Below, piece after piece: positions 1 to 53,444 of a stretch of DNA of 53,444 nucleotides. Both the position numbers and the translations under genes were made by a program. A model generated the notes under the pieces. That model had not been told where the DNA came from. It saw nothing but the letters and a program-made list of their open reading frames with translations, and did not search any database. The DNA lies in IMG/VR virus record IMGVR_UViG_3300007609_000025, positions 1 through 53,444 of that record, one strand, 5' to 3'. The DNA is from a virus. Its lineage: Duplodnaviria; Caudoviricetes. Within the stretch, counting starts at the first letter, position 1, and every line of letters begins with the position of its first letter.

Positions 1-1
1 A

Positions 2-223
2 CCTGCTCTTCATGGCCATTTTATTGGCGGAGGTAACTACTGGTATGATGGAGACCAAACAATATACCATAACTTAAGTACTGAGCCTACTATAACTTGG
101 CCTACTAGCTGGGCATGGAAGAATAGTACTTTACCTTCTGTACCTATTGGCAACACAGAAGTATTTAAATTTTCTACTATAAATGGAGGTGCAAGCTTTA
201 ATGCTTGGCCAGCTACTCAATAA
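2..223 (+). CDS. 3' end of a virion fibre/adhesin-like protein (partial, not in ORF track)
   Basis: Frame +2 is open from the window edge to TAA 221-223. It ends ...PTITWPTSWAWKNSTLPSVPIGNTEVFKFSTINGGASFNAWPATQ, which parallels the C-terminus of the 643-1842 protein. Confidence 0.75.
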   Translation, partial: PALHGHFIGGGNYWYDGDQTIYHNLSTEPTITWPTSWAWKNSTLPSVPIGNTEVFKFSTINGGASFNAWPATQ

Positions 224-233
224 AGGAATTATT

Positions 234-650
234 ATGTTACTAGCAAAAATTAAAAACAACGTTATTAGCGTAGCAGACCATCAACAGTTTGCTCCGCATA
301 CCTCTTTCCCCCGTAGCGGCCCTAGTGTGACGTGGGTAAGCAATAACAACCTTTACTACGTATATGATACAAAAACACATGATGCCGACACTCAACGTCT
401 TGAAAGCTGTGGCCCATATCTAGAAAATGGAGTAGTATACACAGTTAGTGTAGTTGATAAAAGCGATGAGAGTCTTGCTGCGCAGTATAGAGCACGTAGA
501 GATGAGTTGTTAGCTGCAACTGATTGGCGCTTTCGTTCTGATCTAACCCCTTCTCAAGCGTGGATCGACTATTGTGCCACTCTCCGCGATGTTCCTCAGC
601 AAGATGGCTTTCCGCATAGCATAGTTTGGCCGGAGAAGCCTAATGACTAA
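234..650 (+). CDS. Phage tail (fibre) assembly chaperone-like protein
   Basis: C-terminal R.RRD.LL..TDW...D......W..Y...LRDVPQQ.GFP..I.WP.KP motif. Start moved from 183 to ATG 234, which follows AAGGA and the upstream stop. Confidence 0.75.
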   Translation: MLLAKIKNNVISVADHQQFAPHTSFPRSGPSVTWVSNNNLYYVYDTKTHDADTQRLESCGPYLENGVVYTVSVVDKSDESLAAQYRARRDELLAATDWRFRSDLTPSQAWIDYCATLRDVPQQDGFPHSIVWPEKPND

Positions 651-1842
651 CAATCGTAATATTGCTAATCTAGCAAATATACTTGATGAAGGAAGCGAGG
701 GGCAGGTTCTATCTTTTGGAGCTGAAGGATCTGTATCTGTATCAGATCCTGGAGGGGGCGGAGACTCGCTTGGTACAGTTACTGGTAACGATCTGGACCT
801 TTCTACAGGTAACTTGTTTGAAGTCACTGCAGCAGATCAAACGTTGGCGTTTAGTAATGCGCCTGATGTCCACCAGTTTAAAGTAAAGTTAACAGGTGAT
901 GGTACTGTTTCTGGATATCTTTTGAGCCAGGGGTCCTATGACAGTGTTAGTATTCCTAGTCCGGAAAACGCTCCGAATGCGCTAGCCTTTAACAATGACG
1001 GGACTAAGCTATTCATAGCAGGAACTGGAGAAGATGGGGTCAGAGAACTTACATTGAGTTCTCCATTTGATGTGAGCACTGCTTCTTATGACGGTATTAC
1101 TTTTAGTGCCGCCGCTCAAGAGCTCGGTATACACGGAATGGCATTCAACAATGATGGTACTAAAATGTATTTTGTTGGACAAAGTAATGATTCCGTTTTT
1201 CAGTACTCCCTGTCTACGGCATTTGATGTAAGTACTGCGAGCTACGATAACGTGAGTTTAAATGTAAGTTCTCAAGACGGTGCCCCAAGTGGTTTAGCAT
1301 TTAATAATAATGGTACTAAAATGTACATGGTAGGGGTTTCAAGTGACTCCGTACACCAATACACACTATCAACAGCTTTTGATGTAAATACTGCGAGCTA
1401 TGACAATGTTAGTTTTAGCGCTTCTGGGCAAGATGCCAATCCAGAGGATTTATTTTTTAACAGCGATGGCACTAAGATGTTTATAATTGGGAAAACTAGC
1501 ATGGCGGTTTTTCAGTATAGTCTGTCAACGGCTTTCGACATCAGCACAACTTCATATGACTCAATCAGTTTGGATATCTCCGCGCAAGAAACCTTTCCTG
1601 AAGGGGTAACTTTTAGCAGCGACGGTGGTAAAATGTACATAGTCGGAATTTCCGACATAGTGTACCAGTATACGACCTCTGCGACCACTACAGCGACCAT
1701 CACATATCCGAACACAGTCAAGTTCCCGGGATCCACTCCCCCACCCGTGCCTGAAATCGGAGAGGAAGACATACTTGAATTTGTAACATTTGACGGCGGA
1801 ACAAGCTACAACGCTACTCTATTAGGAAATAACTACTCATGA
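643..1842 (+). CDS. Virion adhesin/fibre protein with inserted beta-propeller
   Basis: Five full ~52-aa repeats (F.NDGTKMY.VG...D.V.QY.LSTAFD.STASYD) flanked by LDLSTGNLF...LAFSNAP and TITYP..VKFPG...DILEF.TFDGGTSY segments. Confidence 0.7.
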   Translation: MTNNRNIANLANILDEGSEGQVLSFGAEGSVSVSDPGGGGDSLGTVTGNDLDLSTGNLFEVTAADQTLAFSNAPDVHQFKVKLTGDGTVSGYLLSQGSYDSVSIPSPENAPNALAFNNDGTKLFIAGTGEDGVRELTLSSPFDVSTASYDGITFSAAAQELGIHGMAFNNDGTKMYFVGQSNDSVFQYSLSTAFDVSTASYDNVSLNVSSQDGAPSGLAFNNNGTKMYMVGVSSDSVHQYTLSTAFDVNTASYDNVSFSASGQDANPEDLFFNSDGTKMFIIGKTSMAVFQYSLSTAFDISTTSYDSISLDISAQETFPEGVTFSSDGGKMYIVGISDIVYQYTTSATTTATITYPNTVKFPGSTPPPVPEIGEEDILEFVTFDGGTSYNATLLGNNYS

Positions 1843-3647
1843 CTATAAGCCGCATACCGCTATCACTCATTTCCAATGTTAATGCAAGCGAAGGCGATGT
1901 ATTAGCATACAGCGCTGCAAACTATAAACCTGAATATCGTACAATAACAAAAGGAACACTTACTAAGTCTTTTATAAGCGGAGAGACTTATAACATTGAT
2001 TTAAACTACAGCGCAGATCCTTCTCCCACCGTCTCAGTTACTAAAGAAGTGCCTCAGATAGGCGCCTCAAGTAAAGGATTTTGGGACGTAAACACAGCTG
2101 GTACTAATTATGTACGTTATGATACTTCCTATAATACAACTCTAACACCTTCTACTGCTTCTGCTAACGGTACCTTTACTCTAGGAACCGGCACTTTTAG
2201 TAATAATGATGTAGGAAAACAGATTGAAGGTAATGGAGGTAAAGCGGTACTAACGCTCACTGATGGTAGCTACTATCTAGTAACAGCATTTAATGATGCT
2301 AATACCATTTCTGCAAACGATTGGAGTATGTTTGGCACAACTTTTGATGAAAATAACGGTCTACAGCTAGCCTCTGGGCTAGTGGCTCCAAATCATGATA
2401 TTTTTGGAGATGGATCAGCTGTTGCTGTTTATTTTCTTGAAGGCAATGGTAATGATGAATTAGGTAGTCACAATCTAAGTGTTAATTCCCCCAACTACGT
2501 AACAGGTAAATATGGACAAGGATACCAAGTAACTACTACAAGCCACTATCTAACGTATTTTGGATATCCAGCACACTCTTCTAATGAAGTAACTATTTCT
2601 TGCTGGGTTAAATCTCTAGACACCACATGGTCTGGCGCAGCAGTAGTGTGGACTTGGAGTGCTGGTACTGACGAGCACCATGGTCTTCAATTTACTGTTG
2701 GTGATGGTATTCTTAGGATGTGGGACGGGTCTAGTAGTACGGCAAGCCCTGCGGGCACTGTACCTACTCAAGAATGGGTTCATATCGCTGTATCTTGCAC
2801 AGCAACAGCACAAGATATCTATATGAATGGAGTCTACCAAGGCTCAACAACTGGGTCTTACTCCGCACATCCTATTTCTGGAGGTCCTTGGGATATCATA
2901 TTTGGTCAAGAACCTGACTCATATACTGCTGGCTCTGCTTTTGGAAGTTTTAGTGGTTCTCAGGATCTAAATGGAAGTATTGACTCAATTAGAATTTTTA
3001 ATCGAACTATCACTGCACAAGAGGCGCTCACTTTAGCAGAGATAGATGAGCCCACAACTTCTACTTTATTGCCTACAAATCAATATCATATTGCTACTAC
3101 CAATGAGATAGGGCAAATTGACAGCACTTATTGGCTAGATATAAACTCTATGACAGCAGATCAATTTACTGGAGATGGAGAAATATACTATGCTGTCTCT
3201 ACTGATAATCATGTAACATGGAAAGTAATAGATGATACTGAGGGAGATCGTACTATTGTACGTTTAAACTCAGGGTCTTGGGAGTATAATAGTAACACTA
3301 CTTATAACGCTAACACATGGACAGTTTCTACAAGTAATAGTGAGCTTGGTGCGTTAACTGAAGCGCTTAGTACTCCTCAAAATCGCATGAATAAATCTCA
3401 GCTTGAAGCTGTTACAGACCCTAATCACTACACATTAGAAGATAGTTTAGACTTAATGATAGCTCTTTACTCCGCTAATAATACAGCAAATATAGCTTAT
3501 TCAGACGGAGTATCAATTAACTATGATGCTGAGACATTAAATAAAGGGGCTATCCTAGGTACTGACTATGATTATGATTTTCCTGACAGCACAACTGTAA
3601 GATTAACCTCTAATGCGTCTCAAAACTTAAAAATAAAGATTACATAA
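1839..3647 (+). CDS. Virion structural protein with LamG/concanavalin A-like domain
   Basis: Ser/Thr/Gly/Asn-rich; central TISCWVK...EWVHIAVS...IYMNG...LNGSIDSIRIFNR LamG signature. Confidence 0.7.
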   Translation: MTISRIPLSLISNVNASEGDVLAYSAANYKPEYRTITKGTLTKSFISGETYNIDLNYSADPSPTVSVTKEVPQIGASSKGFWDVNTAGTNYVRYDTSYNTTLTPSTASANGTFTLGTGTFSNNDVGKQIEGNGGKAVLTLTDGSYYLVTAFNDANTISANDWSMFGTTFDENNGLQLASGLVAPNHDIFGDGSAVAVYFLEGNGNDELGSHNLSVNSPNYVTGKYGQGYQVTTTSHYLTYFGYPAHSSNEVTISCWVKSLDTTWSGAAVVWTWSAGTDEHHGLQFTVGDGILRMWDGSSSTASPAGTVPTQEWVHIAVSCTATAQDIYMNGVYQGSTTGSYSAHPISGGPWDIIFGQEPDSYTAGSAFGSFSGSQDLNGSIDSIRIFNRTITAQEALTLAEIDEPTTSTLLPTNQYHIATTNEIGQIDSTYWLDINSMTADQFTGDGEIYYAVSTDNHVTWKVIDDTEGDRTIVRLNSGSWEYNSNTTYNANTWTVSTSNSELGALTEALSTPQNRMNKSQLEAVTDPNHYTLEDSLDLMIALYSANNTANIAYSDGVSINYDAETLNKGAILGTDYDYDFPDSTTVRLTSNASQNLKIKIT

Positions 3648-3649
3648 CA

Positions 3650-4375
3650 ATGAATATTTATGAAAAGATGCTAGGTATAAAGCGTTATACTGATAGCGTA
3701 GGTACAATATATGGTACAGAAGATTTTTCTATCTACCTTTACTCGCTCATAAAAATGAGCAAACCTAAAAAAATAGTAGAGCTAGGTACCGGTCTAGGCT
3801 GTGTTATGCTATGGAGCGCACTAGCTTTAGAAGAAAATAAAGAAGGAGTAGTTTATACAGTAGATAATGGTAGCGACTGGAGTCACTTAAAGCAAGCAAA
3901 AGGCAGCATGGGTAGCATGTTTCATGAGCAATACTCAGAATATGTTAACAATTTAATTGACAATTTTAACCTCACGAGTTATATTAAATTTATAAATAGT
4001 GATATTGCTATAAGCGATTTACCTAACGATATAGATATTTTATTTTCAGATTTTAGTCACGGACCTTTACAGGTTTTATCGCTTATTAATCAGATATTGC
4101 CTAAGTTATCAGACAGCTCAATTTTAATGTTCGACTCAGCTTCTACTTATTACCCCTCTTATTTAGCGCTAAAAGATGCAGTTAATATGCTAAATAATAA
4201 ACAAATTCCTTATAGCTTTCAAAACTCTGAAGCATTAATGAAAAAGGTTAATACCTGTAGCTTTGAACTAAGACATATTATAGAAAATAAATGTAGAGAT
4301 CAAAATAGTACAGCGTGTATACATATACAGCCTAGAGATATTTTTCCCTGTCCTTTAAATCACATGAGGTGTTAA
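3650..4375 (+). CDS. Class I SAM-dependent methyltransferase (Methyltransf_24-like)
   Basis: KPKKIVELGTGLG motif I, VYTVD, IDILFSDFSH. Confidence 0.75.
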   Translation: MNIYEKMLGIKRYTDSVGTIYGTEDFSIYLYSLIKMSKPKKIVELGTGLGCVMLWSALALEENKEGVVYTVDNGSDWSHLKQAKGSMGSMFHEQYSEYVNNLIDNFNLTSYIKFINSDIAISDLPNDIDILFSDFSHGPLQVLSLINQILPKLSDSSILMFDSASTYYPSYLALKDAVNMLNNKQIPYSFQNSEALMKKVNTCSFELRHIIENKCRDQNSTACIHIQPRDIFPCPLNHMRC

Positions 4376-4933
4376 GTGTTAAAAGTAATTGATAATTTTA
4401 TTAGTGATCGTTATTCTAGATATATATTTGATAAGTGTGTTTCCTTAAAATGGACTTTTTCTCCTGACATATCGTTACCTGATCCTAGTAAAAGAAGTGT
4501 TCCAGGGTTTTCATATAACTTTTACTTACACAAAGATTTTAACAATAACGAGCCTACAACTATAGAAACTGCAGAGTATAATTTTATAACTCCTATGTTA
4601 CTTGAAGCTATGGATAAGTTTGGACTGCCTGAAGAGTCTTTTGATAGCCTATTTCGTAGTAGAGCTAGACTAACGTTAGCAAATGATAGACTTAGCGAAG
4701 AAGAGCGCATAGATAGTCCGCATATAGACTATAAAACTCCTCACTTAGTTCTTCTATACTATGTAAATTCAACTGATGGGGACACCGTTATGATTGAAAA
4801 TGGGGCAGTAGCAGATAGAATTTCTCCTAAGCGCGGTAGATGCGTACTCTTTGATGGGTCAGTTCTTCATGCTTCTTCAACTCCCTCTGCTCAGCATAGG
4901 CTAGTTATAAACAATAATTTATTAAAGGAATAA
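4376..4933 (+). CDS. 2OG-Fe(II) oxygenase
   Basis: PHID (HxD), LLYYVN.TDGDT, FDG...HAS, RLVINNN; GTG start after GAGGTG. Confidence 0.8.
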   Translation: MLKVIDNFISDRYSRYIFDKCVSLKWTFSPDISLPDPSKRSVPGFSYNFYLHKDFNNNEPTTIETAEYNFITPMLLEAMDKFGLPEESFDSLFRSRARLTLANDRLSEEERIDSPHIDYKTPHLVLLYYVNSTDGDTVMIENGAVADRISPKRGRCVLFDGSVLHASSTPSAQHRLVINNNLLKE

Positions 4934-4937
4934 GATT

Positions 4938-5267
4938 ATGGCAGTAGTAGAATATATGTTCAATATAGATGATAAAGGTAAGCGTTTTATTCCTGGCTTT
5001 ATAGCAAATAGAGGCCATTGGTATGATCCTACAACAGAAACCTATATTGGCTGGATTGAGGATAGTAGAGATTTTTTTGTACCAGACTCTATACTAGTGT
5101 TTGACAAAGAAGAGCTAGTCCAACGACAGTTAGCTATACACGCTACTAACCCTATGTTTAAAGAAAATGAAGAAGATCCTAATGCAGACCGCATAGAGCT
5201 AACCAATGATGAAGTTAGGCTGCTAGTTGAAGTTTGGTACGACGATTTTGTAGCGGAGAACTCTTAA
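4938..5267 (+). CDS. Hypothetical protein
   Basis: AAGGA RBS, acidic 109-aa ORF, stop overlaps the next start. Confidence 0.7.
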   Translation: MAVVEYMFNIDDKGKRFIPGFIANRGHWYDPTTETYIGWIEDSRDFFVPDSILVFDKEELVQRQLAIHATNPMFKENEEDPNADRIELTNDEVRLLVEVWYDDFVAENS

Positions 5268-5398
5268 TGGAGCTTATTCTCGCTGAAAAAATAGAAGAAC
5301 TATCTAAAAATGAGCTTACTGAACTATTAACTCAGTTACGTATGCAAGATTCAGAGGCTTTTGATAGCCTACAAGAGTTAGTAGAAGATATATTATAA
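5267..5398 (+). CDS. Small acidic helical hypothetical protein (43 aa, not in ORF track)
   Basis: TAATG stop/start overlap and upstream GGAG; MELILAEKIEELSKNELTELLTQLRMQDSEAFDSLQELVEDIL fills the gap exactly. Confidence 0.7.
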   Translation: MELILAEKIEELSKNELTELLTQLRMQDSEAFDSLQELVEDIL

Positions 5399-5407
5399 AG
5401 GTTTTTT

Positions 5408-6328
5408 ATGACAGAGAAAGAACAAAGTACAAATTTAACTATTTTTGACGAGTTAAAACGAGATTTAGTAGTAAAAGATGGATCAGAGTTTACTGTCCCC
5501 TTATCTACCATCTTAGGTAAGGGAACAGTAGCAAAAACAGAGTCTTTTGGCGGCCTAAGTTTAGCTGAAAATGCAGCAAAAACAGATTTAGCTATTGCAA
5601 ATACTAAAGACTTACAAAATATTTGGAACCGTAGTCACACACAATGGATGTGGAAGCATTTAAATCTTTCTTATTTAGATCCTCACAAAAATATGCGTCA
5701 AATTGCAGCAGAAGTTGCAAAAAAGAGACAAGCTCTTAATGAGGCTAAGTGGCGACAAATAAAAACTGAGGTTAAAATTAAAAAAATAGAAGAAAAACTG
5801 GTAGATCCTAGCACCTTAGACTATTGGACCGAAATTGATTTAAATGTAAAGCTTGCAGAGTATAAAGAACAACTAGCTGAAGGAATGAGCTATGTTGAAG
5901 GGGCTATGAAAGATATTTTAGCTCTAAATGAGCTGTATGAGCAGCTAAAAAATAAAACAAGCACTTTTAATGAGCTAGATATTGAAAAAGAAGAATCTAA
6001 GGTGCATATCAAACGTAGTATTGTTCAGTGTATCAGAGATGTACGTCAGTCTGGTTACATTTCTAAAGGCGAACAAGAATATTTAGAGCAGATTGGGGTT
6101 AACCCCTCTAAAATGCTAATTAAAATTAAAGAATATGTTCAAGAAGAGATTAAACAAGAGTCTTGGGGCGTAGCTATTTTGCATGAATTTGTAGAAAAAG
6201 CAGCTACTGAACTTATTGATAACTATCAGGTAGATAAAATTAGGCTATCTTTAATGGGTTTTGATTCTGACCCAGTAGAGTCTATTACCTATACAAAAGA
6301 CTTTACTCCTAGTAAAGATAGTTTTTAA
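5408..6328 (+). CDS. Hypothetical coiled-coil protein
   Basis: 306 aa, E/K-rich helical heptads, W-rich segment IWNRSHTQWMWKHLNLSY. Confidence 0.7.
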   Translation: MTEKEQSTNLTIFDELKRDLVVKDGSEFTVPLSTILGKGTVAKTESFGGLSLAENAAKTDLAIANTKDLQNIWNRSHTQWMWKHLNLSYLDPHKNMRQIAAEVAKKRQALNEAKWRQIKTEVKIKKIEEKLVDPSTLDYWTEIDLNVKLAEYKEQLAEGMSYVEGAMKDILALNELYEQLKNKTSTFNELDIEKEESKVHIKRSIVQCIRDVRQSGYISKGEQEYLEQIGVNPSKMLIKIKEYVQEEIKQESWGVAILHEFVEKAATELIDNYQVDKIRLSLMGFDSDPVESITYTKDFTPSKDSF

Positions 6329-6341
6329 GTGAGAAAACTTT

Positions 6342-6662
6342 ATGGCAACAAATAATTTTAAGCTTATATCTTCATCAAGTATAAGCGCTACTGTAGATTC
6401 CCTAGTTAATACTGCTGCAACAGCTACTACGTTAGTTATCCATTCTATGTATATAACTAACGTAGGCCCTAATTCTTCGTACGCTAATGTAAAGGTAGAA
6501 GATTCTAGTGCATCAGTTACTACGCATATAACCTATAAATCTGAAGTACCTTCGGGAGATACTCTTATACTAGATAAGCCTATAAACTTAGAAGCAGGAG
6601 ACAAGATTTATGCGCGAGGCAGTAATTTAGAAGTCACTGTTAGCGCATTGGAGATAAGTTAA
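6342..6662 (+). CDS. Small beta-rich virion structural protein
   Basis: S/T/V-rich, ends KPINLEAGDKI...VTVSALEIS; coupled to the fibre gene. Confidence 0.55.
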   Translation: MATNNFKLISSSSISATVDSLVNTAATATTLVIHSMYITNVGPNSSYANVKVEDSSASVTTHITYKSEVPSGDTLILDKPINLEAGDKIYARGSNLEVTVSALEIS

Positions 6663-8026
6663 TGTATATTAACCGCCTAGTAAATAGTGTAACTATAATT
6701 CCTGAAATAGACGAATTATCAGATAATGTAAATCGTTTATATAATATAGGCGGTACTTTATACTTTAATGGGCAGACTATTGGTAGTGGGACCGGTACTG
6801 GTACTGGAGATGCCGATAATGTTCAAGCTAACTTAACTAGTGCTATTAGTGATTTAAATGCTAATGACTATAACACCTATACAAGCCTACAAAGCGAACT
6901 TGCAGCTAATGACTATAACACTCTACTAAGTGCGCAGTCTAACGACTATAGCACATATACAACGCTACAAAGCGAACTTGCCGCTAATGACTATAACACC
7001 TATACAAGTTTACAGGCGGATATAAATAGCGTACAAGATAACGTTACTGTAGCATCAGGCGGTTTTGAAGCTAATGACTATAACACGTATACAACGTTAC
7101 AAAACGAACTTGCGGCTAATGACTATAACACCTATACAAGCTTACACAGCGATATAAACACGGTACAGGCTAACTTAACTTCTATAATTTCCGCAGCCCC
7201 TAGCACTTTAGATACTTTAGGGGAAATAGCTGCCGCACTAGAAAATGATGCTAATATAGCAGTAAGTCTTACTACAGCTATAGGAGATGTTCAATCTAAT
7301 TTAAGCGCTCTGCCTGACTCAGCGGCTAACGACTATAGCACATACACAACGCTACAAGGCGAACTTGCAGCTAATGACTATAACACTCTACTAAGCGCTC
7401 AGTCTAATGACTATAACACGTATACAAGTCTACAAAGCGAACTCGCGGCTAACGACTATAATACCTATACAACCCTATATAGTAATATTGACACAGTACA
7501 GGCTAATCTAACCGCACTACCAGATTCAGCAGCCAACGACTATAGCACATATACAACGCTACAAGCTAGTATTAACAGTGTACAGTCTAATTTAGATTTA
7601 GGAGGGGGAGCTTGGAGTTCTTCAGGAGATAATATATACTACTCTTCAGGTAGAGTATCTATCAGTCCTACAGTACAAGACCCTGCCTCTAACTTATATG
7701 TAACAGGTAATACCTATGTAAGTGGCAATGTTGAGGTAGGAGACACTCTTATTGAGCACTCCTCTATTAGAGTAAAACAAAATATTACAGCACTAGAGGA
7801 TCAGCTAGCAAAAATATTATTGCTACGTCCAGTAGAGTATGATAAGATTATTTCAGGGTCTCATGAGTATGGTCTTATTTCAGAAGAGGTAGCAAAAATA
7901 GCCCCTTCTGTAGTAGGCCTAAATAATTCTGCTGTTCAATATACTAGAATAGTGCCAATGCTTATTCAAGCAGTTCAAGAGTTATACTTAGAAGTTGAGC
8001 ATCTTAAAGGTAGATTAAATGGCTGA
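6662..8026 (+). CDS. Coiled-coil tail fibre with C-terminal peptidase S74 intramolecular chaperone
   Basis: 11 NDY repeats; APSTLDTLGEIAAALEND fibre motif; SSIRVKQNI...LRPVEY...GLISEEV...VQYTRIVPMLIQAVQEL. Confidence 0.8.
   Translation: MYINRLVNSVTIIPEIDELSDNVNRLYNIGGTLYFNGQTIGSGTGTGTGDADNVQANLTSAISDLNANDYNTYTSLQSELAANDYNTLLSAQSNDYSTYTTLQSELAANDYNTYTSLQADINSVQDNVTVASGGFEANDYNTYTTLQNELAANDYNTYTSLHSDINTVQANLTSIISAAPSTLDTLGEIAAALENDANIAVSLTTAIGDVQSNLSALPDSAANDYSTYTTLQGELAANDYNTLLSAQSNDYNTYTSLQSELAANDYNTYTTLYSNIDTVQANLTALPDSAANDYSTYTTLQASINSVQSNLDLGGGAWSSSGDNIYYSSGRVSISPTVQDPASNLYVTGNTYVSGNVEVGDTLIEHSSIRVKQNITALEDQLAKILLLRPVEYDKIISGSHEYGLISEEVAKIAPSVVGLNNSAVQYTRIVPMLIQAVQELYLEVEHLKGRLNG
6860..7570 (+). 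repeat. Intragenic NDY repeats (14/11-aa period)
   Basis: GCTAA(T/C)GACTATA-type units recur; 6894-6950 is nearly identical to 7359-7415. Confidence 0.9.
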
Positions 8027-9065
8027 GCTTAAAGGTGGTAGTCTTGCGGGGGCAAATACTATACTTACTAGCTTGCGCGCTAACGCTATAGCAGTAGGTA
8101 GTCCTTTTAGCTTTGAGTCAGGAGCAGCTATAATAAAAGATGCCTCTAATGCATATTACTTTGCTAAACTAACTGATTATAATACTGCTCCTCCACCTAC
8201 GCCTGCTGCGTATGGCATCGTAAGCGGTTACACCTCTGGTGGGTGGATCCCTATAAACTATAATACAATAGATAAGTTTCCTTTTTCTTCAGACTCCAGT
8301 GCGACTGACGTGGGAGATTTAACCCAAGCAATTCGGGGGCAAGCAGGGCAGTCGAGTGAAACTAGCGGGTATAGCTCTGGAGGTAATGCTCCTCCAGGAG
8401 TTGTCACCATTGACAAGTTTCCTTTTAGTACTGATACAAATGCAACTAGCGTAGGCGATTTAACACAAGCTAGGCATGGAGCATCAGGGCAATCAAGTAC
8501 AACTTCGGGATACACCTCTGGAGGGTTTGGTCCTCTATACTCTAACACTATAGATAAATTCCCTTTTAGTTCAGATGGTAATGCGAGCGACGTAGGCGAT
8601 TTAACTCAGGGAAGACAGAGTGTAGCAGGGCAATCAAGCCCTATATCAGGTTACTCCTCCGGGGGTTCAGATTCTGCAAGAGTTAACACTATAGATAAAT
8701 TTCCCTTGTCAACAGATTCTAATGCAAGTGATGTAGGCGACCTCTCACAAATAAGAAGTGGTGTTGCAGGCCAATCTAGTGAGAGTTCTGGATACACCTC
8801 TGGAGGTTTTGCTCCTCCCACTGTTAACACTATAGATAAATTCCCTTTTAGTTCAGATGGTAATGCAAGCGATGTAGGCAATTTAACCGCAGCAAGACCT
8901 GCTGCAGCAGGCCAATCAAGTGATAGTTCTGGATACTCCTCTGGGGGCCCTAGTGCTTCTGGTGACAATATTATAGATAAGTTTCCCTTTGCATCAGACT
9001 CCAATGCGACTGACGTAGGCGATCTTACACAAGCACGACAGAGCGCAGCAGGACAACAATATTAA
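8019..9065 (+). CDS. Six-bladed Kelch-like repeat protein, paralogue 1
   Basis: Six ~47-aa repeats SGYTSGG-x-TIDKFPFSSD.NA.DVGDLTQAR-x-AGQSS; ends AGQQY. Confidence 0.75.
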   Translation: MAELKGGSLAGANTILTSLRANAIAVGSPFSFESGAAIIKDASNAYYFAKLTDYNTAPPPTPAAYGIVSGYTSGGWIPINYNTIDKFPFSSDSSATDVGDLTQAIRGQAGQSSETSGYSSGGNAPPGVVTIDKFPFSTDTNATSVGDLTQARHGASGQSSTTSGYTSGGFGPLYSNTIDKFPFSSDGNASDVGDLTQGRQSVAGQSSPISGYSSGGSDSARVNTIDKFPLSTDSNASDVGDLSQIRSGVAGQSSESSGYTSGGFAPPTVNTIDKFPFSSDGNASDVGNLTAARPAAAGQSSDSSGYSSGGPSASGDNIIDKFPFASDSNATDVGDLTQARQSAAGQQY

Positions 9066-10141
9066 TGGCCATAATCAAACCAGACTCTAAAATAGGCGCT
9101 AATAATGTCATATACCCTGGCAGCGATGCCCCTTTAGATATCGTTAGCGGGTCTACTAATGCTGTTTCTAGGTATTTAACTCGTACATCTAATGGTCAGC
9201 TACAATGGCAAGACATAGACAGTAACTATACTTTTGAGCTGTATACTATACCTCCTACTGCATATGGCAGCGTAAGCGGTTACGCCTCTGGAGGAGAATC
9301 GCCTTCACCAAGCCCCGCATTTAAGGATATAATAGATAAGTTTCCTTTTGCATCGGACACCAATGCGAGTGATGTAGGCAATTTGACAATAGCAAGATCT
9401 GATGTTACTGGACAATCTAGCTCAGTTAGCGGTTACACCTCTGGGTACCACCAAGCCTTAGCAGGAACAATCGATAAGTTTCCTTTTGCAGCAGATACAA
9501 ATGCAAGCGATGTAGGCGATCTCTCACAAGCAAGAGGTAATCTAGCAGGGCAATCTAGTCCTACATCAGGTTATAGTTCAGGAGGTGTTGATTCGCCATC
9601 CACGGACACTATAGACAAGTTTCCTTTTTCTTCTGATAGCAATGCAACTGATGTAGGAGATTTAACTGCAGCAAGACACTTTGTAGCAGGGCAGTCTAGT
9701 GACAGTTTTGGATATTCTTCTGGGGGTTTTGGAGCGCCTGAAGGGGATATTATAGATAAATTTCCTTTTAGTTCAGATTCAAATGCAACTGATGTAGGAG
9801 ATTTAACAATTCCTAATTTACTCGTAACGTCTACTCAGTCTAGCTCCGAAAGTGGCTATGTTTCAGGAGGTAGAAGATCTGGGACGCCTGTAGCAATATA
9901 CAGTACAGTACAAAAGTTTCCTTTTGCTACAGATACAAATGCAAGCTATGTAGGCTCTTTAACACAAGCTAGATATTCAGCAACAGGCCAGTCTAGTATA
10001 GAGAATGGATACACCTCTGGAGGCTTCGCTCCTCCATATACTAACACAATTGATAAGTTCTCCTTTGATTCTGACGCTAATGCAACTGACGTAGGAAACC
10101 TTACAAATGCAAGAATCTACTCAGCAGGACAACAAACTTAA
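9065..10141 (+). CDS. Six-bladed Kelch-like repeat protein, paralogue 2
   Basis: Same six repeats; ends AGQQT. Confidence 0.75.
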   Translation: MAIIKPDSKIGANNVIYPGSDAPLDIVSGSTNAVSRYLTRTSNGQLQWQDIDSNYTFELYTIPPTAYGSVSGYASGGESPSPSPAFKDIIDKFPFASDTNASDVGNLTIARSDVTGQSSSVSGYTSGYHQALAGTIDKFPFAADTNASDVGDLSQARGNLAGQSSPTSGYSSGGVDSPSTDTIDKFPFSSDSNATDVGDLTAARHFVAGQSSDSFGYSSGGFGAPEGDIIDKFPFSSDSNATDVGDLTIPNLLVTSTQSSSESGYVSGGRRSGTPVAIYSTVQKFPFATDTNASYVGSLTQARYSATGQSSIENGYTSGGFAPPYTNTIDKFSFDSDANATDVGNLTNARIYSAGQQT

Positions 10142-10154
10142 AGAAAGTATAAAT

Positions 10155-10889
10155 ATGACACCACAACAAGTTTTTGAAAAACAAAGATATGCACTATTTA
10201 ACAATGTTTTATCACATGAAACTTGCAAATTTTTAAGCAACTATATGTTTTTAAAGAGAGATGCAGGGTATTTAGAGCCTCCAGTAGAGCTTGGAGGTAG
10301 CGATAATCAATGCCCTCGCAGCTGGAGTATATATGGAGATCCTGCTTTTGACACTTTACTCTCCCAACTTGCTCCCTCTCTTTCTACTATGTTGGGCATT
10401 GATCTACTCCCTGCGTACACGTACGCTAGAATATATCAACCAGGTGAAGTGTTAGAGTGGCACGTAGATCGTCCTAGTTGTGAGATATCAGGCACAATGA
10501 CTATAGGTAAAAGTGATGGCGCAAATTGGCCTATATATGTAGGCACTCCGGGAAGTACTGAACGAGTAGGAAAGCCTATAGATATTGATACGGGTGAGCT
10601 ACTTATGTACTCAGGCTGTGAAGTGCCTCATTGGCGAGACGAGTTTGACGGAGAATGGCAAGTTCAAGTATTTTTTCATTATGTACGTAAAGATGGTCCT
10701 TATGCTAAAGAGCATATTCGAGACGGAAGAGCTAGTTTAGGGATATTAGGATCTAGTGATGCTCATTATAAGCAAGTTGATAGAATTGTGAAATATGCAG
10801 TAGAAGGCCCTCCTACCCCTTCTGTAAAACCCCCTACCACTAAAGCTACTAATACTAGTTCTTTACAACCCTTTAAATTCGAGGCTTAA
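10155..10889 (+). CDS. 2OG-Fe(II) oxygenase
   Basis: YARIY..G..L.WHVDRPSCEIS.T...WPIY...HWR...QVFFHY; start at ATG 10155 avoids overlap with the upstream gene. Confidence 0.8.
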   Translation: MTPQQVFEKQRYALFNNVLSHETCKFLSNYMFLKRDAGYLEPPVELGGSDNQCPRSWSIYGDPAFDTLLSQLAPSLSTMLGIDLLPAYTYARIYQPGEVLEWHVDRPSCEISGTMTIGKSDGANWPIYVGTPGSTERVGKPIDIDTGELLMYSGCEVPHWRDEFDGEWQVQVFFHYVRKDGPYAKEHIRDGRASLGILGSSDAHYKQVDRIVKYAVEGPPTPSVKPPTTKATNTSSLQPFKFEA

Positions 10890-10890
10890 A

Positions 10891-11502
10891 ATGTTACTAC
10901 TAGAACGTAAACTACCATCAACTCCTTCCTTAGTTGCCCACAACGAAGATACGTGTGATGACCCTAAACTATATTTCTCTCCAGAAGAATGTAACTGGAT
11001 TAGATCTTGGGCAGAGTCTAAAACACCTCAGTTTGCCTCAGTAGGTACTGGAGATCAGCACGAGGTTAGGCGTAGTACTCGAGATGTATATTTATACGGT
11101 ATGCCTCGTAATGAACAAACTGATGGCCTATTTAAAAAGATTTTACATCAGGTAGATTATGCTAATACCCGTGCTTTTGATTTTGAGCTTAACGGTATTA
11201 TGCACGATCTACAGATTTTAAAATACACGCATGAGACAAAACAACACTACGACTGGCACATAGATATTAGCGGTGGAGACGCTTATGGCCGTAAAATATC
11301 TTATATAATACAACTAAGTGATGAAAGTGAGTATGAGGGAGGTAATTTAGAAATATTCGATGGCAACTCCCATACAGCGCCTAAAAAACAAGGAAGTGTT
11401 GTAATGTTTCCTAGTTATGTATGTCATAGAGTTTCTCCAGTGACAGCTGGGACTCGCTGGAGCTTAGTAATATGGATACAAGGAACGCAGCATTTTAGAT
11501 AA
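10891..11502 (+). CDS. 2OG-Fe(II) oxygenase, PKHD/prolyl-4-hydroxylase type
   Basis: YDWHID...RKIS.IIQLSD..EYEGG.L...FPSY..HRV.PVT.GTRWSLV.W. Confidence 0.88.
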   Translation: MLLLERKLPSTPSLVAHNEDTCDDPKLYFSPEECNWIRSWAESKTPQFASVGTGDQHEVRRSTRDVYLYGMPRNEQTDGLFKKILHQVDYANTRAFDFELNGIMHDLQILKYTHETKQHYDWHIDISGGDAYGRKISYIIQLSDESEYEGGNLEIFDGNSHTAPKKQGSVVMFPSYVCHRVSPVTAGTRWSLVIWIQGTQHFR

Positions 11503-13772
11503 TGGCAATATTTAAATCACCTACTACTATAAACGATAAAGAGGCATTAGTCGCCCCAGCTTTGGGCGTTAATACCTCTTTTTCTTTTGCTAACACAGTG
11601 TCTAACGCTACTGCTATTGTTGTAGCAGGCAATAATGAAGTTTCTTACGCTTTTTCTGAAATTGAAGTAGGTGCGATATCTCCTGATGCTGAATTTTTAA
11701 ATTTATACTCTATAAGTTCCACAACCTCTAATGTTAATGAAAACGTTTCTATTTCTTTTACTGTATCTTCTATCGCAGAGCCTAACAGCACGCTATACTG
11801 GTCAGTGAGTGGTGCAGGAATAACAGATACAGACTTCTCCTCCCCTACCTCTGCAGTAAGTGCTGGAGGCACAGTTACACTAGTTGAAGGCGAAGGTAGT
11901 TTTACGCTAACTGCTAACGCAGACTTAACTACTGAAGGAGAAGAGAGCTTTGATGTAAATATCAGTGCAGAGGATCCTAGTATAAGTACTCCAGCTGTAG
12001 GGCAACAACAATTTACTGCTACGGGCACACAAACTTGGACAGTGCCCTCAGGAGTGACTAGTATATCAGTAGTAACCGTAGGCGGAGGCGGAGGTGCTTC
12101 AGCATGCCCAGGTAGTAGTAATAACTCAGGAGGCGGCGGAGGCGGAGGAGGACTTTCTTACGTTAATAATATACCTGTTACTCCCGGAGAAACACTTTCT
12201 ATTTCTGTAGGTGCTGGAGGCTCTGGAGGGGCCTCTGGTACTTCTTCAGGGGCTTCAGGAGGGACTACTAGTGTGCTCAGAGGAGCCACTGTTTTAGTTA
12301 GGGCAACAGGCGGGGCAGGAGGATCTAATTCTGGTACTACTGCTTCAGGAGGCTCATCTGTAGTAGGCTCCGGAGGCTCGGGAGGCTCGGGAGGAGCCGC
12401 TCAAAATAACAACGGAGGCGGCGGAGGGGGAGGCGCTGCTGGCTACTCTGGTAATGGAGGCAACGCAGGTACAGGTAATACCGGAACAGGAGCCAACGGT
12501 AGCGGAGGCGGCGGTGGAGGCGGCGGAGGCCAATCTGCCGGAGGTACTCAAGATAATGGCGGCGGGGGGGTAGGACTACTCGGTCAAGGCGCTAATGGTC
12601 TAGGAGGTTCTACAGATTCCCCTGGAACTGGAGGCTCTGGCGGCGTAACTGGGCAAAGTGGAGGTAATGGAGGAGCTTACGGTGGAGGCGGGGGTGGTAA
12701 AGAAGATGATACTCCAGGCCGTGGCGGTAATGGTGCTCAAGGAGCTGTTCGTATTATTTGGGGGGATGGTAGAGCTTTCCCTTCTACAGACACTCAAGAT
12801 TTAACCCCTCAAGAAGGATCGTCAGGAACTCCTATTATAGCTTCCACAAATCCTTCTATTGTTATAAATGATACTTCTTTATCTATCCCTACCCAGGCAC
12901 AAGGCAGTGTGAGCGGTTACACCTCTGGAGGTTTTGCTCCTGGGGAGGTAAACACTATAGACAAATTTCCATTCGCAGCAGATACAAATGCAACAGATGT
13001 GGGAGATCTAACACAGGCAAGATCTCGGGTAGCAGGTCAGTCTAGTGATACTAGCGGTTACACCTCTGGAGGATTTGCTCCTCCATATACTAACACTATA
13101 GACAAGTTCCCCTTTAGCTCAGATACAAATGCAACTGACGTAGGTAACCTCATACAAGCAAGAGATCGTGCAGCAGGACAGTCGAGTGAGACTAGCGGTT
13201 ACTCCTCTGGGGGGCAAACAAACCCCACAAAAGTTAACACTATAGATAAGTTTCCCTTCAGCTCAGATACAAGTGCAAGCAACGTGGGGGATTTAACCAC
13301 AATAAGAGCAAGTTCAGCAGGACAGTCAAGTGAGACTAGTGGTTACTCCTCTGGAGGCATCATGGGCTCCACGACCCCAAGTGCACTTAATGTAATAGAG
13401 AAATTCCCCTTCGCTACAGATACAAATGCATCAGATGTGGGCAATTTAATTCAGCCTAGGTATCTGACAGCAGGTCAGTCAAGTCAGTCAAGTGGTTACA
13501 CCTCTGGGGGTACCCAGCCTCCACTTATCATCACTATAGAGAAATTCCCCTTCAGCTCAGATACAAATTCAACTGCCGTAGGCGATTTAACACAAGCTAG
13601 ATGGTTAGGTGCAAGCCAGTCAAGTGAGACTAGTGGTTACTCCTCTGGAGGATTATATTCCTCTCCTAATAGTGATATAATAGACAAGTTCCCTTTTAGT
13701 TCAGATAGCAATGCAACTGACGTAGGTGATTTAACACAAGCAAGACGGAGCTCAGCAGGACAGCAAATTTAA
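11502..13772 (+). CDS. Virion protein: Ig/Calx-beta-like domain, glycine-rich domain, six Kelch-like repeats (paralogue 3)
   Basis: TLYWSVSG...DF...ADLTTEGEESF; TWTVPSGVTSISVV.VGGGG...GAQGAVRIIWG; six repeats ending AGQQI. Confidence 0.75.
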   Translation: MAIFKSPTTINDKEALVAPALGVNTSFSFANTVSNATAIVVAGNNEVSYAFSEIEVGAISPDAEFLNLYSISSTTSNVNENVSISFTVSSIAEPNSTLYWSVSGAGITDTDFSSPTSAVSAGGTVTLVEGEGSFTLTANADLTTEGEESFDVNISAEDPSISTPAVGQQQFTATGTQTWTVPSGVTSISVVTVGGGGGASACPGSSNNSGGGGGGGGLSYVNNIPVTPGETLSISVGAGGSGGASGTSSGASGGTTSVLRGATVLVRATGGAGGSNSGTTASGGSSVVGSGGSGGSGGAAQNNNGGGGGGGAAGYSGNGGNAGTGNTGTGANGSGGGGGGGGGQSAGGTQDNGGGGVGLLGQGANGLGGSTDSPGTGGSGGVTGQSGGNGGAYGGGGGGKEDDTPGRGGNGAQGAVRIIWGDGRAFPSTDTQDLTPQEGSSGTPIIASTNPSIVINDTSLSIPTQAQGSVSGYTSGGFAPGEVNTIDKFPFAADTNATDVGDLTQARSRVAGQSSDTSGYTSGGFAPPYTNTIDKFPFSSDTNATDVGNLIQARDRAAGQSSETSGYSSGGQTNPTKVNTIDKFPFSSDTSASNVGDLTTIRASSAGQSSETSGYSSGGIMGSTTPSALNVIEKFPFATDTNASDVGNLIQPRYLTAGQSSQSSGYTSGGTQPPLIITIEKFPFSSDTNSTAVGDLTQARWLGASQSSETSGYSSGGLYSSPNSDIIDKFPFSSDSNATDVGDLTQARRSSAGQQI

Positions 13773-13783
13773 AAGATATTAAT

Positions 13784-15052
13784 ATGAATGATAACTATTT
13801 TAAAATACCCGTAGATAGGCTAGTAAGTAAATTACCAGCTAAATTCGGGTTTAATCAATTTAACCCTAGCCAAGCAGCAATGCTTGAAGGGTTAGAAGAG
13901 CACCGATTTTGGACTCATATATCTGCTAGACGTACGGGTAAGTCTAGTGCTGCTGCTGTTTTAGCTTTAGCTAAGCTGTTAGAGCCTAACCAGCAGGTGC
14001 TTGTAGTAGCCCCTGACTATAATCTTTCTTCTATTATATGGGACTATACTACTGAGCTTATAGAGGCGCTAGGGATTGAAACTAAGAGACTAAACCTAAA
14101 AGATAGAGTTGTTAGACTTGTTAACGATAGTACTTTTAGGCTTCTATCTGCTAATAACCGTAGTTCTCTAGTAGGTAGAGCAGCTCACTTACTAATTGTT
14201 GACGAAGCTGCAATTATACAAGATGATGAATATTTTACTAGAGACCTAAGACCCGCACTATCAACCTATGAAGGTTCTAGAGCTCTATTCATATCTACTC
14301 CTAGAGGAGAAGGAAACTATCTTTATAAGTATTTTTGCAGAGGCGCAGATGAAAACTATCCAGAATGGGGTAGCGGTCTATTTCCTTGGCATGTTAATCC
14401 AGCACTAAAAGAAGCAGATATTTCTGAGGCTAAACGAACACTTCCTCCTTCTATATTTAGGCAAGAGTACTATTGTGATTGGGTTAGCTTTGAAGGGCAA
14501 ATATACCCTGTTAAAGATGATCTACATGTACGAGACTTAAAGTCCCATATAGAACCACATGACGATAGATATATGTTTATAGCAGGACTAGATATGGGCT
14601 ATAGAGATGATACTGCTTTTGTAGTATTAGCTACTGATGGTTCTTCATATTACATAATGGATGAGTATGTAGCGTCTGAAGGTACTACTTCTTCTCATGC
14701 AGAAGTAATATCTAAGATGATTGAGGATTGGGGTATTGAAAATATATATATTGACTCTGCCAACCAACAAACTAAAGCTGATTTAGCTTATGACTATGAT
14801 ATTTTTTGTGAAAGCGCAATAAAATCTGTTAATGATGGTATAGGCTATTTACAAGTATTAGTAGAGAATGAACAGTTACTATTCGATATTGAAGGATCTT
14901 CTAGAACTTACTCTAGTTTTAAAGACTATAGATGGAATACTAAAGGTGAAAAATCTAAACCATTACATAGTTGGAGTTCTCACTGTTGTGACGCGGTACG
15001 CTATGCAATATATACCCATGCTAAAAATGCTTCAGTTAGTATATACGCCTAG
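13784..15052 (+). CDS. terL: Terminase large subunit (T5-like)
   Basis: Walker A RRTGKS, Walker B LLIVDEAA, FISTPRG, nuclease motifs GLDMG and SHCCDAVRY. Confidence 0.95.
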   Translation: MNDNYFKIPVDRLVSKLPAKFGFNQFNPSQAAMLEGLEEHRFWTHISARRTGKSSAAAVLALAKLLEPNQQVLVVAPDYNLSSIIWDYTTELIEALGIETKRLNLKDRVVRLVNDSTFRLLSANNRSSLVGRAAHLLIVDEAAIIQDDEYFTRDLRPALSTYEGSRALFISTPRGEGNYLYKYFCRGADENYPEWGSGLFPWHVNPALKEADISEAKRTLPPSIFRQEYYCDWVSFEGQIYPVKDDLHVRDLKSHIEPHDDRYMFIAGLDMGYRDDTAFVVLATDGSSYYIMDEYVASEGTTSSHAEVISKMIEDWGIENIYIDSANQQTKADLAYDYDIFCESAIKSVNDGIGYLQVLVENEQLLFDIEGSSRTYSSFKDYRWNTKGEKSKPLHSWSSHCCDAVRYAIYTHAKNASVSIYA

Positions 15053-15091
15053 CATTATTAGTATAAAAAGTAAAAGATCCAAAATAAATTT

Positions 15092-15120
15092 TTGACTTAA
15101 CACACTATAAGAATTATAAT
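15092..15120 (+). promoter_or_regulatory. Sigma70-type promoter
   Basis: TTGACT-N17-TATAAT with an AT-rich upstream element. Confidence 0.8.
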
Positions 15121-15127
15121 TTAATAA

Positions 15128-15529
15128 ATGACAGAATTAAAAAGATTACCTGTAAAATACGTAAGAGACTTTATAAAAAAAGACTATAAATACGATGACT
15201 CCTGCTTTATATGTGGTAGCACAGAAAAACTAGAGCTACATCATATTTATAGTATATCTGAACTATGGAATAATTGGTTAGATAAAAATAAGTATAAAGA
15301 TCTTGACCTAGAAGATATAATGAATCTTCGTGTAATATTTTACAATGAACATAAAGAGCAGCTAGATCAGCATAATCTATATACCTTATGTAAAAGTCAC
15401 CACCAAAGACTGCATAACATATACGGGTCTAGGTATTCTAATTGGCGATCTGAGAAAGTAAAAGCTTGGATTATAGCTCAAAAACAAAAACTTGGAGAGA
15501 AAAATGGCTGGGCCGATACAGTGGATTAG
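15128..15529 (+). CDS. HNH endonuclease, T5 nicking-endonuclease type
   Basis: CFICG...LELHH...TLCKSHH.RLH.IYG; located between terL and portal as in T5. Confidence 0.8.
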   Translation: MTELKRLPVKYVRDFIKKDYKYDDSCFICGSTEKLELHHIYSISELWNNWLDKNKYKDLDLEDIMNLRVIFYNEHKEQLDQHNLYTLCKSHHQRLHNIYGSRYSNWRSEKVKAWIIAQKQKLGEKNGWADTVD

Positions 15530-16784
15530 AGAAAAATTAAACCCAATTCAGCCTTATCTACAAAGCCAAGAACCGTTAATACACCCTGATAGCAATGTCG
15601 ACTATAGAGCGGCTTATGATCAAGTAGAGCTAATTCATAGGTGTATAGAAATGATAATAAATTCAGTAGTAGGTATTCCTTTTGCAATAGGTGCTGATAC
15701 ACAAGGTGGTCCGGTAAAAAAAGTAAATAAATTACTAAACGAAAGACCTAACCCTTTTGAAGACAGAACTAGGTTTTTTAGACGTGCTGTTATGGACTTA
15801 TTGTTAGATGGTAATGTATTCTTCTACTATGACGGTAAAGACATTTACATATTACCAGCAAATGATATAGAAATACAAACAGACGCTAAACGTTTTGTTA
15901 AAAGTTATACTTACTTATTAAGTAGTTCTGGTACTAGTTATGATTCAGGCTTTGAGCCTTTTGCAGGTAGTTCTTCTAGAAACCCTCCTAGAGACACTCA
16001 AGAGACTACTAAAATAGAGTTTGACGCTTCCGAAGTTATACATATACGAGACGACAATGACGATAGTATATTTAGAGGTAAGAGCAGACTTAGAAGCTTA
16101 ACAGACCTAATAAATCTATACTATGCATTATTAAAGTTCCAGAAACAGTTTTTCAAAAATAACGCTATACCAGGCGTTGTACTTACAACAGATAACGTAT
16201 TAAACACAAAGATTAAAGAGCGACTGTTACAAAGCTGGAGAAATAGTTATACTACTATATTTAATGGGGCTAGAAATCCTGCTATTTTAGACGGCGGCTT
16301 AAAAATAGATAAGTTCAGTGAAGTTAACTTTCAAAGCCTGGATTTTGAGAGTAGTGTAGAAAGACTACAGCAAGATATGGCTAAAGCTCTAGGTGTACCT
16401 TATGTGCTTCTAAAAAGTGGTAATAATGCTAATATAGCTACAAACCAAGTACTATTTTATGAGCATACTATAATACCCATAGTTCAGCAATTTGCTAGCG
16501 CCTTTGAGCATTATTTTAATAGCGTTAAGATAAGGCCTGAACTTATACATATACCTGCGTTGCAGCCAGATTTAAAGTCTCAAGCGCAGTATTACTCATC
16601 TTTAGTGAATGCAGGAATAATAACAGCAGATGAAGCTAGATTAAAATTACATTTTCCTGCTATTAATGATGATACTACCAATAAAATTCGTATACCTCAA
16701 AACATAGCAGGAAGTGCAACCTCCCCCGAATTAGGAGGTAGGCCGGATAATACGGATATTGAGAACACATTAGAATCGGAGTGA
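15504..16784 (+). CDS. Portal protein (HK97/T5-like)
   Basis: LLNERPNPF, LLLDGN, EVIHIRD, FFKNNAIPG, ILDGGLK, ITADEAR; ATG 15504 follows GGAGA. Confidence 0.93.
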   Translation: MAGPIQWIREKLNPIQPYLQSQEPLIHPDSNVDYRAAYDQVELIHRCIEMIINSVVGIPFAIGADTQGGPVKKVNKLLNERPNPFEDRTRFFRRAVMDLLLDGNVFFYYDGKDIYILPANDIEIQTDAKRFVKSYTYLLSSSGTSYDSGFEPFAGSSSRNPPRDTQETTKIEFDASEVIHIRDDNDDSIFRGKSRLRSLTDLINLYYALLKFQKQFFKNNAIPGVVLTTDNVLNTKIKERLLQSWRNSYTTIFNGARNPAILDGGLKIDKFSEVNFQSLDFESSVERLQQDMAKALGVPYVLLKSGNNANIATNQVLFYEHTIIPIVQQFASAFEHYFNSVKIRPELIHIPALQPDLKSQAQYYSSLVNAGIITADEARLKLHFPAINDDTTNKIRIPQNIAGSATSPELGGRPDNTDIENTLESE

Positions 16785-16788
16785 ACAA

Positions 16789-19467
16789 ATGAGCGATAAA
16801 AAGTTTTTTATTCATAGCAGTGATTTAGAGATAAAATCTGCTGCTACTAAAGAAAATGATAATATAAAAATTGCGGGGTATGCTAATACGTCGCTAAAAG
16901 ACAGAACAGGAGATGTAGTTTTACCAGAAGCCTGGGCTAAAGGTATTGAAAACTATAGAAAAAATCCTGTATTACTTTACCAACATGATCATGGCAGACC
17001 TATCGGTAAATCAGACATAGTAAGAGTAGACAAAAAAGGTATTTTTGTAGAAGCGTCTATATCAAGCGCAGCAGAAAAGTTACATGGAGTTCACTCTTTA
17101 ATTAAAGACGGAGCTTTAAAAAGCTTTAGTGTCGGCTTTAGAGTAAAAGATGCTGACTATGACCGTAGCTCAGATACTTTCCTAATCAAAGACTTAGAAT
17201 TACTAGAGATCAGTGTTGTCAGTGTTCCTTGCAACCAGGACTCTTTATTTAGCATCAGAAAAAGTTTTGAAGATGACAGCAGTTATGAGGAGTTTAAAAA
17301 ACAATTTATAGCCGAAGAAGAAAATAAAGTAGAGCCAGTTCAAGAAGTAGATAACACTGAAAAGGCTGTAGAAGAAAAAGAAGCTGTAGAAGAAGTAAAA
17401 GACACTTCTGAAGAGCTTTCTGCTGCTAGTGTAGAGACTCCAGAAGACGATCCGCACAAGCCCATCCCTTTTTATAATCTTTTAAGTGCTGAGACGTCTA
17501 GCTTAGCTGCTGGAGACTTTATTCGTATGGAGGGCAAACGCTATAATATTTCAAAAATTGCTACGGCGGAAAGCCCATATTTCATATTTAAAGAAGTTGA
17601 CATTAAGGGAGTTTCTAGCGATAATACTATTAAAGTTTATGCAGAGAACTTATCTGTAGCTAATACTTGGGATATTAGCACTAAGTTTGACTTAGTACTA
17701 GTAAATCACTCTTCTGATAAACAATTAACTACTTCAGAGAGAAATAAAATTAAAGATGAATTTGATGAGTTAGTAAAAGCTTCCGAGTTAGATTTATTTA
17801 ATCTTAAAAATAATGATAAAGTAAAGTCTAATAATAATAATCAAATAACTTTAAATAACTTAATTAATCTAAAAAGTATGGATGAAAGCTCTTGGAGCGA
17901 TACTCACTACATACTAGCAAAAAGATTTGTTAATACAGTTAAAACACTTATCACACTTCCAGAAGAAGATGATAGGAATTTTACATTACAATTAAACGGT
18001 TATAAGACCGAAAATAAGGAGAATAAACAGATGGCAACTCAAGATATTGGTGATCCCATCACTGTTGAGACAAAAAGCACTCAGGTAGATGTAGTTGAGG
18101 AGAAAACAGTTTCTAATCACGTTTCAGAGCCTCGTGTGGCTGAACTAGTCGAAAAAACAGGTGAAAAAATAATTGCTCAATCAGATGAGAAGATTAAGCA
18201 TAATAACGAAGAACATGAGAACTCTAGACTGTCAGAAGAGTTAGCGGAACTAAAAGGCCAGATGAAAGCCTATCGTGACCAAATTCAGTCTTATACCGAA
18301 AGCAAAATGGTATATCAAGAGAATACGCGCAAGCATTCTCAGTTCTCGCAGAAAGATTTATCTAACGCATACTTCCTATCTAAGGCTCTAAGAAAGAACC
18401 CTTTAGATACTAGCTATGGTGTTCGTATGAAAGATGTAGTACAAGGTGGCTCAGTTTCCGCATTTGAGAACGCTTTCTCTACTAACGTTTACGAAGAAAT
18501 GAGACAGCAACTAGTTGTTGCTCCACTATTTAACCGTATTGAAGTAAATGCTAGACAGTTTTCTGTGCCAGTAGCAAGTGAAGATGTAGATGATGATATC
18601 GCACAATTTGAGTCAGGAACTTATACAACAGACACAGACTCTAATGTGCCTACTACTAATCAGCACATAATTAAGAGTGTTGAGCTTACACCACACAAGT
18701 TTATGGTGAAAACGCATATTGCAAAAGATGAGGAAGAAGATACCCTTCTGCCTCTAGTAGACTTCCTTCGTTCCGCTGCTACACGCAGAATGGCGCGTTT
18801 CGCAGATAAAGTGCTACTAAGAGGTACAGGTACTCTAACAGGCTTTGATGCTACTGAATCAATGGTAGCTGGGTCTTCTAACGTATCTATTGGCATTGGA
18901 GGCGTGGCTTCTCCTATTAAAGGTATAGTTAACTTAGCAGGTGCTGTTAACGCTCTAAATGTGTACAGAGGTGAAGGCCTAACGGGTACTGCTGCTAATA
19001 CTGCAAAGGCTAATGCTGCCACAGTAGCAAGCACTCGTGCTGCAATGGGTAAGTATGGTCTAGCTCTTGGCGAGAACCTAGTGCTACTAACAACAGTAGA
19101 AGGCTATAATAACTTTGTTACTGAAGACGACTTCCAGACTGTAGATAAGTTTGGTTCTCAGGCAACATACCTAACAGGCTCACTAGGTGCTATCTATGGA
19201 ATTCCTCTATATATAACTGAGTTCCTAGACTCCGCTTCTGGTACTGCCAGCAATAGAGTTCTAGCTACAATGCTTTATAAGCCAGGATTCTTAATTGGTG
19301 AGCGTCGTGCTATGGAAGTAGAAAGCGAATATCTTCCAGAGCGTCAAGTAACAGCTATGTATATGTCTACTAGATTCGACATGAAAGCTCTTACAACTGA
19401 AAGCAGTGCAGCACTAAGCTCAAGTTACGCATATGCTGCTAACATTCTAAGCGGTGCTTCAGCTTAA
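16789..19467 (+). CDS. Fused prohead protease - unknown domain - major capsid protein
   Basis: N-terminal HK97-type protease (PVLLYQHD, LKSFSVGF, ELLEISVVSVPCN); C-terminal HK97-fold T5-like capsid protein; no stop codon between them. Confidence 0.9.
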   Translation: MSDKKFFIHSSDLEIKSAATKENDNIKIAGYANTSLKDRTGDVVLPEAWAKGIENYRKNPVLLYQHDHGRPIGKSDIVRVDKKGIFVEASISSAAEKLHGVHSLIKDGALKSFSVGFRVKDADYDRSSDTFLIKDLELLEISVVSVPCNQDSLFSIRKSFEDDSSYEEFKKQFIAEEENKVEPVQEVDNTEKAVEEKEAVEEVKDTSEELSAASVETPEDDPHKPIPFYNLLSAETSSLAAGDFIRMEGKRYNISKIATAESPYFIFKEVDIKGVSSDNTIKVYAENLSVANTWDISTKFDLVLVNHSSDKQLTTSERNKIKDEFDELVKASELDLFNLKNNDKVKSNNNNQITLNNLINLKSMDESSWSDTHYILAKRFVNTVKTLITLPEEDDRNFTLQLNGYKTENKENKQMATQDIGDPITVETKSTQVDVVEEKTVSNHVSEPRVAELVEKTGEKIIAQSDEKIKHNNEEHENSRLSEELAELKGQMKAYRDQIQSYTESKMVYQENTRKHSQFSQKDLSNAYFLSKALRKNPLDTSYGVRMKDVVQGGSVSAFENAFSTNVYEEMRQQLVVAPLFNRIEVNARQFSVPVASEDVDDDIAQFESGTYTTDTDSNVPTTNQHIIKSVELTPHKFMVKTHIAKDEEEDTLLPLVDFLRSAATRRMARFADKVLLRGTGTLTGFDATESMVAGSSNVSIGIGGVASPIKGIVNLAGAVNALNVYRGEGLTGTAANTAKANAATVASTRAAMGKYGLALGENLVLLTTVEGYNNFVTEDDFQTVDKFGSQATYLTGSLGAIYGIPLYITEFLDSASGTASNRVLATMLYKPGFLIGERRAMEVESEYLPERQVTAMYMSTRFDMKALTTESSAALSSSYAYAANILSGASA
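17597..17625 (+). promoter_or_regulatory. Internal sigma70-type promoter upstream of the capsid start
   Basis: TTGACA-N17-GATAAT inside the fused ORF. Confidence 0.6.
18031..19467 (+). CDS. Major capsid protein from an internal in-frame start (478 aa)
   Basis: TAAGGAG at 18015-18021 precedes ATG 18031 (codon 415); coiled-coil delta-like segment, then FSTNVYEEMRQQLVVAPLF...GAIYGIP...MSTRFD. Confidence 0.75.
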   Translation: MATQDIGDPITVETKSTQVDVVEEKTVSNHVSEPRVAELVEKTGEKIIAQSDEKIKHNNEEHENSRLSEELAELKGQMKAYRDQIQSYTESKMVYQENTRKHSQFSQKDLSNAYFLSKALRKNPLDTSYGVRMKDVVQGGSVSAFENAFSTNVYEEMRQQLVVAPLFNRIEVNARQFSVPVASEDVDDDIAQFESGTYTTDTDSNVPTTNQHIIKSVELTPHKFMVKTHIAKDEEEDTLLPLVDFLRSAATRRMARFADKVLLRGTGTLTGFDATESMVAGSSNVSIGIGGVASPIKGIVNLAGAVNALNVYRGEGLTGTAANTAKANAATVASTRAAMGKYGLALGENLVLLTTVEGYNNFVTEDDFQTVDKFGSQATYLTGSLGAIYGIPLYITEFLDSASGTASNRVLATMLYKPGFLIGERRAMEVESEYLPERQVTAMYMSTRFDMKALTTESSAALSSSYAYAANILSGASA

Positions 19468-19490
19468 TATCGCTTTTTAGTGATAGAACT

Positions 19491-19525
19491 AGGGGATGTG
19501 GGCATACAGCCCCCATCCCTTTTTT
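19491..19525 (+). terminator. Intrinsic terminator after the capsid gene
   Basis: GGGATGTGGGC-ATACA-GCCCCCATCCC followed by a T-run. Confidence 0.85.
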
Positions 19526-19543
19526 AGTATTTGGAGAGATCGA

Positions 19544-20806
19544 TTGTCTACAATAGTAACGCTTAATGATATAAAAAACTATTTAAAAATTAAATTAGAT
19601 AATGATGCAGAAGATGATAGGCTTAAGTCTATAAGTCTATATGTGTCTTCATTTATTGAGTCTTACTGCGGTAGGAAGCTTTTAGCCAACACGTACACTG
19701 AATATTTTGATGGCGGAGTAGCCTCTGTCTTTATAGATAATCCTCCGATAATTGCAGTACATGAAGTATCTCATTTTTTAGGTGATAAATACTCAGCGTT
19801 AGGAGGGCCAGGAGCAAAAGGGCAACAGATAGAAACAGAAGGCTCTAGTCATAGAATACTAGCTGTAGGGTCTGCTAAAACTACATCTCGCGTTAAAAAA
19901 TTTGGAGTATCCTCGTTACAGTTAGATGGTCAGTCTTCTTATTTAGTAGTACCTTACTCAGATGATTTTGACTTTGGCGGGGAGCCTTTTACTATAGAAA
20001 CCTACGTAAGACCTAAAAGTTTATCTAACTCTAGTATAATATCCAAAACTCAAGATAGTGAGAACTACTGGGACTTAGGCTATTCTGAGGCTTCTGGCTT
20101 ATATTTTGAGGCTAAAAGCGCTAATACTACTACTATAGCAGTCGAAGCAGGTAGCTTATCTGCAAATACTTTTAGCCATGTGGCTTTAGTTAGGGATGAT
20201 GACACTTATTCGTTATATATTAACGGTACTTTGTCGGGCAATGCGTATACTACTAGTAACGTAGTACCATCTCTAGGAGTAGATATGTTTATAGGATCAG
20301 GCCCTAATGGGGATTTAAATGGTTATATAGACGAGACGCGTATCTCTTGGATAGATAGATATACTAGTAACTTTACTGTATCTGATATACCTTTATCCTC
20401 TGATGAAGACACTAAGCTGCTTCTACATTTTAATGAGGGACGTAATAAAACAGATATAGTAGACTTTTCTAGGAGAGTTAATGAATTTATATGGTATGCT
20501 GACTCAGGTGAAGTAACTTTTGATACTTCAAAAGGTAGCGGTCGCCCCGAGCTAGGATTTTTCAATCCTAGAGTATTTCAAAACTATACTGGAGGAGTTC
20601 GTGTTACATATACCGGAGGTTACTCCTCAATGCCTAATGATTTAAAAATGGCAGCACTAGATATGATTAAGATAATCTATAAAGGTAAAGAAGGCGTTAA
20701 AAGTATGAGACTTCAAGGTGACGATTCTATATCTCATGATTTATCGTCTGACGGCTTGCCTCCTCAAGTGCGAAGAACTCTAAACTTATATAGACTCCCA
20801 GTATGA
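19544..20806 (+). CDS. Head completion/head-tail adaptor (T5 p144-like) with inserted LamG domain
   Basis: VTLNDIKNYLKI...FIESYCGR...YTEYFDG and VRVTYTGGY...PNDLKMAALD...LNLYR flank a LamG domain; TTG 19544 follows GGAGAG, downstream of the terminator. Confidence 0.75.
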   Translation: MSTIVTLNDIKNYLKIKLDNDAEDDRLKSISLYVSSFIESYCGRKLLANTYTEYFDGGVASVFIDNPPIIAVHEVSHFLGDKYSALGGPGAKGQQIETEGSSHRILAVGSAKTTSRVKKFGVSSLQLDGQSSYLVVPYSDDFDFGGEPFTIETYVRPKSLSNSSIISKTQDSENYWDLGYSEASGLYFEAKSANTTTIAVEAGSLSANTFSHVALVRDDDTYSLYINGTLSGNAYTTSNVVPSLGVDMFIGSGPNGDLNGYIDETRISWIDRYTSNFTVSDIPLSSDEDTKLLLHFNEGRNKTDIVDFSRRVNEFIWYADSGEVTFDTSKGSGRPELGFFNPRVFQNYTGGVRVTYTGGYSSMPNDLKMAALDMIKIIYKGKEGVKSMRLQGDDSISHDLSSDGLPPQVRRTLNLYRLPV

Positions 20807-22245
20807 TAACTATAGTAACACTAATAGATAATAAAACATACACAAAAGCTTTAGCGCAAGCTCGTACCTCAAGCGCTACTAAAAGTGAAGCTCTAGGTAA
20901 GGTGGGAGAAGCTGTAACTCAAGGGATATTCTCTACAAAAACAACAGCTACTACCGCTAGTGGTAAAGCTGATATTGTAGGTGTAAAAGCTGACAAAGTA
21001 ATTAGTGCTATAGAAAGATCGTATGGGGTTGATAACCCAGTAACAGCTTCTTTAGTAGCTCAAGTAAAAACAAATATGGGAGTAGACTCTATAGATATTG
21101 AATCTAAGGCTACAGAAAAGTCTTTAGGATCACAGACTATAAAAGCTACCCAGGCTACTGCTAACGTGGCAAAAAAAGATATAGATTATATAAAACGTAG
21201 TAAAGCTTTGGTAAGTGAACTTGTCAGGCTTTCTTTACAAAACGGCAATAGAAAGTCTAAGAAAATAGTTGATCTCTTTGATAAATTAATAGAAGACTTA
21301 CAAAATAATAGTGATGCAGTCCCTTTATCAGACTTCAGAGAGCAAATATATAGCGTAATAGGGGGCTCCCAAGGAAAAGCCCTTTTAGATGAAGCATTTA
21401 ACAAAGTAATGAAGAATCCTACACAGTTTAGAAAATTTATGAGAGGCCCTTTTGGCGCTATAATAAAAGATAAAGTTTCTAATTTAACAGTACAAGTAAA
21501 CGCTGAAGTAGATAATAAAAGCCTTATATTTTTTACTACTTTTTTAGGGTTAAAGTATAAAGATTCAGATATTATAGCCACAAAAGATAAACAAGGTACT
21601 TATAGGTTTTCTCTTAGCTCTTCGTTTGAGAAAAAATTATTAGCACAAACTAGAAGCGCACTATTAAAAAACTCTTTAGGAGTAATAACTGCGGATACAA
21701 ATGATGCTTTATCTTTTAATCTAACTAAAGGCAATACCTTAGGTGCTCTACTAGGAACAGAAAAGACCTTAAGAACCTTAGTAAAAAATTTATCGTTTAC
21801 CTCTTTAAATATAAAGGTGCCTACTGGCGGGTCTATACCTTTAGACATAAAAATTGATGCTAGTAAAATGTTTGTAGATGTGACTGACAGAATACCTAGA
21901 ATACTGACAGCTAACTTAGCGTCATTAGGTAATGTACAAAAGGGCAGATTTATCTCTAGAGAAAGAATGACTTCTTTATTGCAAATTTTAGTACTCGATA
22001 AAATGAAAAAACAAGGGCTAGCTGAGCCTCCTATATTAACTAATAGAACAGGCAGATTTGTAGATAGTCTACAGGTAGCACAAATAAACTATAAAAGTAA
22101 AATAGTATCCTATTATGCTAATCCTTTATACTTTTCAAACGAGCAATATGGGTATGAAGTATCTGAATTAGTAGAGGGGAGTATTCAAGATATTACTAGT
22201 AGTTTATATTCTCGTAGATTCGGATTGGTACGCGGTCAACTTTAA
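20803..22245 (+). CDS. Tail completion protein (T5 p143-like C-terminus), enlarged
   Basis: Syntenic position; basic composition; C-terminal LTNRTGRFVDSLQV motif. Confidence 0.55.
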   Translation: MITIVTLIDNKTYTKALAQARTSSATKSEALGKVGEAVTQGIFSTKTTATTASGKADIVGVKADKVISAIERSYGVDNPVTASLVAQVKTNMGVDSIDIESKATEKSLGSQTIKATQATANVAKKDIDYIKRSKALVSELVRLSLQNGNRKSKKIVDLFDKLIEDLQNNSDAVPLSDFREQIYSVIGGSQGKALLDEAFNKVMKNPTQFRKFMRGPFGAIIKDKVSNLTVQVNAEVDNKSLIFFTTFLGLKYKDSDIIATKDKQGTYRFSLSSSFEKKLLAQTRSALLKNSLGVITADTNDALSFNLTKGNTLGALLGTEKTLRTLVKNLSFTSLNIKVPTGGSIPLDIKIDASKMFVDVTDRIPRILTANLASLGNVQKGRFISRERMTSLLQILVLDKMKKQGLAEPPILTNRTGRFVDSLQVAQINYKSKIVSYYANPLYFSNEQYGYEVSELVEGSIQDITSSLYSRRFGLVRGQL

Positions 22246-22255
22246 AAAATTATAA

Positions 22256-22284
22256 TTGCCGTAGTTAATATGCTGTGCTATACT
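22256..22284 (+). promoter_or_regulatory. Sigma70-type promoter with extended -10
   Basis: TTGCCG-N17-TATACT with TG preceding the -10. Confidence 0.65.
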
Positions 22285-22304
22285 CTACTAAAGTAAGGTT
22301 AAAA

Positions 22305-22760
22305 ATGTCTCAAAGACGAAAAATTGTAAATTACATTATTGATAATTTAAAGCTGATAGACGGTTCAATATCTTCTCTAAACAGCACTTATAGATTTAAA
22401 ACTGACCTACATACTAATGTTTATAGAGGGTTTAAAGGCATTGATGAGATAAATGACTTCCCTTCTATATATGTAGTAGCAGGAAACGAAACTAGAAATT
22501 ACAATACAAAAAATATAACTTTATCAAACCTACCTATTATTATTCGTGTGTATACGTACTTTGAAGAAGAAGAGCTAGTAAATACTTATAATGGTAACAT
22601 AATTCAAGATATTGAACATGTTATATATAATCTTCCTAGTAACTTTGACTTAGAAATTCAAGACATACAAATACAAACTATAAATTCAGATGAAGGACTA
22701 TTAGCACCTTATGGCATTGTAGAAGTACAACTGCAGGCAAGCTATGAAGTCCGATTATAA
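22305..22760 (+). CDS. Tail terminator protein (T5 p142-like)
   Basis: NVYRGFK.IDEINDFPSIYV..G.ETR.Y; DIEHVI; SDEGLLAPYG; ATG 22305 follows TAAGG. Confidence 0.78.
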   Translation: MSQRRKIVNYIIDNLKLIDGSISSLNSTYRFKTDLHTNVYRGFKGIDEINDFPSIYVVAGNETRNYNTKNITLSNLPIIIRVYTYFEEEELVNTYNGNIIQDIEHVIYNLPSNFDLEIQDIQIQTINSDEGLLAPYGIVEVQLQASYEVRL

Positions 22761-22771
22761 GGAGACAATAA

Positions 22772-24061
22772 ATGGCTAATTGCGGTCCTAATACCCAGGT
22801 AAATCTTCAAAGAAATACAGAAGTTTTCTGGTCCACTATCGATCTAAATGGAGGGGGCGATGGTGCCTCAATGACTCCACAAAATACTTGGAGAGTTGAA
22901 GTACTAGCAGGGTATGCGTTTACTCAAAGTGCTACTAACCAAGATATTACTACTCTAGAATCTGGTAATACGCCAGATAGATCTACTCAAAGATTTAATA
23001 CTGCTGTTAACCCTGTAGAATGGAACTTCAGCACCTATATAAGACCTACAGGTATGATAACTACTGATGGCGCTGACTCAGCTACTGGTAACTCAAAACC
23101 TGTAGCTGACTGGTTCTTATGGCAGTCTATGATGTCTAACGCCCGTGTAGCTGCTAACGGAGCAGAAAATAGTGCCTGGGAAAACAACGGCATATTCAAT
23201 CTGAAGCATCGTGGCTTCTCTGATAACGCAGATATCGGTGCAGCCTCTAATGCTAACGTTTCCGCTCACTCATCTAACTTCCCACAAATGGAAGAGTATA
23301 GCTTATACTTCAAAGTAGATAACGTTGTATACCAAGTTGGTAAAGCAGCTATTAACGAAGCCTCTGTAGATGCGGCTATTGATTCTATAGCCCTAACAGC
23401 CTGGAGCGGTTTTGGTACTCAGTTATTTGAACTAACAGATACAGCTAGAGATGCAGCTATCTCTGTATTCGGCGGTACTGATAATAGTGGCTCAAGTGTG
23501 GCGGCTAATACTACTATTGATGTAGCAGGTAACGCTGATCATCACTATCATGCCTATGGTACAGCTAACGTAGCTGGATCAAGTGCTACTTCAGCGTTTA
23601 TAAAGAACCGTCTAAGTTCTATTGATGTTATATCAGCAGCTAGTGGAGCAGAAAAGTCTTATACTTTCCCAGTTACTGGTCTATCTTGGACTTATAATAA
23701 CAACGCTACCTATTTGACTCCTGAAGAGCTAGCTTCCCTAAACTCACCTATTGGTCAGTTTACCGGTTCTAGAACTATTACTGGAAACTTCACTGCTTAT
23801 CTACGTGCAGGAGCTAACCAGTCTGCTGAGTTTATGAGAGATATTGTTACTAATACTGCGACTCAGACTACAGGAGCAAGCGCTAACCTACAAATCGGAG
23901 GTACTACTACTCCATACTTAGCATACAGTATGCCAAGAGTGCAGTTTGACTTCCCATCACACTCTATCGATGATGTTGTAGGCATAACAGTGGACTTCTT
24001 AGCACAAGAGCTAGAAGAAACATGCGGAGATGAAGTAACTATCTTTGTAAGCGATATTTAA
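22772..24061 (+). CDS. Major tail (tube) protein, T5 pb6-like
   Basis: LQRNTEVFWST...DITTLESG..P.RS.QRFN...NPVEWNFSTYIRP; strong TAAGGAG RBS. Confidence 0.85.
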   Translation: MANCGPNTQVNLQRNTEVFWSTIDLNGGGDGASMTPQNTWRVEVLAGYAFTQSATNQDITTLESGNTPDRSTQRFNTAVNPVEWNFSTYIRPTGMITTDGADSATGNSKPVADWFLWQSMMSNARVAANGAENSAWENNGIFNLKHRGFSDNADIGAASNANVSAHSSNFPQMEEYSLYFKVDNVVYQVGKAAINEASVDAAIDSIALTAWSGFGTQLFELTDTARDAAISVFGGTDNSGSSVAANTTIDVAGNADHHYHAYGTANVAGSSATSAFIKNRLSSIDVISAASGAEKSYTFPVTGLSWTYNNNATYLTPEELASLNSPIGQFTGSRTITGNFTAYLRAGANQSAEFMRDIVTNTATQTTGASANLQIGGTTTPYLAYSMPRVQFDFPSHSIDDVVGITVDFLAQELEETCGDEVTIFVSDI

Positions 24062-24070
24062 TTTGTGGCA

Positions 24071-24195
24071 GAGGGGGCCATAAATTAAGATTTCAATAGA
24101 AGGCGATTATTTTAACAAGCAGTAGTACCCCCTCACTAGCTGTACGTTAGAGCAAATAATCGCCTTCACTTTATATATAAAAACCAAATGAGGGG
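24071..24195 (+). promoter_or_regulatory. Structured intergenic RNA element with anti-SD loop
   Basis: Perfect 14-bp inverted repeat 24099-24112/24154-24167; loop CCCCCTCA is complementary to GAGGGGG (24071-77) and to the SD TGAGGGG (24189-95). Confidence 0.6.
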
Positions 24196-24203
24196 AATAC
24201 CTA

Positions 24204-24635
24204 ATGAGTTTAATTAAAAACATGATGATAAACGAAAAAGTAGTGGAAGTAGAGTTTCCAGACTCAGACAACTTCTACGTAAGTTTATCATACTTAAGCC
24301 GTGAAAAGCTTTTAAAAATACGCAATCGAGCAATGGTAATCAAGTTTAATAAGCGTAGCCGTCAAAGAGAAGAAGAAATTGATAATGATAAATTTCTTGA
24401 AGAGTACTCTAGAGAAGTTATAAAAGGATGGCGCGGTCTTACCTTACGCGAATTATCTCGTATACTTCCGGTAGAAACGGCAGGACAGGATCTTGAAAAA
24501 GAAATACCTTATTCAGAAGAAGACGCTTTAGAGCTTCTTAGAAATTCTACAATATTTGATCAGTTTGTTACTGACTCTATGAATGACTTTGAAGCTTGGG
24601 AAAATGATCGAGTAGACTCCCAGCAAAAAAACTAA
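24204..24635 (+). CDS. Tail assembly chaperone (gpG-like)
   Basis: Between tail tube and TMP; IKGWRGLT motif; ends at the slippery site. Confidence 0.8.
   Translation: MSLIKNMMINEKVVEVEFPDSDNFYVSLSYLSREKLLKIRNRAMVIKFNKRSRQREEEIDNDKFLEEYSREVIKGWRGLTLRELSRILPVETAGQDLEKEIPYSEEDALELLRNSTIFDQFVTDSMNDFEAWENDRVDSQQKN
24626..24632 (+). other. -1 programmed ribosomal frameshift site A AAA AAC
   Basis: X XXY YYZ heptamer directly before TAA; the -1 frame is open through to 24991. Confidence 0.8.
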
Positions 24636-24991
24636 AAAGGTTCATACAAGAAAAGCTCCAGACTAGGGGTATAACTAAAGAGCATTACTTTCTTATGTGT
24701 GAACAAATGGGTATAGAGCCTGATCCTAATGAGATACCCCTAGATCTTAATGATCTTTCCTACGAAGCCCAACTAGCTATTAAGATATTTAATTCATTAC
24801 CTGATAAAGTAGAAGGAATGAGCGGGTCTTGGTTAGGTAAAGATTATGCAGGATTAGGCATACTATTTGATATTTATGAAGTAGAAAATCGCCAAGAAGT
24901 ATTTGAACTAATGGCGCTTTTAACACATGAAACTGACACTCACTACAGGCAACAACAAAAGCAGAAAAGTAAGTCAAAAGGTAGAAAATGA
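24626..24991 (+). CDS. Tail assembly chaperone frameshift extension (gpT-like)
   Basis: -1 frame reads KKLKRFIQEKLQTRGITKEHYFL into MCEQMGIEPDPNEIP...; no SD before ATG 24695. Confidence 0.75.
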   Translation, partial: KKLKRFIQEKLQTRGITKEHYFLMCEQMGIEPDPNEIPLDLNDLSYEAQLAIKIFNSLPDKVEGMSGSWLGKDYAGLGILFDIYEVENRQEVFELMALLTHETDTHYRQQQKQKSKSKGRK

Positions 24992-27900
24992 TTGGCCAAT
25001 GCTAACTCAAATATTAACATTAATGTTAAAGCTAAAGGGGCTCAACGCTCCGCTAAAGACGTAAATGCAGTTGCAGACGCTCTTGGTAAACTAGGTGTTA
25101 GATCTGATAAAGCTTCTACTTCTACTGACGGCTTAAGTCGTTCTCAAACAAGACTAGGGCAGGCATCTGCAGCTAGTGGAAGACAGTTTAGCTCACAAGC
25201 AGCAGGACTTGGTGGTCTCGTTGGCGCTTATGCAGGCGCCGCGGCCACCATTTTTGCGTTACAGCAAGCATTTTCTGCCTTAAACAAAGCAGCCCAAGTA
25301 GAAAATATTGTTAGAGGTACACAGACTCTAGCTGCTGAGGTAGGTGAGAGCGGCAATAAGATAATAAAAAGCATACAAGAGATAACTGATAGCCAACTTA
25401 CTTTAGGAGAGGCAGCAGAAAAAGCAAACTTAGCCTTATCTACGGGATTTAGTACTAAGCAAATTGAAGGTCTAGCTTTTGTAGCGAATCAAGCTTCTAG
25501 AGCTCTTGGAAGAAACTTGTCTGACGCTTTTGAGCGTGTTGTTAGAGGTAGTGCTAAATTAGAACCAGAACTACTTGACGAATTAGGCATATTTACTAGA
25601 CTAGACCCAGCAGTACGTAAGTACGCTAAAGAAATTAATAAATCTGTAAATGAGCTTACAGAGTTTGAAAGACGTCAGGCGTTCGTTAATGAGGTTATCG
25701 AAGAAGGTACTCGTAAATTTAGTGCTATCGATACCTCAGCACCTTCTGCACAAAAAAGCCTAGAGAAGCTCAGCACAGCTTTAATAAATATAGGTACTCA
25801 AGTAGGAGGCTTATTAGCTAATACTTTAGCGCCTTTAGCTGATTTCTTTTCTAAAGATATAACAGGTGCTCTATCTATTTTTGGCATAGTAGCTGCTCAA
25901 GTTAGTAGAGTAGGATTTAGAGAGCTAAGCGGGGCTGCGCAGGGTGTTAATACTAGGCTCAGCTCTTTTAGAGCAAACTTATTAGAAAGCGGCTCACAAA
26001 GTGACGCCGCTCGATTTACTTTATCTGCTTTAAATAAAACTTTAATGGATCAAGAGTCTATAATAGCTAAAGGAACTAAAAAGCAAAAAGAAGTAGCTGC
26101 TTCTATATTTGCTATAGGCAAACAAGGCAAGTTATCTGCTTCAGATCTAGAAGATTTTAGTAGAGTAACTAAAGAACAAATAAAGCTACAGAAAGAGAGT
26201 CAAGCATTTGCAGCTAACGAAATAAAAGCACTGCAAGCCAAAGGTGTTACTACTACTGCTGCAAAAAATAAACTAGCAGACTATAAGGATGCTATAGTTG
26301 CATCAACAGCTGCCCAAGCTAAATTAAATAGGTCTTTAGCCTTATCTGAAACTGCTCTAGCTACCGTATCCTCTAGCGCTAGAAGAACTTCTGCTTCAAT
26401 AACTATATTAACAGGGGCAGTTAAAACTGCAACTGCTGTTATTAACGTATTCTCTAGAGTTATAAGTGGTGTATTTATATTTACAGCGCTACTACCTGTA
26501 ATAGAGAGTTTAATTGGGGTATTCCCTAAACTAGAAGCTCAAATTACTAACATTAAAAATGCTTTTTTAGATGCTAGAGACGCACAAAAAAGTTATGAAA
26601 CAGGTATTAGGAGCTTATCTAATACAGCGGGCATAAGCGGTATTTCTAAAGAATATGAGACACTAGGAAGAAGTGCTAGAGAGGCCGCTGCTACGCAAGA
26701 AGAGGTACTAACCTTTTTAACAAAGATTGGCAAAGTAGAACTTCCGGCTATAAGCTCTGTTATAGCAGGTATTAAAGGTGTTTCAGTTCAGGCAGTAGAC
26801 GCTAATAATGCGGTAGCTAATCTACAAGGGGGTTTAAGTTTATTAGCTATAGCTGGTGTTGGTGTCGCTGCTGTCGCACTTAAAACCTTTGCAGTGCCTA
26901 TGGGAGCTGTTATAGCAGGTGTAGCAGGTCTAGCACTAGGAGTAGAAGCTCTTATAGCTAAATTTACTAGCTACACTCCTGTAGTTGCTGGGTTTTTTGA
27001 GAAAGTACTATCTTTTGTAGGAGTAGGCGCTACAGCTCTAACTACTACAGAGGCTCAGATAGCCTCTGTAGAAGGCAAAATAGAAGAGTTAAAAAGTAGT
27101 CTTGCTGATGCTAAAACTTTAGATGAATATTTAGGTATACGTCAATTTATAGACTCTTTAGAATCTGCACTGCCTCTTATTGCAGACGGTAGTATCGCTA
27201 TAAGACAGTTTGCCGCTGAACTTTCTAAATCTACTGGACTTAATATAGAAGATATTTCCCGTAATTTAGTAGAAAGCAGTGATGGCGTACTGACTATCAA
27301 TAATATAGCCGTAGGCCTAAGAAATGCACAAGGGCAAATACAAAAGACAACAGGGGCTGCAAAAGATTTATTAGAAACCTCTATCGGTTTTAGTACTGTA
27401 TTTTTAAATGCTAGCTCTGAGCTTACTAATTTTAATGTTAGCTCTAGAGAGCTTATACAAACTGTAGAATCTTTAGCAAGTGCTGAGGTTAATCTTAGAG
27501 ATAAACTAAAAGGAGTTAGCTCAGAGTTAGCAGTTATTGCTAGAGAAGAGGAAGAAGCTGTAAGAGCTAGAGACGCGCTAATTAAGAGTATAGAAGGAAC
27601 TGACTATAGCTCAGTAGAGGCGCAAAGACTTATTAACCTAGATGATAGAACAAAAGAACTGAATCTTCAAAGAAGGCAGCTAGAAGCTACTAGAAGAGAG
27701 GTAGAGGCTCAGCTAAAAGTTGACGAAGATAGACTGGCTATATTAAAAAATATAGGCGATGAGCTTAACAAACAAGAAAAAACATATGAAAAAATACTTC
27801 AGTCTATATCAGCTGAAATAAAAGCCTTTGAAGATGTTAATCTTCAAGGTGTATTCGATATGGAGTCTTTAACTAGCGCAGAAACTTCTTTTGGTGTTGC

Positions 27901-30900
27901 AGCTAATAAAATAAAAAATCTTAGCTCTACTCTAAGTAAAGATTTAAATAACATAACCCAAGACTTTGAAAGAGTATTCGGTCCTGACTCTATATTTAAC
28001 TTGGAAGAGCCTTTTGATAAGGCTAATGAAAGTATAACTGAGTTTCTTGCTAGAATGCAGGGATCTATAAATATCACCCCTGAACTATCTGCTGAGTTAA
28101 GAAAAGCTGAAAATGCAAGCAATCAGCTGGATTCTAGTGCTAAAGGCGTGCTAGGTACTTTTATACTACAAATTAAAGCTTTAGAAGCTCTAAAGAAAGA
28201 AGTTGCTAGGACTGTACGTGACATAAACCTAGACGAATTAAGAACAGCTATAAATGCTGAGATCTCCATAATACAACAAGCACGTAGTAATAGGCAAACT
28301 ACAGCTTCTTTAGCTAAAGAGGAGAGAGACCTATCCTTACAAATATTAGACGCCAACTTACGTACTACAGAAGAAAAAACTAATCAACTAATTAATACTC
28401 TAAATACTAATAGAGAGCTACTAAACATACAAGAGAGTATGTTAGGCTCTCAATTAGAAATATCTAAAGCAAAAATAGAAGCATCAAAAATAGAGCTAGA
28501 TAATGCTAAAAGCCTGCTAGAGTTAGGTAATAGAGGCATACAAAACTCTAAGATAAATAAAGACTTAAAAGAGTTATTTGATATTGTTAATGACGTTGTA
28601 GGGGCTGGAATAGACGTTGCTACTGCAGAAAAAGAGTCAGAACAAGTAGCTATTGAGATAGCTAACTTAGATAAGTTAGCTGCTCTAGATAAGCAAAGAT
28701 TTGCGATAGAGCGAGAAGTAATCGCAGAACGTTCAGCACAGGCTGATCTTCAAAATAAAATGGAGCTCGCGCGTATAAAGATAGATTCCGATAGTAGAGT
28801 TAAAGCACTAGAAGAGCGTAAAAATCAAATAGCTGAAGATCGTCGTATTCTAGAGCTAAGAGATGAACTACAAAAAGAAGAAAGAAAAGCTGCTGATGAG
28901 GATAAAAAACTTCAATTAGAAACATTAAATAAACGAGTAGAAGAAGCTAATAGACTTATAAGTGGTATGAAAAATTTTGTTAGTGAGTATGGTATTGAGA
29001 ATGATGATTTTCTTAGTAGGTACTCTGCAGAGCTTAGAAACTTTATAACGCAGTTAGCAGGCCTTATAAATAGTATTGGCACCATAGGTAACTTAGGGTC
29101 GGGTCAAGCAGTGGTTGCTTCTCAAGGAGCTAGACCAGTAGGCCCAGATGACGGATTTAGAGGCTCAAACGGCTCAGTAACTAACAATTTTGAAAATGTT
29201 AGTATTGAAGGGCTAAGCCCCTCAGATAGTAGCAGCATAGTAGACGGAATATTAAAAACCATAAGACAAAGAGAGTCTAGTAATAGGTACAATGTTACTA
29301 ATTACGCATGGGGGGAAGGCTCTACTGCTAGTGGCGCGTATCAGTTTACTAGAGGCACATGGGCAAGAGAAGCTGCAAAAGCTGGAGTAGGTACTGAGTA
29401 TAGAGACGCTATGAGCGCCCCTGCATCTGTTCAAGATGCAGTGGCAGAATCATATGTTAGAGATATCTTAACAAGAGGAGGCGGACGACTTGAGTCTGTA
29501 CCTACTGAGTGGTATACAGGAAATCTTCAAGGAAACATGAGCGCTGAGGCGCTGAGAGTTAATAGAGGTTTAACTTCTGAACAATACAATACCGGCTGGA
29601 TGAGAGACTTTGAAAAGATTAACGGTAGTCTTACAGCTACAACAGCTAATCTCCAAGATGCTTCAGATTCTTTAAAACGAAACGCTCAAATACAACAAAA
29701 TACTCAAACGGCTTTAAGTAGCTTAGAAAATGATAGATTAAACGCTGCTGAATCTTCTTTGGATAGACAAATAGCTTTAGAAAAGCAACGAGGTAATGCT
29801 GCCGCATCGGCCTCCGAAGCTGCAGCCGCAGGACAAAGTGCTCAAATACAAAATGAGTCCCGACTACTAGACAAACGCGAAGAAGCTAACTCTGCGCAAA
29901 GACAAGCAGAGGAAGCTAACAATAAAAATCGTGAAAGAGCGGTACAGCTAGAAGAAAAACTGGCTAGAGTACGGTTAGCACAAGCTACTTTTGAAGGGCT
30001 TAGCAGGTTTGGTAATCTACTGCAGCGAGTAACAGCTGGAGTAGCGGAAGAGCGTCAAGCCCGTGCCCAAGAGTCTTATAATGAGTCTTTAGAGGCGCAT
30101 GAAGAAAAACTGGAAAGAGTTAAAGAAGCTCGTGATCGAGAGTCTGAGGCAGTTACTGCTTCTATGGATATATTACGTGATAGACGAGAAATAGAACGTA
30201 GCATGTTAGACTCAATAGCTGCAGGGATTGATGGGTACTCAGACTACTTTAAACTTCAAAAAGAATATCTAGATAATATAGATGAAACATCTAATAGTAC
30301 AGAGTCTCTAAAGTTAATTCAGCAAGACAGACTACTTGCTGAGCAAGAAGGGTATTTAGCACAAGTAAGATTAGAGTTTTCTGCTAATGCTCTAGCAGAG
30401 GCTAATTCAAAACTAGAGCGAGCACAAAATAGCGTTGTAAATGAACTAGGGTCTATGATAAGTAGTCTAGGAGATGCGGGACAAAAACTAGTTAGTTTTA
30501 CTACCTTTGTACAAGGCTTAGCTGCAGCTGCGTCTCAAGGAGTAAGTGGAGGCGGAATATTAGGTACTATAGGTCAGTTATTTGGTTTTGACTTTTCAAA
30601 TATATTTAAAAGTATTTTAGCTCCTTTAGACTTACTAACTAGTACTCTTACCGGTAGTTTTAAATCTTCTGCAGCCGCAGTGAGTAGTGTGGCTGAGGGA
30701 GCTGTTAAAGCTCAAGGTGCATTAAGTGGGGTAAGTAAGGTACTATCTGGGTTAGGTTCTATTGTAAGTACTGCTTTTGCAGGCGCTTCACTAGGTGCTA
30801 TGACAGGAGGTTCTACTGTAGAGGCCCAAATAGGAGGTGCTCTTGGTTCAGTAGTAGGCGCTAGTATAGCTGCTGCGGTATCGGGTACTGCTTTTGGCTC

Positions 30901-33900
30901 TGCTCTAGGTAGTTTTCTTGGGCCTATAGGCACAGTTCTTGGAGGGCTTTTAGGAGGCTGGATAGGCGGTTTGCTAGGTGGGGGTTCCAGTAAGTATACT
31001 ACTGCTGAATTTAACATAGCTACTGATAGGGTAAGCGCTGGAGGGGCTCAAGGAAATGCTTTAGAGCCTATTGCTCAATATGCTAAAAGTTTAAACACCT
31101 TATTAGAAGATATTATTGGAGTGAGTAATAGAGCTCGATCTTTCGATGTACTTTTACGTACTAGAGAAGGTGACATAAGGCAACAAGAATTATCGACTAC
31201 AATAAATGGGAGCCAAATTAGAAGGGGCGTTAACTTCAATGATGCTGAGAGCGTATCCAAAACAACCTTTGAGCTGTTATTAAAAGGATTTACTACTGCT
31301 GCCTTTGATGTTAGACAAGCTATTGGAAGACTTGATTTTTCTGATGATATTGAAAAGAACTTAGAAAAAATATCTTTTGCCGCCTCTTTTAGAGAAATTA
31401 TAAACAATATACAAGATCAAATAACATCAAGCTACATAACCCTAGATCAAGAGGTAGACAAAATTGCTGCTACTACAGCAGCTAATATAAATCAAGTAAC
31501 AAATGGATTAGTTGCTGATTTTCAAGATTTAATTACTAGAACAATAGATGTTTTTGGTGAGAACTCTTACCGAGTAGGTCAGTTAGAAAGTTACGGCTCT
31601 AGTCTTTTACTTAGTTATGCAGGATTAGCTGTTAGCGCTGGAGGTGCGGTATCTATAATAGAGCGTGAAGCTGAAGATATGAATAATCTTGCACTAGTAT
31701 TTGCAAGCATTGAGGGAGAGACTAGAGGGTTTAGAGACTCGCTAATACAGTTAGGTACTTCTGCTTCTGAAGCTGATCGTATACTAGAAACAGGTATAGC
31801 CTTAAAAATACAGAAAGTAGCTAAGGACTTTGAAGAGGCTATTGATAAAGCTGTTAACTTATCTAAAAATATAAATAATGAAGTATACGATAGTCTTGAG
31901 GAAATTTTTAAAGCTCAAAGTTTATTAGTTCAAGATGCTCGTTTAGTTCAGTCTACTGTGTCTGGCACTTTTGGTATTATAAGTAAGACAGAAAATTTAA
32001 TTTATAGACAACGCATGAGGTTGATAGCTGAATCTTCTGATGAGCAGCTAATAGCTATTAGAGCTCTTACTGCTGTAACTGCTGAATACTCTGATGCCGT
32101 CACCCAAGCCACAGCACAAGCAGAAATAGCTTCTAGAACCCTATTAGGATTATTTAATACCTCAGAGATACAAAAGTCAGCTAGACGTTCTGAGTCTAGA
32201 CTATCTTTCAACTTTGCTTCTGTAGGCTTAGCTTCAGGAGGCGTAGTGCCTGGAACTAATGCTCAGCAAAATAAAGATTCTGTTCCTGCAATGTTAATGC
32301 CAGGAGAGTTTGTTATAAACAAAAAATCTTCTGAAAAAATAGGATACGACACTCTATACTCTTTAAACTCTGGTAATTTTAATCAAATGGCTGCAGGAGG
32401 TAGGGTAGAAACAGGGCTAAGCGGCGGTGCGTTAACTACAACTGCTACTCCTTCAAACACAAGATCTAGTTTTGCTGCATATGAGTTTGACGGCACAGCA
32501 GCATTTATTTCTTTTGCAGAAGCTGCTAATATATTAACAGACGCTAATGAGGAGTTATATGACCAGTACTTAAATATCTTTAGATCTATAAACTCTAATC
32601 TAGTTCCTGCTCTAGAGTTTACTCAAGATAAACTAACTGAAGGTAATATACTATTAGCGCGTGCAGCTTTTGAGTACTCTACTGGGGTTAGAGATGCAGT
32701 AAGTGTTACTGACTCTCTTAATAAAATTATAGCAGAGACTAGAACTCAAGAAGTACTTCGTCAAGCAGGCCTTGTAGCCTCTATTGATGAGATAGGCAAC
32801 TTTGTAGACGCCTCAGACTCTTTCTTTTTATCTTTGCAATCTCCTAAAGACTCTTTGGTTGAGCAATCTGGCTTATATAAAGAACTGTACACAGCTACTA
32901 ATGAGCTAAATAAGCTATTAGCTCAAGGATCAATAACAACGGATCAGTACAATAGCTCTATTGACGCTTTAAATACTGCTTATACAGCTTCTATAGAGTT
33001 AGTTCGTGAATATAATGAGTTTTTTATAGATCTTAATGACAGTCTAGATGATACAGGAGCTTTAAGCAATGTAAGAGCATTAGTAGCTACCTATGTAAAT
33101 AGCATAGATAGAGTAAGCTATGCTGTACAAGACGGTATTATTGCTACTGAGGACGCATATAAAAAAGAAATTCAAGTAAATACGCTATACAATCAAAGAA
33201 GACTGGCTTTAGTACAAGACTCGACTGAGGAGCAGCTAAAAGTGCTTAGAGATGCTGCTACAACTGCAGAAGACTATGGCGGTGGAATAGGTACTATAGT
33301 AGACTTTACATACTCAGTAGGGGCGGCCACAGAGTTACTTACTAGACAGTTACAAGCTGCGAGTGAGAGTTTTGCTAGTTTTGAAACCTCTTTAGTTGAC
33401 TTTTACAACTCTACACTACAAGCATCTACAGGTTTTGGATCACGCCTAACAAGATCTGTAGAATCTATATTTTTAGAGGCAGGAATTATTTTTGAAGAGT
33501 CATTAAGCGAATTTTTTGGCTCTGTAGGCAACTTTGCTGTTAAAGCACAGCAAGGCTTAATAGGTTTGAATGACTTAGAAACAGCTTTAGGGCAGTTAAA
33601 CTATCAATTAACAGTTAGTGAGTCTATAAATATTGAAACATACAAAACAGGAGTTAGTATACTTCAAACTTCCTTTATTGACTTTGTTAGTACTTTCCAA
33701 GATATGAGAGAAGAGCTTGATAGTGCTAAAGACTCTATGGAATCTTTTAGGTCTAGCCTGTATGACTCGTTTAATTCAGTGGTTAGAGATATTACTAGAC
33801 TACTTGAAGGTATGGTGTCTACGTATAGAACTAACTTTGAAAACTTAAAAGGACTATTTAATTCAGCAGTATCAGATCAAGCCAGTGCTGAGGAAGAACT

Positions 33901-36900
33901 ATATAATACGCTATTTGATGCGCAGAAAGCTTTTGCCGCAGCAGGAGGCAACTTAAGCCAGCATGTAGATAGAATAAATGATATTGTACAAGGACTTGAC
34001 CCTCAATATACTGGATATGCAGGTTTAGACCAGTACTTAACTGACTTAAAATTAGATATAGAATCTGGTACAGCTGCTATAGGCAGTATAGACACTACTA
34101 CGCCTATATCTGAACTAAGAAACAGCCTAGAAGATCAACTACAAAGGCTTTCAGAACTGCAAGCACTACCTGACTCTGCTGATAAGTTTGTTAAGATAAG
34201 CAGAGCTCTTTCTACTATAACAGATTTAGAGTCACAAATTAGCGGTACTACAAATACTACAGATAGCTTAAAAGAAGCGGCATTGGCACTAGTTGGAGTA
34301 GAAAAAGAACTTAACTTAAACAACACTACTGAGGGTCTTAGAAATGTAGACCTTACTTTAACAGAGATACAAGAAGATCTACTAAAGCGTGCAGTGGATG
34401 CTCGTGATGCTTATAATGATGCAAACTCTGTATTAGACGGGTATAATGCTGCTTTAGCAGATAATACTGTTTATATTGACGGACTGGCTGATGCTACTTT
34501 AAATGTCAATCAAAAAATAGAGCTATTTACAGATAAACTAGCTAGTGTTAGTGATGAGTTTGCTAATGTACAAGCAGCCATAGATAGTGTTACTACTGCA
34601 AACTTATCTGACGCGCTAAGTAACATTGTATTTAGTCAAGATGCGTATAATATAGCAGTTGAGCCTTTTTCTAACTCTGCTGAAGTATTAGAGCAGCTAA
34701 CTGCTTCTATCGCTGAGTACCAAAACATAGTAGACGCTAAAACTGCTTATGAAGAGTTGTATGGTGCTATTGATATTGCTAGTAACACTCTACCTTTAGA
34801 AGAGTTTCAAGAGTTAAATACAGAGCTTCAATTCTTAGAGAATAACTTGACGTCAATATTACAGGCTATGGATCCAACTGCTATGGGCCTAGATAGCCTT
34901 GAGACAGTATTTAAAACTTTCGTAACTGATGCAATAGCGCTACTAGAAACGCCTATACAACTAGACATAGTTGAGCCTAGTTTAAACACTGATTTACAGC
35001 AATATACTCTAAACACTACTAGTACAGAAAGTAACCAAGTTGCGTTCGGCACTAGTGCCACTAATAGCCTGTTGCAGTCTATTCTTACCGATGGACTAGG
35101 TGTGCGCTCCCCAGGTTACTTATATTATAACAATCTTTACTTAGAAGATATTAGAAAAATACTGTCAGAGCTGTTAGTAGTATCAGGAGGAGTTGTTCCT
35201 GCACTAAATGATATTGCAGCGCCTGTAGCAGGAGAGTCGTCTGTCTCTTCTGGTACCTCTACTGTGTATGCAGGGCCAAATGTTTCTAATTTAAGCGGGC
35301 TAACAGGTCAGTTGTTTTCTGTGACCGAGCCTATTGCTAAGCCTGCTGACTATTTTTATATAGTAGTACCTCAGATTATTAGATTTGACCAGCTTATTGA
35401 TATAGTTAAGGCTGAGTTAGACATATATGATTTTGCAACTATAGTTAAAGTATCACATACTATAGATACTTGGATTGATATAGTAAAAAGAACTACTAAC
35501 TTTGATGAGTGGTTAGATGTAGTTAAACGTAATACTACCTTTAACGAATGGCTAAACATAGTAAAGATAGACACAAAATTTACTGATTGGGTAACTATTG
35601 TAAAACAGGACCATGACTATAGAACTTGGTTTAATCAGCCGACACCATTAGATACTAACTACTTAAAATGGTTTATACCTAAGCCAGAAAATACTAGCTG
35701 GGGTATGTGGTTCTCTGCGCCTACTTTAACTGAAACTGGTTTTGCAGACTGGTTTACATGGCCTCCTACTACTAAGTGGGAAACTAGCGGGTATGATTGG
35801 TTTGATATCTCAAGAAGAGAGATTAGGTATATAGACTTTTTTGATGTTAGAGAAAAGATAGATATAAATACTTTTGTAGCTTCTATACCAGTAACTGCTG
35901 AGACATTCTTTAATATTAGCACTATGACTACCACTTTTGACGATTGGTTTTATATATCACCTAAGGCGGGTATTGGTTTTTATGACTTCTTTACAGGCCT
36001 AGTAACAGTAGACACCAAAGCTTCTGATTGGTTTGTACTAGACTCTCCTATAGACTTGGTACCTTCTGATCTGTACACTGTAAGCTCTCCTGTTGAGTTA
36101 TCAGCTTATTCACTGTTTAAGCCTAAAGTAGAAAATATTGAAGCATCTGCTCTTTACTCAATACAAAGCCCATTATTACTGAACCCTAACGAAGTACTAG
36201 CTATAAATGAGCTGGCTAAGCTACCTCTTAGTTATGTTGATATATTTGAGCTAGGAACTACTAGACTAGAAATTACAGATATGTTTGAAAACTACTCTGT
36301 TAACGGCGGTTTTGACTTTGTTAGAGCTAGAATAGACAGTAGCGATATATTTGATATAGAAGCGTTTAGACAGAGCGGTTTTGAAAGTAAGCTAAAAATA
36401 GATCCTTCAGATTTATTTACTGAAGTCGATAACAATTGGTGGGTACCTGAAAAAACTGTTGGTATAACTCCAGATACCTTTTTTAGCCCTTTAACAGGGG
36501 TAGCTCCTTACGACTTTTTCTTTGTAGAACCTACCTTATTAGCTACTAATTTTTATGACTGGTTTGATGCTGCTGATAAAATAGATATTTCTAATGTATT
36601 TGAGCTATTTCAGCCAATACCTTTAGATTTACGAAATGCTTTTGACCTTTCTAATACTAGAGAGCCATTAGCTCCTAGCCAAGTATTTACTTTATCTCCT
36701 AATCCTACCGTTGTTCAAGCATCTCAAGTATTCAGTATAGGGGCCAAATATAGACTACAAGGTAATGAGATACTTGAATTTATACCTTATGAAATATTAG
36801 CTAGTGAATTTATAGATTTTTCTTATTTAAGAAGCAATCCTTATCAAGTCACTGCTATAGATTTATTTACTTTACTAGGTACTGTTCCTGTAAATCTGTT

Positions 36901-39895
36901 TAATTACTTAGAAGTAATAGGTAGAGCTACTTTTGCTGCTAAAGATGTTATAAATGTTGCAAAGAGCACTTTTTATGGGCAAGACTTAATATCTATTCAA
37001 CCAGTAAACCTAACTTCTGATAGCTTATTTACTGTTAATACTCCTACAGCGCTACCAGGAGCCTCTTTCTTTTCTATAAGTGCGCCTACTGCTCTGCCTG
37101 CTGCAGCATATATAGGGGTTGATGAGAATGAAAAACTTGAGTACAGGTTCGATCAAATACTTAACATTATTGGAGATCCTGTACCTATAGCACTAAATGA
37201 TGTTTTTTCAAACTTTAGTTATAGAGAGGGATTTGCTTGGACTAAGTACGCATTAGCAGTAGAAGACGTTGTAGATTTAACTGTATTAACTACTAGCGGA
37301 TTAGTAGATAAACCAATTCTTTCTGTTAGCGATCTTATCGGTAACTATGCTTTTGGTGAATTAAAGTTAGAAGATAAAATAGATATTGACTATGATAGTC
37401 TATTTAACCCTATAGTGCAAAAAAATTCTGACTTCTACACATGGTTTATCAAAGATAAGTTATCCACTACGTTTGCAGATTGGTTCTATATGAATGAAGC
37501 TACTAAACTTGATCTAGGGGACTTGGTTAATAATACTGTACCTTTAGATTATAGAGAAGTATTTGATTGGAACAATACAACTAAGATTAAACCTGCTGAG
37601 TGGGAGCAAGTATTCTCCTTTGACGCTACTAGAAAAATAACTGTAAGAGTATATGATATAATGGTTATCGAACCTGCAAGTTATGATGCAGATACCCTTA
37701 TAAACCTTAATAAAAGTACTGTTGATGTGTCTCAATTAATTACTATAGGCCGTAAAATGAACCGCACTGCAGGTTCACTTATTGACATAACACAGCCTCT
37801 TAGAGTAAGTGCAAGTAACTTATTAGAAATAGTCTCTCCGCTACTAGTTGACCTAAATGAAGGAGTAACATTTGAAAAAGCTGTAGTAGACGGTTCTGAG
37901 ATATTTACTCCTGTAGCCTCTGAGCTGTCTGGTATTAACTTTTTTAACCCAACTCAGTTTTCTATTACAGGAGCTGCGTTCTTTACCCCTATAGCAACTG
38001 CTATAGACGCTAACGATTTGTTTAATATAAGTAAAAAAGTACCTATAGATGTTACGGCTACATTTGAATCTGATTTTATGAAGATGGTAGATGCTATAAA
38101 TGTCTTTAAAACCGAAGCAATACCTTACTTAAAAACAATAAATGATAGTTTAAATGATCAACCAAACGACAATGCTTTAGCATTATATGACCAAATTTGG
38201 GATTACTATCAGAACACATTTTTAAAGAGCTACTATGACCAATGGACTCCTAAAATAGCTAAGCTTGCTGATATAGCCAAATCAGTATCTTCCAGTGTGG
38301 ACCTTCAAAAAGAAATTAGGACCACTCTAAATGCTATATGGAATTGGCTTCAGGTATTTTTAGAGCCTAAAATAAAAAGTATAGACAGTTCTTTAGATAG
38401 TATTGACAATAAGTTAACTGACACAAATAACTTTTTAGAAAGTATTGACAATAAGGTAACTGACCTAAATAACTTTTTAGAAAGTATTGACAATAAGTTA
38501 ACTGATACAAATAACTTTTTAGAGACTATAGACAGTTCTTTAGATAGTATGGACGATAAGTTAACTGACACAAATAACTTTTTAGAGACCATAGACAGTT
38601 CTTTAGACAGTATGGACGATAAGTTAACTGACACAAATGGCTTTTTAGATACCATAGACAGTTCTTTAGATAGTATGGACGATAAGTTAACTGACGCAAA
38701 TGGCTTTTTAGATAATATAAAAGGGGTACTAGATTCTATAGAGCTTCATATGTTTAACATCGAAGGTAATACTGCTTGGTTAGACGATATTGAAAAAGTA
38801 TTACGTGAGTCCATATTCTTAAAAGCTCTTGGCGACTTACAAGATATAAATAAAGTTAGGTATACTTATCCAGGAGCTACTACTACTTATGTGCCTGGAT
38901 ACAAGACAGGAGGCATGGTAGACGGCCCCGGTACTGGAACTAGTGACTCTATACCTGCTAGACTTTCAAAAGGCGAATTTGTATTAACTGCTAATACTGT
39001 TTCTAAGCTTGGACCAGAATTTTTAAATACATTAAATACTACTGGAAGGCTAGACTCTGCCCTATCCACTTTCGGGATACGCGGAGATACGCAGATGGCC
39101 CATATTAATGATACAGAAGCTAATTTACTAAAAAGTATTGGAGGCTCAGGCACGACTAATTCTGCTACAGGACTAAAACAGTACTTTTTTGATGGATATA
39201 GAAATATCTTAGGAGAAACAGCTGCTTCTGCTTATTCTTCAGGGTTTAATGCTATTGCTAACACTAATATAGGGTTTGAAGCTTACAGACCAGAAAGAGT
39301 AAGTTCTAACTCTAACTGGGATACAGCGAACTATGCACCTAATAGTTTTGCTAAACAGGCTATTGTTTATGCAGCACAATATATTGCAGCTTCTAGAAAC
39401 GGAAAAAACTGGGGCGTTGGAGATGCAGCCTCAGCAGTAGGAGATCTATGGTTTGAGTATGACAGACCTAATAGAGTTCAGTTTAATAGGGGTAATAGAT
39501 TTAATAACTCATCTCCTTCTACTAGTAATTGGGACTCTATAATAAATAGGGTAAAAGGCCTATATCCTGCTTTTGCTAACGGAGGTATTGTTTCAGGACC
39601 TGGAAATGGTACTAGCGACTCTATTTTGGCTATGCTATCTGACGGAGAGTATATTGTTAGAAATTCTTCTGTTGACAATGTGGGGGTAGATACGTTAGAC
39701 TATATTAATAATAATGGGGCTCTACCTACAGGCGACACTAACATTGAAGTCAACATAATAAACAAAGGTCAGCCAGTAGAAACTGAGACGCAACCTGAAG
39801 TTAAAATAGTAAACGGCAAAATGGTGGTAGATGTAGTACTTAAAGACTTAAGAACTAATGGCCCTATAAAACGTAGCATAAAGAAGATTAAATAA
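24992..39895 (+). CDS. Giant tape measure protein (4967 aa) with lysozyme-like domain
   Basis: Follows the chaperones; T5 pb2-like N-terminus (ASRALGRNLSDAFERVVRGSAKLEPELLDELGI); coiled coils, hydrophobic/Gly-zipper segments, GG.V.GPG...SDSI.A.LS.GE motifs; TTG start. Confidence 0.9.
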   Translation: MANANSNININVKAKGAQRSAKDVNAVADALGKLGVRSDKASTSTDGLSRSQTRLGQASAASGRQFSSQAAGLGGLVGAYAGAAATIFALQQAFSALNKAAQVENIVRGTQTLAAEVGESGNKIIKSIQEITDSQLTLGEAAEKANLALSTGFSTKQIEGLAFVANQASRALGRNLSDAFERVVRGSAKLEPELLDELGIFTRLDPAVRKYAKEINKSVNELTEFERRQAFVNEVIEEGTRKFSAIDTSAPSAQKSLEKLSTALINIGTQVGGLLANTLAPLADFFSKDITGALSIFGIVAAQVSRVGFRELSGAAQGVNTRLSSFRANLLESGSQSDAARFTLSALNKTLMDQESIIAKGTKKQKEVAASIFAIGKQGKLSASDLEDFSRVTKEQIKLQKESQAFAANEIKALQAKGVTTTAAKNKLADYKDAIVASTAAQAKLNRSLALSETALATVSSSARRTSASITILTGAVKTATAVINVFSRVISGVFIFTALLPVIESLIGVFPKLEAQITNIKNAFLDARDAQKSYETGIRSLSNTAGISGISKEYETLGRSAREAAATQEEVLTFLTKIGKVELPAISSVIAGIKGVSVQAVDANNAVANLQGGLSLLAIAGVGVAAVALKTFAVPMGAVIAGVAGLALGVEALIAKFTSYTPVVAGFFEKVLSFVGVGATALTTTEAQIASVEGKIEELKSSLADAKTLDEYLGIRQFIDSLESALPLIADGSIAIRQFAAELSKSTGLNIEDISRNLVESSDGVLTINNIAVGLRNAQGQIQKTTGAAKDLLETSIGFSTVFLNASSELTNFNVSSRELIQTVESLASAEVNLRDKLKGVSSELAVIAREEEEAVRARDALIKSIEGTDYSSVEAQRLINLDDRTKELNLQRRQLEATRREVEAQLKVDEDRLAILKNIGDELNKQEKTYEKILQSISAEIKAFEDVNLQGVFDMESLTSAETSFGVAANKIKNLSSTLSKDLNNITQDFERVFGPDSIFNLEEPFDKANESITEFLARMQGSINITPELSAELRKAENASNQLDSSAKGVLGTFILQIKALEALKKEVARTVRDINLDELRTAINAEISIIQQARSNRQTTASLAKEERDLSLQILDANLRTTEEKTNQLINTLNTNRELLNIQESMLGSQLEISKAKIEASKIELDNAKSLLELGNRGIQNSKINKDLKELFDIVNDVVGAGIDVATAEKESEQVAIEIANLDKLAALDKQRFAIEREVIAERSAQADLQNKMELARIKIDSDSRVKALEERKNQIAEDRRILELRDELQKEERKAADEDKKLQLETLNKRVEEANRLISGMKNFVSEYGIENDDFLSRYSAELRNFITQLAGLINSIGTIGNLGSGQAVVASQGARPVGPDDGFRGSNGSVTNNFENVSIEGLSPSDSSSIVDGILKTIRQRESSNRYNVTNYAWGEGSTASGAYQFTRGTWAREAAKAGVGTEYRDAMSAPASVQDAVAESYVRDILTRGGGRLESVPTEWYTGNLQGNMSAEALRVNRGLTSEQYNTGWMRDFEKINGSLTATTANLQDASDSLKRNAQIQQNTQTALSSLENDRLNAAESSLDRQIALEKQRGNAAASASEAAAAGQSAQIQNESRLLDKREEANSAQRQAEEANNKNRERAVQLEEKLARVRLAQATFEGLSRFGNLLQRVTAGVAEERQARAQESYNESLEAHEEKLERVKEARDRESEAVTASMDILRDRREIERSMLDSIAAGIDGYSDYFKLQKEYLDNIDETSNSTESLKLIQQDRLLAEQEGYLAQVRLEFSANALAEANSKLERAQNSVVNELGSMISSLGDAGQKLVSFTTFVQGLAAAASQGVSGGGILGTIGQLFGFDFSNIFKSILAPLDLLTSTLTGSFKSSAAAVSSVAEGAVKAQGALSGVSKVLSGLGSIVSTAFAGASLGAMTGGSTVEAQIGGALGSVVGASIAAAVSGTAFGSALGSFLGPIGTVLGGLLGGWIGGLLGGGSSKYTTAEFNIATDRVSAGGAQGNALEPIAQYAKSLNTLLEDIIGVSNRARSFDVLLRTREGDIRQQELSTTINGSQIRRGVNFNDAESVSKTTFELLLKGFTTAAFDVRQAIGRLDFSDDIEKNLEKISFAASFREIINNIQDQITSSYITLDQEVDKIAATTAANINQVTNGLVADFQDLITRTIDVFGENSYRVGQLESYGSSLLLSYAGLAVSAGGAVSIIEREAEDMNNLALVFASIEGETRGFRDSLIQLGTSASEADRILETGIALKIQKVAKDFEEAIDKAVNLSKNINNEVYDSLEEIFKAQSLLVQDARLVQSTVSGTFGIISKTENLIYRQRMRLIAESSDEQLIAIRALTAVTAEYSDAVTQATAQAEIASRTLLGLFNTSEIQKSARRSESRLSFNFASVGLASGGVVPGTNAQQNKDSVPAMLMPGEFVINKKSSEKIGYDTLYSLNSGNFNQMAAGGRVETGLSGGALTTTATPSNTRSSFAAYEFDGTAAFISFAEAANILTDANEELYDQYLNIFRSINSNLVPALEFTQDKLTEGNILLARAAFEYSTGVRDAVSVTDSLNKIIAETRTQEVLRQAGLVASIDEIGNFVDASDSFFLSLQSPKDSLVEQSGLYKELYTATNELNKLLAQGSITTDQYNSSIDALNTAYTASIELVREYNEFFIDLNDSLDDTGALSNVRALVATYVNSIDRVSYAVQDGIIATEDAYKKEIQVNTLYNQRRLALVQDSTEEQLKVLRDAATTAEDYGGGIGTIVDFTYSVGAATELLTRQLQAASESFASFETSLVDFYNSTLQASTGFGSRLTRSVESIFLEAGIIFEESLSEFFGSVGNFAVKAQQGLIGLNDLETALGQLNYQLTVSESINIETYKTGVSILQTSFIDFVSTFQDMREELDSAKDSMESFRSSLYDSFNSVVRDITRLLEGMVSTYRTNFENLKGLFNSAVSDQASAEEELYNTLFDAQKAFAAAGGNLSQHVDRINDIVQGLDPQYTGYAGLDQYLTDLKLDIESGTAAIGSIDTTTPISELRNSLEDQLQRLSELQALPDSADKFVKISRALSTITDLESQISGTTNTTDSLKEAALALVGVEKELNLNNTTEGLRNVDLTLTEIQEDLLKRAVDARDAYNDANSVLDGYNAALADNTVYIDGLADATLNVNQKIELFTDKLASVSDEFANVQAAIDSVTTANLSDALSNIVFSQDAYNIAVEPFSNSAEVLEQLTASIAEYQNIVDAKTAYEELYGAIDIASNTLPLEEFQELNTELQFLENNLTSILQAMDPTAMGLDSLETVFKTFVTDAIALLETPIQLDIVEPSLNTDLQQYTLNTTSTESNQVAFGTSATNSLLQSILTDGLGVRSPGYLYYNNLYLEDIRKILSELLVVSGGVVPALNDIAAPVAGESSVSSGTSTVYAGPNVSNLSGLTGQLFSVTEPIAKPADYFYIVVPQIIRFDQLIDIVKAELDIYDFATIVKVSHTIDTWIDIVKRTTNFDEWLDVVKRNTTFNEWLNIVKIDTKFTDWVTIVKQDHDYRTWFNQPTPLDTNYLKWFIPKPENTSWGMWFSAPTLTETGFADWFTWPPTTKWETSGYDWFDISRREIRYIDFFDVREKIDINTFVASIPVTAETFFNISTMTTTFDDWFYISPKAGIGFYDFFTGLVTVDTKASDWFVLDSPIDLVPSDLYTVSSPVELSAYSLFKPKVENIEASALYSIQSPLLLNPNEVLAINELAKLPLSYVDIFELGTTRLEITDMFENYSVNGGFDFVRARIDSSDIFDIEAFRQSGFESKLKIDPSDLFTEVDNNWWVPEKTVGITPDTFFSPLTGVAPYDFFFVEPTLLATNFYDWFDAADKIDISNVFELFQPIPLDLRNAFDLSNTREPLAPSQVFTLSPNPTVVQASQVFSIGAKYRLQGNEILEFIPYEILASEFIDFSYLRSNPYQVTAIDLFTLLGTVPVNLFNYLEVIGRATFAAKDVINVAKSTFYGQDLISIQPVNLTSDSLFTVNTPTALPGASFFSISAPTALPAAAYIGVDENEKLEYRFDQILNIIGDPVPIALNDVFSNFSYREGFAWTKYALAVEDVVDLTVLTTSGLVDKPILSVSDLIGNYAFGELKLEDKIDIDYDSLFNPIVQKNSDFYTWFIKDKLSTTFADWFYMNEATKLDLGDLVNNTVPLDYREVFDWNNTTKIKPAEWEQVFSFDATRKITVRVYDIMVIEPASYDADTLINLNKSTVDVSQLITIGRKMNRTAGSLIDITQPLRVSASNLLEIVSPLLVDLNEGVTFEKAVVDGSEIFTPVASELSGINFFNPTQFSITGAAFFTPIATAIDANDLFNISKKVPIDVTATFESDFMKMVDAINVFKTEAIPYLKTINDSLNDQPNDNALALYDQIWDYYQNTFLKSYYDQWTPKIAKLADIAKSVSSSVDLQKEIRTTLNAIWNWLQVFLEPKIKSIDSSLDSIDNKLTDTNNFLESIDNKVTDLNNFLESIDNKLTDTNNFLETIDSSLDSMDDKLTDTNNFLETIDSSLDSMDDKLTDTNGFLDTIDSSLDSMDDKLTDANGFLDNIKGVLDSIELHMFNIEGNTAWLDDIEKVLRESIFLKALGDLQDINKVRYTYPGATTTYVPGYKTGGMVDGPGTGTSDSIPARLSKGEFVLTANTVSKLGPEFLNTLNTTGRLDSALSTFGIRGDTQMAHINDTEANLLKSIGGSGTTNSATGLKQYFFDGYRNILGETAASAYSSGFNAIANTNIGFEAYRPERVSSNSNWDTANYAPNSFAKQAIVYAAQYIAASRNGKNWGVGDAASAVGDLWFEYDRPNRVQFNRGNRFNNSSPSTSNWDSIINRVKGLYPAFANGGIVSGPGNGTSDSILAMLSDGEYIVRNSSVDNVGVDTLDYINNNGALPTGDTNIEVNIINKGQPVETETQPEVKIVNGKMVVDVVLKDLRTNGPIKRSIKKIK
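38381..38716 (+). repeat. Intragenic tandem repeats of 42 and 63 nt in the TMP
   Basis: Six K(L/V)TD units: (IDSSLDS)(I/M)D(N/D)KLTDTNNFLE; DNA copies are nearly identical. Confidence 0.92.
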
Positions 39896-40266
39896 TGGCA
39901 ATATACCCCACAGACGCTGCAATGAGTGATAGACAACCCGATAGGGGCTACTCTATAAGTAAAAGAACTAATAGTACTAGATTTAGTACTACTTTAGGGT
40001 ACGAAAAAACTAAATTACTAACTAGAAGGCAGCTTAGGACTTTTACTTTTACTTATAGTAATATAGATGATACTGCAAAAGATAATATAGAAAATTTTTA
40101 CGCTGCTAGAGGTGGAGATTTTGAATCATTTGTTTTAGAGCTGTCTCACTTCAATCTTAGCGGCACTACTCTCGTTAGGTTTGGGGGAGATTTAGTAATA
40201 GATCATGTAATATCAGGTAATGATATAAACTACTATACCATAACATTAACGTTGGTGGAGGCATAA
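39895..40266 (+). CDS. Distal tail protein (lambda gpM-like)
   Basis: 123 aa directly after the TMP; RTFTFTY...IENFY.ARGG.FESF. Confidence 0.7.
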   Translation: MAIYPTDAAMSDRQPDRGYSISKRTNSTRFSTTLGYEKTKLLTRRQLRTFTFTYSNIDDTAKDNIENFYAARGGDFESFVLELSHFNLSGTTLVRFGGDLVIDHVISGNDINYYTITLTLVEA

Positions 40267-42063
40267 ATGTCTTCTAGACTGTACGATTTTACTTTAACAC
40301 TTGCTAATACTTCTTCTCTAGAGGCAGGTATGTCTATATATGGAACCTCTTCTAATGCTTTAGGAGAAGTAATCTCAGTTACTGGTAGTAATGCAAAAGT
40401 AAAAGTTAGTAATGTTTCTCATTACTTTCAAGTTGGAGAGACTATACTATCTAATAGCAGTAGCGTAGATATCACCTATGAATCTCAAAGATATACAAGT
40501 ACCCCCGTAGTAATATTTTCTAATACCTACTCTATAGACGGCACTACAAACACTTTTTCATTGCCAGTATCAGCGGACTATAAGTCTGAAATTCAAATAT
40601 ATGCTGATAATATATTAGTGCCTCAAAGTTTATATGAGTTTCCTAGTACTGCTTTAGACAATCTAGGTGTAGACTTTAACTTAGCTCAGATTGCTACTTT
40701 TCCTGCAGCTAATGACACTGCAGTAATAACTGAGGCACTATTTCCTGATACTTCTATAACCTCTTTAGACTTAGTAGTTGCTAGAGGACTATCGAATGTT
40801 AACTCTTTTATAGCTTCTGCTACGCCAAAAGAGCAAACTAATATATTAACAACAACTGTATCTGATATTACCCCCTCAAACTATATTGCAGTAAATAACA
40901 GTTTTGAGCAAGAGCCTATAGTTAGACTGTACTCTATATATTATCCTGGCAATTGGTACCCTCCTACTGCTAATGGCAATCCTAATGACTCTTCTTTAGG
41001 TAGCGCGTGGCCTTACCCTTTTCCTTTACGTTATGCTCAGATTTTTGGAGAAGATTTTAACATACCTAACTATAGTATTACTTTCGCCAATAATAGTTAT
41101 AGAGCATTTCCTATAAACTACCCTGGTATTAGTATATCTTCTGATGGCAGTGTAGGAGAGCTAAGTTTAGAGCTTAGTAGTATTGATTTTACTATTGTGT
41201 CTTTAATAGAGAATCCTAACCTAATAGGTTATAATAATACTTCTTCTGTTTCTGCATATGTAAACGGGGACTTAGTTACTAATATTGATCCTCGAACAGT
41301 GCCTGGAAATGCCTTATTTGATTCTAGTATTGTAGATCTTAGAGGTGGTCAGAATATTGCTTTTGATTATGATACTACTATTTCTTTAGGAGAAGAGTGG
41401 GTAAGTACTCTAAAAGATTCTAGAGACCTACTAGGCGCTGTAGTAGAAATAAAAACTATATTTGCGTCTATGTTACAATTTTGGCCTGAGTACTCTAGGA
41501 TTGTTTCTATATCTGATAATATAATTACTTTAGATAGTAGTGCTGTATATAGAGTAGGAGATGTTGTTAAAGCAAATAGTACTAGCGATGAAAAAACAAT
41601 AGCCGCAGTATACCAAGACAATAGAATTAAGTTACAAGAAAGTGACTACTCTAGCGCTACCATAGGCGACTCTTTATTTATAGTTAATCAAAATGCAGAT
41701 GAAAATGCCTATGTTGAGAATAAATTCATTATTACTAAGATGAACAGCTATGATGATAATACAGTAAATTTCAACTTGTCAAATAGAACTACTAACCTTC
41801 TTGACACGCTACCTAAGCGTAAATTTTATAGAGGAACTTGTCCTTGGCAATATAAAGGCACTGAATGTAAATACCCTGCTTCTGGTTCTGGTACTATACC
41901 TAGCACCTTTCCTGAAAAAACTGCTAATGGGTACTTTACAGCTAATAATGCAGAAACACAAGATCCTAAGCTAGATGTCTGCTCTAAAAGTCTAAGTGCG
42001 TGTAGACTAAGAAATAACAGCCAAAACTTTGGTGGATTTATAGGTGTTAGTGATGAGATTTGA
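40267..42063 (+). CDS. Tail tip protein, lambda gpL-like, enlarged
   Basis: Y.AFPI..PGI.I.SDG; DLLGAVV; LPKRKF...CPWQYKGTEC...CSKSLSAC.LR...NFGGF.G four-Cys motif. Confidence 0.8.
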   Translation: MSSRLYDFTLTLANTSSLEAGMSIYGTSSNALGEVISVTGSNAKVKVSNVSHYFQVGETILSNSSSVDITYESQRYTSTPVVIFSNTYSIDGTTNTFSLPVSADYKSEIQIYADNILVPQSLYEFPSTALDNLGVDFNLAQIATFPAANDTAVITEALFPDTSITSLDLVVARGLSNVNSFIASATPKEQTNILTTTVSDITPSNYIAVNNSFEQEPIVRLYSIYYPGNWYPPTANGNPNDSSLGSAWPYPFPLRYAQIFGEDFNIPNYSITFANNSYRAFPINYPGISISSDGSVGELSLELSSIDFTIVSLIENPNLIGYNNTSSVSAYVNGDLVTNIDPRTVPGNALFDSSIVDLRGGQNIAFDYDTTISLGEEWVSTLKDSRDLLGAVVEIKTIFASMLQFWPEYSRIVSISDNIITLDSSAVYRVGDVVKANSTSDEKTIAAVYQDNRIKLQESDYSSATIGDSLFIVNQNADENAYVENKFIITKMNSYDDNTVNFNLSNRTTNLLDTLPKRKFYRGTCPWQYKGTECKYPASGSGTIPSTFPEKTANGYFTANNAETQDPKLDVCSKSLSACRLRNNSQNFGGFIGVSDEI

Positions 42064-42424
42064 AGAATTAAAAGACACTATGGGTAAATATTCTCAAAGC
42101 CAATACCCTTATGAAGCTTGTGGTATCATAACTAAGTCATTTAACTTTGTGCCGTCTAAGAACATAAGTAAGAGGCCTAAACATAGCTTTATGTTAGATC
42201 CTATACTCATGCTAGATTATGATAAAGATATATGGGGCATATTTCACTCTCACACAGACGATAGGTTTGTAGAGCCTAGCTCTGAAGATTTAAAAATGTG
42301 CGTCTATACAAACTTAAAATTTATACTTGGAATTAATAATAAATTTTATATATACTGGTACGATATAGATAAGGATATAAAAAGATATGAATACTTCAAA
42401 GAAAGTCACTGTAAAAATCTCTGA
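42053..42424 (+). CDS. JAB/MPN-domain tail assembly protein (gpK-like, JAB only)
   Basis: PYEACG...IFHSH......PS..D; ATG 42053 follows AGGTG. Confidence 0.8.
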   Translation: MRFEELKDTMGKYSQSQYPYEACGIITKSFNFVPSKNISKRPKHSFMLDPILMLDYDKDIWGIFHSHTDDRFVEPSSEDLKMCVYTNLKFILGINNKFYIYWYDIDKDIKRYEYFKESHCKNL

Positions 42425-43007
42425 GCCTTTGCTTCAGTTTTTTGAGGTAGAGGAAATAGTGATATTTGCTAGTGACTATAGTGACATAATATCTTGCCTA
42501 CTAAACCAATTTCCTTATTTTTATAAATTTTATACTTCTATAGACTCTAAGAGTAAATTCCAGGACATATGCCTAATAGAAGACAGACGCCCTATTAACA
42601 GCTCCTTATACTCTAAAAAGTTAACCAAAGATACTGAGGTATTTTTAGCTCCCTTAATATTCGGTAATCAAATGTCTTACTCAGAATACTACTCTGAGTT
42701 ATCTTCTAGTTTTATATACCCCTTATTTGGGTTATCTACTGCAAGCTATGAAACTTCAGACTTTGAAGGGCTAAATAAAAGAATAATTGACTCTTCTTTA
42801 TTCGGTAATGCCGAGCAAATATATGATGTAAATATACGAACGCAAAACGACTCTTTTGGTGCTTTACGAATAAATAATAATGCTAACTTGCCTGTACCTA
42901 TAATATACGGTATGACAAGAGCTTCAGGCACTATAATAAATACCTATATTAAAAGTTATAGAGCGGACCCAGATATATTTAGCGTTAAAGACGTAATGGT
43001 AAAATGA
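42387..43007 (+). CDS. Tail assembly protein, gpI-like
   Basis: Position; ubiquitin-like N-terminal pattern ending VFLAPLIFG; SFG...N...PVPIIYG. Confidence 0.7.
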   Translation: MNTSKKVTVKISEPLLQFFEVEEIVIFASDYSDIISCLLNQFPYFYKFYTSIDSKSKFQDICLIEDRRPINSSLYSKKLTKDTEVFLAPLIFGNQMSYSEYYSELSSSFIYPLFGLSTASYETSDFEGLNKRIIDSSLFGNAEQIYDVNIRTQNDSFGALRINNNANLPVPIIYGMTRASGTIINTYIKSYRADPDIFSVKDVMVK

Positions 43008-45481
43008 CAGATATTAATCCTGCTACTTATGTAGATTTAAGTTTTGGACAAGACAAGGCTTACTCAAAAAACTTAACTAAGTTAAATACAGAAGTTCTAT
43101 TTACTCATGTAGGCTTAGCAGAAGGGCCTGTATACAGAATTAACCCTAATGGTCCTCAAGATATAAGAGTAGAAAACAAGTTTATAGACGATTTAATAAA
43201 TGAGTTTGATGAGCCTGATCCTTATGTATTTCAATACGTAAGCTCAACTGGCTCAGTTGAACAGCCTGTACTACAACCTTTTGGGTCTGAAGTAATTAAC
43301 AGCGTACGGTTTTCCTCTCCCACAGTATTAAAATCAGGACAAACAGGCGGCGTAGAGACAGGAGTTCCTCAAGCTAACTTACAGTTTTTTCCTACTTCTG
43401 CTGAAATAAATGATACTTTTATTGATACTATAGTAGTAAAATTCTCTGTGGACGAACTATATAGAGAAGTTACTGAGAACTCAAACTCCCAAGATTATCA
43501 AGAACAAAGACTTGATATACGTATATTAGTACATCCTTTCTCAGAAACATCAAACATAGATAATTATGTTGCTGCTGTACAAAAGTCTTTTAGCGCTGTA
43601 ATAACTTTTCCTACTATCTTAGATATACCAATAACTATACCTAAAACTAACTTAAGTACTAATGGTTATAGATTAAGTGTTCTAAAAGCGTCTGATGACT
43701 CTTCAGACTCTAGCATATCTTCAGAAGTCTCTTTATTAGGTTTTGATGAGATAGCGCATGACAGTTTTTCTTACCCTAAAACAGCTACTATAGGCTATGC
43801 TTTAAAGGCTACTAATTTTAGAAATCAGATACCTGACTTTACCTCTATGGTAAAAGGCAGTATCGTAAAAGTACCTTCTAATTTAGATCAGCCTATATTA
43901 GATAATGGAGAGGTAGATTGGAGAGAGTTAGAGGTTAGCTCTCCTAGTGTTACAGGTTACAAACTACAATCAGATCCAGATACGGTACTATACGAAGATA
44001 ATCCTGTCATATTCAAAGGTATTTGGGACGGCTCTTTTAAGCTAGACTGGACTCAAGATGCAGTATGGCAAATATACGACCTACTAACAGACAAATTAGG
44101 TATTAGTGAGTCTGAAATTAATAAATTTAACTTTTACTCAGTATCACAGCTTACTCATGGGGTAGACCCTAATACCGGTAAATTTTTTGGAGTACCCGCG
44201 TATGCTGATGGGACATTCAGACATAAGCCTAGAGGCCAGTTTACTAGTATTCTTGAGAATCAGGTAGGGGAGTCATCTAGTACTCAAATAAATGAAAGAA
44301 GATTTATATCAGATATATACATATCTAACCAAATAGATGTATTTGAACTTATAAGCAAGCTTGCTTCCTCTATTAGATGCGTATTAAGTATTTCAGGTAA
44401 TAAAATAGAGCTTATACCTGACGCACCAGGAGCAATCCCAGAACAAATGTTTAACGACGCAGATACCACTAGCGTATCTTTTAGTGGTATTAGACGGGAT
44501 GAAAGAGTGACTGCTGTTGAAGTGGTCTTTACTAATGGGGCTAAGAATTTTAGTAGAGATGTAGTTAGAATAGAGAACCCTGACGCAGTAAATGTTCAAG
44601 ATAGAATTATTACTATAGAACTGCTAAATTGTTCAAGAAGAAGTCAAGCAGCTAGATTTGCTCAATATATTTTAGCCTCTAATAGGTATATAAAAAGAAA
44701 AGTTAGCTTTAGTACTGCTACAGGTTGTGAACATTTATACCCAGGATCTATAATATCTTTAGCTACCCAAACTGCTACAAATATACTAGGTTATAACGGT
44801 ATTGTGCAGGAAGATAGTAATAATTCTAACACAAGGATCAAGCTTCAACACATAGCATTTCCTAGACTGTCTAATAATGTTTTTAACTCTAATACTGCTC
44901 CTTTAGTTTTAAGACACTTTAGTAACCGTAGCTCAAAATCAGAACTATATTTATTAAGTAACACATCCTATACTCTTGCTGCAACAGGCAATACATATAA
45001 CTCTATTGATAATTTTGATTATGTAGAGGTCCAGCCTATTGCTAAATGGAATTATGATATAAAAGAGTTTGAAAACTTTAGCACATTTGACCCTATTAGC
45101 ATTCCTGAATCTAAAGATTTATGGGCTTTAGGAGAAATTACCCCCTCAGACTACTATACCTCAGATGCTGGTAAGTTATATAGAGTAGATAGTATTAACT
45201 TGAGAGAAGAAGGCACCACTGAGCTTACTGCTAGCGAGTACATAAGTAATGTGTATATAGACAGTGAAACTTTAATAAACTATGATCCTCTAGCTATAAG
45301 AACTATAAGTAACCCCTTTGCTACCCCTCCTCCCCCTTTAGTAGGACTATCTACTCAATTCGTAACTACTTCTGGAGGTAATGTAATACCCAACCTTTAC
45401 GTAAATATAACTGGTTCTACAGGCCTTTATTCTACTCAAGTTGCCTTTGTACCTTTAACCAGTTTTGTACCCTTGCTTTAG
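43004..45481 (+). CDS. Tail tip hub protein (gpJ N-terminal part-like)
   Basis: GLAEGPV, YPKTA, WDGSFK..WTQDAVW..YDLLT, ERRF, CSRRSQAARFAQY, YRV.SI...ELTASEY. Confidence 0.8.
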   Translation: MTDINPATYVDLSFGQDKAYSKNLTKLNTEVLFTHVGLAEGPVYRINPNGPQDIRVENKFIDDLINEFDEPDPYVFQYVSSTGSVEQPVLQPFGSEVINSVRFSSPTVLKSGQTGGVETGVPQANLQFFPTSAEINDTFIDTIVVKFSVDELYREVTENSNSQDYQEQRLDIRILVHPFSETSNIDNYVAAVQKSFSAVITFPTILDIPITIPKTNLSTNGYRLSVLKASDDSSDSSISSEVSLLGFDEIAHDSFSYPKTATIGYALKATNFRNQIPDFTSMVKGSIVKVPSNLDQPILDNGEVDWRELEVSSPSVTGYKLQSDPDTVLYEDNPVIFKGIWDGSFKLDWTQDAVWQIYDLLTDKLGISESEINKFNFYSVSQLTHGVDPNTGKFFGVPAYADGTFRHKPRGQFTSILENQVGESSSTQINERRFISDIYISNQIDVFELISKLASSIRCVLSISGNKIELIPDAPGAIPEQMFNDADTTSVSFSGIRRDERVTAVEVVFTNGAKNFSRDVVRIENPDAVNVQDRIITIELLNCSRRSQAARFAQYILASNRYIKRKVSFSTATGCEHLYPGSIISLATQTATNILGYNGIVQEDSNNSNTRIKLQHIAFPRLSNNVFNSNTAPLVLRHFSNRSSKSELYLLSNTSYTLAATGNTYNSIDNFDYVEVQPIAKWNYDIKEFENFSTFDPISIPESKDLWALGEITPSDYYTSDAGKLYRVDSINLREEGTTELTASEYISNVYIDSETLINYDPLAIRTISNPFATPPPPLVGLSTQFVTTSGGNVIPNLYVNITGSTGLYSTQVAFVPLTSFVPLL

Positions 45482-45495
45482 GAGCATAGAAACTA

Positions 45496-48400
45496 TTGGC
45501 CAATAAAACATTTAACATAGCTAACACAGCTCCTTTTATAAATGAGCAGAGTATAGCTCTACTAGGAAAAAACGGTTTTGTAAGCACTTTAGGAATTATA
45601 AAGCCTTTAGTGACTAACTACTCTGTATCAAATAGTAATCTAGTATTAACAGTGAGTAATCTTCATTTAATGGACGATGATAACTTTAACTGCCATATAC
45701 TAGAAGCTAGACAGAATAGTGAGTTTATATCAACTACAAACTACGTGCCAGATAACTTAGTTAATTTTACTATAAATATAAAAAGCTCTAGTAGTACTTC
45801 AGGAGCTGCCGAAGGTCTAGTAGGGCATGAAAGTACCTTATCCCAGGCTACTGCAAATATAACATCTTTCGATATATCTGCTAATACAATTAGTATAGAT
45901 TTCGGAACAACTGAGGCGGCTACTACTGTAGAATCTTTATTACTGCCTCAACCTTTTTATATAAATTTATATCAGTTAATAGACAAGAGATTTTCTTCTA
46001 GTAATACCTTTTATCTATCAGGAGGTCTTAGGGTAGTAAATAATACTCATAATGTAGTAGGGCAGACCGGTACCGCGACTTTACCTATAAATACTACAGT
46101 ACCTAATAAAGGTTTAATTGACGTTTACATAAATGGGTCTACTAATAAAGAAAATTTAGACAGCTTTAACTATACTCCTGGTAGTAACTTTATTGAGCTG
46201 CCTTTAGCTTCTACGTATAGACAGGTTAGGACTCGTATTAGAGACTACACTGTGCCTGTGATAGAGCCTCAAGATAATATTTTTATACATGATAATCAGC
46301 AATCAGTATCTGTTAATAGTGTTAGTTATATAGCAGGTACTACAAACTACAATCAGGATTTGTACACCTCTGACTTTTTTAAAATTGAGCTTTCAGACAA
46401 CTTAGCCTCTAATGTTAGTGCTAGCTCTATAACTAATGTAACCCCCGATTTAATTGCTGATATAGCTGGTACAAATACAGAGGCTAGTACTTTAACTGTA
46501 ACCTATGATGATGTTGTGTACCCGTATACTTACAGTATGAACTCTGAGTTTGTATATAACATGATACCTCTTAGTTATTCAGCTTTTAAAGATGTAACAT
46601 TAGATGATGGTATATTTAGAGTACCTTCTGCAGAAGAAGGCACATACATATTTAAAGTTGTGGCTTTAAATGAGCTTAATAGAGCCAGTCCTCCTGTAAC
46701 TTCCTCTGTTACTTTTGATGCGCTTCCTTTAGGCCAAGTAGATAATGCATCTTTAGAAGAGGTACTTTTTAAAGACAGAACTAAGGGTATTATGTCCAGA
46801 GTGTTAGGTAGCTTTGATCATATACTTAACAGGAACGTAACAGACTATGAAATTTCTTATAAAATAAATCAAATATCAGGCAGTGAACCTCATCCTAGTG
46901 GCCTGGTTAACTATAACTCTTTTAAAGTAGACGCTTCAGGAGTAGATGATAATAATAAAATAAACTTTGTTATAAACAATCTTGATTTAGGTAACTTTGG
47001 TAATACCTACGAGTTAGAAGCTAAAATAGTTCCCTTAAATGGCATATCTAAAGGTGTAGAGAATATTCAAACTATACTACTACAAGGTAAAGCTGAAAAC
47101 CCCCAAGGAGTACGGAACTTTGAAGTGTACCAAAGTGACTCTTCAGTAGTATTTGAGATTGAATATCCTATAGATGATCAAAATAACTTAAGTGAATTAG
47201 ATATACTACATACAGAAATTAGAGTAAAAGCTCCTCTAGACTCTATTAACACTAATGAACAGAGACTAGCAGCATTTAATAATAGTGATATACTATTACT
47301 AATACCTCACCCTCTTACTAGGGCAGAAATATCGATAGATAGAGTAGGGGCAGGTAATTTTACATTTACAACGCGTACTGTAGATACTAGTGGTAATAAA
47401 TCAACTGAAGTTGCCGCAAGAAATACTAATATACAACTATCTTCTACTGTGGAGCCCATAGCTGCTTGGAGCGAGTCAGATCCTTCTTCTAATGTGATAG
47501 AAAACATACTTAATGCTAACTATACTGAAAATAATTTTGTATCCGTAACTTCCTCAGATAATGGAGGATTTGTGTATGATATTGACCCTATAACTAGTGC
47601 TATACTAGGTAACAATGTACCTTCTACTCTAGCAGAAGACGCAAATGCTTCCGCTTCAGGGTTTACTTGGGACCCTGACTCAGAGTTAGGCACAAATGAT
47701 ACTGACTTAATTATAACTAATAGTTCAGCTACTTATATAAGTCCAGTAAGAGATTTAGGTGAAGTGGTTCGTGGATCCTTAGTAATATCATCAATAGTAT
47801 CTAGTGCTCTTAGCCGTAACTTTTTACAAGTATCTGATAGTCTTATAACTGGGGTGGCCGAGGATAGTGGCCCTAACTCAAATGTGCTATACGATGCTGA
47901 TTTTGAGATAGGTAATATAGTAGGATTTAATAATACTGACTTTTCTTTCTCTTTCAGTAATACTAGAGGAACTATTACAGCAACTTCTCCAGATACTAAA
48001 ATATATGCTATATACAACCCAGGACAAGAAGTTATTGGAGAAGTAGACCCTGAAGATGATACTTCCAACGCATTTACTTATGCATTAGTAGCAGGGGCTA
48101 TAAATGCTCATGCTATAGAACTTTCTAATATTTTTTATTCTAATGGCAACCCTGTACCAAATGGAAATACTAGTTCAAGCTCTATATTATCTAATCTAAC
48201 TCAAAGTGGAAGTACTTATAAACTAGTAGATCTATACCAATTTACCGATACTTTTGGAGATAGCACTTTTGCTCCTCAACTTGATGTATCTAAAAATGTT
48301 TTTGTTAGGTTTTCTAGCGCTAATGTATTTGAGACTGCTAACAGTGGATCTTCAAAGCCTCATGGTAATGTAAATCCTGACTTATTCGATTCTACTGACT

Positions 48401-48789
48401 TAGAAGGTAACTGGACTAAGCAGTATAATGGTCTGCGTAACTTCAGATATTTTCAAGTTAAACTAGATATTGATATACCTGAGTATGGAGAAACAGCAAA
48501 TACATATCTAGATAACTATTCCTATGAAGTGGTAGCCCCTAGAAAGAACTTCACTACTACAGCAACAACTACAGGCACTATTAATGGTAATATAATAATT
48601 GACTATAGTAGCGCTGAGTTTTATAAAACTCCTGCAGTATTCTGTCAGGTTTTGAGCATAGGATCTTATTCTGCTCAACCTATAAATTTGACAAATAAAT
48701 CAGTAACTGTTAATATATATGATAGCCAAAATGGTAACTTAATAACTGACCCAGGTATTGAAGTACTAGTATCTGCTATAGGAGCATAG
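45496..48789 (+). CDS. Central tail fibre/tip protein with FnIII-like domains
   Basis: GTYIFKVVALNELNRASP, FTTRTVDTSGNKS, FRYFQVKL, FYKTPAV; TTG start after AGGAG. Confidence 0.65.
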   Translation: MANKTFNIANTAPFINEQSIALLGKNGFVSTLGIIKPLVTNYSVSNSNLVLTVSNLHLMDDDNFNCHILEARQNSEFISTTNYVPDNLVNFTINIKSSSSTSGAAEGLVGHESTLSQATANITSFDISANTISIDFGTTEAATTVESLLLPQPFYINLYQLIDKRFSSSNTFYLSGGLRVVNNTHNVVGQTGTATLPINTTVPNKGLIDVYINGSTNKENLDSFNYTPGSNFIELPLASTYRQVRTRIRDYTVPVIEPQDNIFIHDNQQSVSVNSVSYIAGTTNYNQDLYTSDFFKIELSDNLASNVSASSITNVTPDLIADIAGTNTEASTLTVTYDDVVYPYTYSMNSEFVYNMIPLSYSAFKDVTLDDGIFRVPSAEEGTYIFKVVALNELNRASPPVTSSVTFDALPLGQVDNASLEEVLFKDRTKGIMSRVLGSFDHILNRNVTDYEISYKINQISGSEPHPSGLVNYNSFKVDASGVDDNNKINFVINNLDLGNFGNTYELEAKIVPLNGISKGVENIQTILLQGKAENPQGVRNFEVYQSDSSVVFEIEYPIDDQNNLSELDILHTEIRVKAPLDSINTNEQRLAAFNNSDILLLIPHPLTRAEISIDRVGAGNFTFTTRTVDTSGNKSTEVAARNTNIQLSSTVEPIAAWSESDPSSNVIENILNANYTENNFVSVTSSDNGGFVYDIDPITSAILGNNVPSTLAEDANASASGFTWDPDSELGTNDTDLIITNSSATYISPVRDLGEVVRGSLVISSIVSSALSRNFLQVSDSLITGVAEDSGPNSNVLYDADFEIGNIVGFNNTDFSFSFSNTRGTITATSPDTKIYAIYNPGQEVIGEVDPEDDTSNAFTYALVAGAINAHAIELSNIFYSNGNPVPNGNTSSSSILSNLTQSGSTYKLVDLYQFTDTFGDSTFAPQLDVSKNVFVRFSSANVFETANSGSSKPHGNVNPDLFDSTDLEGNWTKQYNGLRNFRYFQVKLDIDIPEYGETANTYLDNYSYEVVAPRKNFTTTATTTGTINGNIIIDYSSAEFYKTPAVFCQVLSIGSYSAQPINLTNKSVTVNIYDSQNGNLITDPGIEVLVSAIGA

Positions 48790-48790
48790 A

Positions 48791-49414
48791 ATGTCATTAT
48801 CAACTTCAAACACTTTTCACACTGCTGCAACTACAGACTCTATATCCGCAGCTAGAGGATATTGGAATAGCTCATTCAAAGCTTTACTGCAGAATTTTGC
48901 CAGTGCAAACACTACTCCAGGCATACCTAATATAAACTACGAAGGAAGTGAAATAACTCCTCCTCAAGGTATGTTACACTATAATAGTACTACAGGGGCT
49001 GTATACCTAAATACTAATAAGTACGGGGCTGGCCCTTATGGTAGTTTTAGGAGGCTAGGATTAGGTACGAGAGCTTACTCAAACTTATCTGCTGCATCTT
49101 CTGATTCAGGATCTTTAGACCCTGGAGAGCTTATAGTTGTTATAAATGATACTGGGGGATCTCCTGCTAATAACAGAGTATACTTAGTGTCTGATAGCAA
49201 TAAGACCTTAGTTGATGTATCTAGACAAGCCGATAGATCTATATCTAACGTGTCTATAAAAGCAGAATCAATAACAGGTTTTGAAATAGCTACAGGAACT
49301 ATAAATAACACTCATATAGCTGATGGAACAGTTATAGCAGCTGATGTAGAGGATAATTCTATAACAGATGAAAAATTAAACTCAACACTAGTTTTACTAG
49401 GGATGGTGTTATAA
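48791..49414 (+). CDS. Virion structural protein (fibre adaptor-like)
   Basis: LLQNFAS...P...GMLHYNS; C-terminal 10-aa repeats (SITGFEIATG, TINNTHIADG, SITDEKL). Confidence 0.55.
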   Translation: MSLSTSNTFHTAATTDSISAARGYWNSSFKALLQNFASANTTPGIPNINYEGSEITPPQGMLHYNSTTGAVYLNTNKYGAGPYGSFRRLGLGTRAYSNLSAASSDSGSLDPGELIVVINDTGGSPANNRVYLVSDSNKTLVDVSRQADRSISNVSIKAESITGFEIATGTINNTHIADGTVIAADVEDNSITDEKLNSTLVLLGMVL

Positions 49415-49767
49415 TGATAAGTAAAGTTTTATTTGGAATTTCTTTGGCAGCATCTATAGCTTCACTATTTTTATTTATTTCAAACATGCGTCTACAAGAG
49501 AACTTAGCGGAAGTTAATGCGGCTTATTCCGCTCAAAAAACGACCCTTTCTGATATAAAATCTAAAATTTCAAAATCAATAGAAGAAAATTCTGAATTAC
49601 AATTTAGGTTACAAGACGCTCAAACAGAAATAAGCGAGCTACGAAATGTTTTAGTAAATCATAATCTTACCAAGCTTGCTAAAGAAAAACCAGGACTTAT
49701 AGAAACGAGAATTAATAATGCTACTAAAAAGCTTTTTAATGATATCGAGCGTATTACTGCTGAGTAG
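49414..49767 (+). CDS. Inner membrane spanin (Rz-like)
   Basis: N-terminal TM helix plus coiled coil; overlaps the lipoprotein gene. Confidence 0.65.
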   Translation: MISKVLFGISLAASIASLFLFISNMRLQENLAEVNAAYSAQKTTLSDIKSKISKSIEENSELQFRLQDAQTEISELRNVLVNHNLTKLAKEKPGLIETRINNATKKLFNDIERITAE

Positions 49768-50065
49768 TTGCTCTGAAGAGGTAGTATATACGCCAGAAGA
49801 ATCTTCACCAGTAATACTACAGGGCAAACCTTTACCTGTCACTACTTACGAGGTACAATTTAGAGTAGTTACACAAGATAACTTAGACGATTTTCTAGAA
49901 GAAATAACTAATTTAGAAGGAGATTTAGTGTTTATAGCCCTATCTGTTGAAGATTATGAACGACTATCTCTTAATACTCAAGACTTAGTAAGATACGTAA
50001 AACAGCAAAAAGAAATAATAGTATACTACGAAAGAATACTAACTGATGACGACTCTGTACTGTAA
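49718..50065 (+). CDS. Outer membrane spanin (Rz1-like lipoprotein)
   Basis: Signal peptide with lipobox LLLSSC, then a Pro-containing linker and a helix. Confidence 0.65.
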   Translation: MLLKSFLMISSVLLLSSCSEEVVYTPEESSPVILQGKPLPVTTYEVQFRVVTQDNLDDFLEEITNLEGDLVFIALSVEDYERLSLNTQDLVRYVKQQKEIIVYYERILTDDDSVL

Positions 50066-50654
50066 CGGAATGTATAGAAGCGGCTCAACTTTTACCTTTA
50101 ATCTTTGTAACCGTCTTCATAAAGAGTATAAAGACCAAGTACCTAAGCCTCATAAAATACATGAGAAATGGAGTGTGCGATCTAAACCAGATGACTTGCT
50201 TATATACTCATATAGAGACATTAGGGTGTCTGCTGCATCTCTGATGAGAAAAAAGAATTTAGATATAAACAGTTTTGCTCAATTTTATAAAGGCGGCCTG
50301 ATTAGTTGGTTAGAGATGCTAGTTGACTATGATAATGCCGTAAAAAATAGTCATAACAAAAAATTAATATTAAGGTATGAGCAAGATATAGTAACATTAA
50401 AAAATGCTATAACTAAAACGTCTAAGTTTTTTAATATAAATCTAAGTAATTCTAAGCTTAAAGACTTAGCTACAGTATTTAGTTTGCAAAATACAAAAAT
50501 TTTTGTAGACGCCCTAAACAAACACGACGTTCATACTCAGTACCATCCAAATCATATAAGCGTAGATAAGACTGATTACAGAGACTACTTTGATAGTTCT
50601 ATATATAGTAACAACGATAAAATAAAAGACTGGTTAGTTAAAAATAACTATTAA
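50046..50654 (+). CDS. Sulfotransferase-family protein
   Basis: 5'-PSB-like GMYRSGST, 3'-PB-like YRDIR..AAS, LRYE. Confidence 0.72.
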   Translation: MTTLYCNGMYRSGSTFTFNLCNRLHKEYKDQVPKPHKIHEKWSVRSKPDDLLIYSYRDIRVSAASLMRKKNLDINSFAQFYKGGLISWLEMLVDYDNAVKNSHNKKLILRYEQDIVTLKNAITKTSKFFNINLSNSKLKDLATVFSLQNTKIFVDALNKHDVHTQYHPNHISVDKTDYRDYFDSSIYSNNDKIKDWLVKNNY

Positions 50655-50672
50655 TGGGTCTAGGAGCATAAA

Positions 50673-50993
50673 ATGGGTAATGATCTACATGATTCAGAAA
50701 ATAACGTAAAAAAGATAAAACTAGATTTAGAGATAGATACCTCTGTAACTAATAAAGGTAAAAACCCTTATACTAATTTAATATATTTATCTGAGGTTAT
50801 AGATAGCTGGAGAATATGGCCTAGGCTATTTTTAACTGTATACGTAATATTACTTTATAGGGTCGTTGATTGGTTTATGAAGTTAGACGTTCCTACAATG
50901 GAGCAAAGTGGTTTAGTGTCAGTAGTAGTAGGGGCAGGTGCTGCGTGGTTTGGTTTATATATAGGCACTAACAAGAAGCAGAAAGACGACTAA
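50673..50993 (+). CDS. Two-TM membrane protein, holin-like
   Basis: DSWRIWPRLFLTVY...SGLVSVVVGAGAAWFGLY with a charged C-tail; near the spanins. Confidence 0.5.
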   Translation: MGNDLHDSENNVKKIKLDLEIDTSVTNKGKNPYTNLIYLSEVIDSWRIWPRLFLTVYVILLYRVVDWFMKLDVPTMEQSGLVSVVVGAGAAWFGLYIGTNKKQKDD

Positions 50994-51012
50994 AAATTAA
51001 AAAAAATAAATA

Positions 51013-51041
51013 TTGTCAATATAATCATTTTGACATATAAT
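51013..51041 (+). promoter_or_regulatory. Sigma70-type promoter
   Basis: TTGTCA-N17-TATAAT with an A-tract upstream. Confidence 0.7.
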
Positions 51042-51063
51042 AATAAAAAATGGAGAGTGAGCG

Positions 51064-51264
51064 ATGGCTAAAATCGACGCAAATAGAAATATTAAACCAT
51101 TACCTAATGAGTTTAGGAACGTAGATACATTATCTGACTTAGAAAGAGAGAAAGTTTATTTACATAAATCTAGTGCTGATAACCCAGAAATTAATATAAC
51201 TCAGGCACAAACTAGAGGCTCTGCTACAGGCATGGTACCAATTAGAAACAAAAATAATAGATAG
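51064..51264 (+). CDS. Small hypothetical protein
   Basis: GGAGAG RBS, downstream of the promoter. Confidence 0.65.
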   Translation: MAKIDANRNIKPLPNEFRNVDTLSDLEREKVYLHKSSADNPEINITQAQTRGSATGMVPIRNKNNR

Positions 51265-51275
51265 GAGATTATAAT

Positions 51276-51575
51276 ATGAGACGAGAAGTTCGTGGCAAAA
51301 CAACAGACTTAATGTCTAGCGTAAGAGGTGATGATAATAACTTTATTGAGTCCCCAGACGGAAGACCTACAGGCAGACGCAATGTAATGAAGTCCCCTGT
51401 AGATGGAGACGGGGGCACTCCTGCAATGCGCGGAGTACGAACCGGGCCCGTAAATGCAGATAAATCAAAAGTTGGTGGGAACTCTATTGAGAACCATGTA
51501 TCAGCTAAGCCGTTAAAAGGCGGAAGCGCATCTAGGACTCTTAAACCAGGGCATTCGACTAATAAGTTTAAATAA
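51276..51575 (+). CDS. Small basic, Gly-rich, probably disordered protein
   Basis: AGGAG RBS; ends at the terminator. Confidence 0.65.
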   Translation: MRREVRGKTTDLMSSVRGDDNNFIESPDGRPTGRRNVMKSPVDGDGGTPAMRGVRTGPVNADKSKVGGNSIENHVSAKPLKGGSASRTLKPGHSTNKFK

Positions 51576-51580
51576 AATAA

Positions 51581-51609
51581 AAAATGGCGGGAAAATATCC
51601 CGCCATTTT
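51581..51609. terminator. Bidirectional intrinsic terminator between convergent blocks
   Basis: AAAATGGCGGGA-AAATA-TCCCGCCATTTT. Confidence 0.9.
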
Positions 51610-51610
51610 C

Positions 51611-51970
51611 TTAACTAATAGCCTGCCGCATGGTAGAGAAGAAATTTCTTTTATAGTAATTTTCTAGCTCTCCTAGACTACCAAATAATTTACCATTCTG
51701 AAAAATACAAGGAGAAAAGTTTCTGCCTTTATTTATCGCTTCTTGAGCAGTAAGTTCTGAATAAACAATAAATTGAACATTATCTTCTTTATGCTCTTTA
51801 AAAATACTAGCTACTTTGGGAGTATAGGTGCAGTCGGGCACATGGTATACTATCCAGGTACTAGTTTTAACATTATCTTTAAGCCAGTACTCTTTAGTAA
51901 CTGGCTTTTGTTCTTTAATCACCGTATTTTTTACGGTTGATGTATTAGTTTTTACGTTTGCTTGTTTCAT
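51611..51970 (-). CDS. Glutaredoxin-like protein, atypical active site
   Basis: IVYHVPDCTYT...SPCIFQNGKLFGS..EL matches the Grx layout. Confidence 0.55.
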   Translation of the reverse strand: MKQANVKTNTSTVKNTVIKEQKPVTKEYWLKDNVKTSTWIVYHVPDCTYTPKVASIFKEHKEDNVQFIVYSELTAQEAINKGRNFSPCIFQNGKLFGSLGELENYYKRNFFSTMRQAIS

Positions 51971-52014
51971 TTTTTATCTTTCTTTTAGCTGTATAAGTTA
52001 GTATTTGCTACTTA

Positions 52015-52365
52015 TTATACATGCTCTCCGTTTGCCGCACGACCATTATATTTAAAATTTGTTTTAGTTAAAGCTTGAGGGCTTGTATTTGCAGTACGAA
52101 ATGTGATAGCAGTAATTGTAATACCGCTAATAAAAAGAATATGGGCTACAACACTTATACCAAAAGCAAAAATGCTACCTAAAATTGCAGCAAAAAGTCC
52201 GCTCCAAATAAAAGCAAGAACTTGAAACATCATATGTGCGGTAATTGGGTCTAGATTTCTAAGGGGCGAGCTTTGAATTGTCATAACGCTATCGTAAGCA
52301 TTTTTTGGAATAGCAACTATAGTTTTAATAGTTGTCGCCCAACCAGGAGTTGTAGAGTAAATCAT
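52015..52365 (-). CDS. Hypothetical membrane protein
   Basis: Two hydrophobic helices after SPLRNLDP; AAGGA RBS. Confidence 0.65.
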   Translation of the reverse strand: MIYSTTPGWATTIKTIVAIPKNAYDSVMTIQSSPLRNLDPITAHMMFQVLAFIWSGLFAAILGSIFAFGISVVAHILFISGITITAITFRTANTSPQALTKTNFKYNGRAANGEHV

Positions 52366-52404
52366 ACTTTAGTCCTTTTTTACTATATATTGATTTATTT
52401 GTGA

Positions 52405-53292
52405 TTACACAGCCATATCCATTTTTATTGCGGGATGATGTGTATAATTTTTGAGGGTAAACATACTAACAGTGTTTATGTCAAACTCACTTTTTAAACC
52501 TTCAGATAAGTTAAAGTCATTTGATATTTCTATAGTTGGTAGAGGGTATTCAGTTCTTGTTAACTGCTCTTTAACTTGTGGTATATGGTTTAAATAAATG
52601 TGAGCATCTCCAATAGTGTGTACAAGGTCTCCCACATCAAGACTGCACTCGCGAGCAATAATATGAGTAAGCAGTGCGTATGAAGCAATGTTAAATGGAA
52701 CCCCAAGAGCTGCATCAGCAGATCTTTGATACATCTGACAACTCAGGCGTCCATTGTATACGCGAAACTGGGAGAATACGTGACAGGGGGGTAGCGCCAT
52801 AGCATTGTTCTGGTTAGGATTCCAGGCGGATAGTATGAGTCGTCGTGAGTTAGGGTTAGTTTGGATTTCATTAAGCAACCATTCGATCTGGTCAGTTCCT
52901 CTGTGGGGATTGAAACCGTCGAAGTTGCGCCATTGATAGCCGTAAACTGGTCCAAGTCCTTTATAGAAGTCGTGGTGTTCATAGCCGAGATCTTTACCTT
53001 GGGCATTTGCATTAGCAGTCCAGATAGTCTTTTTTTCAACAAGCTCTGTTCGGTCTTTGGCATATGTAAGTTCAGCCAGTCTTCGTTCATCTGTGCTTCC
53101 CTCAAGAAACCAGATAAGTTCTCCAACAACTGCTCTCCATGCGAGTTTTTTTGTGGTAACTGCAGGAAATCCATCTTGTAGTTTGAATTGCATTTGGTAT
53201 CCGAATATGGATTTTGTTCCCACCCCAGTTCTGTCTTTTGTTTCTTCGCCATGCGCTAAAATATCCTTTAACAGTTTATGATATTGCTTCAT
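52405..53292 (-). CDS. thyA: Thymidylate synthase
   Basis: DRTGVGT, GPVYGYQWR, SRRLI.SAWNP, LPPCH, YQRSAD, GVPFNIASY, GDAHIYLNH. Confidence 0.98.
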   Translation of the reverse strand: MKQYHKLLKDILAHGEETKDRTGVGTKSIFGYQMQFKLQDGFPAVTTKKLAWRAVVGELIWFLEGSTDERRLAELTYAKDRTELVEKKTIWTANANAQGKDLGYEHHDFYKGLGPVYGYQWRNFDGFNPHRGTDQIEWLLNEIQTNPNSRRLILSAWNPNQNNAMALPPCHVFSQFRVYNGRLSCQMYQRSADAALGVPFNIASYALLTHIIARECSLDVGDLVHTIGDAHIYLNHIPQVKEQLTRTEYPLPTIEISNDFNLSEGLKSEFDINTVSMFTLKNYTHHPAIKMDMAV

Positions 53293-53294
53293 AT

Positions 53295-53444
53295 TTACTT
53301 TTTCCTGTACTTCTCAATTAAAAGACCCCCAAACGTTTCAGAAGTGCTTAAGTAAAAATGCTGTGTATCAATTTCAATAAATGTATCACAGTCAAATGCC
53401 CCTTGAATACGGCTTACCCAAACTTCTTCGATTATAGGTAAGCA
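53295..53444 (-). CDS. folA: Dihydrofolate reductase, 3' part (partial)
   Basis: Reads CLPIIEEVWVSRIQGAFDCDTFIE...KYRKK-stop, directly upstream of thyA. Confidence 0.75.
   Translation of the reverse strand, partial: CLPIIEEVWVSRIQGAFDCDTFIEIDTQHFYLSTSETFGGLLIEKYRKK

Follow-up and report, generated by a model that had tools for sequence, protein, structure and literature searches.

A putative nested capsid start conserved within a protease–capsid fusion gene of a distant, marine T5-like phage

Phages face a classic problem of stoichiometry, with few protease molecules set against a shell of hundreds of capsid subunits, and the textbook solutions are either separate genes, as in T5 and in HK97, whose protease is recruited non-covalently, or nested protease/scaffold genes, as in lambda and the herpesviruses. 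In the stretch of DNA analyzed here (the window; 53,444 nucleotides, positions 1 to 53,444 of IMG/VR record IMGVR_UViG_3300007609_000025), which derives from a marine, distant T5-like phage known only from metagenomes, a prohead protease and a capsid protein share one gene, and the question is where free capsid protein would come from. Protease–capsid fusions are widely annotated, and the available portions of the papers describing them leave the source of free capsid protein unstated (PMC7302621, PMC8508860, PMC6563490). The comparative answer suggested by the present family is that the old capsid start persists within the fusion under nucleotide-level selection.

A genuine protease–capsid fusion

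An earlier note on this DNA, made from the letters alone, had described an 892-codon ORF uniting a protease, an acidic linker, a domain it did not recognize and a capsid protein, and the ORF list, Pfam and composition all agree with that description. Along the frame, the order is protease, acidic linker, middle domain, delta-like domain and capsid protein (Table 1). The protease part scores above the curated Pfam cut-off for Peptidase_S78 (E 8.1e-22; 78.5 bits against 21) and matches the head maturation proteases of phrog_80 (E 1.6e-41). Four of its residues, His66, His68, Ser112 and Ser114, are invariant across 19 family sequences and presumably include the catalytic histidine and serine typical of the S78 family. 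The C-terminal part matches Phage_capsid (E 2.6e-10; 40.6 bits against a cut-off of 24.2), and both domains (PF04586 and PF05065) occur together in 19 of 19 near-length homologues and 11 of 11 long representatives. Immediately upstream, the TGA stop of the portal gene (16782–16784) lies just 3' of the GGAG that precedes the fusion ORF.

Table 1. Positions of the fusion gene, its parts and its putative expression signals in the window
Feature	Positions	Strand	Details
Shine-Dalgarno (SD) sequence of the fusion ORF, GGAG	16778–16781	+	within last portal-gene codons
Full fusion ORF	16789–19467	+	ATG start, 892 aa, 98.9 kDa
Prohead serine protease domain	16831–17253	+	Pfam Peptidase_S78, residues 15–155
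Acidic linker, variable in length	17299–17451	+	residues 171–221, 37% Asp+Glu, pI 4.05
Middle domain	17452–18030	+	residues 222–414, ~190 aa, occurs only within these fusion proteins
Sigma-70-like promoter candidate	17575–17625	+	A/T-rich block 17575–17596, TTGACA 17597–17602, 17-nt spacer, GATAAT 17620–17625
Internal SD sequence, TAAGGAG	18015–18021	+	9 nt before in-frame ATG 18031 (Met415)
Nested ORF from Met415	18031–19467	+	478 aa, 52.1 kDa; delta domain and capsid precursor; co-terminal with fusion
HK97-fold capsid shell region	18469–19401	+	Pfam Phage_capsid, residues 561–871

No stop or frameshift, either of which would count against the reading of the earlier note, occurs before 18031, and independent DNA contigs cross the region without insertions or deletions. 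A 566-nt contig from an independent sequencing run (X2) spans 17470–18035 with two differences and no indels, and the contigs of a possible source run (X1) are identical to the window. One X2 contig joins 17046 to 18425, but the shorter side of this joint is just 21 letters long, and the joint was treated as unreliable. Among relatives, the frame is open across the match in all 28 viral contigs and in 34 of 35 metagenome sequences, and dN/dS values of 0.09–0.33 in nine pairs indicate purifying selection on the middle domain. The fusion is thus genuine, and the gene, as one ORF with both domains that is kept in relatives, belongs among the protease–capsid fusion genes. The linker carries many indels in the alignment, has a dN/dS of 0.15–1.4 and falls below a pLDDT of 50 in a full-length AlphaFold2 model; that model (mean pLDDT 44) is confident only in the middle domain and was left unused for the protease and capsid parts.

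The middle domain is predicted to begin with a small beta-barrel of six strands and to end in a bundle of helices (AlphaFold2; pLDDT 77.7, pTM 0.75). Residues ~205–414 have no PHROG match and lie outside every Pfam match. Structural comparisons of the predicted fold returned no clear match in the PDB (Foldseek; best E 0.05), a best E of 5e-3 with an rmsd of 18.6 in BFVD, a best Z of 5.5 to generic SH3/Tudor/KOW-like barrels in a wide VIA-align search, and a value of 0.80, under the useful level, in the ESM Atlas. A search for shorter homologues gave a 137-aa protein as a candidate stand-alone middle domain, which ends in residues that look out of frame. The short middle-domain representatives resemble fragments (of six scanned, five had no Pfam family and one S78 only), and neither they nor the 137-aa protein were taken as evidence of a split gene. 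Additionally, a terminator-like hairpin at 17497–17514 was dismissed, being at chance level (9 against 8.4 expected) and in a variable part of the protein.

A probable internal ribosome-binding site and start codon

Within the frame, the earlier note had pointed to a TAAGGAG ahead of an in-frame ATG at 18031, which inspection of the sequence confirms, and it had proposed that relatives be checked for both the open frame and this internal site. AGGAG and the ATG are present in 58 of the 58 sequences covering the site, representing 26 lineages below 95% nucleotide identity that share ancestry, such that these counts are not independent events. AGGAG and ATG are separated by 9 nt, except in one lineage, where the gap is 6 nt. 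Between clades, the first codon of the SD sequence switches from lysine (AAG) to glutamate (GAG) and leaves AGGAG unchanged. Across 25 lineages, two of the 197 degenerate columns with an invariant amino acid keep a single codon, and GAG411 is one of the two; it is the only one of 13 invariant glutamate columns to do so, and does so with the minority codon (GAG accounts for 32% of glutamate codons). In the clade of the window, codons are invariant at 12 of 18 such positions in residues 388–422, compared to 54 of 476 overall. Taken as a pattern of nucleotide conservation, this gives strong support to the view that the internal SD sequence and ATG are conserved beyond the needs of the protein.

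The predicted anti-SD pairing of the internal site (-9.3 kcal/mol) is the joint strongest of 37 starts in the window, where the only other TAAGGAG sits before the major tail protein gene. The fusion's own start likewise carries a conserved SD sequence (ACGGAG in the clade of the window), with a pairing of -6.1 kcal/mol. In 22 of 22 lineages the internal site is predicted to pair more strongly than the fusion's own (mean -9.1 versus -7.3 kcal/mol). The two are nearly equal in the P0020 clade (-8.2 to -8.6 kcal/mol at the fusion's own start versus -9.1 kcal/mol internally), and SD strength alone may therefore not give a large product ratio there. RNA structure at the internal start shows a modest local minimum only (rank 10–14 of 121 positions), a weak indication. 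Of the other in-frame methionines between the protease and Met415, Met247 is not conserved in the alignment and Met364 has no SD sequence. At the level of signals, the gene contains an in-frame start preceded by a ribosome-binding site of its own and opening an ORF that is C-co-terminal with the fusion, and initiation at 18031 is very likely.

The position of the ATG also coincides with the probable boundary of a once separate gene. The closest named relatives are T5 and other Demerecviridae. A megablast of positions 13000–25000 against named phages returned no match. At the protein level, residues 14–192 are 51% identical to the entire 198-aa stand-alone protease of Klebsiella phage PWKp9S, and residues 35–451 of the nested product align to residues 47–445 of a T5-like capsid protein that is encoded separately and is 460 aa long (E 3e-27; 24% identity). 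Profile and colinearity, including the delta-like N-terminal region, place the nested product with the capsid proteins of the T5 pb8 type, and the full-length model (mean pLDDT 44) has helices at residues 450–508. In T5 the protease is pb11 and the capsid protein is pb8, whose N-terminal delta domain is removed by cleavage. The gene order of portal, protease and capsid is shared with these phages. As the earlier note had stated for T5, however, T5-like phages encode protease and capsid protein in two genes, parted in the comparison phage by a stop and 13 nt with a GGAG before the capsid ATG, and they have neither the acidic tether nor the middle domain. The alignment strongly supports Met415 as the ancestral capsid start. 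The fusion most likely arose when a T5-type gene pair (protease stop, GGAG, capsid ATG 13 nt past the stop) lost its stop and kept the ribosome-binding site and start codon of the capsid gene.

A promoter-like element within the middle-domain codons

The earlier note had further proposed an internal promoter, TTGACA-N17-GATAAT at 17597–17625, a proposal that the comparison supports in part: the element is conserved, synonymous positions included, in the clade of the window and one sister clade, and is degraded or absent elsewhere. The hexamers match the consensus at 11 of 12 positions, with a 17-nt spacer within the expected 16–18 nt. By itself such a match is not remarkable. Counting both strands, six matches of at least 11/12 occur in the window where Markov shuffles give 1.8 ± 1.3, one such match per strand per 53 kb is about the level of chance, and matches of at least 9/12 in the region number 37 where 38.2 ± 7.2 are expected. 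It is the nucleotide-level conservation in relatives that raises the promoter and SD signals above chance. In the clade of the window, the hexamers and their spacing are invariant in 22–23 of 23 sequences, and all four hexamer codons whose amino acid is invariant also keep a single codon, whereas the codons of the spacer vary; nowhere in the ORF is synonymous constraint stronger than at this element (10/20; permutation P 0.004).

Beyond this clade, the sister clade of L044, L045, L048 and L050 carries the site as TTGACG-17-GATAAT, one base different. It is degraded in L049 and L061 and absent from 12 of 12 scanned sequences of the P0020 clade, in which no conserved replacement promoter was found. 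The element is thus not necessary to the design and is optional at best. A transcript starting from it would carry a leader of ~400 nt, and its conservation leaves the case for a working promoter in the clade of the window finely balanced, leaning slightly against.

A probable nested head gene and its relatives

The explanation that best accounts for the locus as a whole, and that we consider probable, is a nested in-frame head gene that yields a long fusion and a shorter capsid precursor, the two co-assembling. Given the signals, conservation and homology above, we infer initiation at 18031, the product ratio, co-assembly and cleavage as follows. Starting at 16789, ribosomes would make a 99-kDa polyprotein consisting of the S78 protease, a flexible acidic tether, the 190-aa domain, the delta domain and the HK97-fold capsid protein, and starting at TAAGGAG-N9-ATG they would make an ordinary 52-kDa capsid precursor in greater amount. 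As both products share the delta and shell domains, the rare long form could take the place of a capsid subunit when the prohead lattice assembles, and its protease and middle domain would thereby end up in the prohead interior. The protease would then cut off the delta domains, a step also known from T5 and HK97. In the clade of the window, the sigma-70-like element within the middle-domain codons may supply additional transcripts for the capsid protein only.

The alternative that survives best, which we nonetheless hold to be unlikely, accepts the nested capsid product and regards the fusion as a format of synthesis, with a long form that cleaves itself in the tether before assembly and a protease that, once released alone or together with the middle domain, is recruited to proheads non-covalently, as in HK97 and T5, and never co-assembles in the lattice. 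T5-like stand-alone proteases of the same family are encapsidated without a fusion, the long, acidic tether shows little conservation and is predicted to be disordered, and the middle domain could serve as a docking module, all of which would suit such a scheme. Against it stand ~60 relatives in which the frame runs unbroken across the middle domain and on into the capsid gene, and the shorter fusions that have no middle domain and keep an unbroken frame too; these suggest that the covalent link itself is selected.

If the 892-aa fusion were instead the only source of capsid subunits, each one trimmed by the protease of the fusion, the internal SD sequence and ATG would be idle. The frame has no interruption and shows purifying selection along its whole length, a rough volume estimate is compatible with one protease per subunit, and similar actinophage fusions are described as one gene, with no second start mentioned in the available part of that account (PMC7302621). 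This polyprotein-only scheme leaves unexplained the AGGAG-N9-ATG in 58 of 58 sequences, the codon invariance of GAG411 (one of 2/197 columns), the survival of AGGAG through the change from lysine to glutamate and its coincidence with the ancestral capsid start, and it appears quite improbable. Less probable still is that the internal AGGAG is a translational pause or other RNA element (e.g., for folding of the upstream domains) and the promoter-like conservation reflects another nucleic-acid function, since, although synonymous constraint shows a nucleotide-level function and not which kind, and close pairs diverge at synonymous sites only about half as much across the entire middle region as in its flanks, the invariant ATG always follows AGGAG at SD-like spacing and coincides with the start of homologous stand-alone genes, and no plus-strand overlapping ORF of at least 50 aa exists at either conserved site.

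Protease–capsid fusions and nested protease/scaffold genes are both already known. As the earlier note had stated, fusions exist in other phages: a single gene encoding a prohead protease and then an HK97-fold capsid protein is reported in the portions available of three papers (PMC7302621, PMC8508860, PMC6563490). The fusions of small actinophages (clusters EE, AN and others), Pseudomonas phage MD8 and thaumarchaeal proviruses have the same one-gene arrangement but no counterpart of the 190-aa middle domain, and they belong to small genomes, whereas contigs of the present family reach 137–173 kb. A description of an internal capsid start within a protease–capsid fusion was not found in the main texts of the open literature searched, and the same three papers hold no discussion of an internal start in their available portions.

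A nested protease/scaffold gene has been demonstrated by Ribo-seq for gp17 of Haloferax virus HFTV1, in an account whose available part also names lambda (C/Nu3) and herpes simplex virus HSV-1 (UL26/UL26.5) (10.64898/2026.09.13.751334). In these three, a protease-first long ORF has an in-frame internal start that yields an abundant C-co-terminal assembly protein, and the shared C-terminal part targets the protease, a logic that the present gene would follow. Their protease families differ, and their nested product is a separate scaffold, while here it is the capsid protein with a built-in, delta-like N-terminus, such that the long form would itself be part of the lattice. The present gene would work like the lambda C/Nu3 family and is not a strict member of it. 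HK97 gp4/gp5, by the Pfam families, likewise combines an S78-family protease with a capsid protein that has a delta domain at its N-terminus serving as scaffold, but has them in separate genes.

A wider and more tentative reading, which we regard as doubtful in its entirety, joins three propositions: that nested capsid initiation is a general principle of protease–capsid fusions, that a 190-aa cargo or docking domain of new fold enters the prohead sub-stoichiometrically, and that the codons of this domain double as promoter and leader of a capsid mRNA. Were it true, one stretch would be dual-coding for protein and regulatory DNA. The middle domain, well defined and with no clear fold match, appears to be delivered into the head, and the promoter-like element is a candidate case of a promoter maintained within coding sequence. 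The general principle draws on the T5-like lineage, the shorter marine fusions and a hint in actinophage cluster EE. The shorter fused relatives that have no middle domain (L026–L028) carry an in-frame ATG at the start of the delta region, with GAGGA (GAGG in L026) 7–8 nt upstream. Three unrelated fusion genes from Microbacterium phages of cluster EE have an in-frame SD-like sequence and ATG directly past the protease domain, and protease–capsid fusion families are also present in PHROGs.

The fused head gene and its open frame

The single 892-aa ORF, the TTGACA-N17-GATAAT motif and the TAAGGAG with its in-frame ATG that the earlier note had read in the window were all confirmed at their positions (Table). 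A Pfam scan of the entire ORF recovers a prohead protease and a capsid protein domain and no other family; PHROGs, some of whose families are fused 'major head and protease' proteins, is concordant with these calls and has no match for residues about 205-414. The gene order is terminase, HNH gene, portal, fusion ORF, head-tail connector, tail completion protein, major tail protein and tape measure, and the window is the entire viral contig (53,444 bp; estimated completeness about 50%).

Table. Features of the fusion gene, its neighbours and fused genes of Microbacterium phages.
Feature	Location	Strand	Detail
Fusion ORF	16789-19467	+	892 aa
Peptidase_S78	residues 15-155 of fusion ORF	+	Pfam E 8.1e-22
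Acidic stretch (tether)	residues 171-221 of fusion ORF	+	37% Asp+Glu
Middle-domain region	17452-18030	+	residues 222-414 of fusion ORF
-35-like TTGACA	17597-17602	+	17-nt spacer to GATAAT
-10-like GATAAT	17620-17625	+	read in sequence
Internal Shine-Dalgarno (SD) TAAGGAG	18015-18021	+	read in sequence
In-frame ATG (Met415)	18031	+	9 nt beyond TAAGGAG
Phage_capsid	residues 561-871 of fusion ORF	+	Pfam E 2.6e-10
TTGACT-17-TATAAT	15092-15120	+	in 75-nt gap before HNH gene
HNH endonuclease-like gene	15128-15529	+	between terminase and portal
Connector gene	19496-20806	+	436 aa
Tape-measure-like ORF	24992-39895	+	4967 aa
Microbacterium cluster-EE fusion genes	L067:3807-5390, L068:101-1690, L069:101-1684		phages Anseraureola, Efeko, Sippinontea

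Relatives keep the frame open, as the earlier note's reading entails. A scan of viral contigs yielded a first set of 28 loci, 25 of them with 67-84% amino-acid identity and the other three distant, and each of the 28 has a single open frame across the match. A metagenome scan queried with the divergent homologue P0020 yielded a second set of 36, of which 35 were analysed because the match of L066 covers 29 residues only. An open frame runs through 34 of these 35; the exception, L060, has a stop 6 nt short of the match end, near the contig end and far 3' of Met415. Contigs from an independent run span 17470-18035 with two substitutions and zero indels. Estimates of dN/dS are 0.05-0.12 for the capsid shell part, 0.15-1.4 for the acidic tether and 0.09-0.33 (nine pairs) for the middle domain, and the last of these ranges indicates that the middle domain is translated in the fusion frame.

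A probable capsid start within the fusion gene

By tblastn against named phages, the fusion is matched at about 30% identity only by T5-like phages (Demerecviridae) and others, in which two adjacent genes encode the protease and the capsid protein; a nucleotide-level search against named phages gave no match. Klebsiella phage PWKp9S has separate genes for a 198-aa protease and a 460-aa capsid protein, with 13 nt between them and GGAG upstream of the capsid ATG. Its entire protease aligns with window residues 14-192 (51% identity), and the 478-aa product predicted from Met415 aligns colinearly with its capsid protein (35-451 versus 47-445, E 3e-27). The tether and middle domain, about 210 residues, are without counterpart in T5. 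Judged from this colinearity with a stand-alone capsid protein, the ancestral capsid start would be Met415, to within about 12 residues. Relatives of the head gene are also carried by contigs of 137-173 kb (metagenome loci L033, L037, L039, L045 and L059), and genomes of the fusion family may therefore be larger than those of the matched T5-like phages, typically roughly 110-120 kb.

The internal SD is likewise kept. The SD and ATG of 'AAG GAG AAY NNN NNN ATG' are identical in the 23 first-set sequences covering the site, and ATG and AGGAG occur at the same spacing in all 35 second-set loci, so that 58 of 58 sequences, representing 26 lineages at a cut-off of 95% nucleotide identity, have the ATG with AGGAG within 20 nt. 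AGGAG stands 9 nt from the ATG, or 6 nt in one lineage, and is retained in whole clades where the first SD codon has changed from Lys (AAG) to Glu (GAG). More divergent relatives, available as protein sequence only, also have the pattern [K/E]-E-x-x-x-M-A. Among ten lineages of the window's clade of close relatives, 54 of the 476 amino-acid-invariant degenerate columns are codon-invariant, with a concentration at residues 388-422 (12/18); across 25 lineages from all clades, a single codon is used in just two of 197 such columns, GAG411 and TTC782. GAG is the minority Glu codon, and among 13 invariant Glu columns none but GAG411 uses a single codon. In each of 22 lineages compared, the internal start is predicted to pair more strongly with the anti-SD than the start of the full-length fusion does (-9.3 versus -6.1 kcal/mol in the window). 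Of 37 window starts compared in this way, none exceeds the internal site, which ties for first place, and the one other TAAGGAG in the window lies upstream of the major tail protein gene. RNA structure has a modest local minimum at the internal start. These comparisons strongly support a capsid protein start nested inside the fusion gene, and we infer, along with the earlier note, that the fusion and the free capsid protein would co-assemble in a ratio set by internal signals.

The internal promoter proposed alongside this start holds as a conserved motif in the window's clade and not throughout the family, and its role is uncertain. Considered alone, TTGACA-17-GATAAT is near chance. Within the window's clade, neither the hexamers nor the 17-nt spacing between them vary, the four amino-acid-invariant codons in the hexamers (GAC, ATT, GAT and AAT) are likewise fixed, unlike the spacer codons for Gly and Ser, and a nearly invariant A/T-rich block lies immediately upstream of the TTGACA hexamer; synonymous constraint across the ORF peaks at residues 256-285 (10/20; permutation P 0.004). 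The sister clade (L044, L045, L048 and L050) has TTGACG-17-GATAAT, the site is degraded in L049 and L061, and in the 12 sequences of the P0020 clade scanned neither the site nor any other conserved promoter match of at least 10/12 was found upstream of the internal ATG. We conclude from these alignments that the site is under nucleotide-level selection in one part of the family, for which a promoter is the simplest reading, with an even chance at most, and that it is outside the core design of the nested gene.

Precedents and recurrence

Excerpts of published reports describe S78 protease-capsid protein fusions in small actinophages (PMC7302621; PMC9671004), thaumarchaeal proviruses (PMC6563490) and MD8-like Pseudomonas phages (PMC8508860), and nested protease/scaffold genes in lambda, HSV-1 and HFTV1, the last by Ribo-seq (10.64898/2026.09.13.751334). 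The head gene would combine these two known arrangements, a fusion gene and a nested assembly gene; a search of non-subscription literature found no report of an internal capsid start within a protease-capsid fusion. Three distant fused relatives on viral contigs (L026-L028), without the middle domain and with open frames of 657-692 aa, have an in-frame ATG directly after the protease domain, with GAGGA (GAGG in L026) 7-8 nt upstream. Further, in three Microbacterium cluster-EE genes annotated 'major capsid and protease fusion', at 75-100% amino-acid identity, GAGAGGA or AGGAGGA stands before an in-frame ATG located beyond the protease domain. On this hint from a few genes, rather than a survey, protease-capsid fusions may often contain nested capsid starts.

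Middle domain and neighbouring genes

AlphaFold2, run with a 10-sequence alignment, gave a confident model of the middle domain (pLDDT 77.7, pTM 0.75), in which a small six-stranded barrel precedes a helical bundle. Structure searches returned weak, generic barrel matches only, and Atlas gave nothing useful. A search of 1.84 billion representatives with the middle-domain profile matched 30 proteins, and both S78 and Phage_capsid were present in 11 of 11 long proteins scanned; the short proteins appear to be fragments. Cargo, a docking module or an extra scaffold are guesses at the role of the middle domain. A sub-lineage known as proteins P0041 and P0037 has a His-rich insert of about 70 residues with repeated H-x-H motifs after the protease domain, retains the barrel half of the middle domain but not the remainder, which is replaced, and has the internal-start motif K-E-N-x-x-M-A. 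In close pairs, the middle-domain region as a whole has about half the synonymous divergence of the protease and capsid parts on either side (L009/L013, pS 0.19 versus 0.50 and 0.49), which could reflect either nucleotide-level constraint on a leader or a recombination history that differs from that of the flanks.

Elsewhere in the window, the gap before the HNH gene contains the top intergenic promoter-like match in that part of the window. The connector protein joins a gp6-like head-tail connector N-terminus to a head-completion C-terminus and has a concanavalin/LamG-like domain inserted at residues 144-283 (Laminin_G_3, E 2.8e-20). Both ends of the 4967-aa ORF have tape-measure matches: residues 53-452 match phrog_3779 (E 2.3e-40), and a part close to the C-terminus matches phrog_3547. 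Its length is several times that usual for a tape measure; if tail length follows it as in other siphoviruses, the tail would be very long.

What the first reader, a model, noticed from the sequence alone, without database searches (positions are those of the whole stretch)
24992..39895. Giant 4967-aa tape measure protein
Seen: an uninterrupted 14.9-kb ORF, about four times the length of T5 pb2. Known: tail length scales at roughly 0.15 nm per TMP residue, which would give about 0.7 micrometre, comparable with the longest known siphovirus tails. Inference: either an extremely long tail, or only part of the protein measures length and the rest is ejected cargo.
Basis: partly seen in the sequence, partly recalled or inferred. 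Interest (0 to 1): 0.7.

Follow-up and report, generated by a model that had tools for sequence, protein, structure and literature searches.

The report
Giant tail ruler of marine phage
This is a real, intact 4,967-residue tail "ruler" gene of an uncultured T5-like phage, which predicts a tail about four times as long as that of phage T5 and contains a long block of aromatic repeats found in no other protein family.

Summary
The 14.9-kb ORF (24992-39895, +) is real and is a tape measure protein (TMP). Its first ~250 residues are homologous to the TMP of T5-like phage DT57C. It follows a tail chaperone with a conserved -1 slippery site and lies in a T5-like tail module. It is not a chimera: six collinear homologues of 4,933-5,015 aa and others of about 4,430-4,720 aa come from independent assemblies.

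About 60 related loci keep the same tube, chaperone and tip genes, but their TMPs run from 1,087 to 4,985 aa. All share only the two ends.

Most of the protein is proline-poor and helical, with no Cys and almost no His. Segment lengths are kept even at about 30% identity, which fits a ruler and predicts a tail of about 0.5-0.75 µm.

Non-ruler parts:
- a swappable cell-wall hydrolase slot;
- a small alpha/beta domain;
- three copies of a module that lambda gpH carries once, in its cleaved C-terminal piece;
- a ~950-aa aromatic repeat block (period ~13.5 aa) with no predicted fold.

No enzyme cargo beyond the hydrolase was found. Giant TMPs are known (P23-45, 5,002 aa), and this scan has met others on other DNA.

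The parts
22772..24061 (+). Major tail (tube) protein, T5 pb6-like
   Evidence: phrog_3575 major tail protein, E 1e-54. tblastn gives about 30% identity over 96-98% of its length to tube proteins of T5-like phages. It is 79-90% identical in the giant-TMP relatives and 47-58% in the short-TMP relatives.
24204..24635 (+). Tail assembly chaperone G
   Evidence: phrog_313 tail assembly chaperone, E 5.5e-12. Conserved upstream of the TMP in the related loci.
24626..24632 (+). -1 slippery heptamer A_AAA_AAC, directly before the TAA stop of G
   Evidence: Read from the sequence. AAAAAAC followed by TAA is visible in 27 of 28 sampled related loci although the flanks have diverged.
24632..24991 (+). 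T extension of the chaperone (-1 frame), ending at TGA 24989-24991
   Evidence: The frame is open from the slippery site to the TGA. tblastn finds it abutting G in the related loci.
24992..39895 (+). Tape measure protein, 4967 aa, TTG start
   Evidence: phrog_3779 TMP, E 2e-40. Collinear homologues.
25049..25921 (+). N-terminal cap (residues ~20-310), shared with all relatives and with T5-type pb2
   Evidence: DT57C TMP residues 143-363 align to residues 20-247 at 34% identity, E 2e-28. It is 52-61% identical in most short-TMP relatives (36-49% in the more distant ones). This is the densest run of invariant columns.
26426..26968 (+). Hydrophobic, membrane-helix-like segments (residues 479-514 and 610-659)
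   Evidence: Kyte-Doolittle 19-residue windows reach 2.2.
27089..29071 (+). Coiled-coil ruler segment I (residues ~700-1360)
   Evidence: Charged residues 22-43%, Pro 0-2%. Hydrophobic autocorrelation peaks at lags 7 and 14. Length 710-760 aa in relatives at 21-30% identity (77% in the closest one).
29129..29611 (+). Cell-wall hydrolase slot (residues 1380-1540), here a transglycosylase/lysozyme-like domain
   Evidence: PF06737 E 8e-4, below its cut-off. C-type lysozymes align across the catalytic Glu region at E 0.1. The same slot holds PF00959 in P0006 and P0008 and PF18013 in P0005. The slot is almost empty (36-84 aa) in the 4,434-4,466-aa proteins and in the 3,832-aa P0014.
29639..30541 (+). 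Coiled-coil ruler segment II (residues 1550-1850)
   Evidence: Exactly 300 aa in all 7 proteins of the ~5,000-aa group; five of them are only 27-33% identical to this one. Heptad lag 7.
30824..30991 (+). Glycine-zipper hydrophobic stretch (residues 1945-2000), 56 uncharged residues
   Evidence: Gly is 27% in residues 1901-2000.
30992..32191 (+). Folded alpha/beta domain (residues ~2001-2145) followed by helices (to ~2400)
   Evidence: AlphaFold2 model mbc2fe586c852: pLDDT 80-89 over model residues 11-140 (76 for 141-150), with five strands and helices. Length 400-401 aa in the ~5,000-aa group. No significant family match: Pfam none, PHROGs one match with no stretch passing on its own (phrog_18362, E 0.0076).
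32207..32413 (+). Copy 1 of the lambda gpHC-like module (GG..DSVPAMLMPGEFV..)
   Evidence: Lambda gpH residues 731-786 align to residues 2406-2474, E 0.003. phrog_35029 E 1.6e-12. Nearly invariant in the family.
32429..35281 (+). Conserved helical core (residues 2480-3430), specific to this family
   Evidence: A search of 1.84 billion representative proteins gave 8 hits, all in proteins of 2,892-4,967 aa, none of stand-alone size. By my count from the helix list, 82% helix over residues 2508-3188, with helices up to 103 aa. It is 60-70% identical where the flanks are about 30%.
35339..38191 (+). Aromatic repeat block (residues ~3450-4400), period ~13.5 aa
   Evidence: Aromatics 12-20% in most 100-aa windows, Pro 3-10%. 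Spectral power is 25.2 at 13.5 aa against a shuffle maximum of 9.2; the signal is present in 9 of 9 family members. AlphaFold2 gives mean pLDDT 31.9 and no fold. No Pfam or PHROG family.
38392..38712 (+). Tandem 42-nt and 63-nt repeats (14- and 21-aa units) within a coiled coil (residues ~4400-4620)
   Evidence: TRF: 42 nt x3.4 and 63 nt x3.8. Hydrophobic lags 7, 14, 21 and 28.
38891..39061 (+). Copy 2 of the gpHC-like module
   Evidence: phrog_6090, phrog_5448 and phrog_971 match residues 4620-4694. Weak alignment to lambda gpH 733-767.
39560..39895 (+). Copy 3 of the module plus the C-terminal cap
   Evidence: phrog_3547 TMP, E 5e-30, at residues 4853-4916. Found in 18 of 21 shorter-TMP relatives compared, at 29-45% identity.
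39895..42063 (+). Two tail-tip genes directly downstream (123 aa and 598 aa)
   Evidence: phrog_18 minor tail protein, E 6e-27, for the 598-aa ORF. Both are conserved downstream of the TMP in relatives.

Best explanation
The ORF encodes the tail tape measure protein of an uncultured phage with a T5-like tail module, read as one 4,967-residue chain. The pb2-like N-terminal cap and the C-terminal cap mark the two ends of the tail tube, and tube protein polymerises around everything between them. The whole chain is therefore housed in the lumen. Most of it (about 3,700 residues of proline-poor helix and coiled coil) sets the tail length, which predicts a tail of roughly 0.5-0.75 µm, or about 125-185 tube rings of 4 nm. 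Embedded in the ruler are parts that act after ejection: membrane-type helices and a glycine zipper for envelope insertion, and a swappable cell-wall hydrolase. Three lambda-gpHC-like modules may be docking or processing sites. A ~950-residue aromatic repeat block has an unknown conformation and role. Shown here: identity, integrity, architecture, family and length conservation. Inferred: tail length, ejection and processing.
For: - **Homology.** phrog_3779 TMP, E 2e-40. DT57C (T5-like) TMP residues 143-363 align to residues 20-247, E 2e-28.
- **Context.** The order is terminator, T5-like tube protein, chaperone G, -1 T extension, this ORF, tail-tip genes. 56 of 64 related loci have the tube gene upstream; the other 8 are cut there. 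The slippery AAAAAAC+TAA is seen in 27 of 28 sampled loci.
- **Integrity.** 17 homologues besides the window's own protein were found. Six are collinear at 4,933-5,015 aa.
- **Ruler character.** Pro is 0-3% in nearly every 100-aa window up to residue 3400, with heptad lags. Residues 2508-3188 are 82% helix in the model, counted from its helix list. There are heptad-multiple tandem repeats. The protein has 0 Cys, 0.1% His and no HExxH or Walker A motif.
- **Length kept at low identity.** Residues 1550-1850 are exactly 300 aa in 7 of 7 proteins; residues 2000-2400 are 400-401 aa.
- **One chassis, many lengths.** 30 complete TMPs in related loci measure 1,087-4,985 aa and share only the caps and the module.
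- **Not a gene fusion.** None of 83 HSPs in 28 shorter-TMP loci lies outside the TMP ORF. The core has no stand-alone form among 1.84 billion representatives.
- **Scale.** T5 has a 160-nm tube of 40 rings (PMC10038345, passage) for about 1,227 aa.
Against: - No particle has been seen, so the link between length and tail is extrapolated from T5 and lambda.
- About 1,250 residues are not ruler-like. The aromatic block is Pro-rich and has no confident fold (pLDDT 31.9, 14 sequences), so its rise per residue is unknown.
- The hydrolase domain and the alpha/beta domain (pLDDT 80-89) are globular and would have to be stored unfolded or in a wider space.
- The internal gpHC-like module at residues 2406-2474 resembles the place where lambda gpH is processed (PMC12617516, passages). 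It could mark a cleavage site or a former C-terminus.
- The lambda similarity is weak (E 0.003 in a one-to-one comparison).
- The hydrolase assignment in this window is below Pfam's cut-off (20.4 against 27 bits).
- Only 2,231 of 4,967 residues were modelled. Helicity elsewhere rests on composition and periodicity.
Confidence: 0.65

Rival explanations
1. Composite protein. Only one part measures the tail, for example residues 1 to about 2400, ending at the internal gpHC-like module, or only the helical segments. The family-specific core and the aromatic block are delivered cargo or a post-ejection conduit, stored compactly or cut off. The tail would then be about 0.3-0.4 µm.
For: - There is an internal copy of the module that lambda gpH has once, in its cleaved C-terminal piece.
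- Short relatives carry that module only near their C-terminus, so residues 1-2480 look like a complete TMP.
- The core of residues 2480-3430 is more conserved (60-70%) than the flanking coiled coils (about 30%), as expected of a part with a function of its own.
- The aromatic block is non-helical in the model.
- There is a precedent: P23-45 gp96 carries an active RNA polymerase inside a 5,002-aa TMP (PMC10770324, abstract and passages).
Against: - Both conserved caps lie at the extreme ends, so cutting before assembly would separate them.
- The core was found only in 8 proteins of 2,892-4,967 aa, none of stand-alone size, among 1.84 billion representatives, or next to shorter TMPs.
- No catalytic family or motif was found, and the protein has 0 Cys and 0.1% His.
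- The core is predicted as long helices, like a ruler.
- Three to six chains of about 2,500 extra residues still need lumen volume (inference).
Confidence: 0.22
2. Assembly chimera or sequencing artefact that joins separate genes into one open frame.
For: The source assembly is short-read. Logan unitigs of the probable source run break several times inside the repeat-rich part at 34.9-38.7 kb.
Against: - Six collinear homologues of 4,933-5,015 aa at 42-82% identity, and more of 4,420-4,718 aa, come from ENA, JGI, NCBI and Logan assemblies.
- Depth is even at 11-16 across 22000-41999 in the source run, and a run from another study holds near-identical contigs.
- Synteny is the same on both sides.
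Confidence: 0.01
3. A giant virion protein that has borrowed a TMP N-terminus but does not act as a ruler, for example a fibre or an injected scaffold. The real ruler would be encoded elsewhere.
For: 2,000 residues have no homologue outside the family.
Against: - No other TMP candidate lies between the chaperone and the tip genes.
- The G/GT frameshift sits directly upstream.
- The C-terminal cap is shared with TMPs of 1,452-3,908 aa in the same position.
Confidence: 0.03

Closest known systems
Tape measure protein pb2 of phage T5 and its relative DT57C (Demerecviridae)
   Same: The N-terminal cap is homologous (DT57C residues 143-363 to residues 20-247, 34% identity, E 2e-28). The tube protein is T5-like. 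The morphogenesis gene order is the same, including an HNH/nicking endonuclease between terminase and portal. Both have membrane-type segments and a wall-degrading activity in the TMP, and the C-terminal piece docks in the tip (PMC10038345, passages).
   Different: This protein is 4.05 times as long (4,967 against 1,227 aa). Beyond the cap, BLAST found no significant similarity (next-best E 0.09). The hydrolase sits mid-protein in a swappable slot. The helical core, the aromatic block and the three gpHC-like modules have no counterpart in pb2.
Thermus phage P23-45 gp96 and its P74-26 homologue: 5,002-aa TMP, tail near 1 µm
   Same: Nearly the same size. Both are siphovirus TMPs with transmembrane and wall-degrading parts plus a non-ruler insertion (PMC10770324, abstract and passages; PMC10034513, abstract).
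   Different: No RNA polymerase here: a single DxDxD lies in the aromatic block, and there is no family hit. Residues 1581-4580 match none of the 50,697 phage records. This phage has low G+C and related proteins carry ocean-survey names. gp96 was not compared directly.
Phage lambda gpH, matured to gpH* plus gpHC
   Same: The module GG..(DS.PA)..GEFV, seen three times here, aligns to gpH residues 731-786, inside the C-terminal piece that is cut off and whose end binds the hub protein (PMC12617516, passages). A hydrophobic glycine-rich stretch lies upstream, and there is a G/GT frameshift.
   Different: Lambda has one copy where this protein has three, one of them mid-protein. The similarity is weak (E 0.003). 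Cleavage here is untested.
TMPs with periodic Trp/Phe 'markers' (Belcaid et al. 2011, PMC3271669)
   Same: Regularly spaced aromatic residues in tandem repeats of a TMP. That paper proposes them as anchors or marks (passages).
   Different: The period there is 11 aa (or 11-11-18), in helical repeats of Gram-positive phages. Here the period is 13.0-14.3 aa, the block is Pro-rich with no predicted helix, it is about 950 aa long, and it occurs only in this family.
Mycobacteriophage and other TMPs with embedded peptidoglycan hydrolase motifs (recalled; also mentioned in PMC12617516)
   Same: A muralytic domain inside the ruler.
   Different: Here three unrelated hydrolase families, or none, occupy one slot in otherwise collinear proteins.

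Membership tests
Tail tape measure protein (long-tailed phages) | The gene lies between the tail chaperone pair G/GT (programmed -1 frameshift) and the distal tail or tip genes. | tested here: met
   Chaperone at 24204-24635, slippery A_AAA_AAC at 24626-24632 and a -1 frame open to 24991. Tip genes follow from 39895. The same order is seen in related loci. The slippery site is present in 27 of 28 sampled loci.
Tail tape measure protein (long-tailed phages) | Sequence homology to an experimentally studied TMP. | tested here: met
   DT57C/T5-type pb2, E 2e-28 over 240 columns. phrog_3779, E 2e-40.
Tail tape measure protein (long-tailed phages) | Mostly alpha-helical or coiled-coil chain. | tested here: inconclusive
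   Met for residues ~1-3400 and 4400-4620 by composition and periodicity, and by the model for residues 1990-3189 (71% helix by my count from its helix list). Not met for residues 3450-4400 (about 12% helix at pLDDT ~30). Only 2,231 of 4,967 residues were modelled.
Tail tape measure protein (long-tailed phages) | A C-terminal part that docks in the tail tip. | tested here: inconclusive
   The C-terminal cap is found in 18 of 21 shorter-TMP relatives compared, all in the same genomic place. Similarity to the lambda gpHC region is weak (E 0.003). Binding was not tested.
Tail tape measure protein (long-tailed phages) | Protein length determines tail length. | not testable with these tools
   No virion images and no genetics. 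Only segment-length conservation was measured.
P23-45 gp96-type TMP fused to a virion RNA polymerase | Two-barrel RNA polymerase domain with a conserved DxDxD metal site in the N-terminal part. | tested here: not met
   The only DxDxD is DIDYD at residue 4131, in the aromatic block. No polymerase family in Pfam or PHROGs. The N-terminus is pb2-like.
Lytic transglycosylase / lysozyme-like domain (PF06737 and relatives) | Match above the family cut-off, with the catalytic Glu. | tested here: inconclusive
   20.4 bits against a cut-off of 27. C-type lysozymes align over the Glu-Ser region at E 0.1. Support comes from position: relatives hold PF00959 or PF18013 above their cut-offs in the same slot.
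Demerecviridae (T5-like phages) | Shared core genes at family-level similarity. | tested here: inconclusive
   The tube protein is only about 30% identical to T5-like phages. The gene order of the head-tail module is alike. There is no DNA match to any phage record. The record is about 50% complete.

The most novel reading that the evidence does not exclude
The ~950-residue aromatic block is a second kind of ruler tape. Its marks (one Trp/Phe pair every ~13.5 residues) would be commensurate with the 4-nm rings of the T5-type tube: two marks per ring if helical (27 aa x 0.15 nm), or one per ring if extended (13.5 aa x about 0.3 nm). It would register the tape against the tube wall during assembly. 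After ejection, the same amphipathic Trp/Phe units would line an envelope-spanning conduit. If the block is extended, it alone adds about 300 nm and the tail approaches 0.9 µm, rivalling the longest known. The lineage, with TMPs of 1,087 to about 5,000 aa on one tube chassis, would then be a natural series for working out how rulers are read.
Probability: 0.12. Interest if true: 0.75.

Novelty: new variant of a known kind. Interest (0 to 1): 0.45.

Why it matters
Tail length is one of the few virion dimensions set by a single protein. It has been unclear how far the rule of 0.13-0.15 nm per residue holds for giant TMPs, and what the non-helical inserts contribute.

This lineage keeps the same tube, chaperone and tip genes. 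Its ruler comes in discrete sizes of about 1.1, 1.5-1.8, 3.0, 3.9, 4.4 and 5.0 thousand residues. Within the giant clade, whole blocks are present or absent: the hydrolase slot, and about 330 residues of aromatic repeats.

That makes the question directly testable once particles are imaged or tails are assembled from cloned genes. It also predicts that phages with tails of 0.5-0.75 µm exist in waters where related proteins were sampled.

On its own, though, a giant TMP is not new.

Tried and rejected
- **DNA search.** Megablast of 13784-24992 and of the ORF against 50,697 phage records gave no match. tblastn of residues 1581-4580 gave no match.
- **Related loci.** The search for related loci with the single protein matched 20 stretches, none confirmed. 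The alignment A1 was needed.
- **Aromatic block structure.** AlphaFold2 on 14 sequences gave pLDDT 31.9. The model is too poor for a fold search, so none was run on it.
- **Fold searches on the model of residues 1990-3189.** Foldseek against the PDB gave a best E of 1.5e-3 with TM 0.09. The VIA-align wide search gave Z up to 8.8. All matches are generic long helices or hairpins, below the level that is meaningful for helical models.
- **Family scans of fragments.** The aromatic block and residues 4690-4860 matched no family. The core gave only a weak TMP profile (phrog_167, E 3e-4). The coiled coil at residues 4400-4620 gave only sub-threshold coiled-coil families.
- **Fusion with a neighbouring gene: rejected.** None of 83 HSPs lies outside the TMP ORFs in 28 loci, and the core has no stand-alone form.
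- **Stop-codon read-through.** The idea was that read-through of the TGA between the T extension and the TMP, which share a frame, makes a G-T-TMP fusion. Rejected: the stop is TGA in 15, TAA in 31 and TAG in 9 of 55 loci.
- **RNA polymerase or metallopeptidase cargo: rejected.** Motif scan.
- **Read laying.** Only contigs were available, so neither starts, ends nor true depth could be read. Runs X3 and X5 hold only short or divergent pieces, and no habitat is claimed from them.
- **Earlier notes.** Look-ups by place and by sequence returned nothing.
- **Not used.** Complex prediction, the protein-atlas search and the two remaining homologous-protein searches.
- **Rows dropped.** Of 64 loci, 32 have ORFs open at a contig end. 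L004 (410 aa) and L021 (342 aa) are interrupted although the match continues past the break. These 34 were left out of the length list of 30.
Full report
**Observation.** The window is a whole IMG/VR virus record of 53,444 bases, linear and estimated 50% complete. The ORF listing finds a single ORF, 24992..39895 on the + strand, 4,967 aa with a TTG start. The translation has no internal stop. G+C is 35-39% across the gene, so stop codons are frequent and an open frame of this length cannot be a chance event.

**Context.** A PHROG scan of 37 neighbouring ORFs gives a head-tail module in this order:
- large terminase (13784-15052);
- HNH endonuclease;
- portal;
- a protease-major head protein ORF;
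- adaptors;
- tail terminator (22275-22760);
- major tail protein (22772-24061);
- tail chaperone (24204-24635);
- the giant ORF;
- minor tail proteins;
- a J-like central fibre protein (43004-45481);
- a 1,097-aa ORF, then spanins.

The tube protein is about 30% identical over 96-98% of its length to the tube proteins of T5-like phages. 908 phage records matched, all below 60% identity. The gene order is that of DT57C/T5, including an endonuclease between terminase and portal.

The chaperone ORF ends ...C AAA AAA CTA A. The heptamer A_AAA_AAC (24626-24632) sits directly before its TAA stop. The -1 frame then stays open to the TGA at 24989-24991, one codon before the TTG start of the giant ORF. 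This is the G/GT arrangement that precedes tape measure genes; that general rule is recalled from Xu et al. 2004. In 28 sampled related loci, the printed sequences show AAAAAAC followed by TAA in 27, although the flanks have diverged. The script's own regex tally was 24+2+1+1, because it caught an earlier A-run in L049 and a different heptamer in L018.

**Identity.** phrog_3779 (tail length tape measure protein) matches residues 53-452 at E 2e-40. Further TMP profiles match the C-terminal 350 residues. The TMP of the T5 relative DT57C (1,227 aa) aligns over its residues 143-363 to residues 20-247 here, at 34% identity and E 2e-28. Pfam gives only two weak hits.

**Not a chimera.**
- A word-indexed search of 5.8 billion clusters returned 18 proteins among 1,307 scored candidates, one of them the window's own.
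- BLAST maps show that P0003 (5,008 aa, 82%), P0005 (4,988), P0006 (4,985), P0007 (4,965), P0008 (4,933) and P0009 (5,015) are collinear with the query, apart from divergent stretches that include residues ~1360-1550.
- P0010-P0013 (4,434-4,466 aa) are collinear at 30-38% identity. P0004, P0014 and P0015 look partial. P0016-P0019 (3,651-4,852 aa) share essentially only the ends.
- Sources are ENA, JGI, NCBI and Logan. Cluster members carry ocean-survey names and lie on contigs of up to 174 kb.
- Contigs of the probable source run tile 22000-41999 at depth 11-16. A run from another study holds short contigs with 0-2 differences inside the gene. These are contigs, not reads, and the source run is not independent.

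**One chassis, many ruler lengths.** With the alignment A1, the search for related loci returned 64 loci.
- Thirty carry a complete TMP ORF. The lengths are 1087 (x2), 1452, 1472, 1550, 1644, 1683, 1688, 1700, 1705, 1707 (x2), 1722, 1769, 1785, 1787 (x2), 1815, 1822, 1823, 3038 (x2), 3039, 3899, 3908 (x3), 4420, 4585 and 4985 aa.
- Thirty-two loci are open at a contig end, and two (L004, L021) are interrupted. These 34 were dropped from the list.
- The shorter proteins share with the query the N-terminal cap (residues ~38-310, 52-61% identical in most, 36-49% in the more distant ones). All but three of the 21 compared also share one or two copies of a short module and the C-terminal cap (residues ~4856-4964, 29-45%).
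- The neighbours are the same everywhere. 56 of 64 loci have the tube gene upstream, and the other 8 are cut there. The tube protein is 79-90% identical in the giant clade and 47-58% in most others.
- No piece of the giant's middle lies outside a TMP ORF in 28 loci with shorter TMPs (0 of 83 HSPs).

**Anatomy** (residue numbers):
- 20-310: cap.
- 479-514 and 610-659: strongly hydrophobic helices.
- 700-1360 and 1550-1850: charged, Pro-free, heptad-periodic coiled coil.
- 1380-1540: wall-hydrolase slot. Here it is transglycosylase-like (PF06737, 20.4 bits against a cut-off of 27). C-type lysozymes align over the catalytic Glu region at E 0.1. P0006 and P0008 hold GH24 lysozyme (PF00959) and P0005 holds tail lysozyme PF18013 at the same place. 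The 4,434-4,466-aa proteins and P0014 have only 36-84 residues there.
- 1945-2000: an uncharged glycine zipper.
- 2001-2145: a confidently modelled alpha/beta domain (pLDDT 80-89), followed by helices to ~2400.
- 2406-2474, 4634-4690 and 4857-4910: three copies of the module GG..DS.PA.L..GEFV.
- 2480-3430: a family-specific core.
- 3450-4400: an aromatic repeat block.
- 4400-4620: a coiled coil with tandem repeats of 42 and 63 nt, that is 14- and 21-aa units.
- 4857-4967: the C-terminal cap.

**The module.** I tested this here. Lambda gpH residues 731-786 align to residues 2406-2474 (E 0.003), and more weakly to the other two copies. According to the passages read in PMC12617516:
- the end of gpHC binds the hub protein gpI;
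- gpH* forms the trans-envelope channel.

The module therefore lies in the part of lambda's ruler that stays at the tip. Whether it is a docking site, a processing site or both is not known, here or in lambda.

**The core.** phmmer of residues 2480-3430 against 1.84 billion representative proteins found 8 proteins, of 2,892-4,967 aa, with the core at residues 2324-2480 in six of them and earlier in the two apparently truncated ones (P0004, P0015). There is no stand-alone form and no distant relative. The AlphaFold2 model of residues 1990-3189 has mean pLDDT 57.6. By my count from its helix list it is 71% helix overall and 82% over residues 2508-3188, with single helices of up to 103 residues. 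Fold searches gave only generic helical matches.

**The aromatic block.**
- Aromatic residues make up 12-20% of most 100-aa windows and Pro 3-10%.
- Aromatic autocorrelation peaks at lags 13, 14, 26 and 27.
- In 400-residue windows the spectral power is 25.2 at period 13.5. In 200 shuffles of one window the mean was 5.1 and the maximum 9.2.
- All 9 family members tested show the signal: period 13.0-14.3, power 11.2-30.2.
- The nine TMPs of 1,087-1,823 aa and lambda gpH stay at or below 8.0. Six other giants range from 6.6 to 10.7, except P0018, which has its own 10.1-aa period.
- The clearest units read roughly T-T-x-F-x-[DE]-W-[FL]-x-I-V-K-x.
- AlphaFold2 with 14 sequences gives mean pLDDT 31.9 and almost no regular structure until residue ~4360.
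- No Pfam or PHROG family matches.
- Periodic Trp/Phe marks are known in TMPs, but with an 11-aa period in helical repeats (PMC3271669, passages).

**Ruler or cargo?**

Evidence for a ruler:
- Segment lengths are held while the sequence drifts. Residues 1550-1850 are exactly 300 aa in all 7 proteins of the ~5,000-aa group; identity to this protein is 27-33% in five of them and 84% in P0003.
- Residues 2000-2400 are 400-401 aa. Residues 600-1360 are 710-760 aa at 27-30% identity.
- Total length in that group is 4,933-5,015 aa, even though three unrelated hydrolase domains occupy the slot.
- The protein has 0 Cys and 0.1% His, and no HExxH or Walker A motif. Its one DxDxD lies in the aromatic block.
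- Because the two caps are at the two ends, the chain between them must be enclosed as the tube grows (inference from the established assembly pathway).

Evidence for cargo, or at least for non-ruler parts:
- The hydrolase, the alpha/beta domain and the unstructured aromatic block together make about 1,250 residues.
- There is an internal gpHC-like module.
- The core is markedly better conserved than the coiled coils (60-70% against about 30%).
- P23-45 gp96, a 5,002-residue TMP, has residues 327-1124 as an active virion RNA polymerase (PMC10770324, abstract and passages).

**Size estimate (inference).** T5 has a 160-nm tube of 40 rings (PMC10038345, passage) for a TMP of about 1,227 aa (DT57C). 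That is 0.13 nm per residue and 4 nm per ring.
- The whole protein would give about 650 nm, or about 745 nm at 0.15 nm per residue.
- Without the 1,250 non-helical residues the estimate is about 480-560 nm.
- If the aromatic block were extended, it could reach about 900 nm.
- A lower bound comes from lumen volume. This rests on recalled figures of about 133 cubic angstroms per residue and a lumen about 4 nm wide. It gives roughly 0.2 µm for three chains and 0.4 µm for six.

**Novelty.** Giant TMPs are in print: P23-45 and P74-26, the latter with a tail of nearly 1 µm (PMC10034513, abstract). This scan has already reported several on other DNA. None resembles this one by sequence.

What is new here:
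- a T5-related lineage with a ~5,000-aa ruler;
- a ~950-aa helical core and a ~950-aa aromatic repeat block found nowhere else;
- a hydrolase slot filled by three different families;
- a natural series of ruler lengths on one conserved tail chassis.

I searched the paper library four times and saw no description of this family. No search was aimed specifically at marine T5-like phages, so I do not claim that it is unpublished.

Noticed in passing
window 16789-19467 (+): A single 892-aa ORF matches head maturation protease at residues 11-219 (phrog_80, E 2e-41) and major head protein at residues 715-880 (phrog_267). It looks like a protease-scaffold-capsid fusion; in DT57C/T5 these are separate genes.
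   Followed up: no
window 24989-24994 and related loci: The chaperone's -1 extension and the TMP are in the same reading frame, separated by one stop, and the TMP starts at a TTG directly after it. In 55 loci the start is TTG in 35 and lies 0-1 codon after the stop in 47. The stop varies (TGA 15, TAA 31, TAG 9). This suggests coupled, weak initiation rather than read-through.
   Followed up: partly
window 4376-4933, 10107-10889 and 10891-11502 (+): Three ORFs among the tail-fibre-like genes match 2OG-Fe(II) oxygenase, 'ferrochelatase' and 'endonuclease V' PHROGs (phrog_274, 2954, 61).
   Followed up: no
window 8019-9065, 9065-10141 and 11502-13772 (+): Three proteins share the unknown-function family phrog_19111 (E 1e-27 to 4e-32). 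The third is fused behind a phrog_4474 / tail-fibre-assembly-like part.
   Followed up: no
P0016-P0019; loci L015, L046, L055-L058: Other lineages with the same caps and the same tail chassis have TMPs of 3,038-4,852 aa whose middles are unrelated to this one. P0018 has its own aromatic period of 10.1 aa and a PilN-like hit (PF05137). Ruler expansion seems to have happened several times independently.
   Followed up: partly
window residues 4695-4735 of the TMP (about 39074-39196): A nearly invariant motif, GDT..AHIN..EA.LLK..GGSG..N..TGLKQFFF, lies between module copies 2 and 3. The fragment has no Pfam or PHROG family.
   Followed up: partly
window 15128-15529 (+): An HNH endonuclease lies between the large terminase and the portal, at the place where DT57C/T5 has the nicking endonuclease sciA.
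   Followed up: no
window 45496-48789 and 1839-3647 (+): Large ORFs of 1,097 aa and 602 aa in the tail-fibre region have no PHROG match. The 1,097-aa one is conserved after the J-like gene in relatives at 28-51% identity.
   Followed up: no
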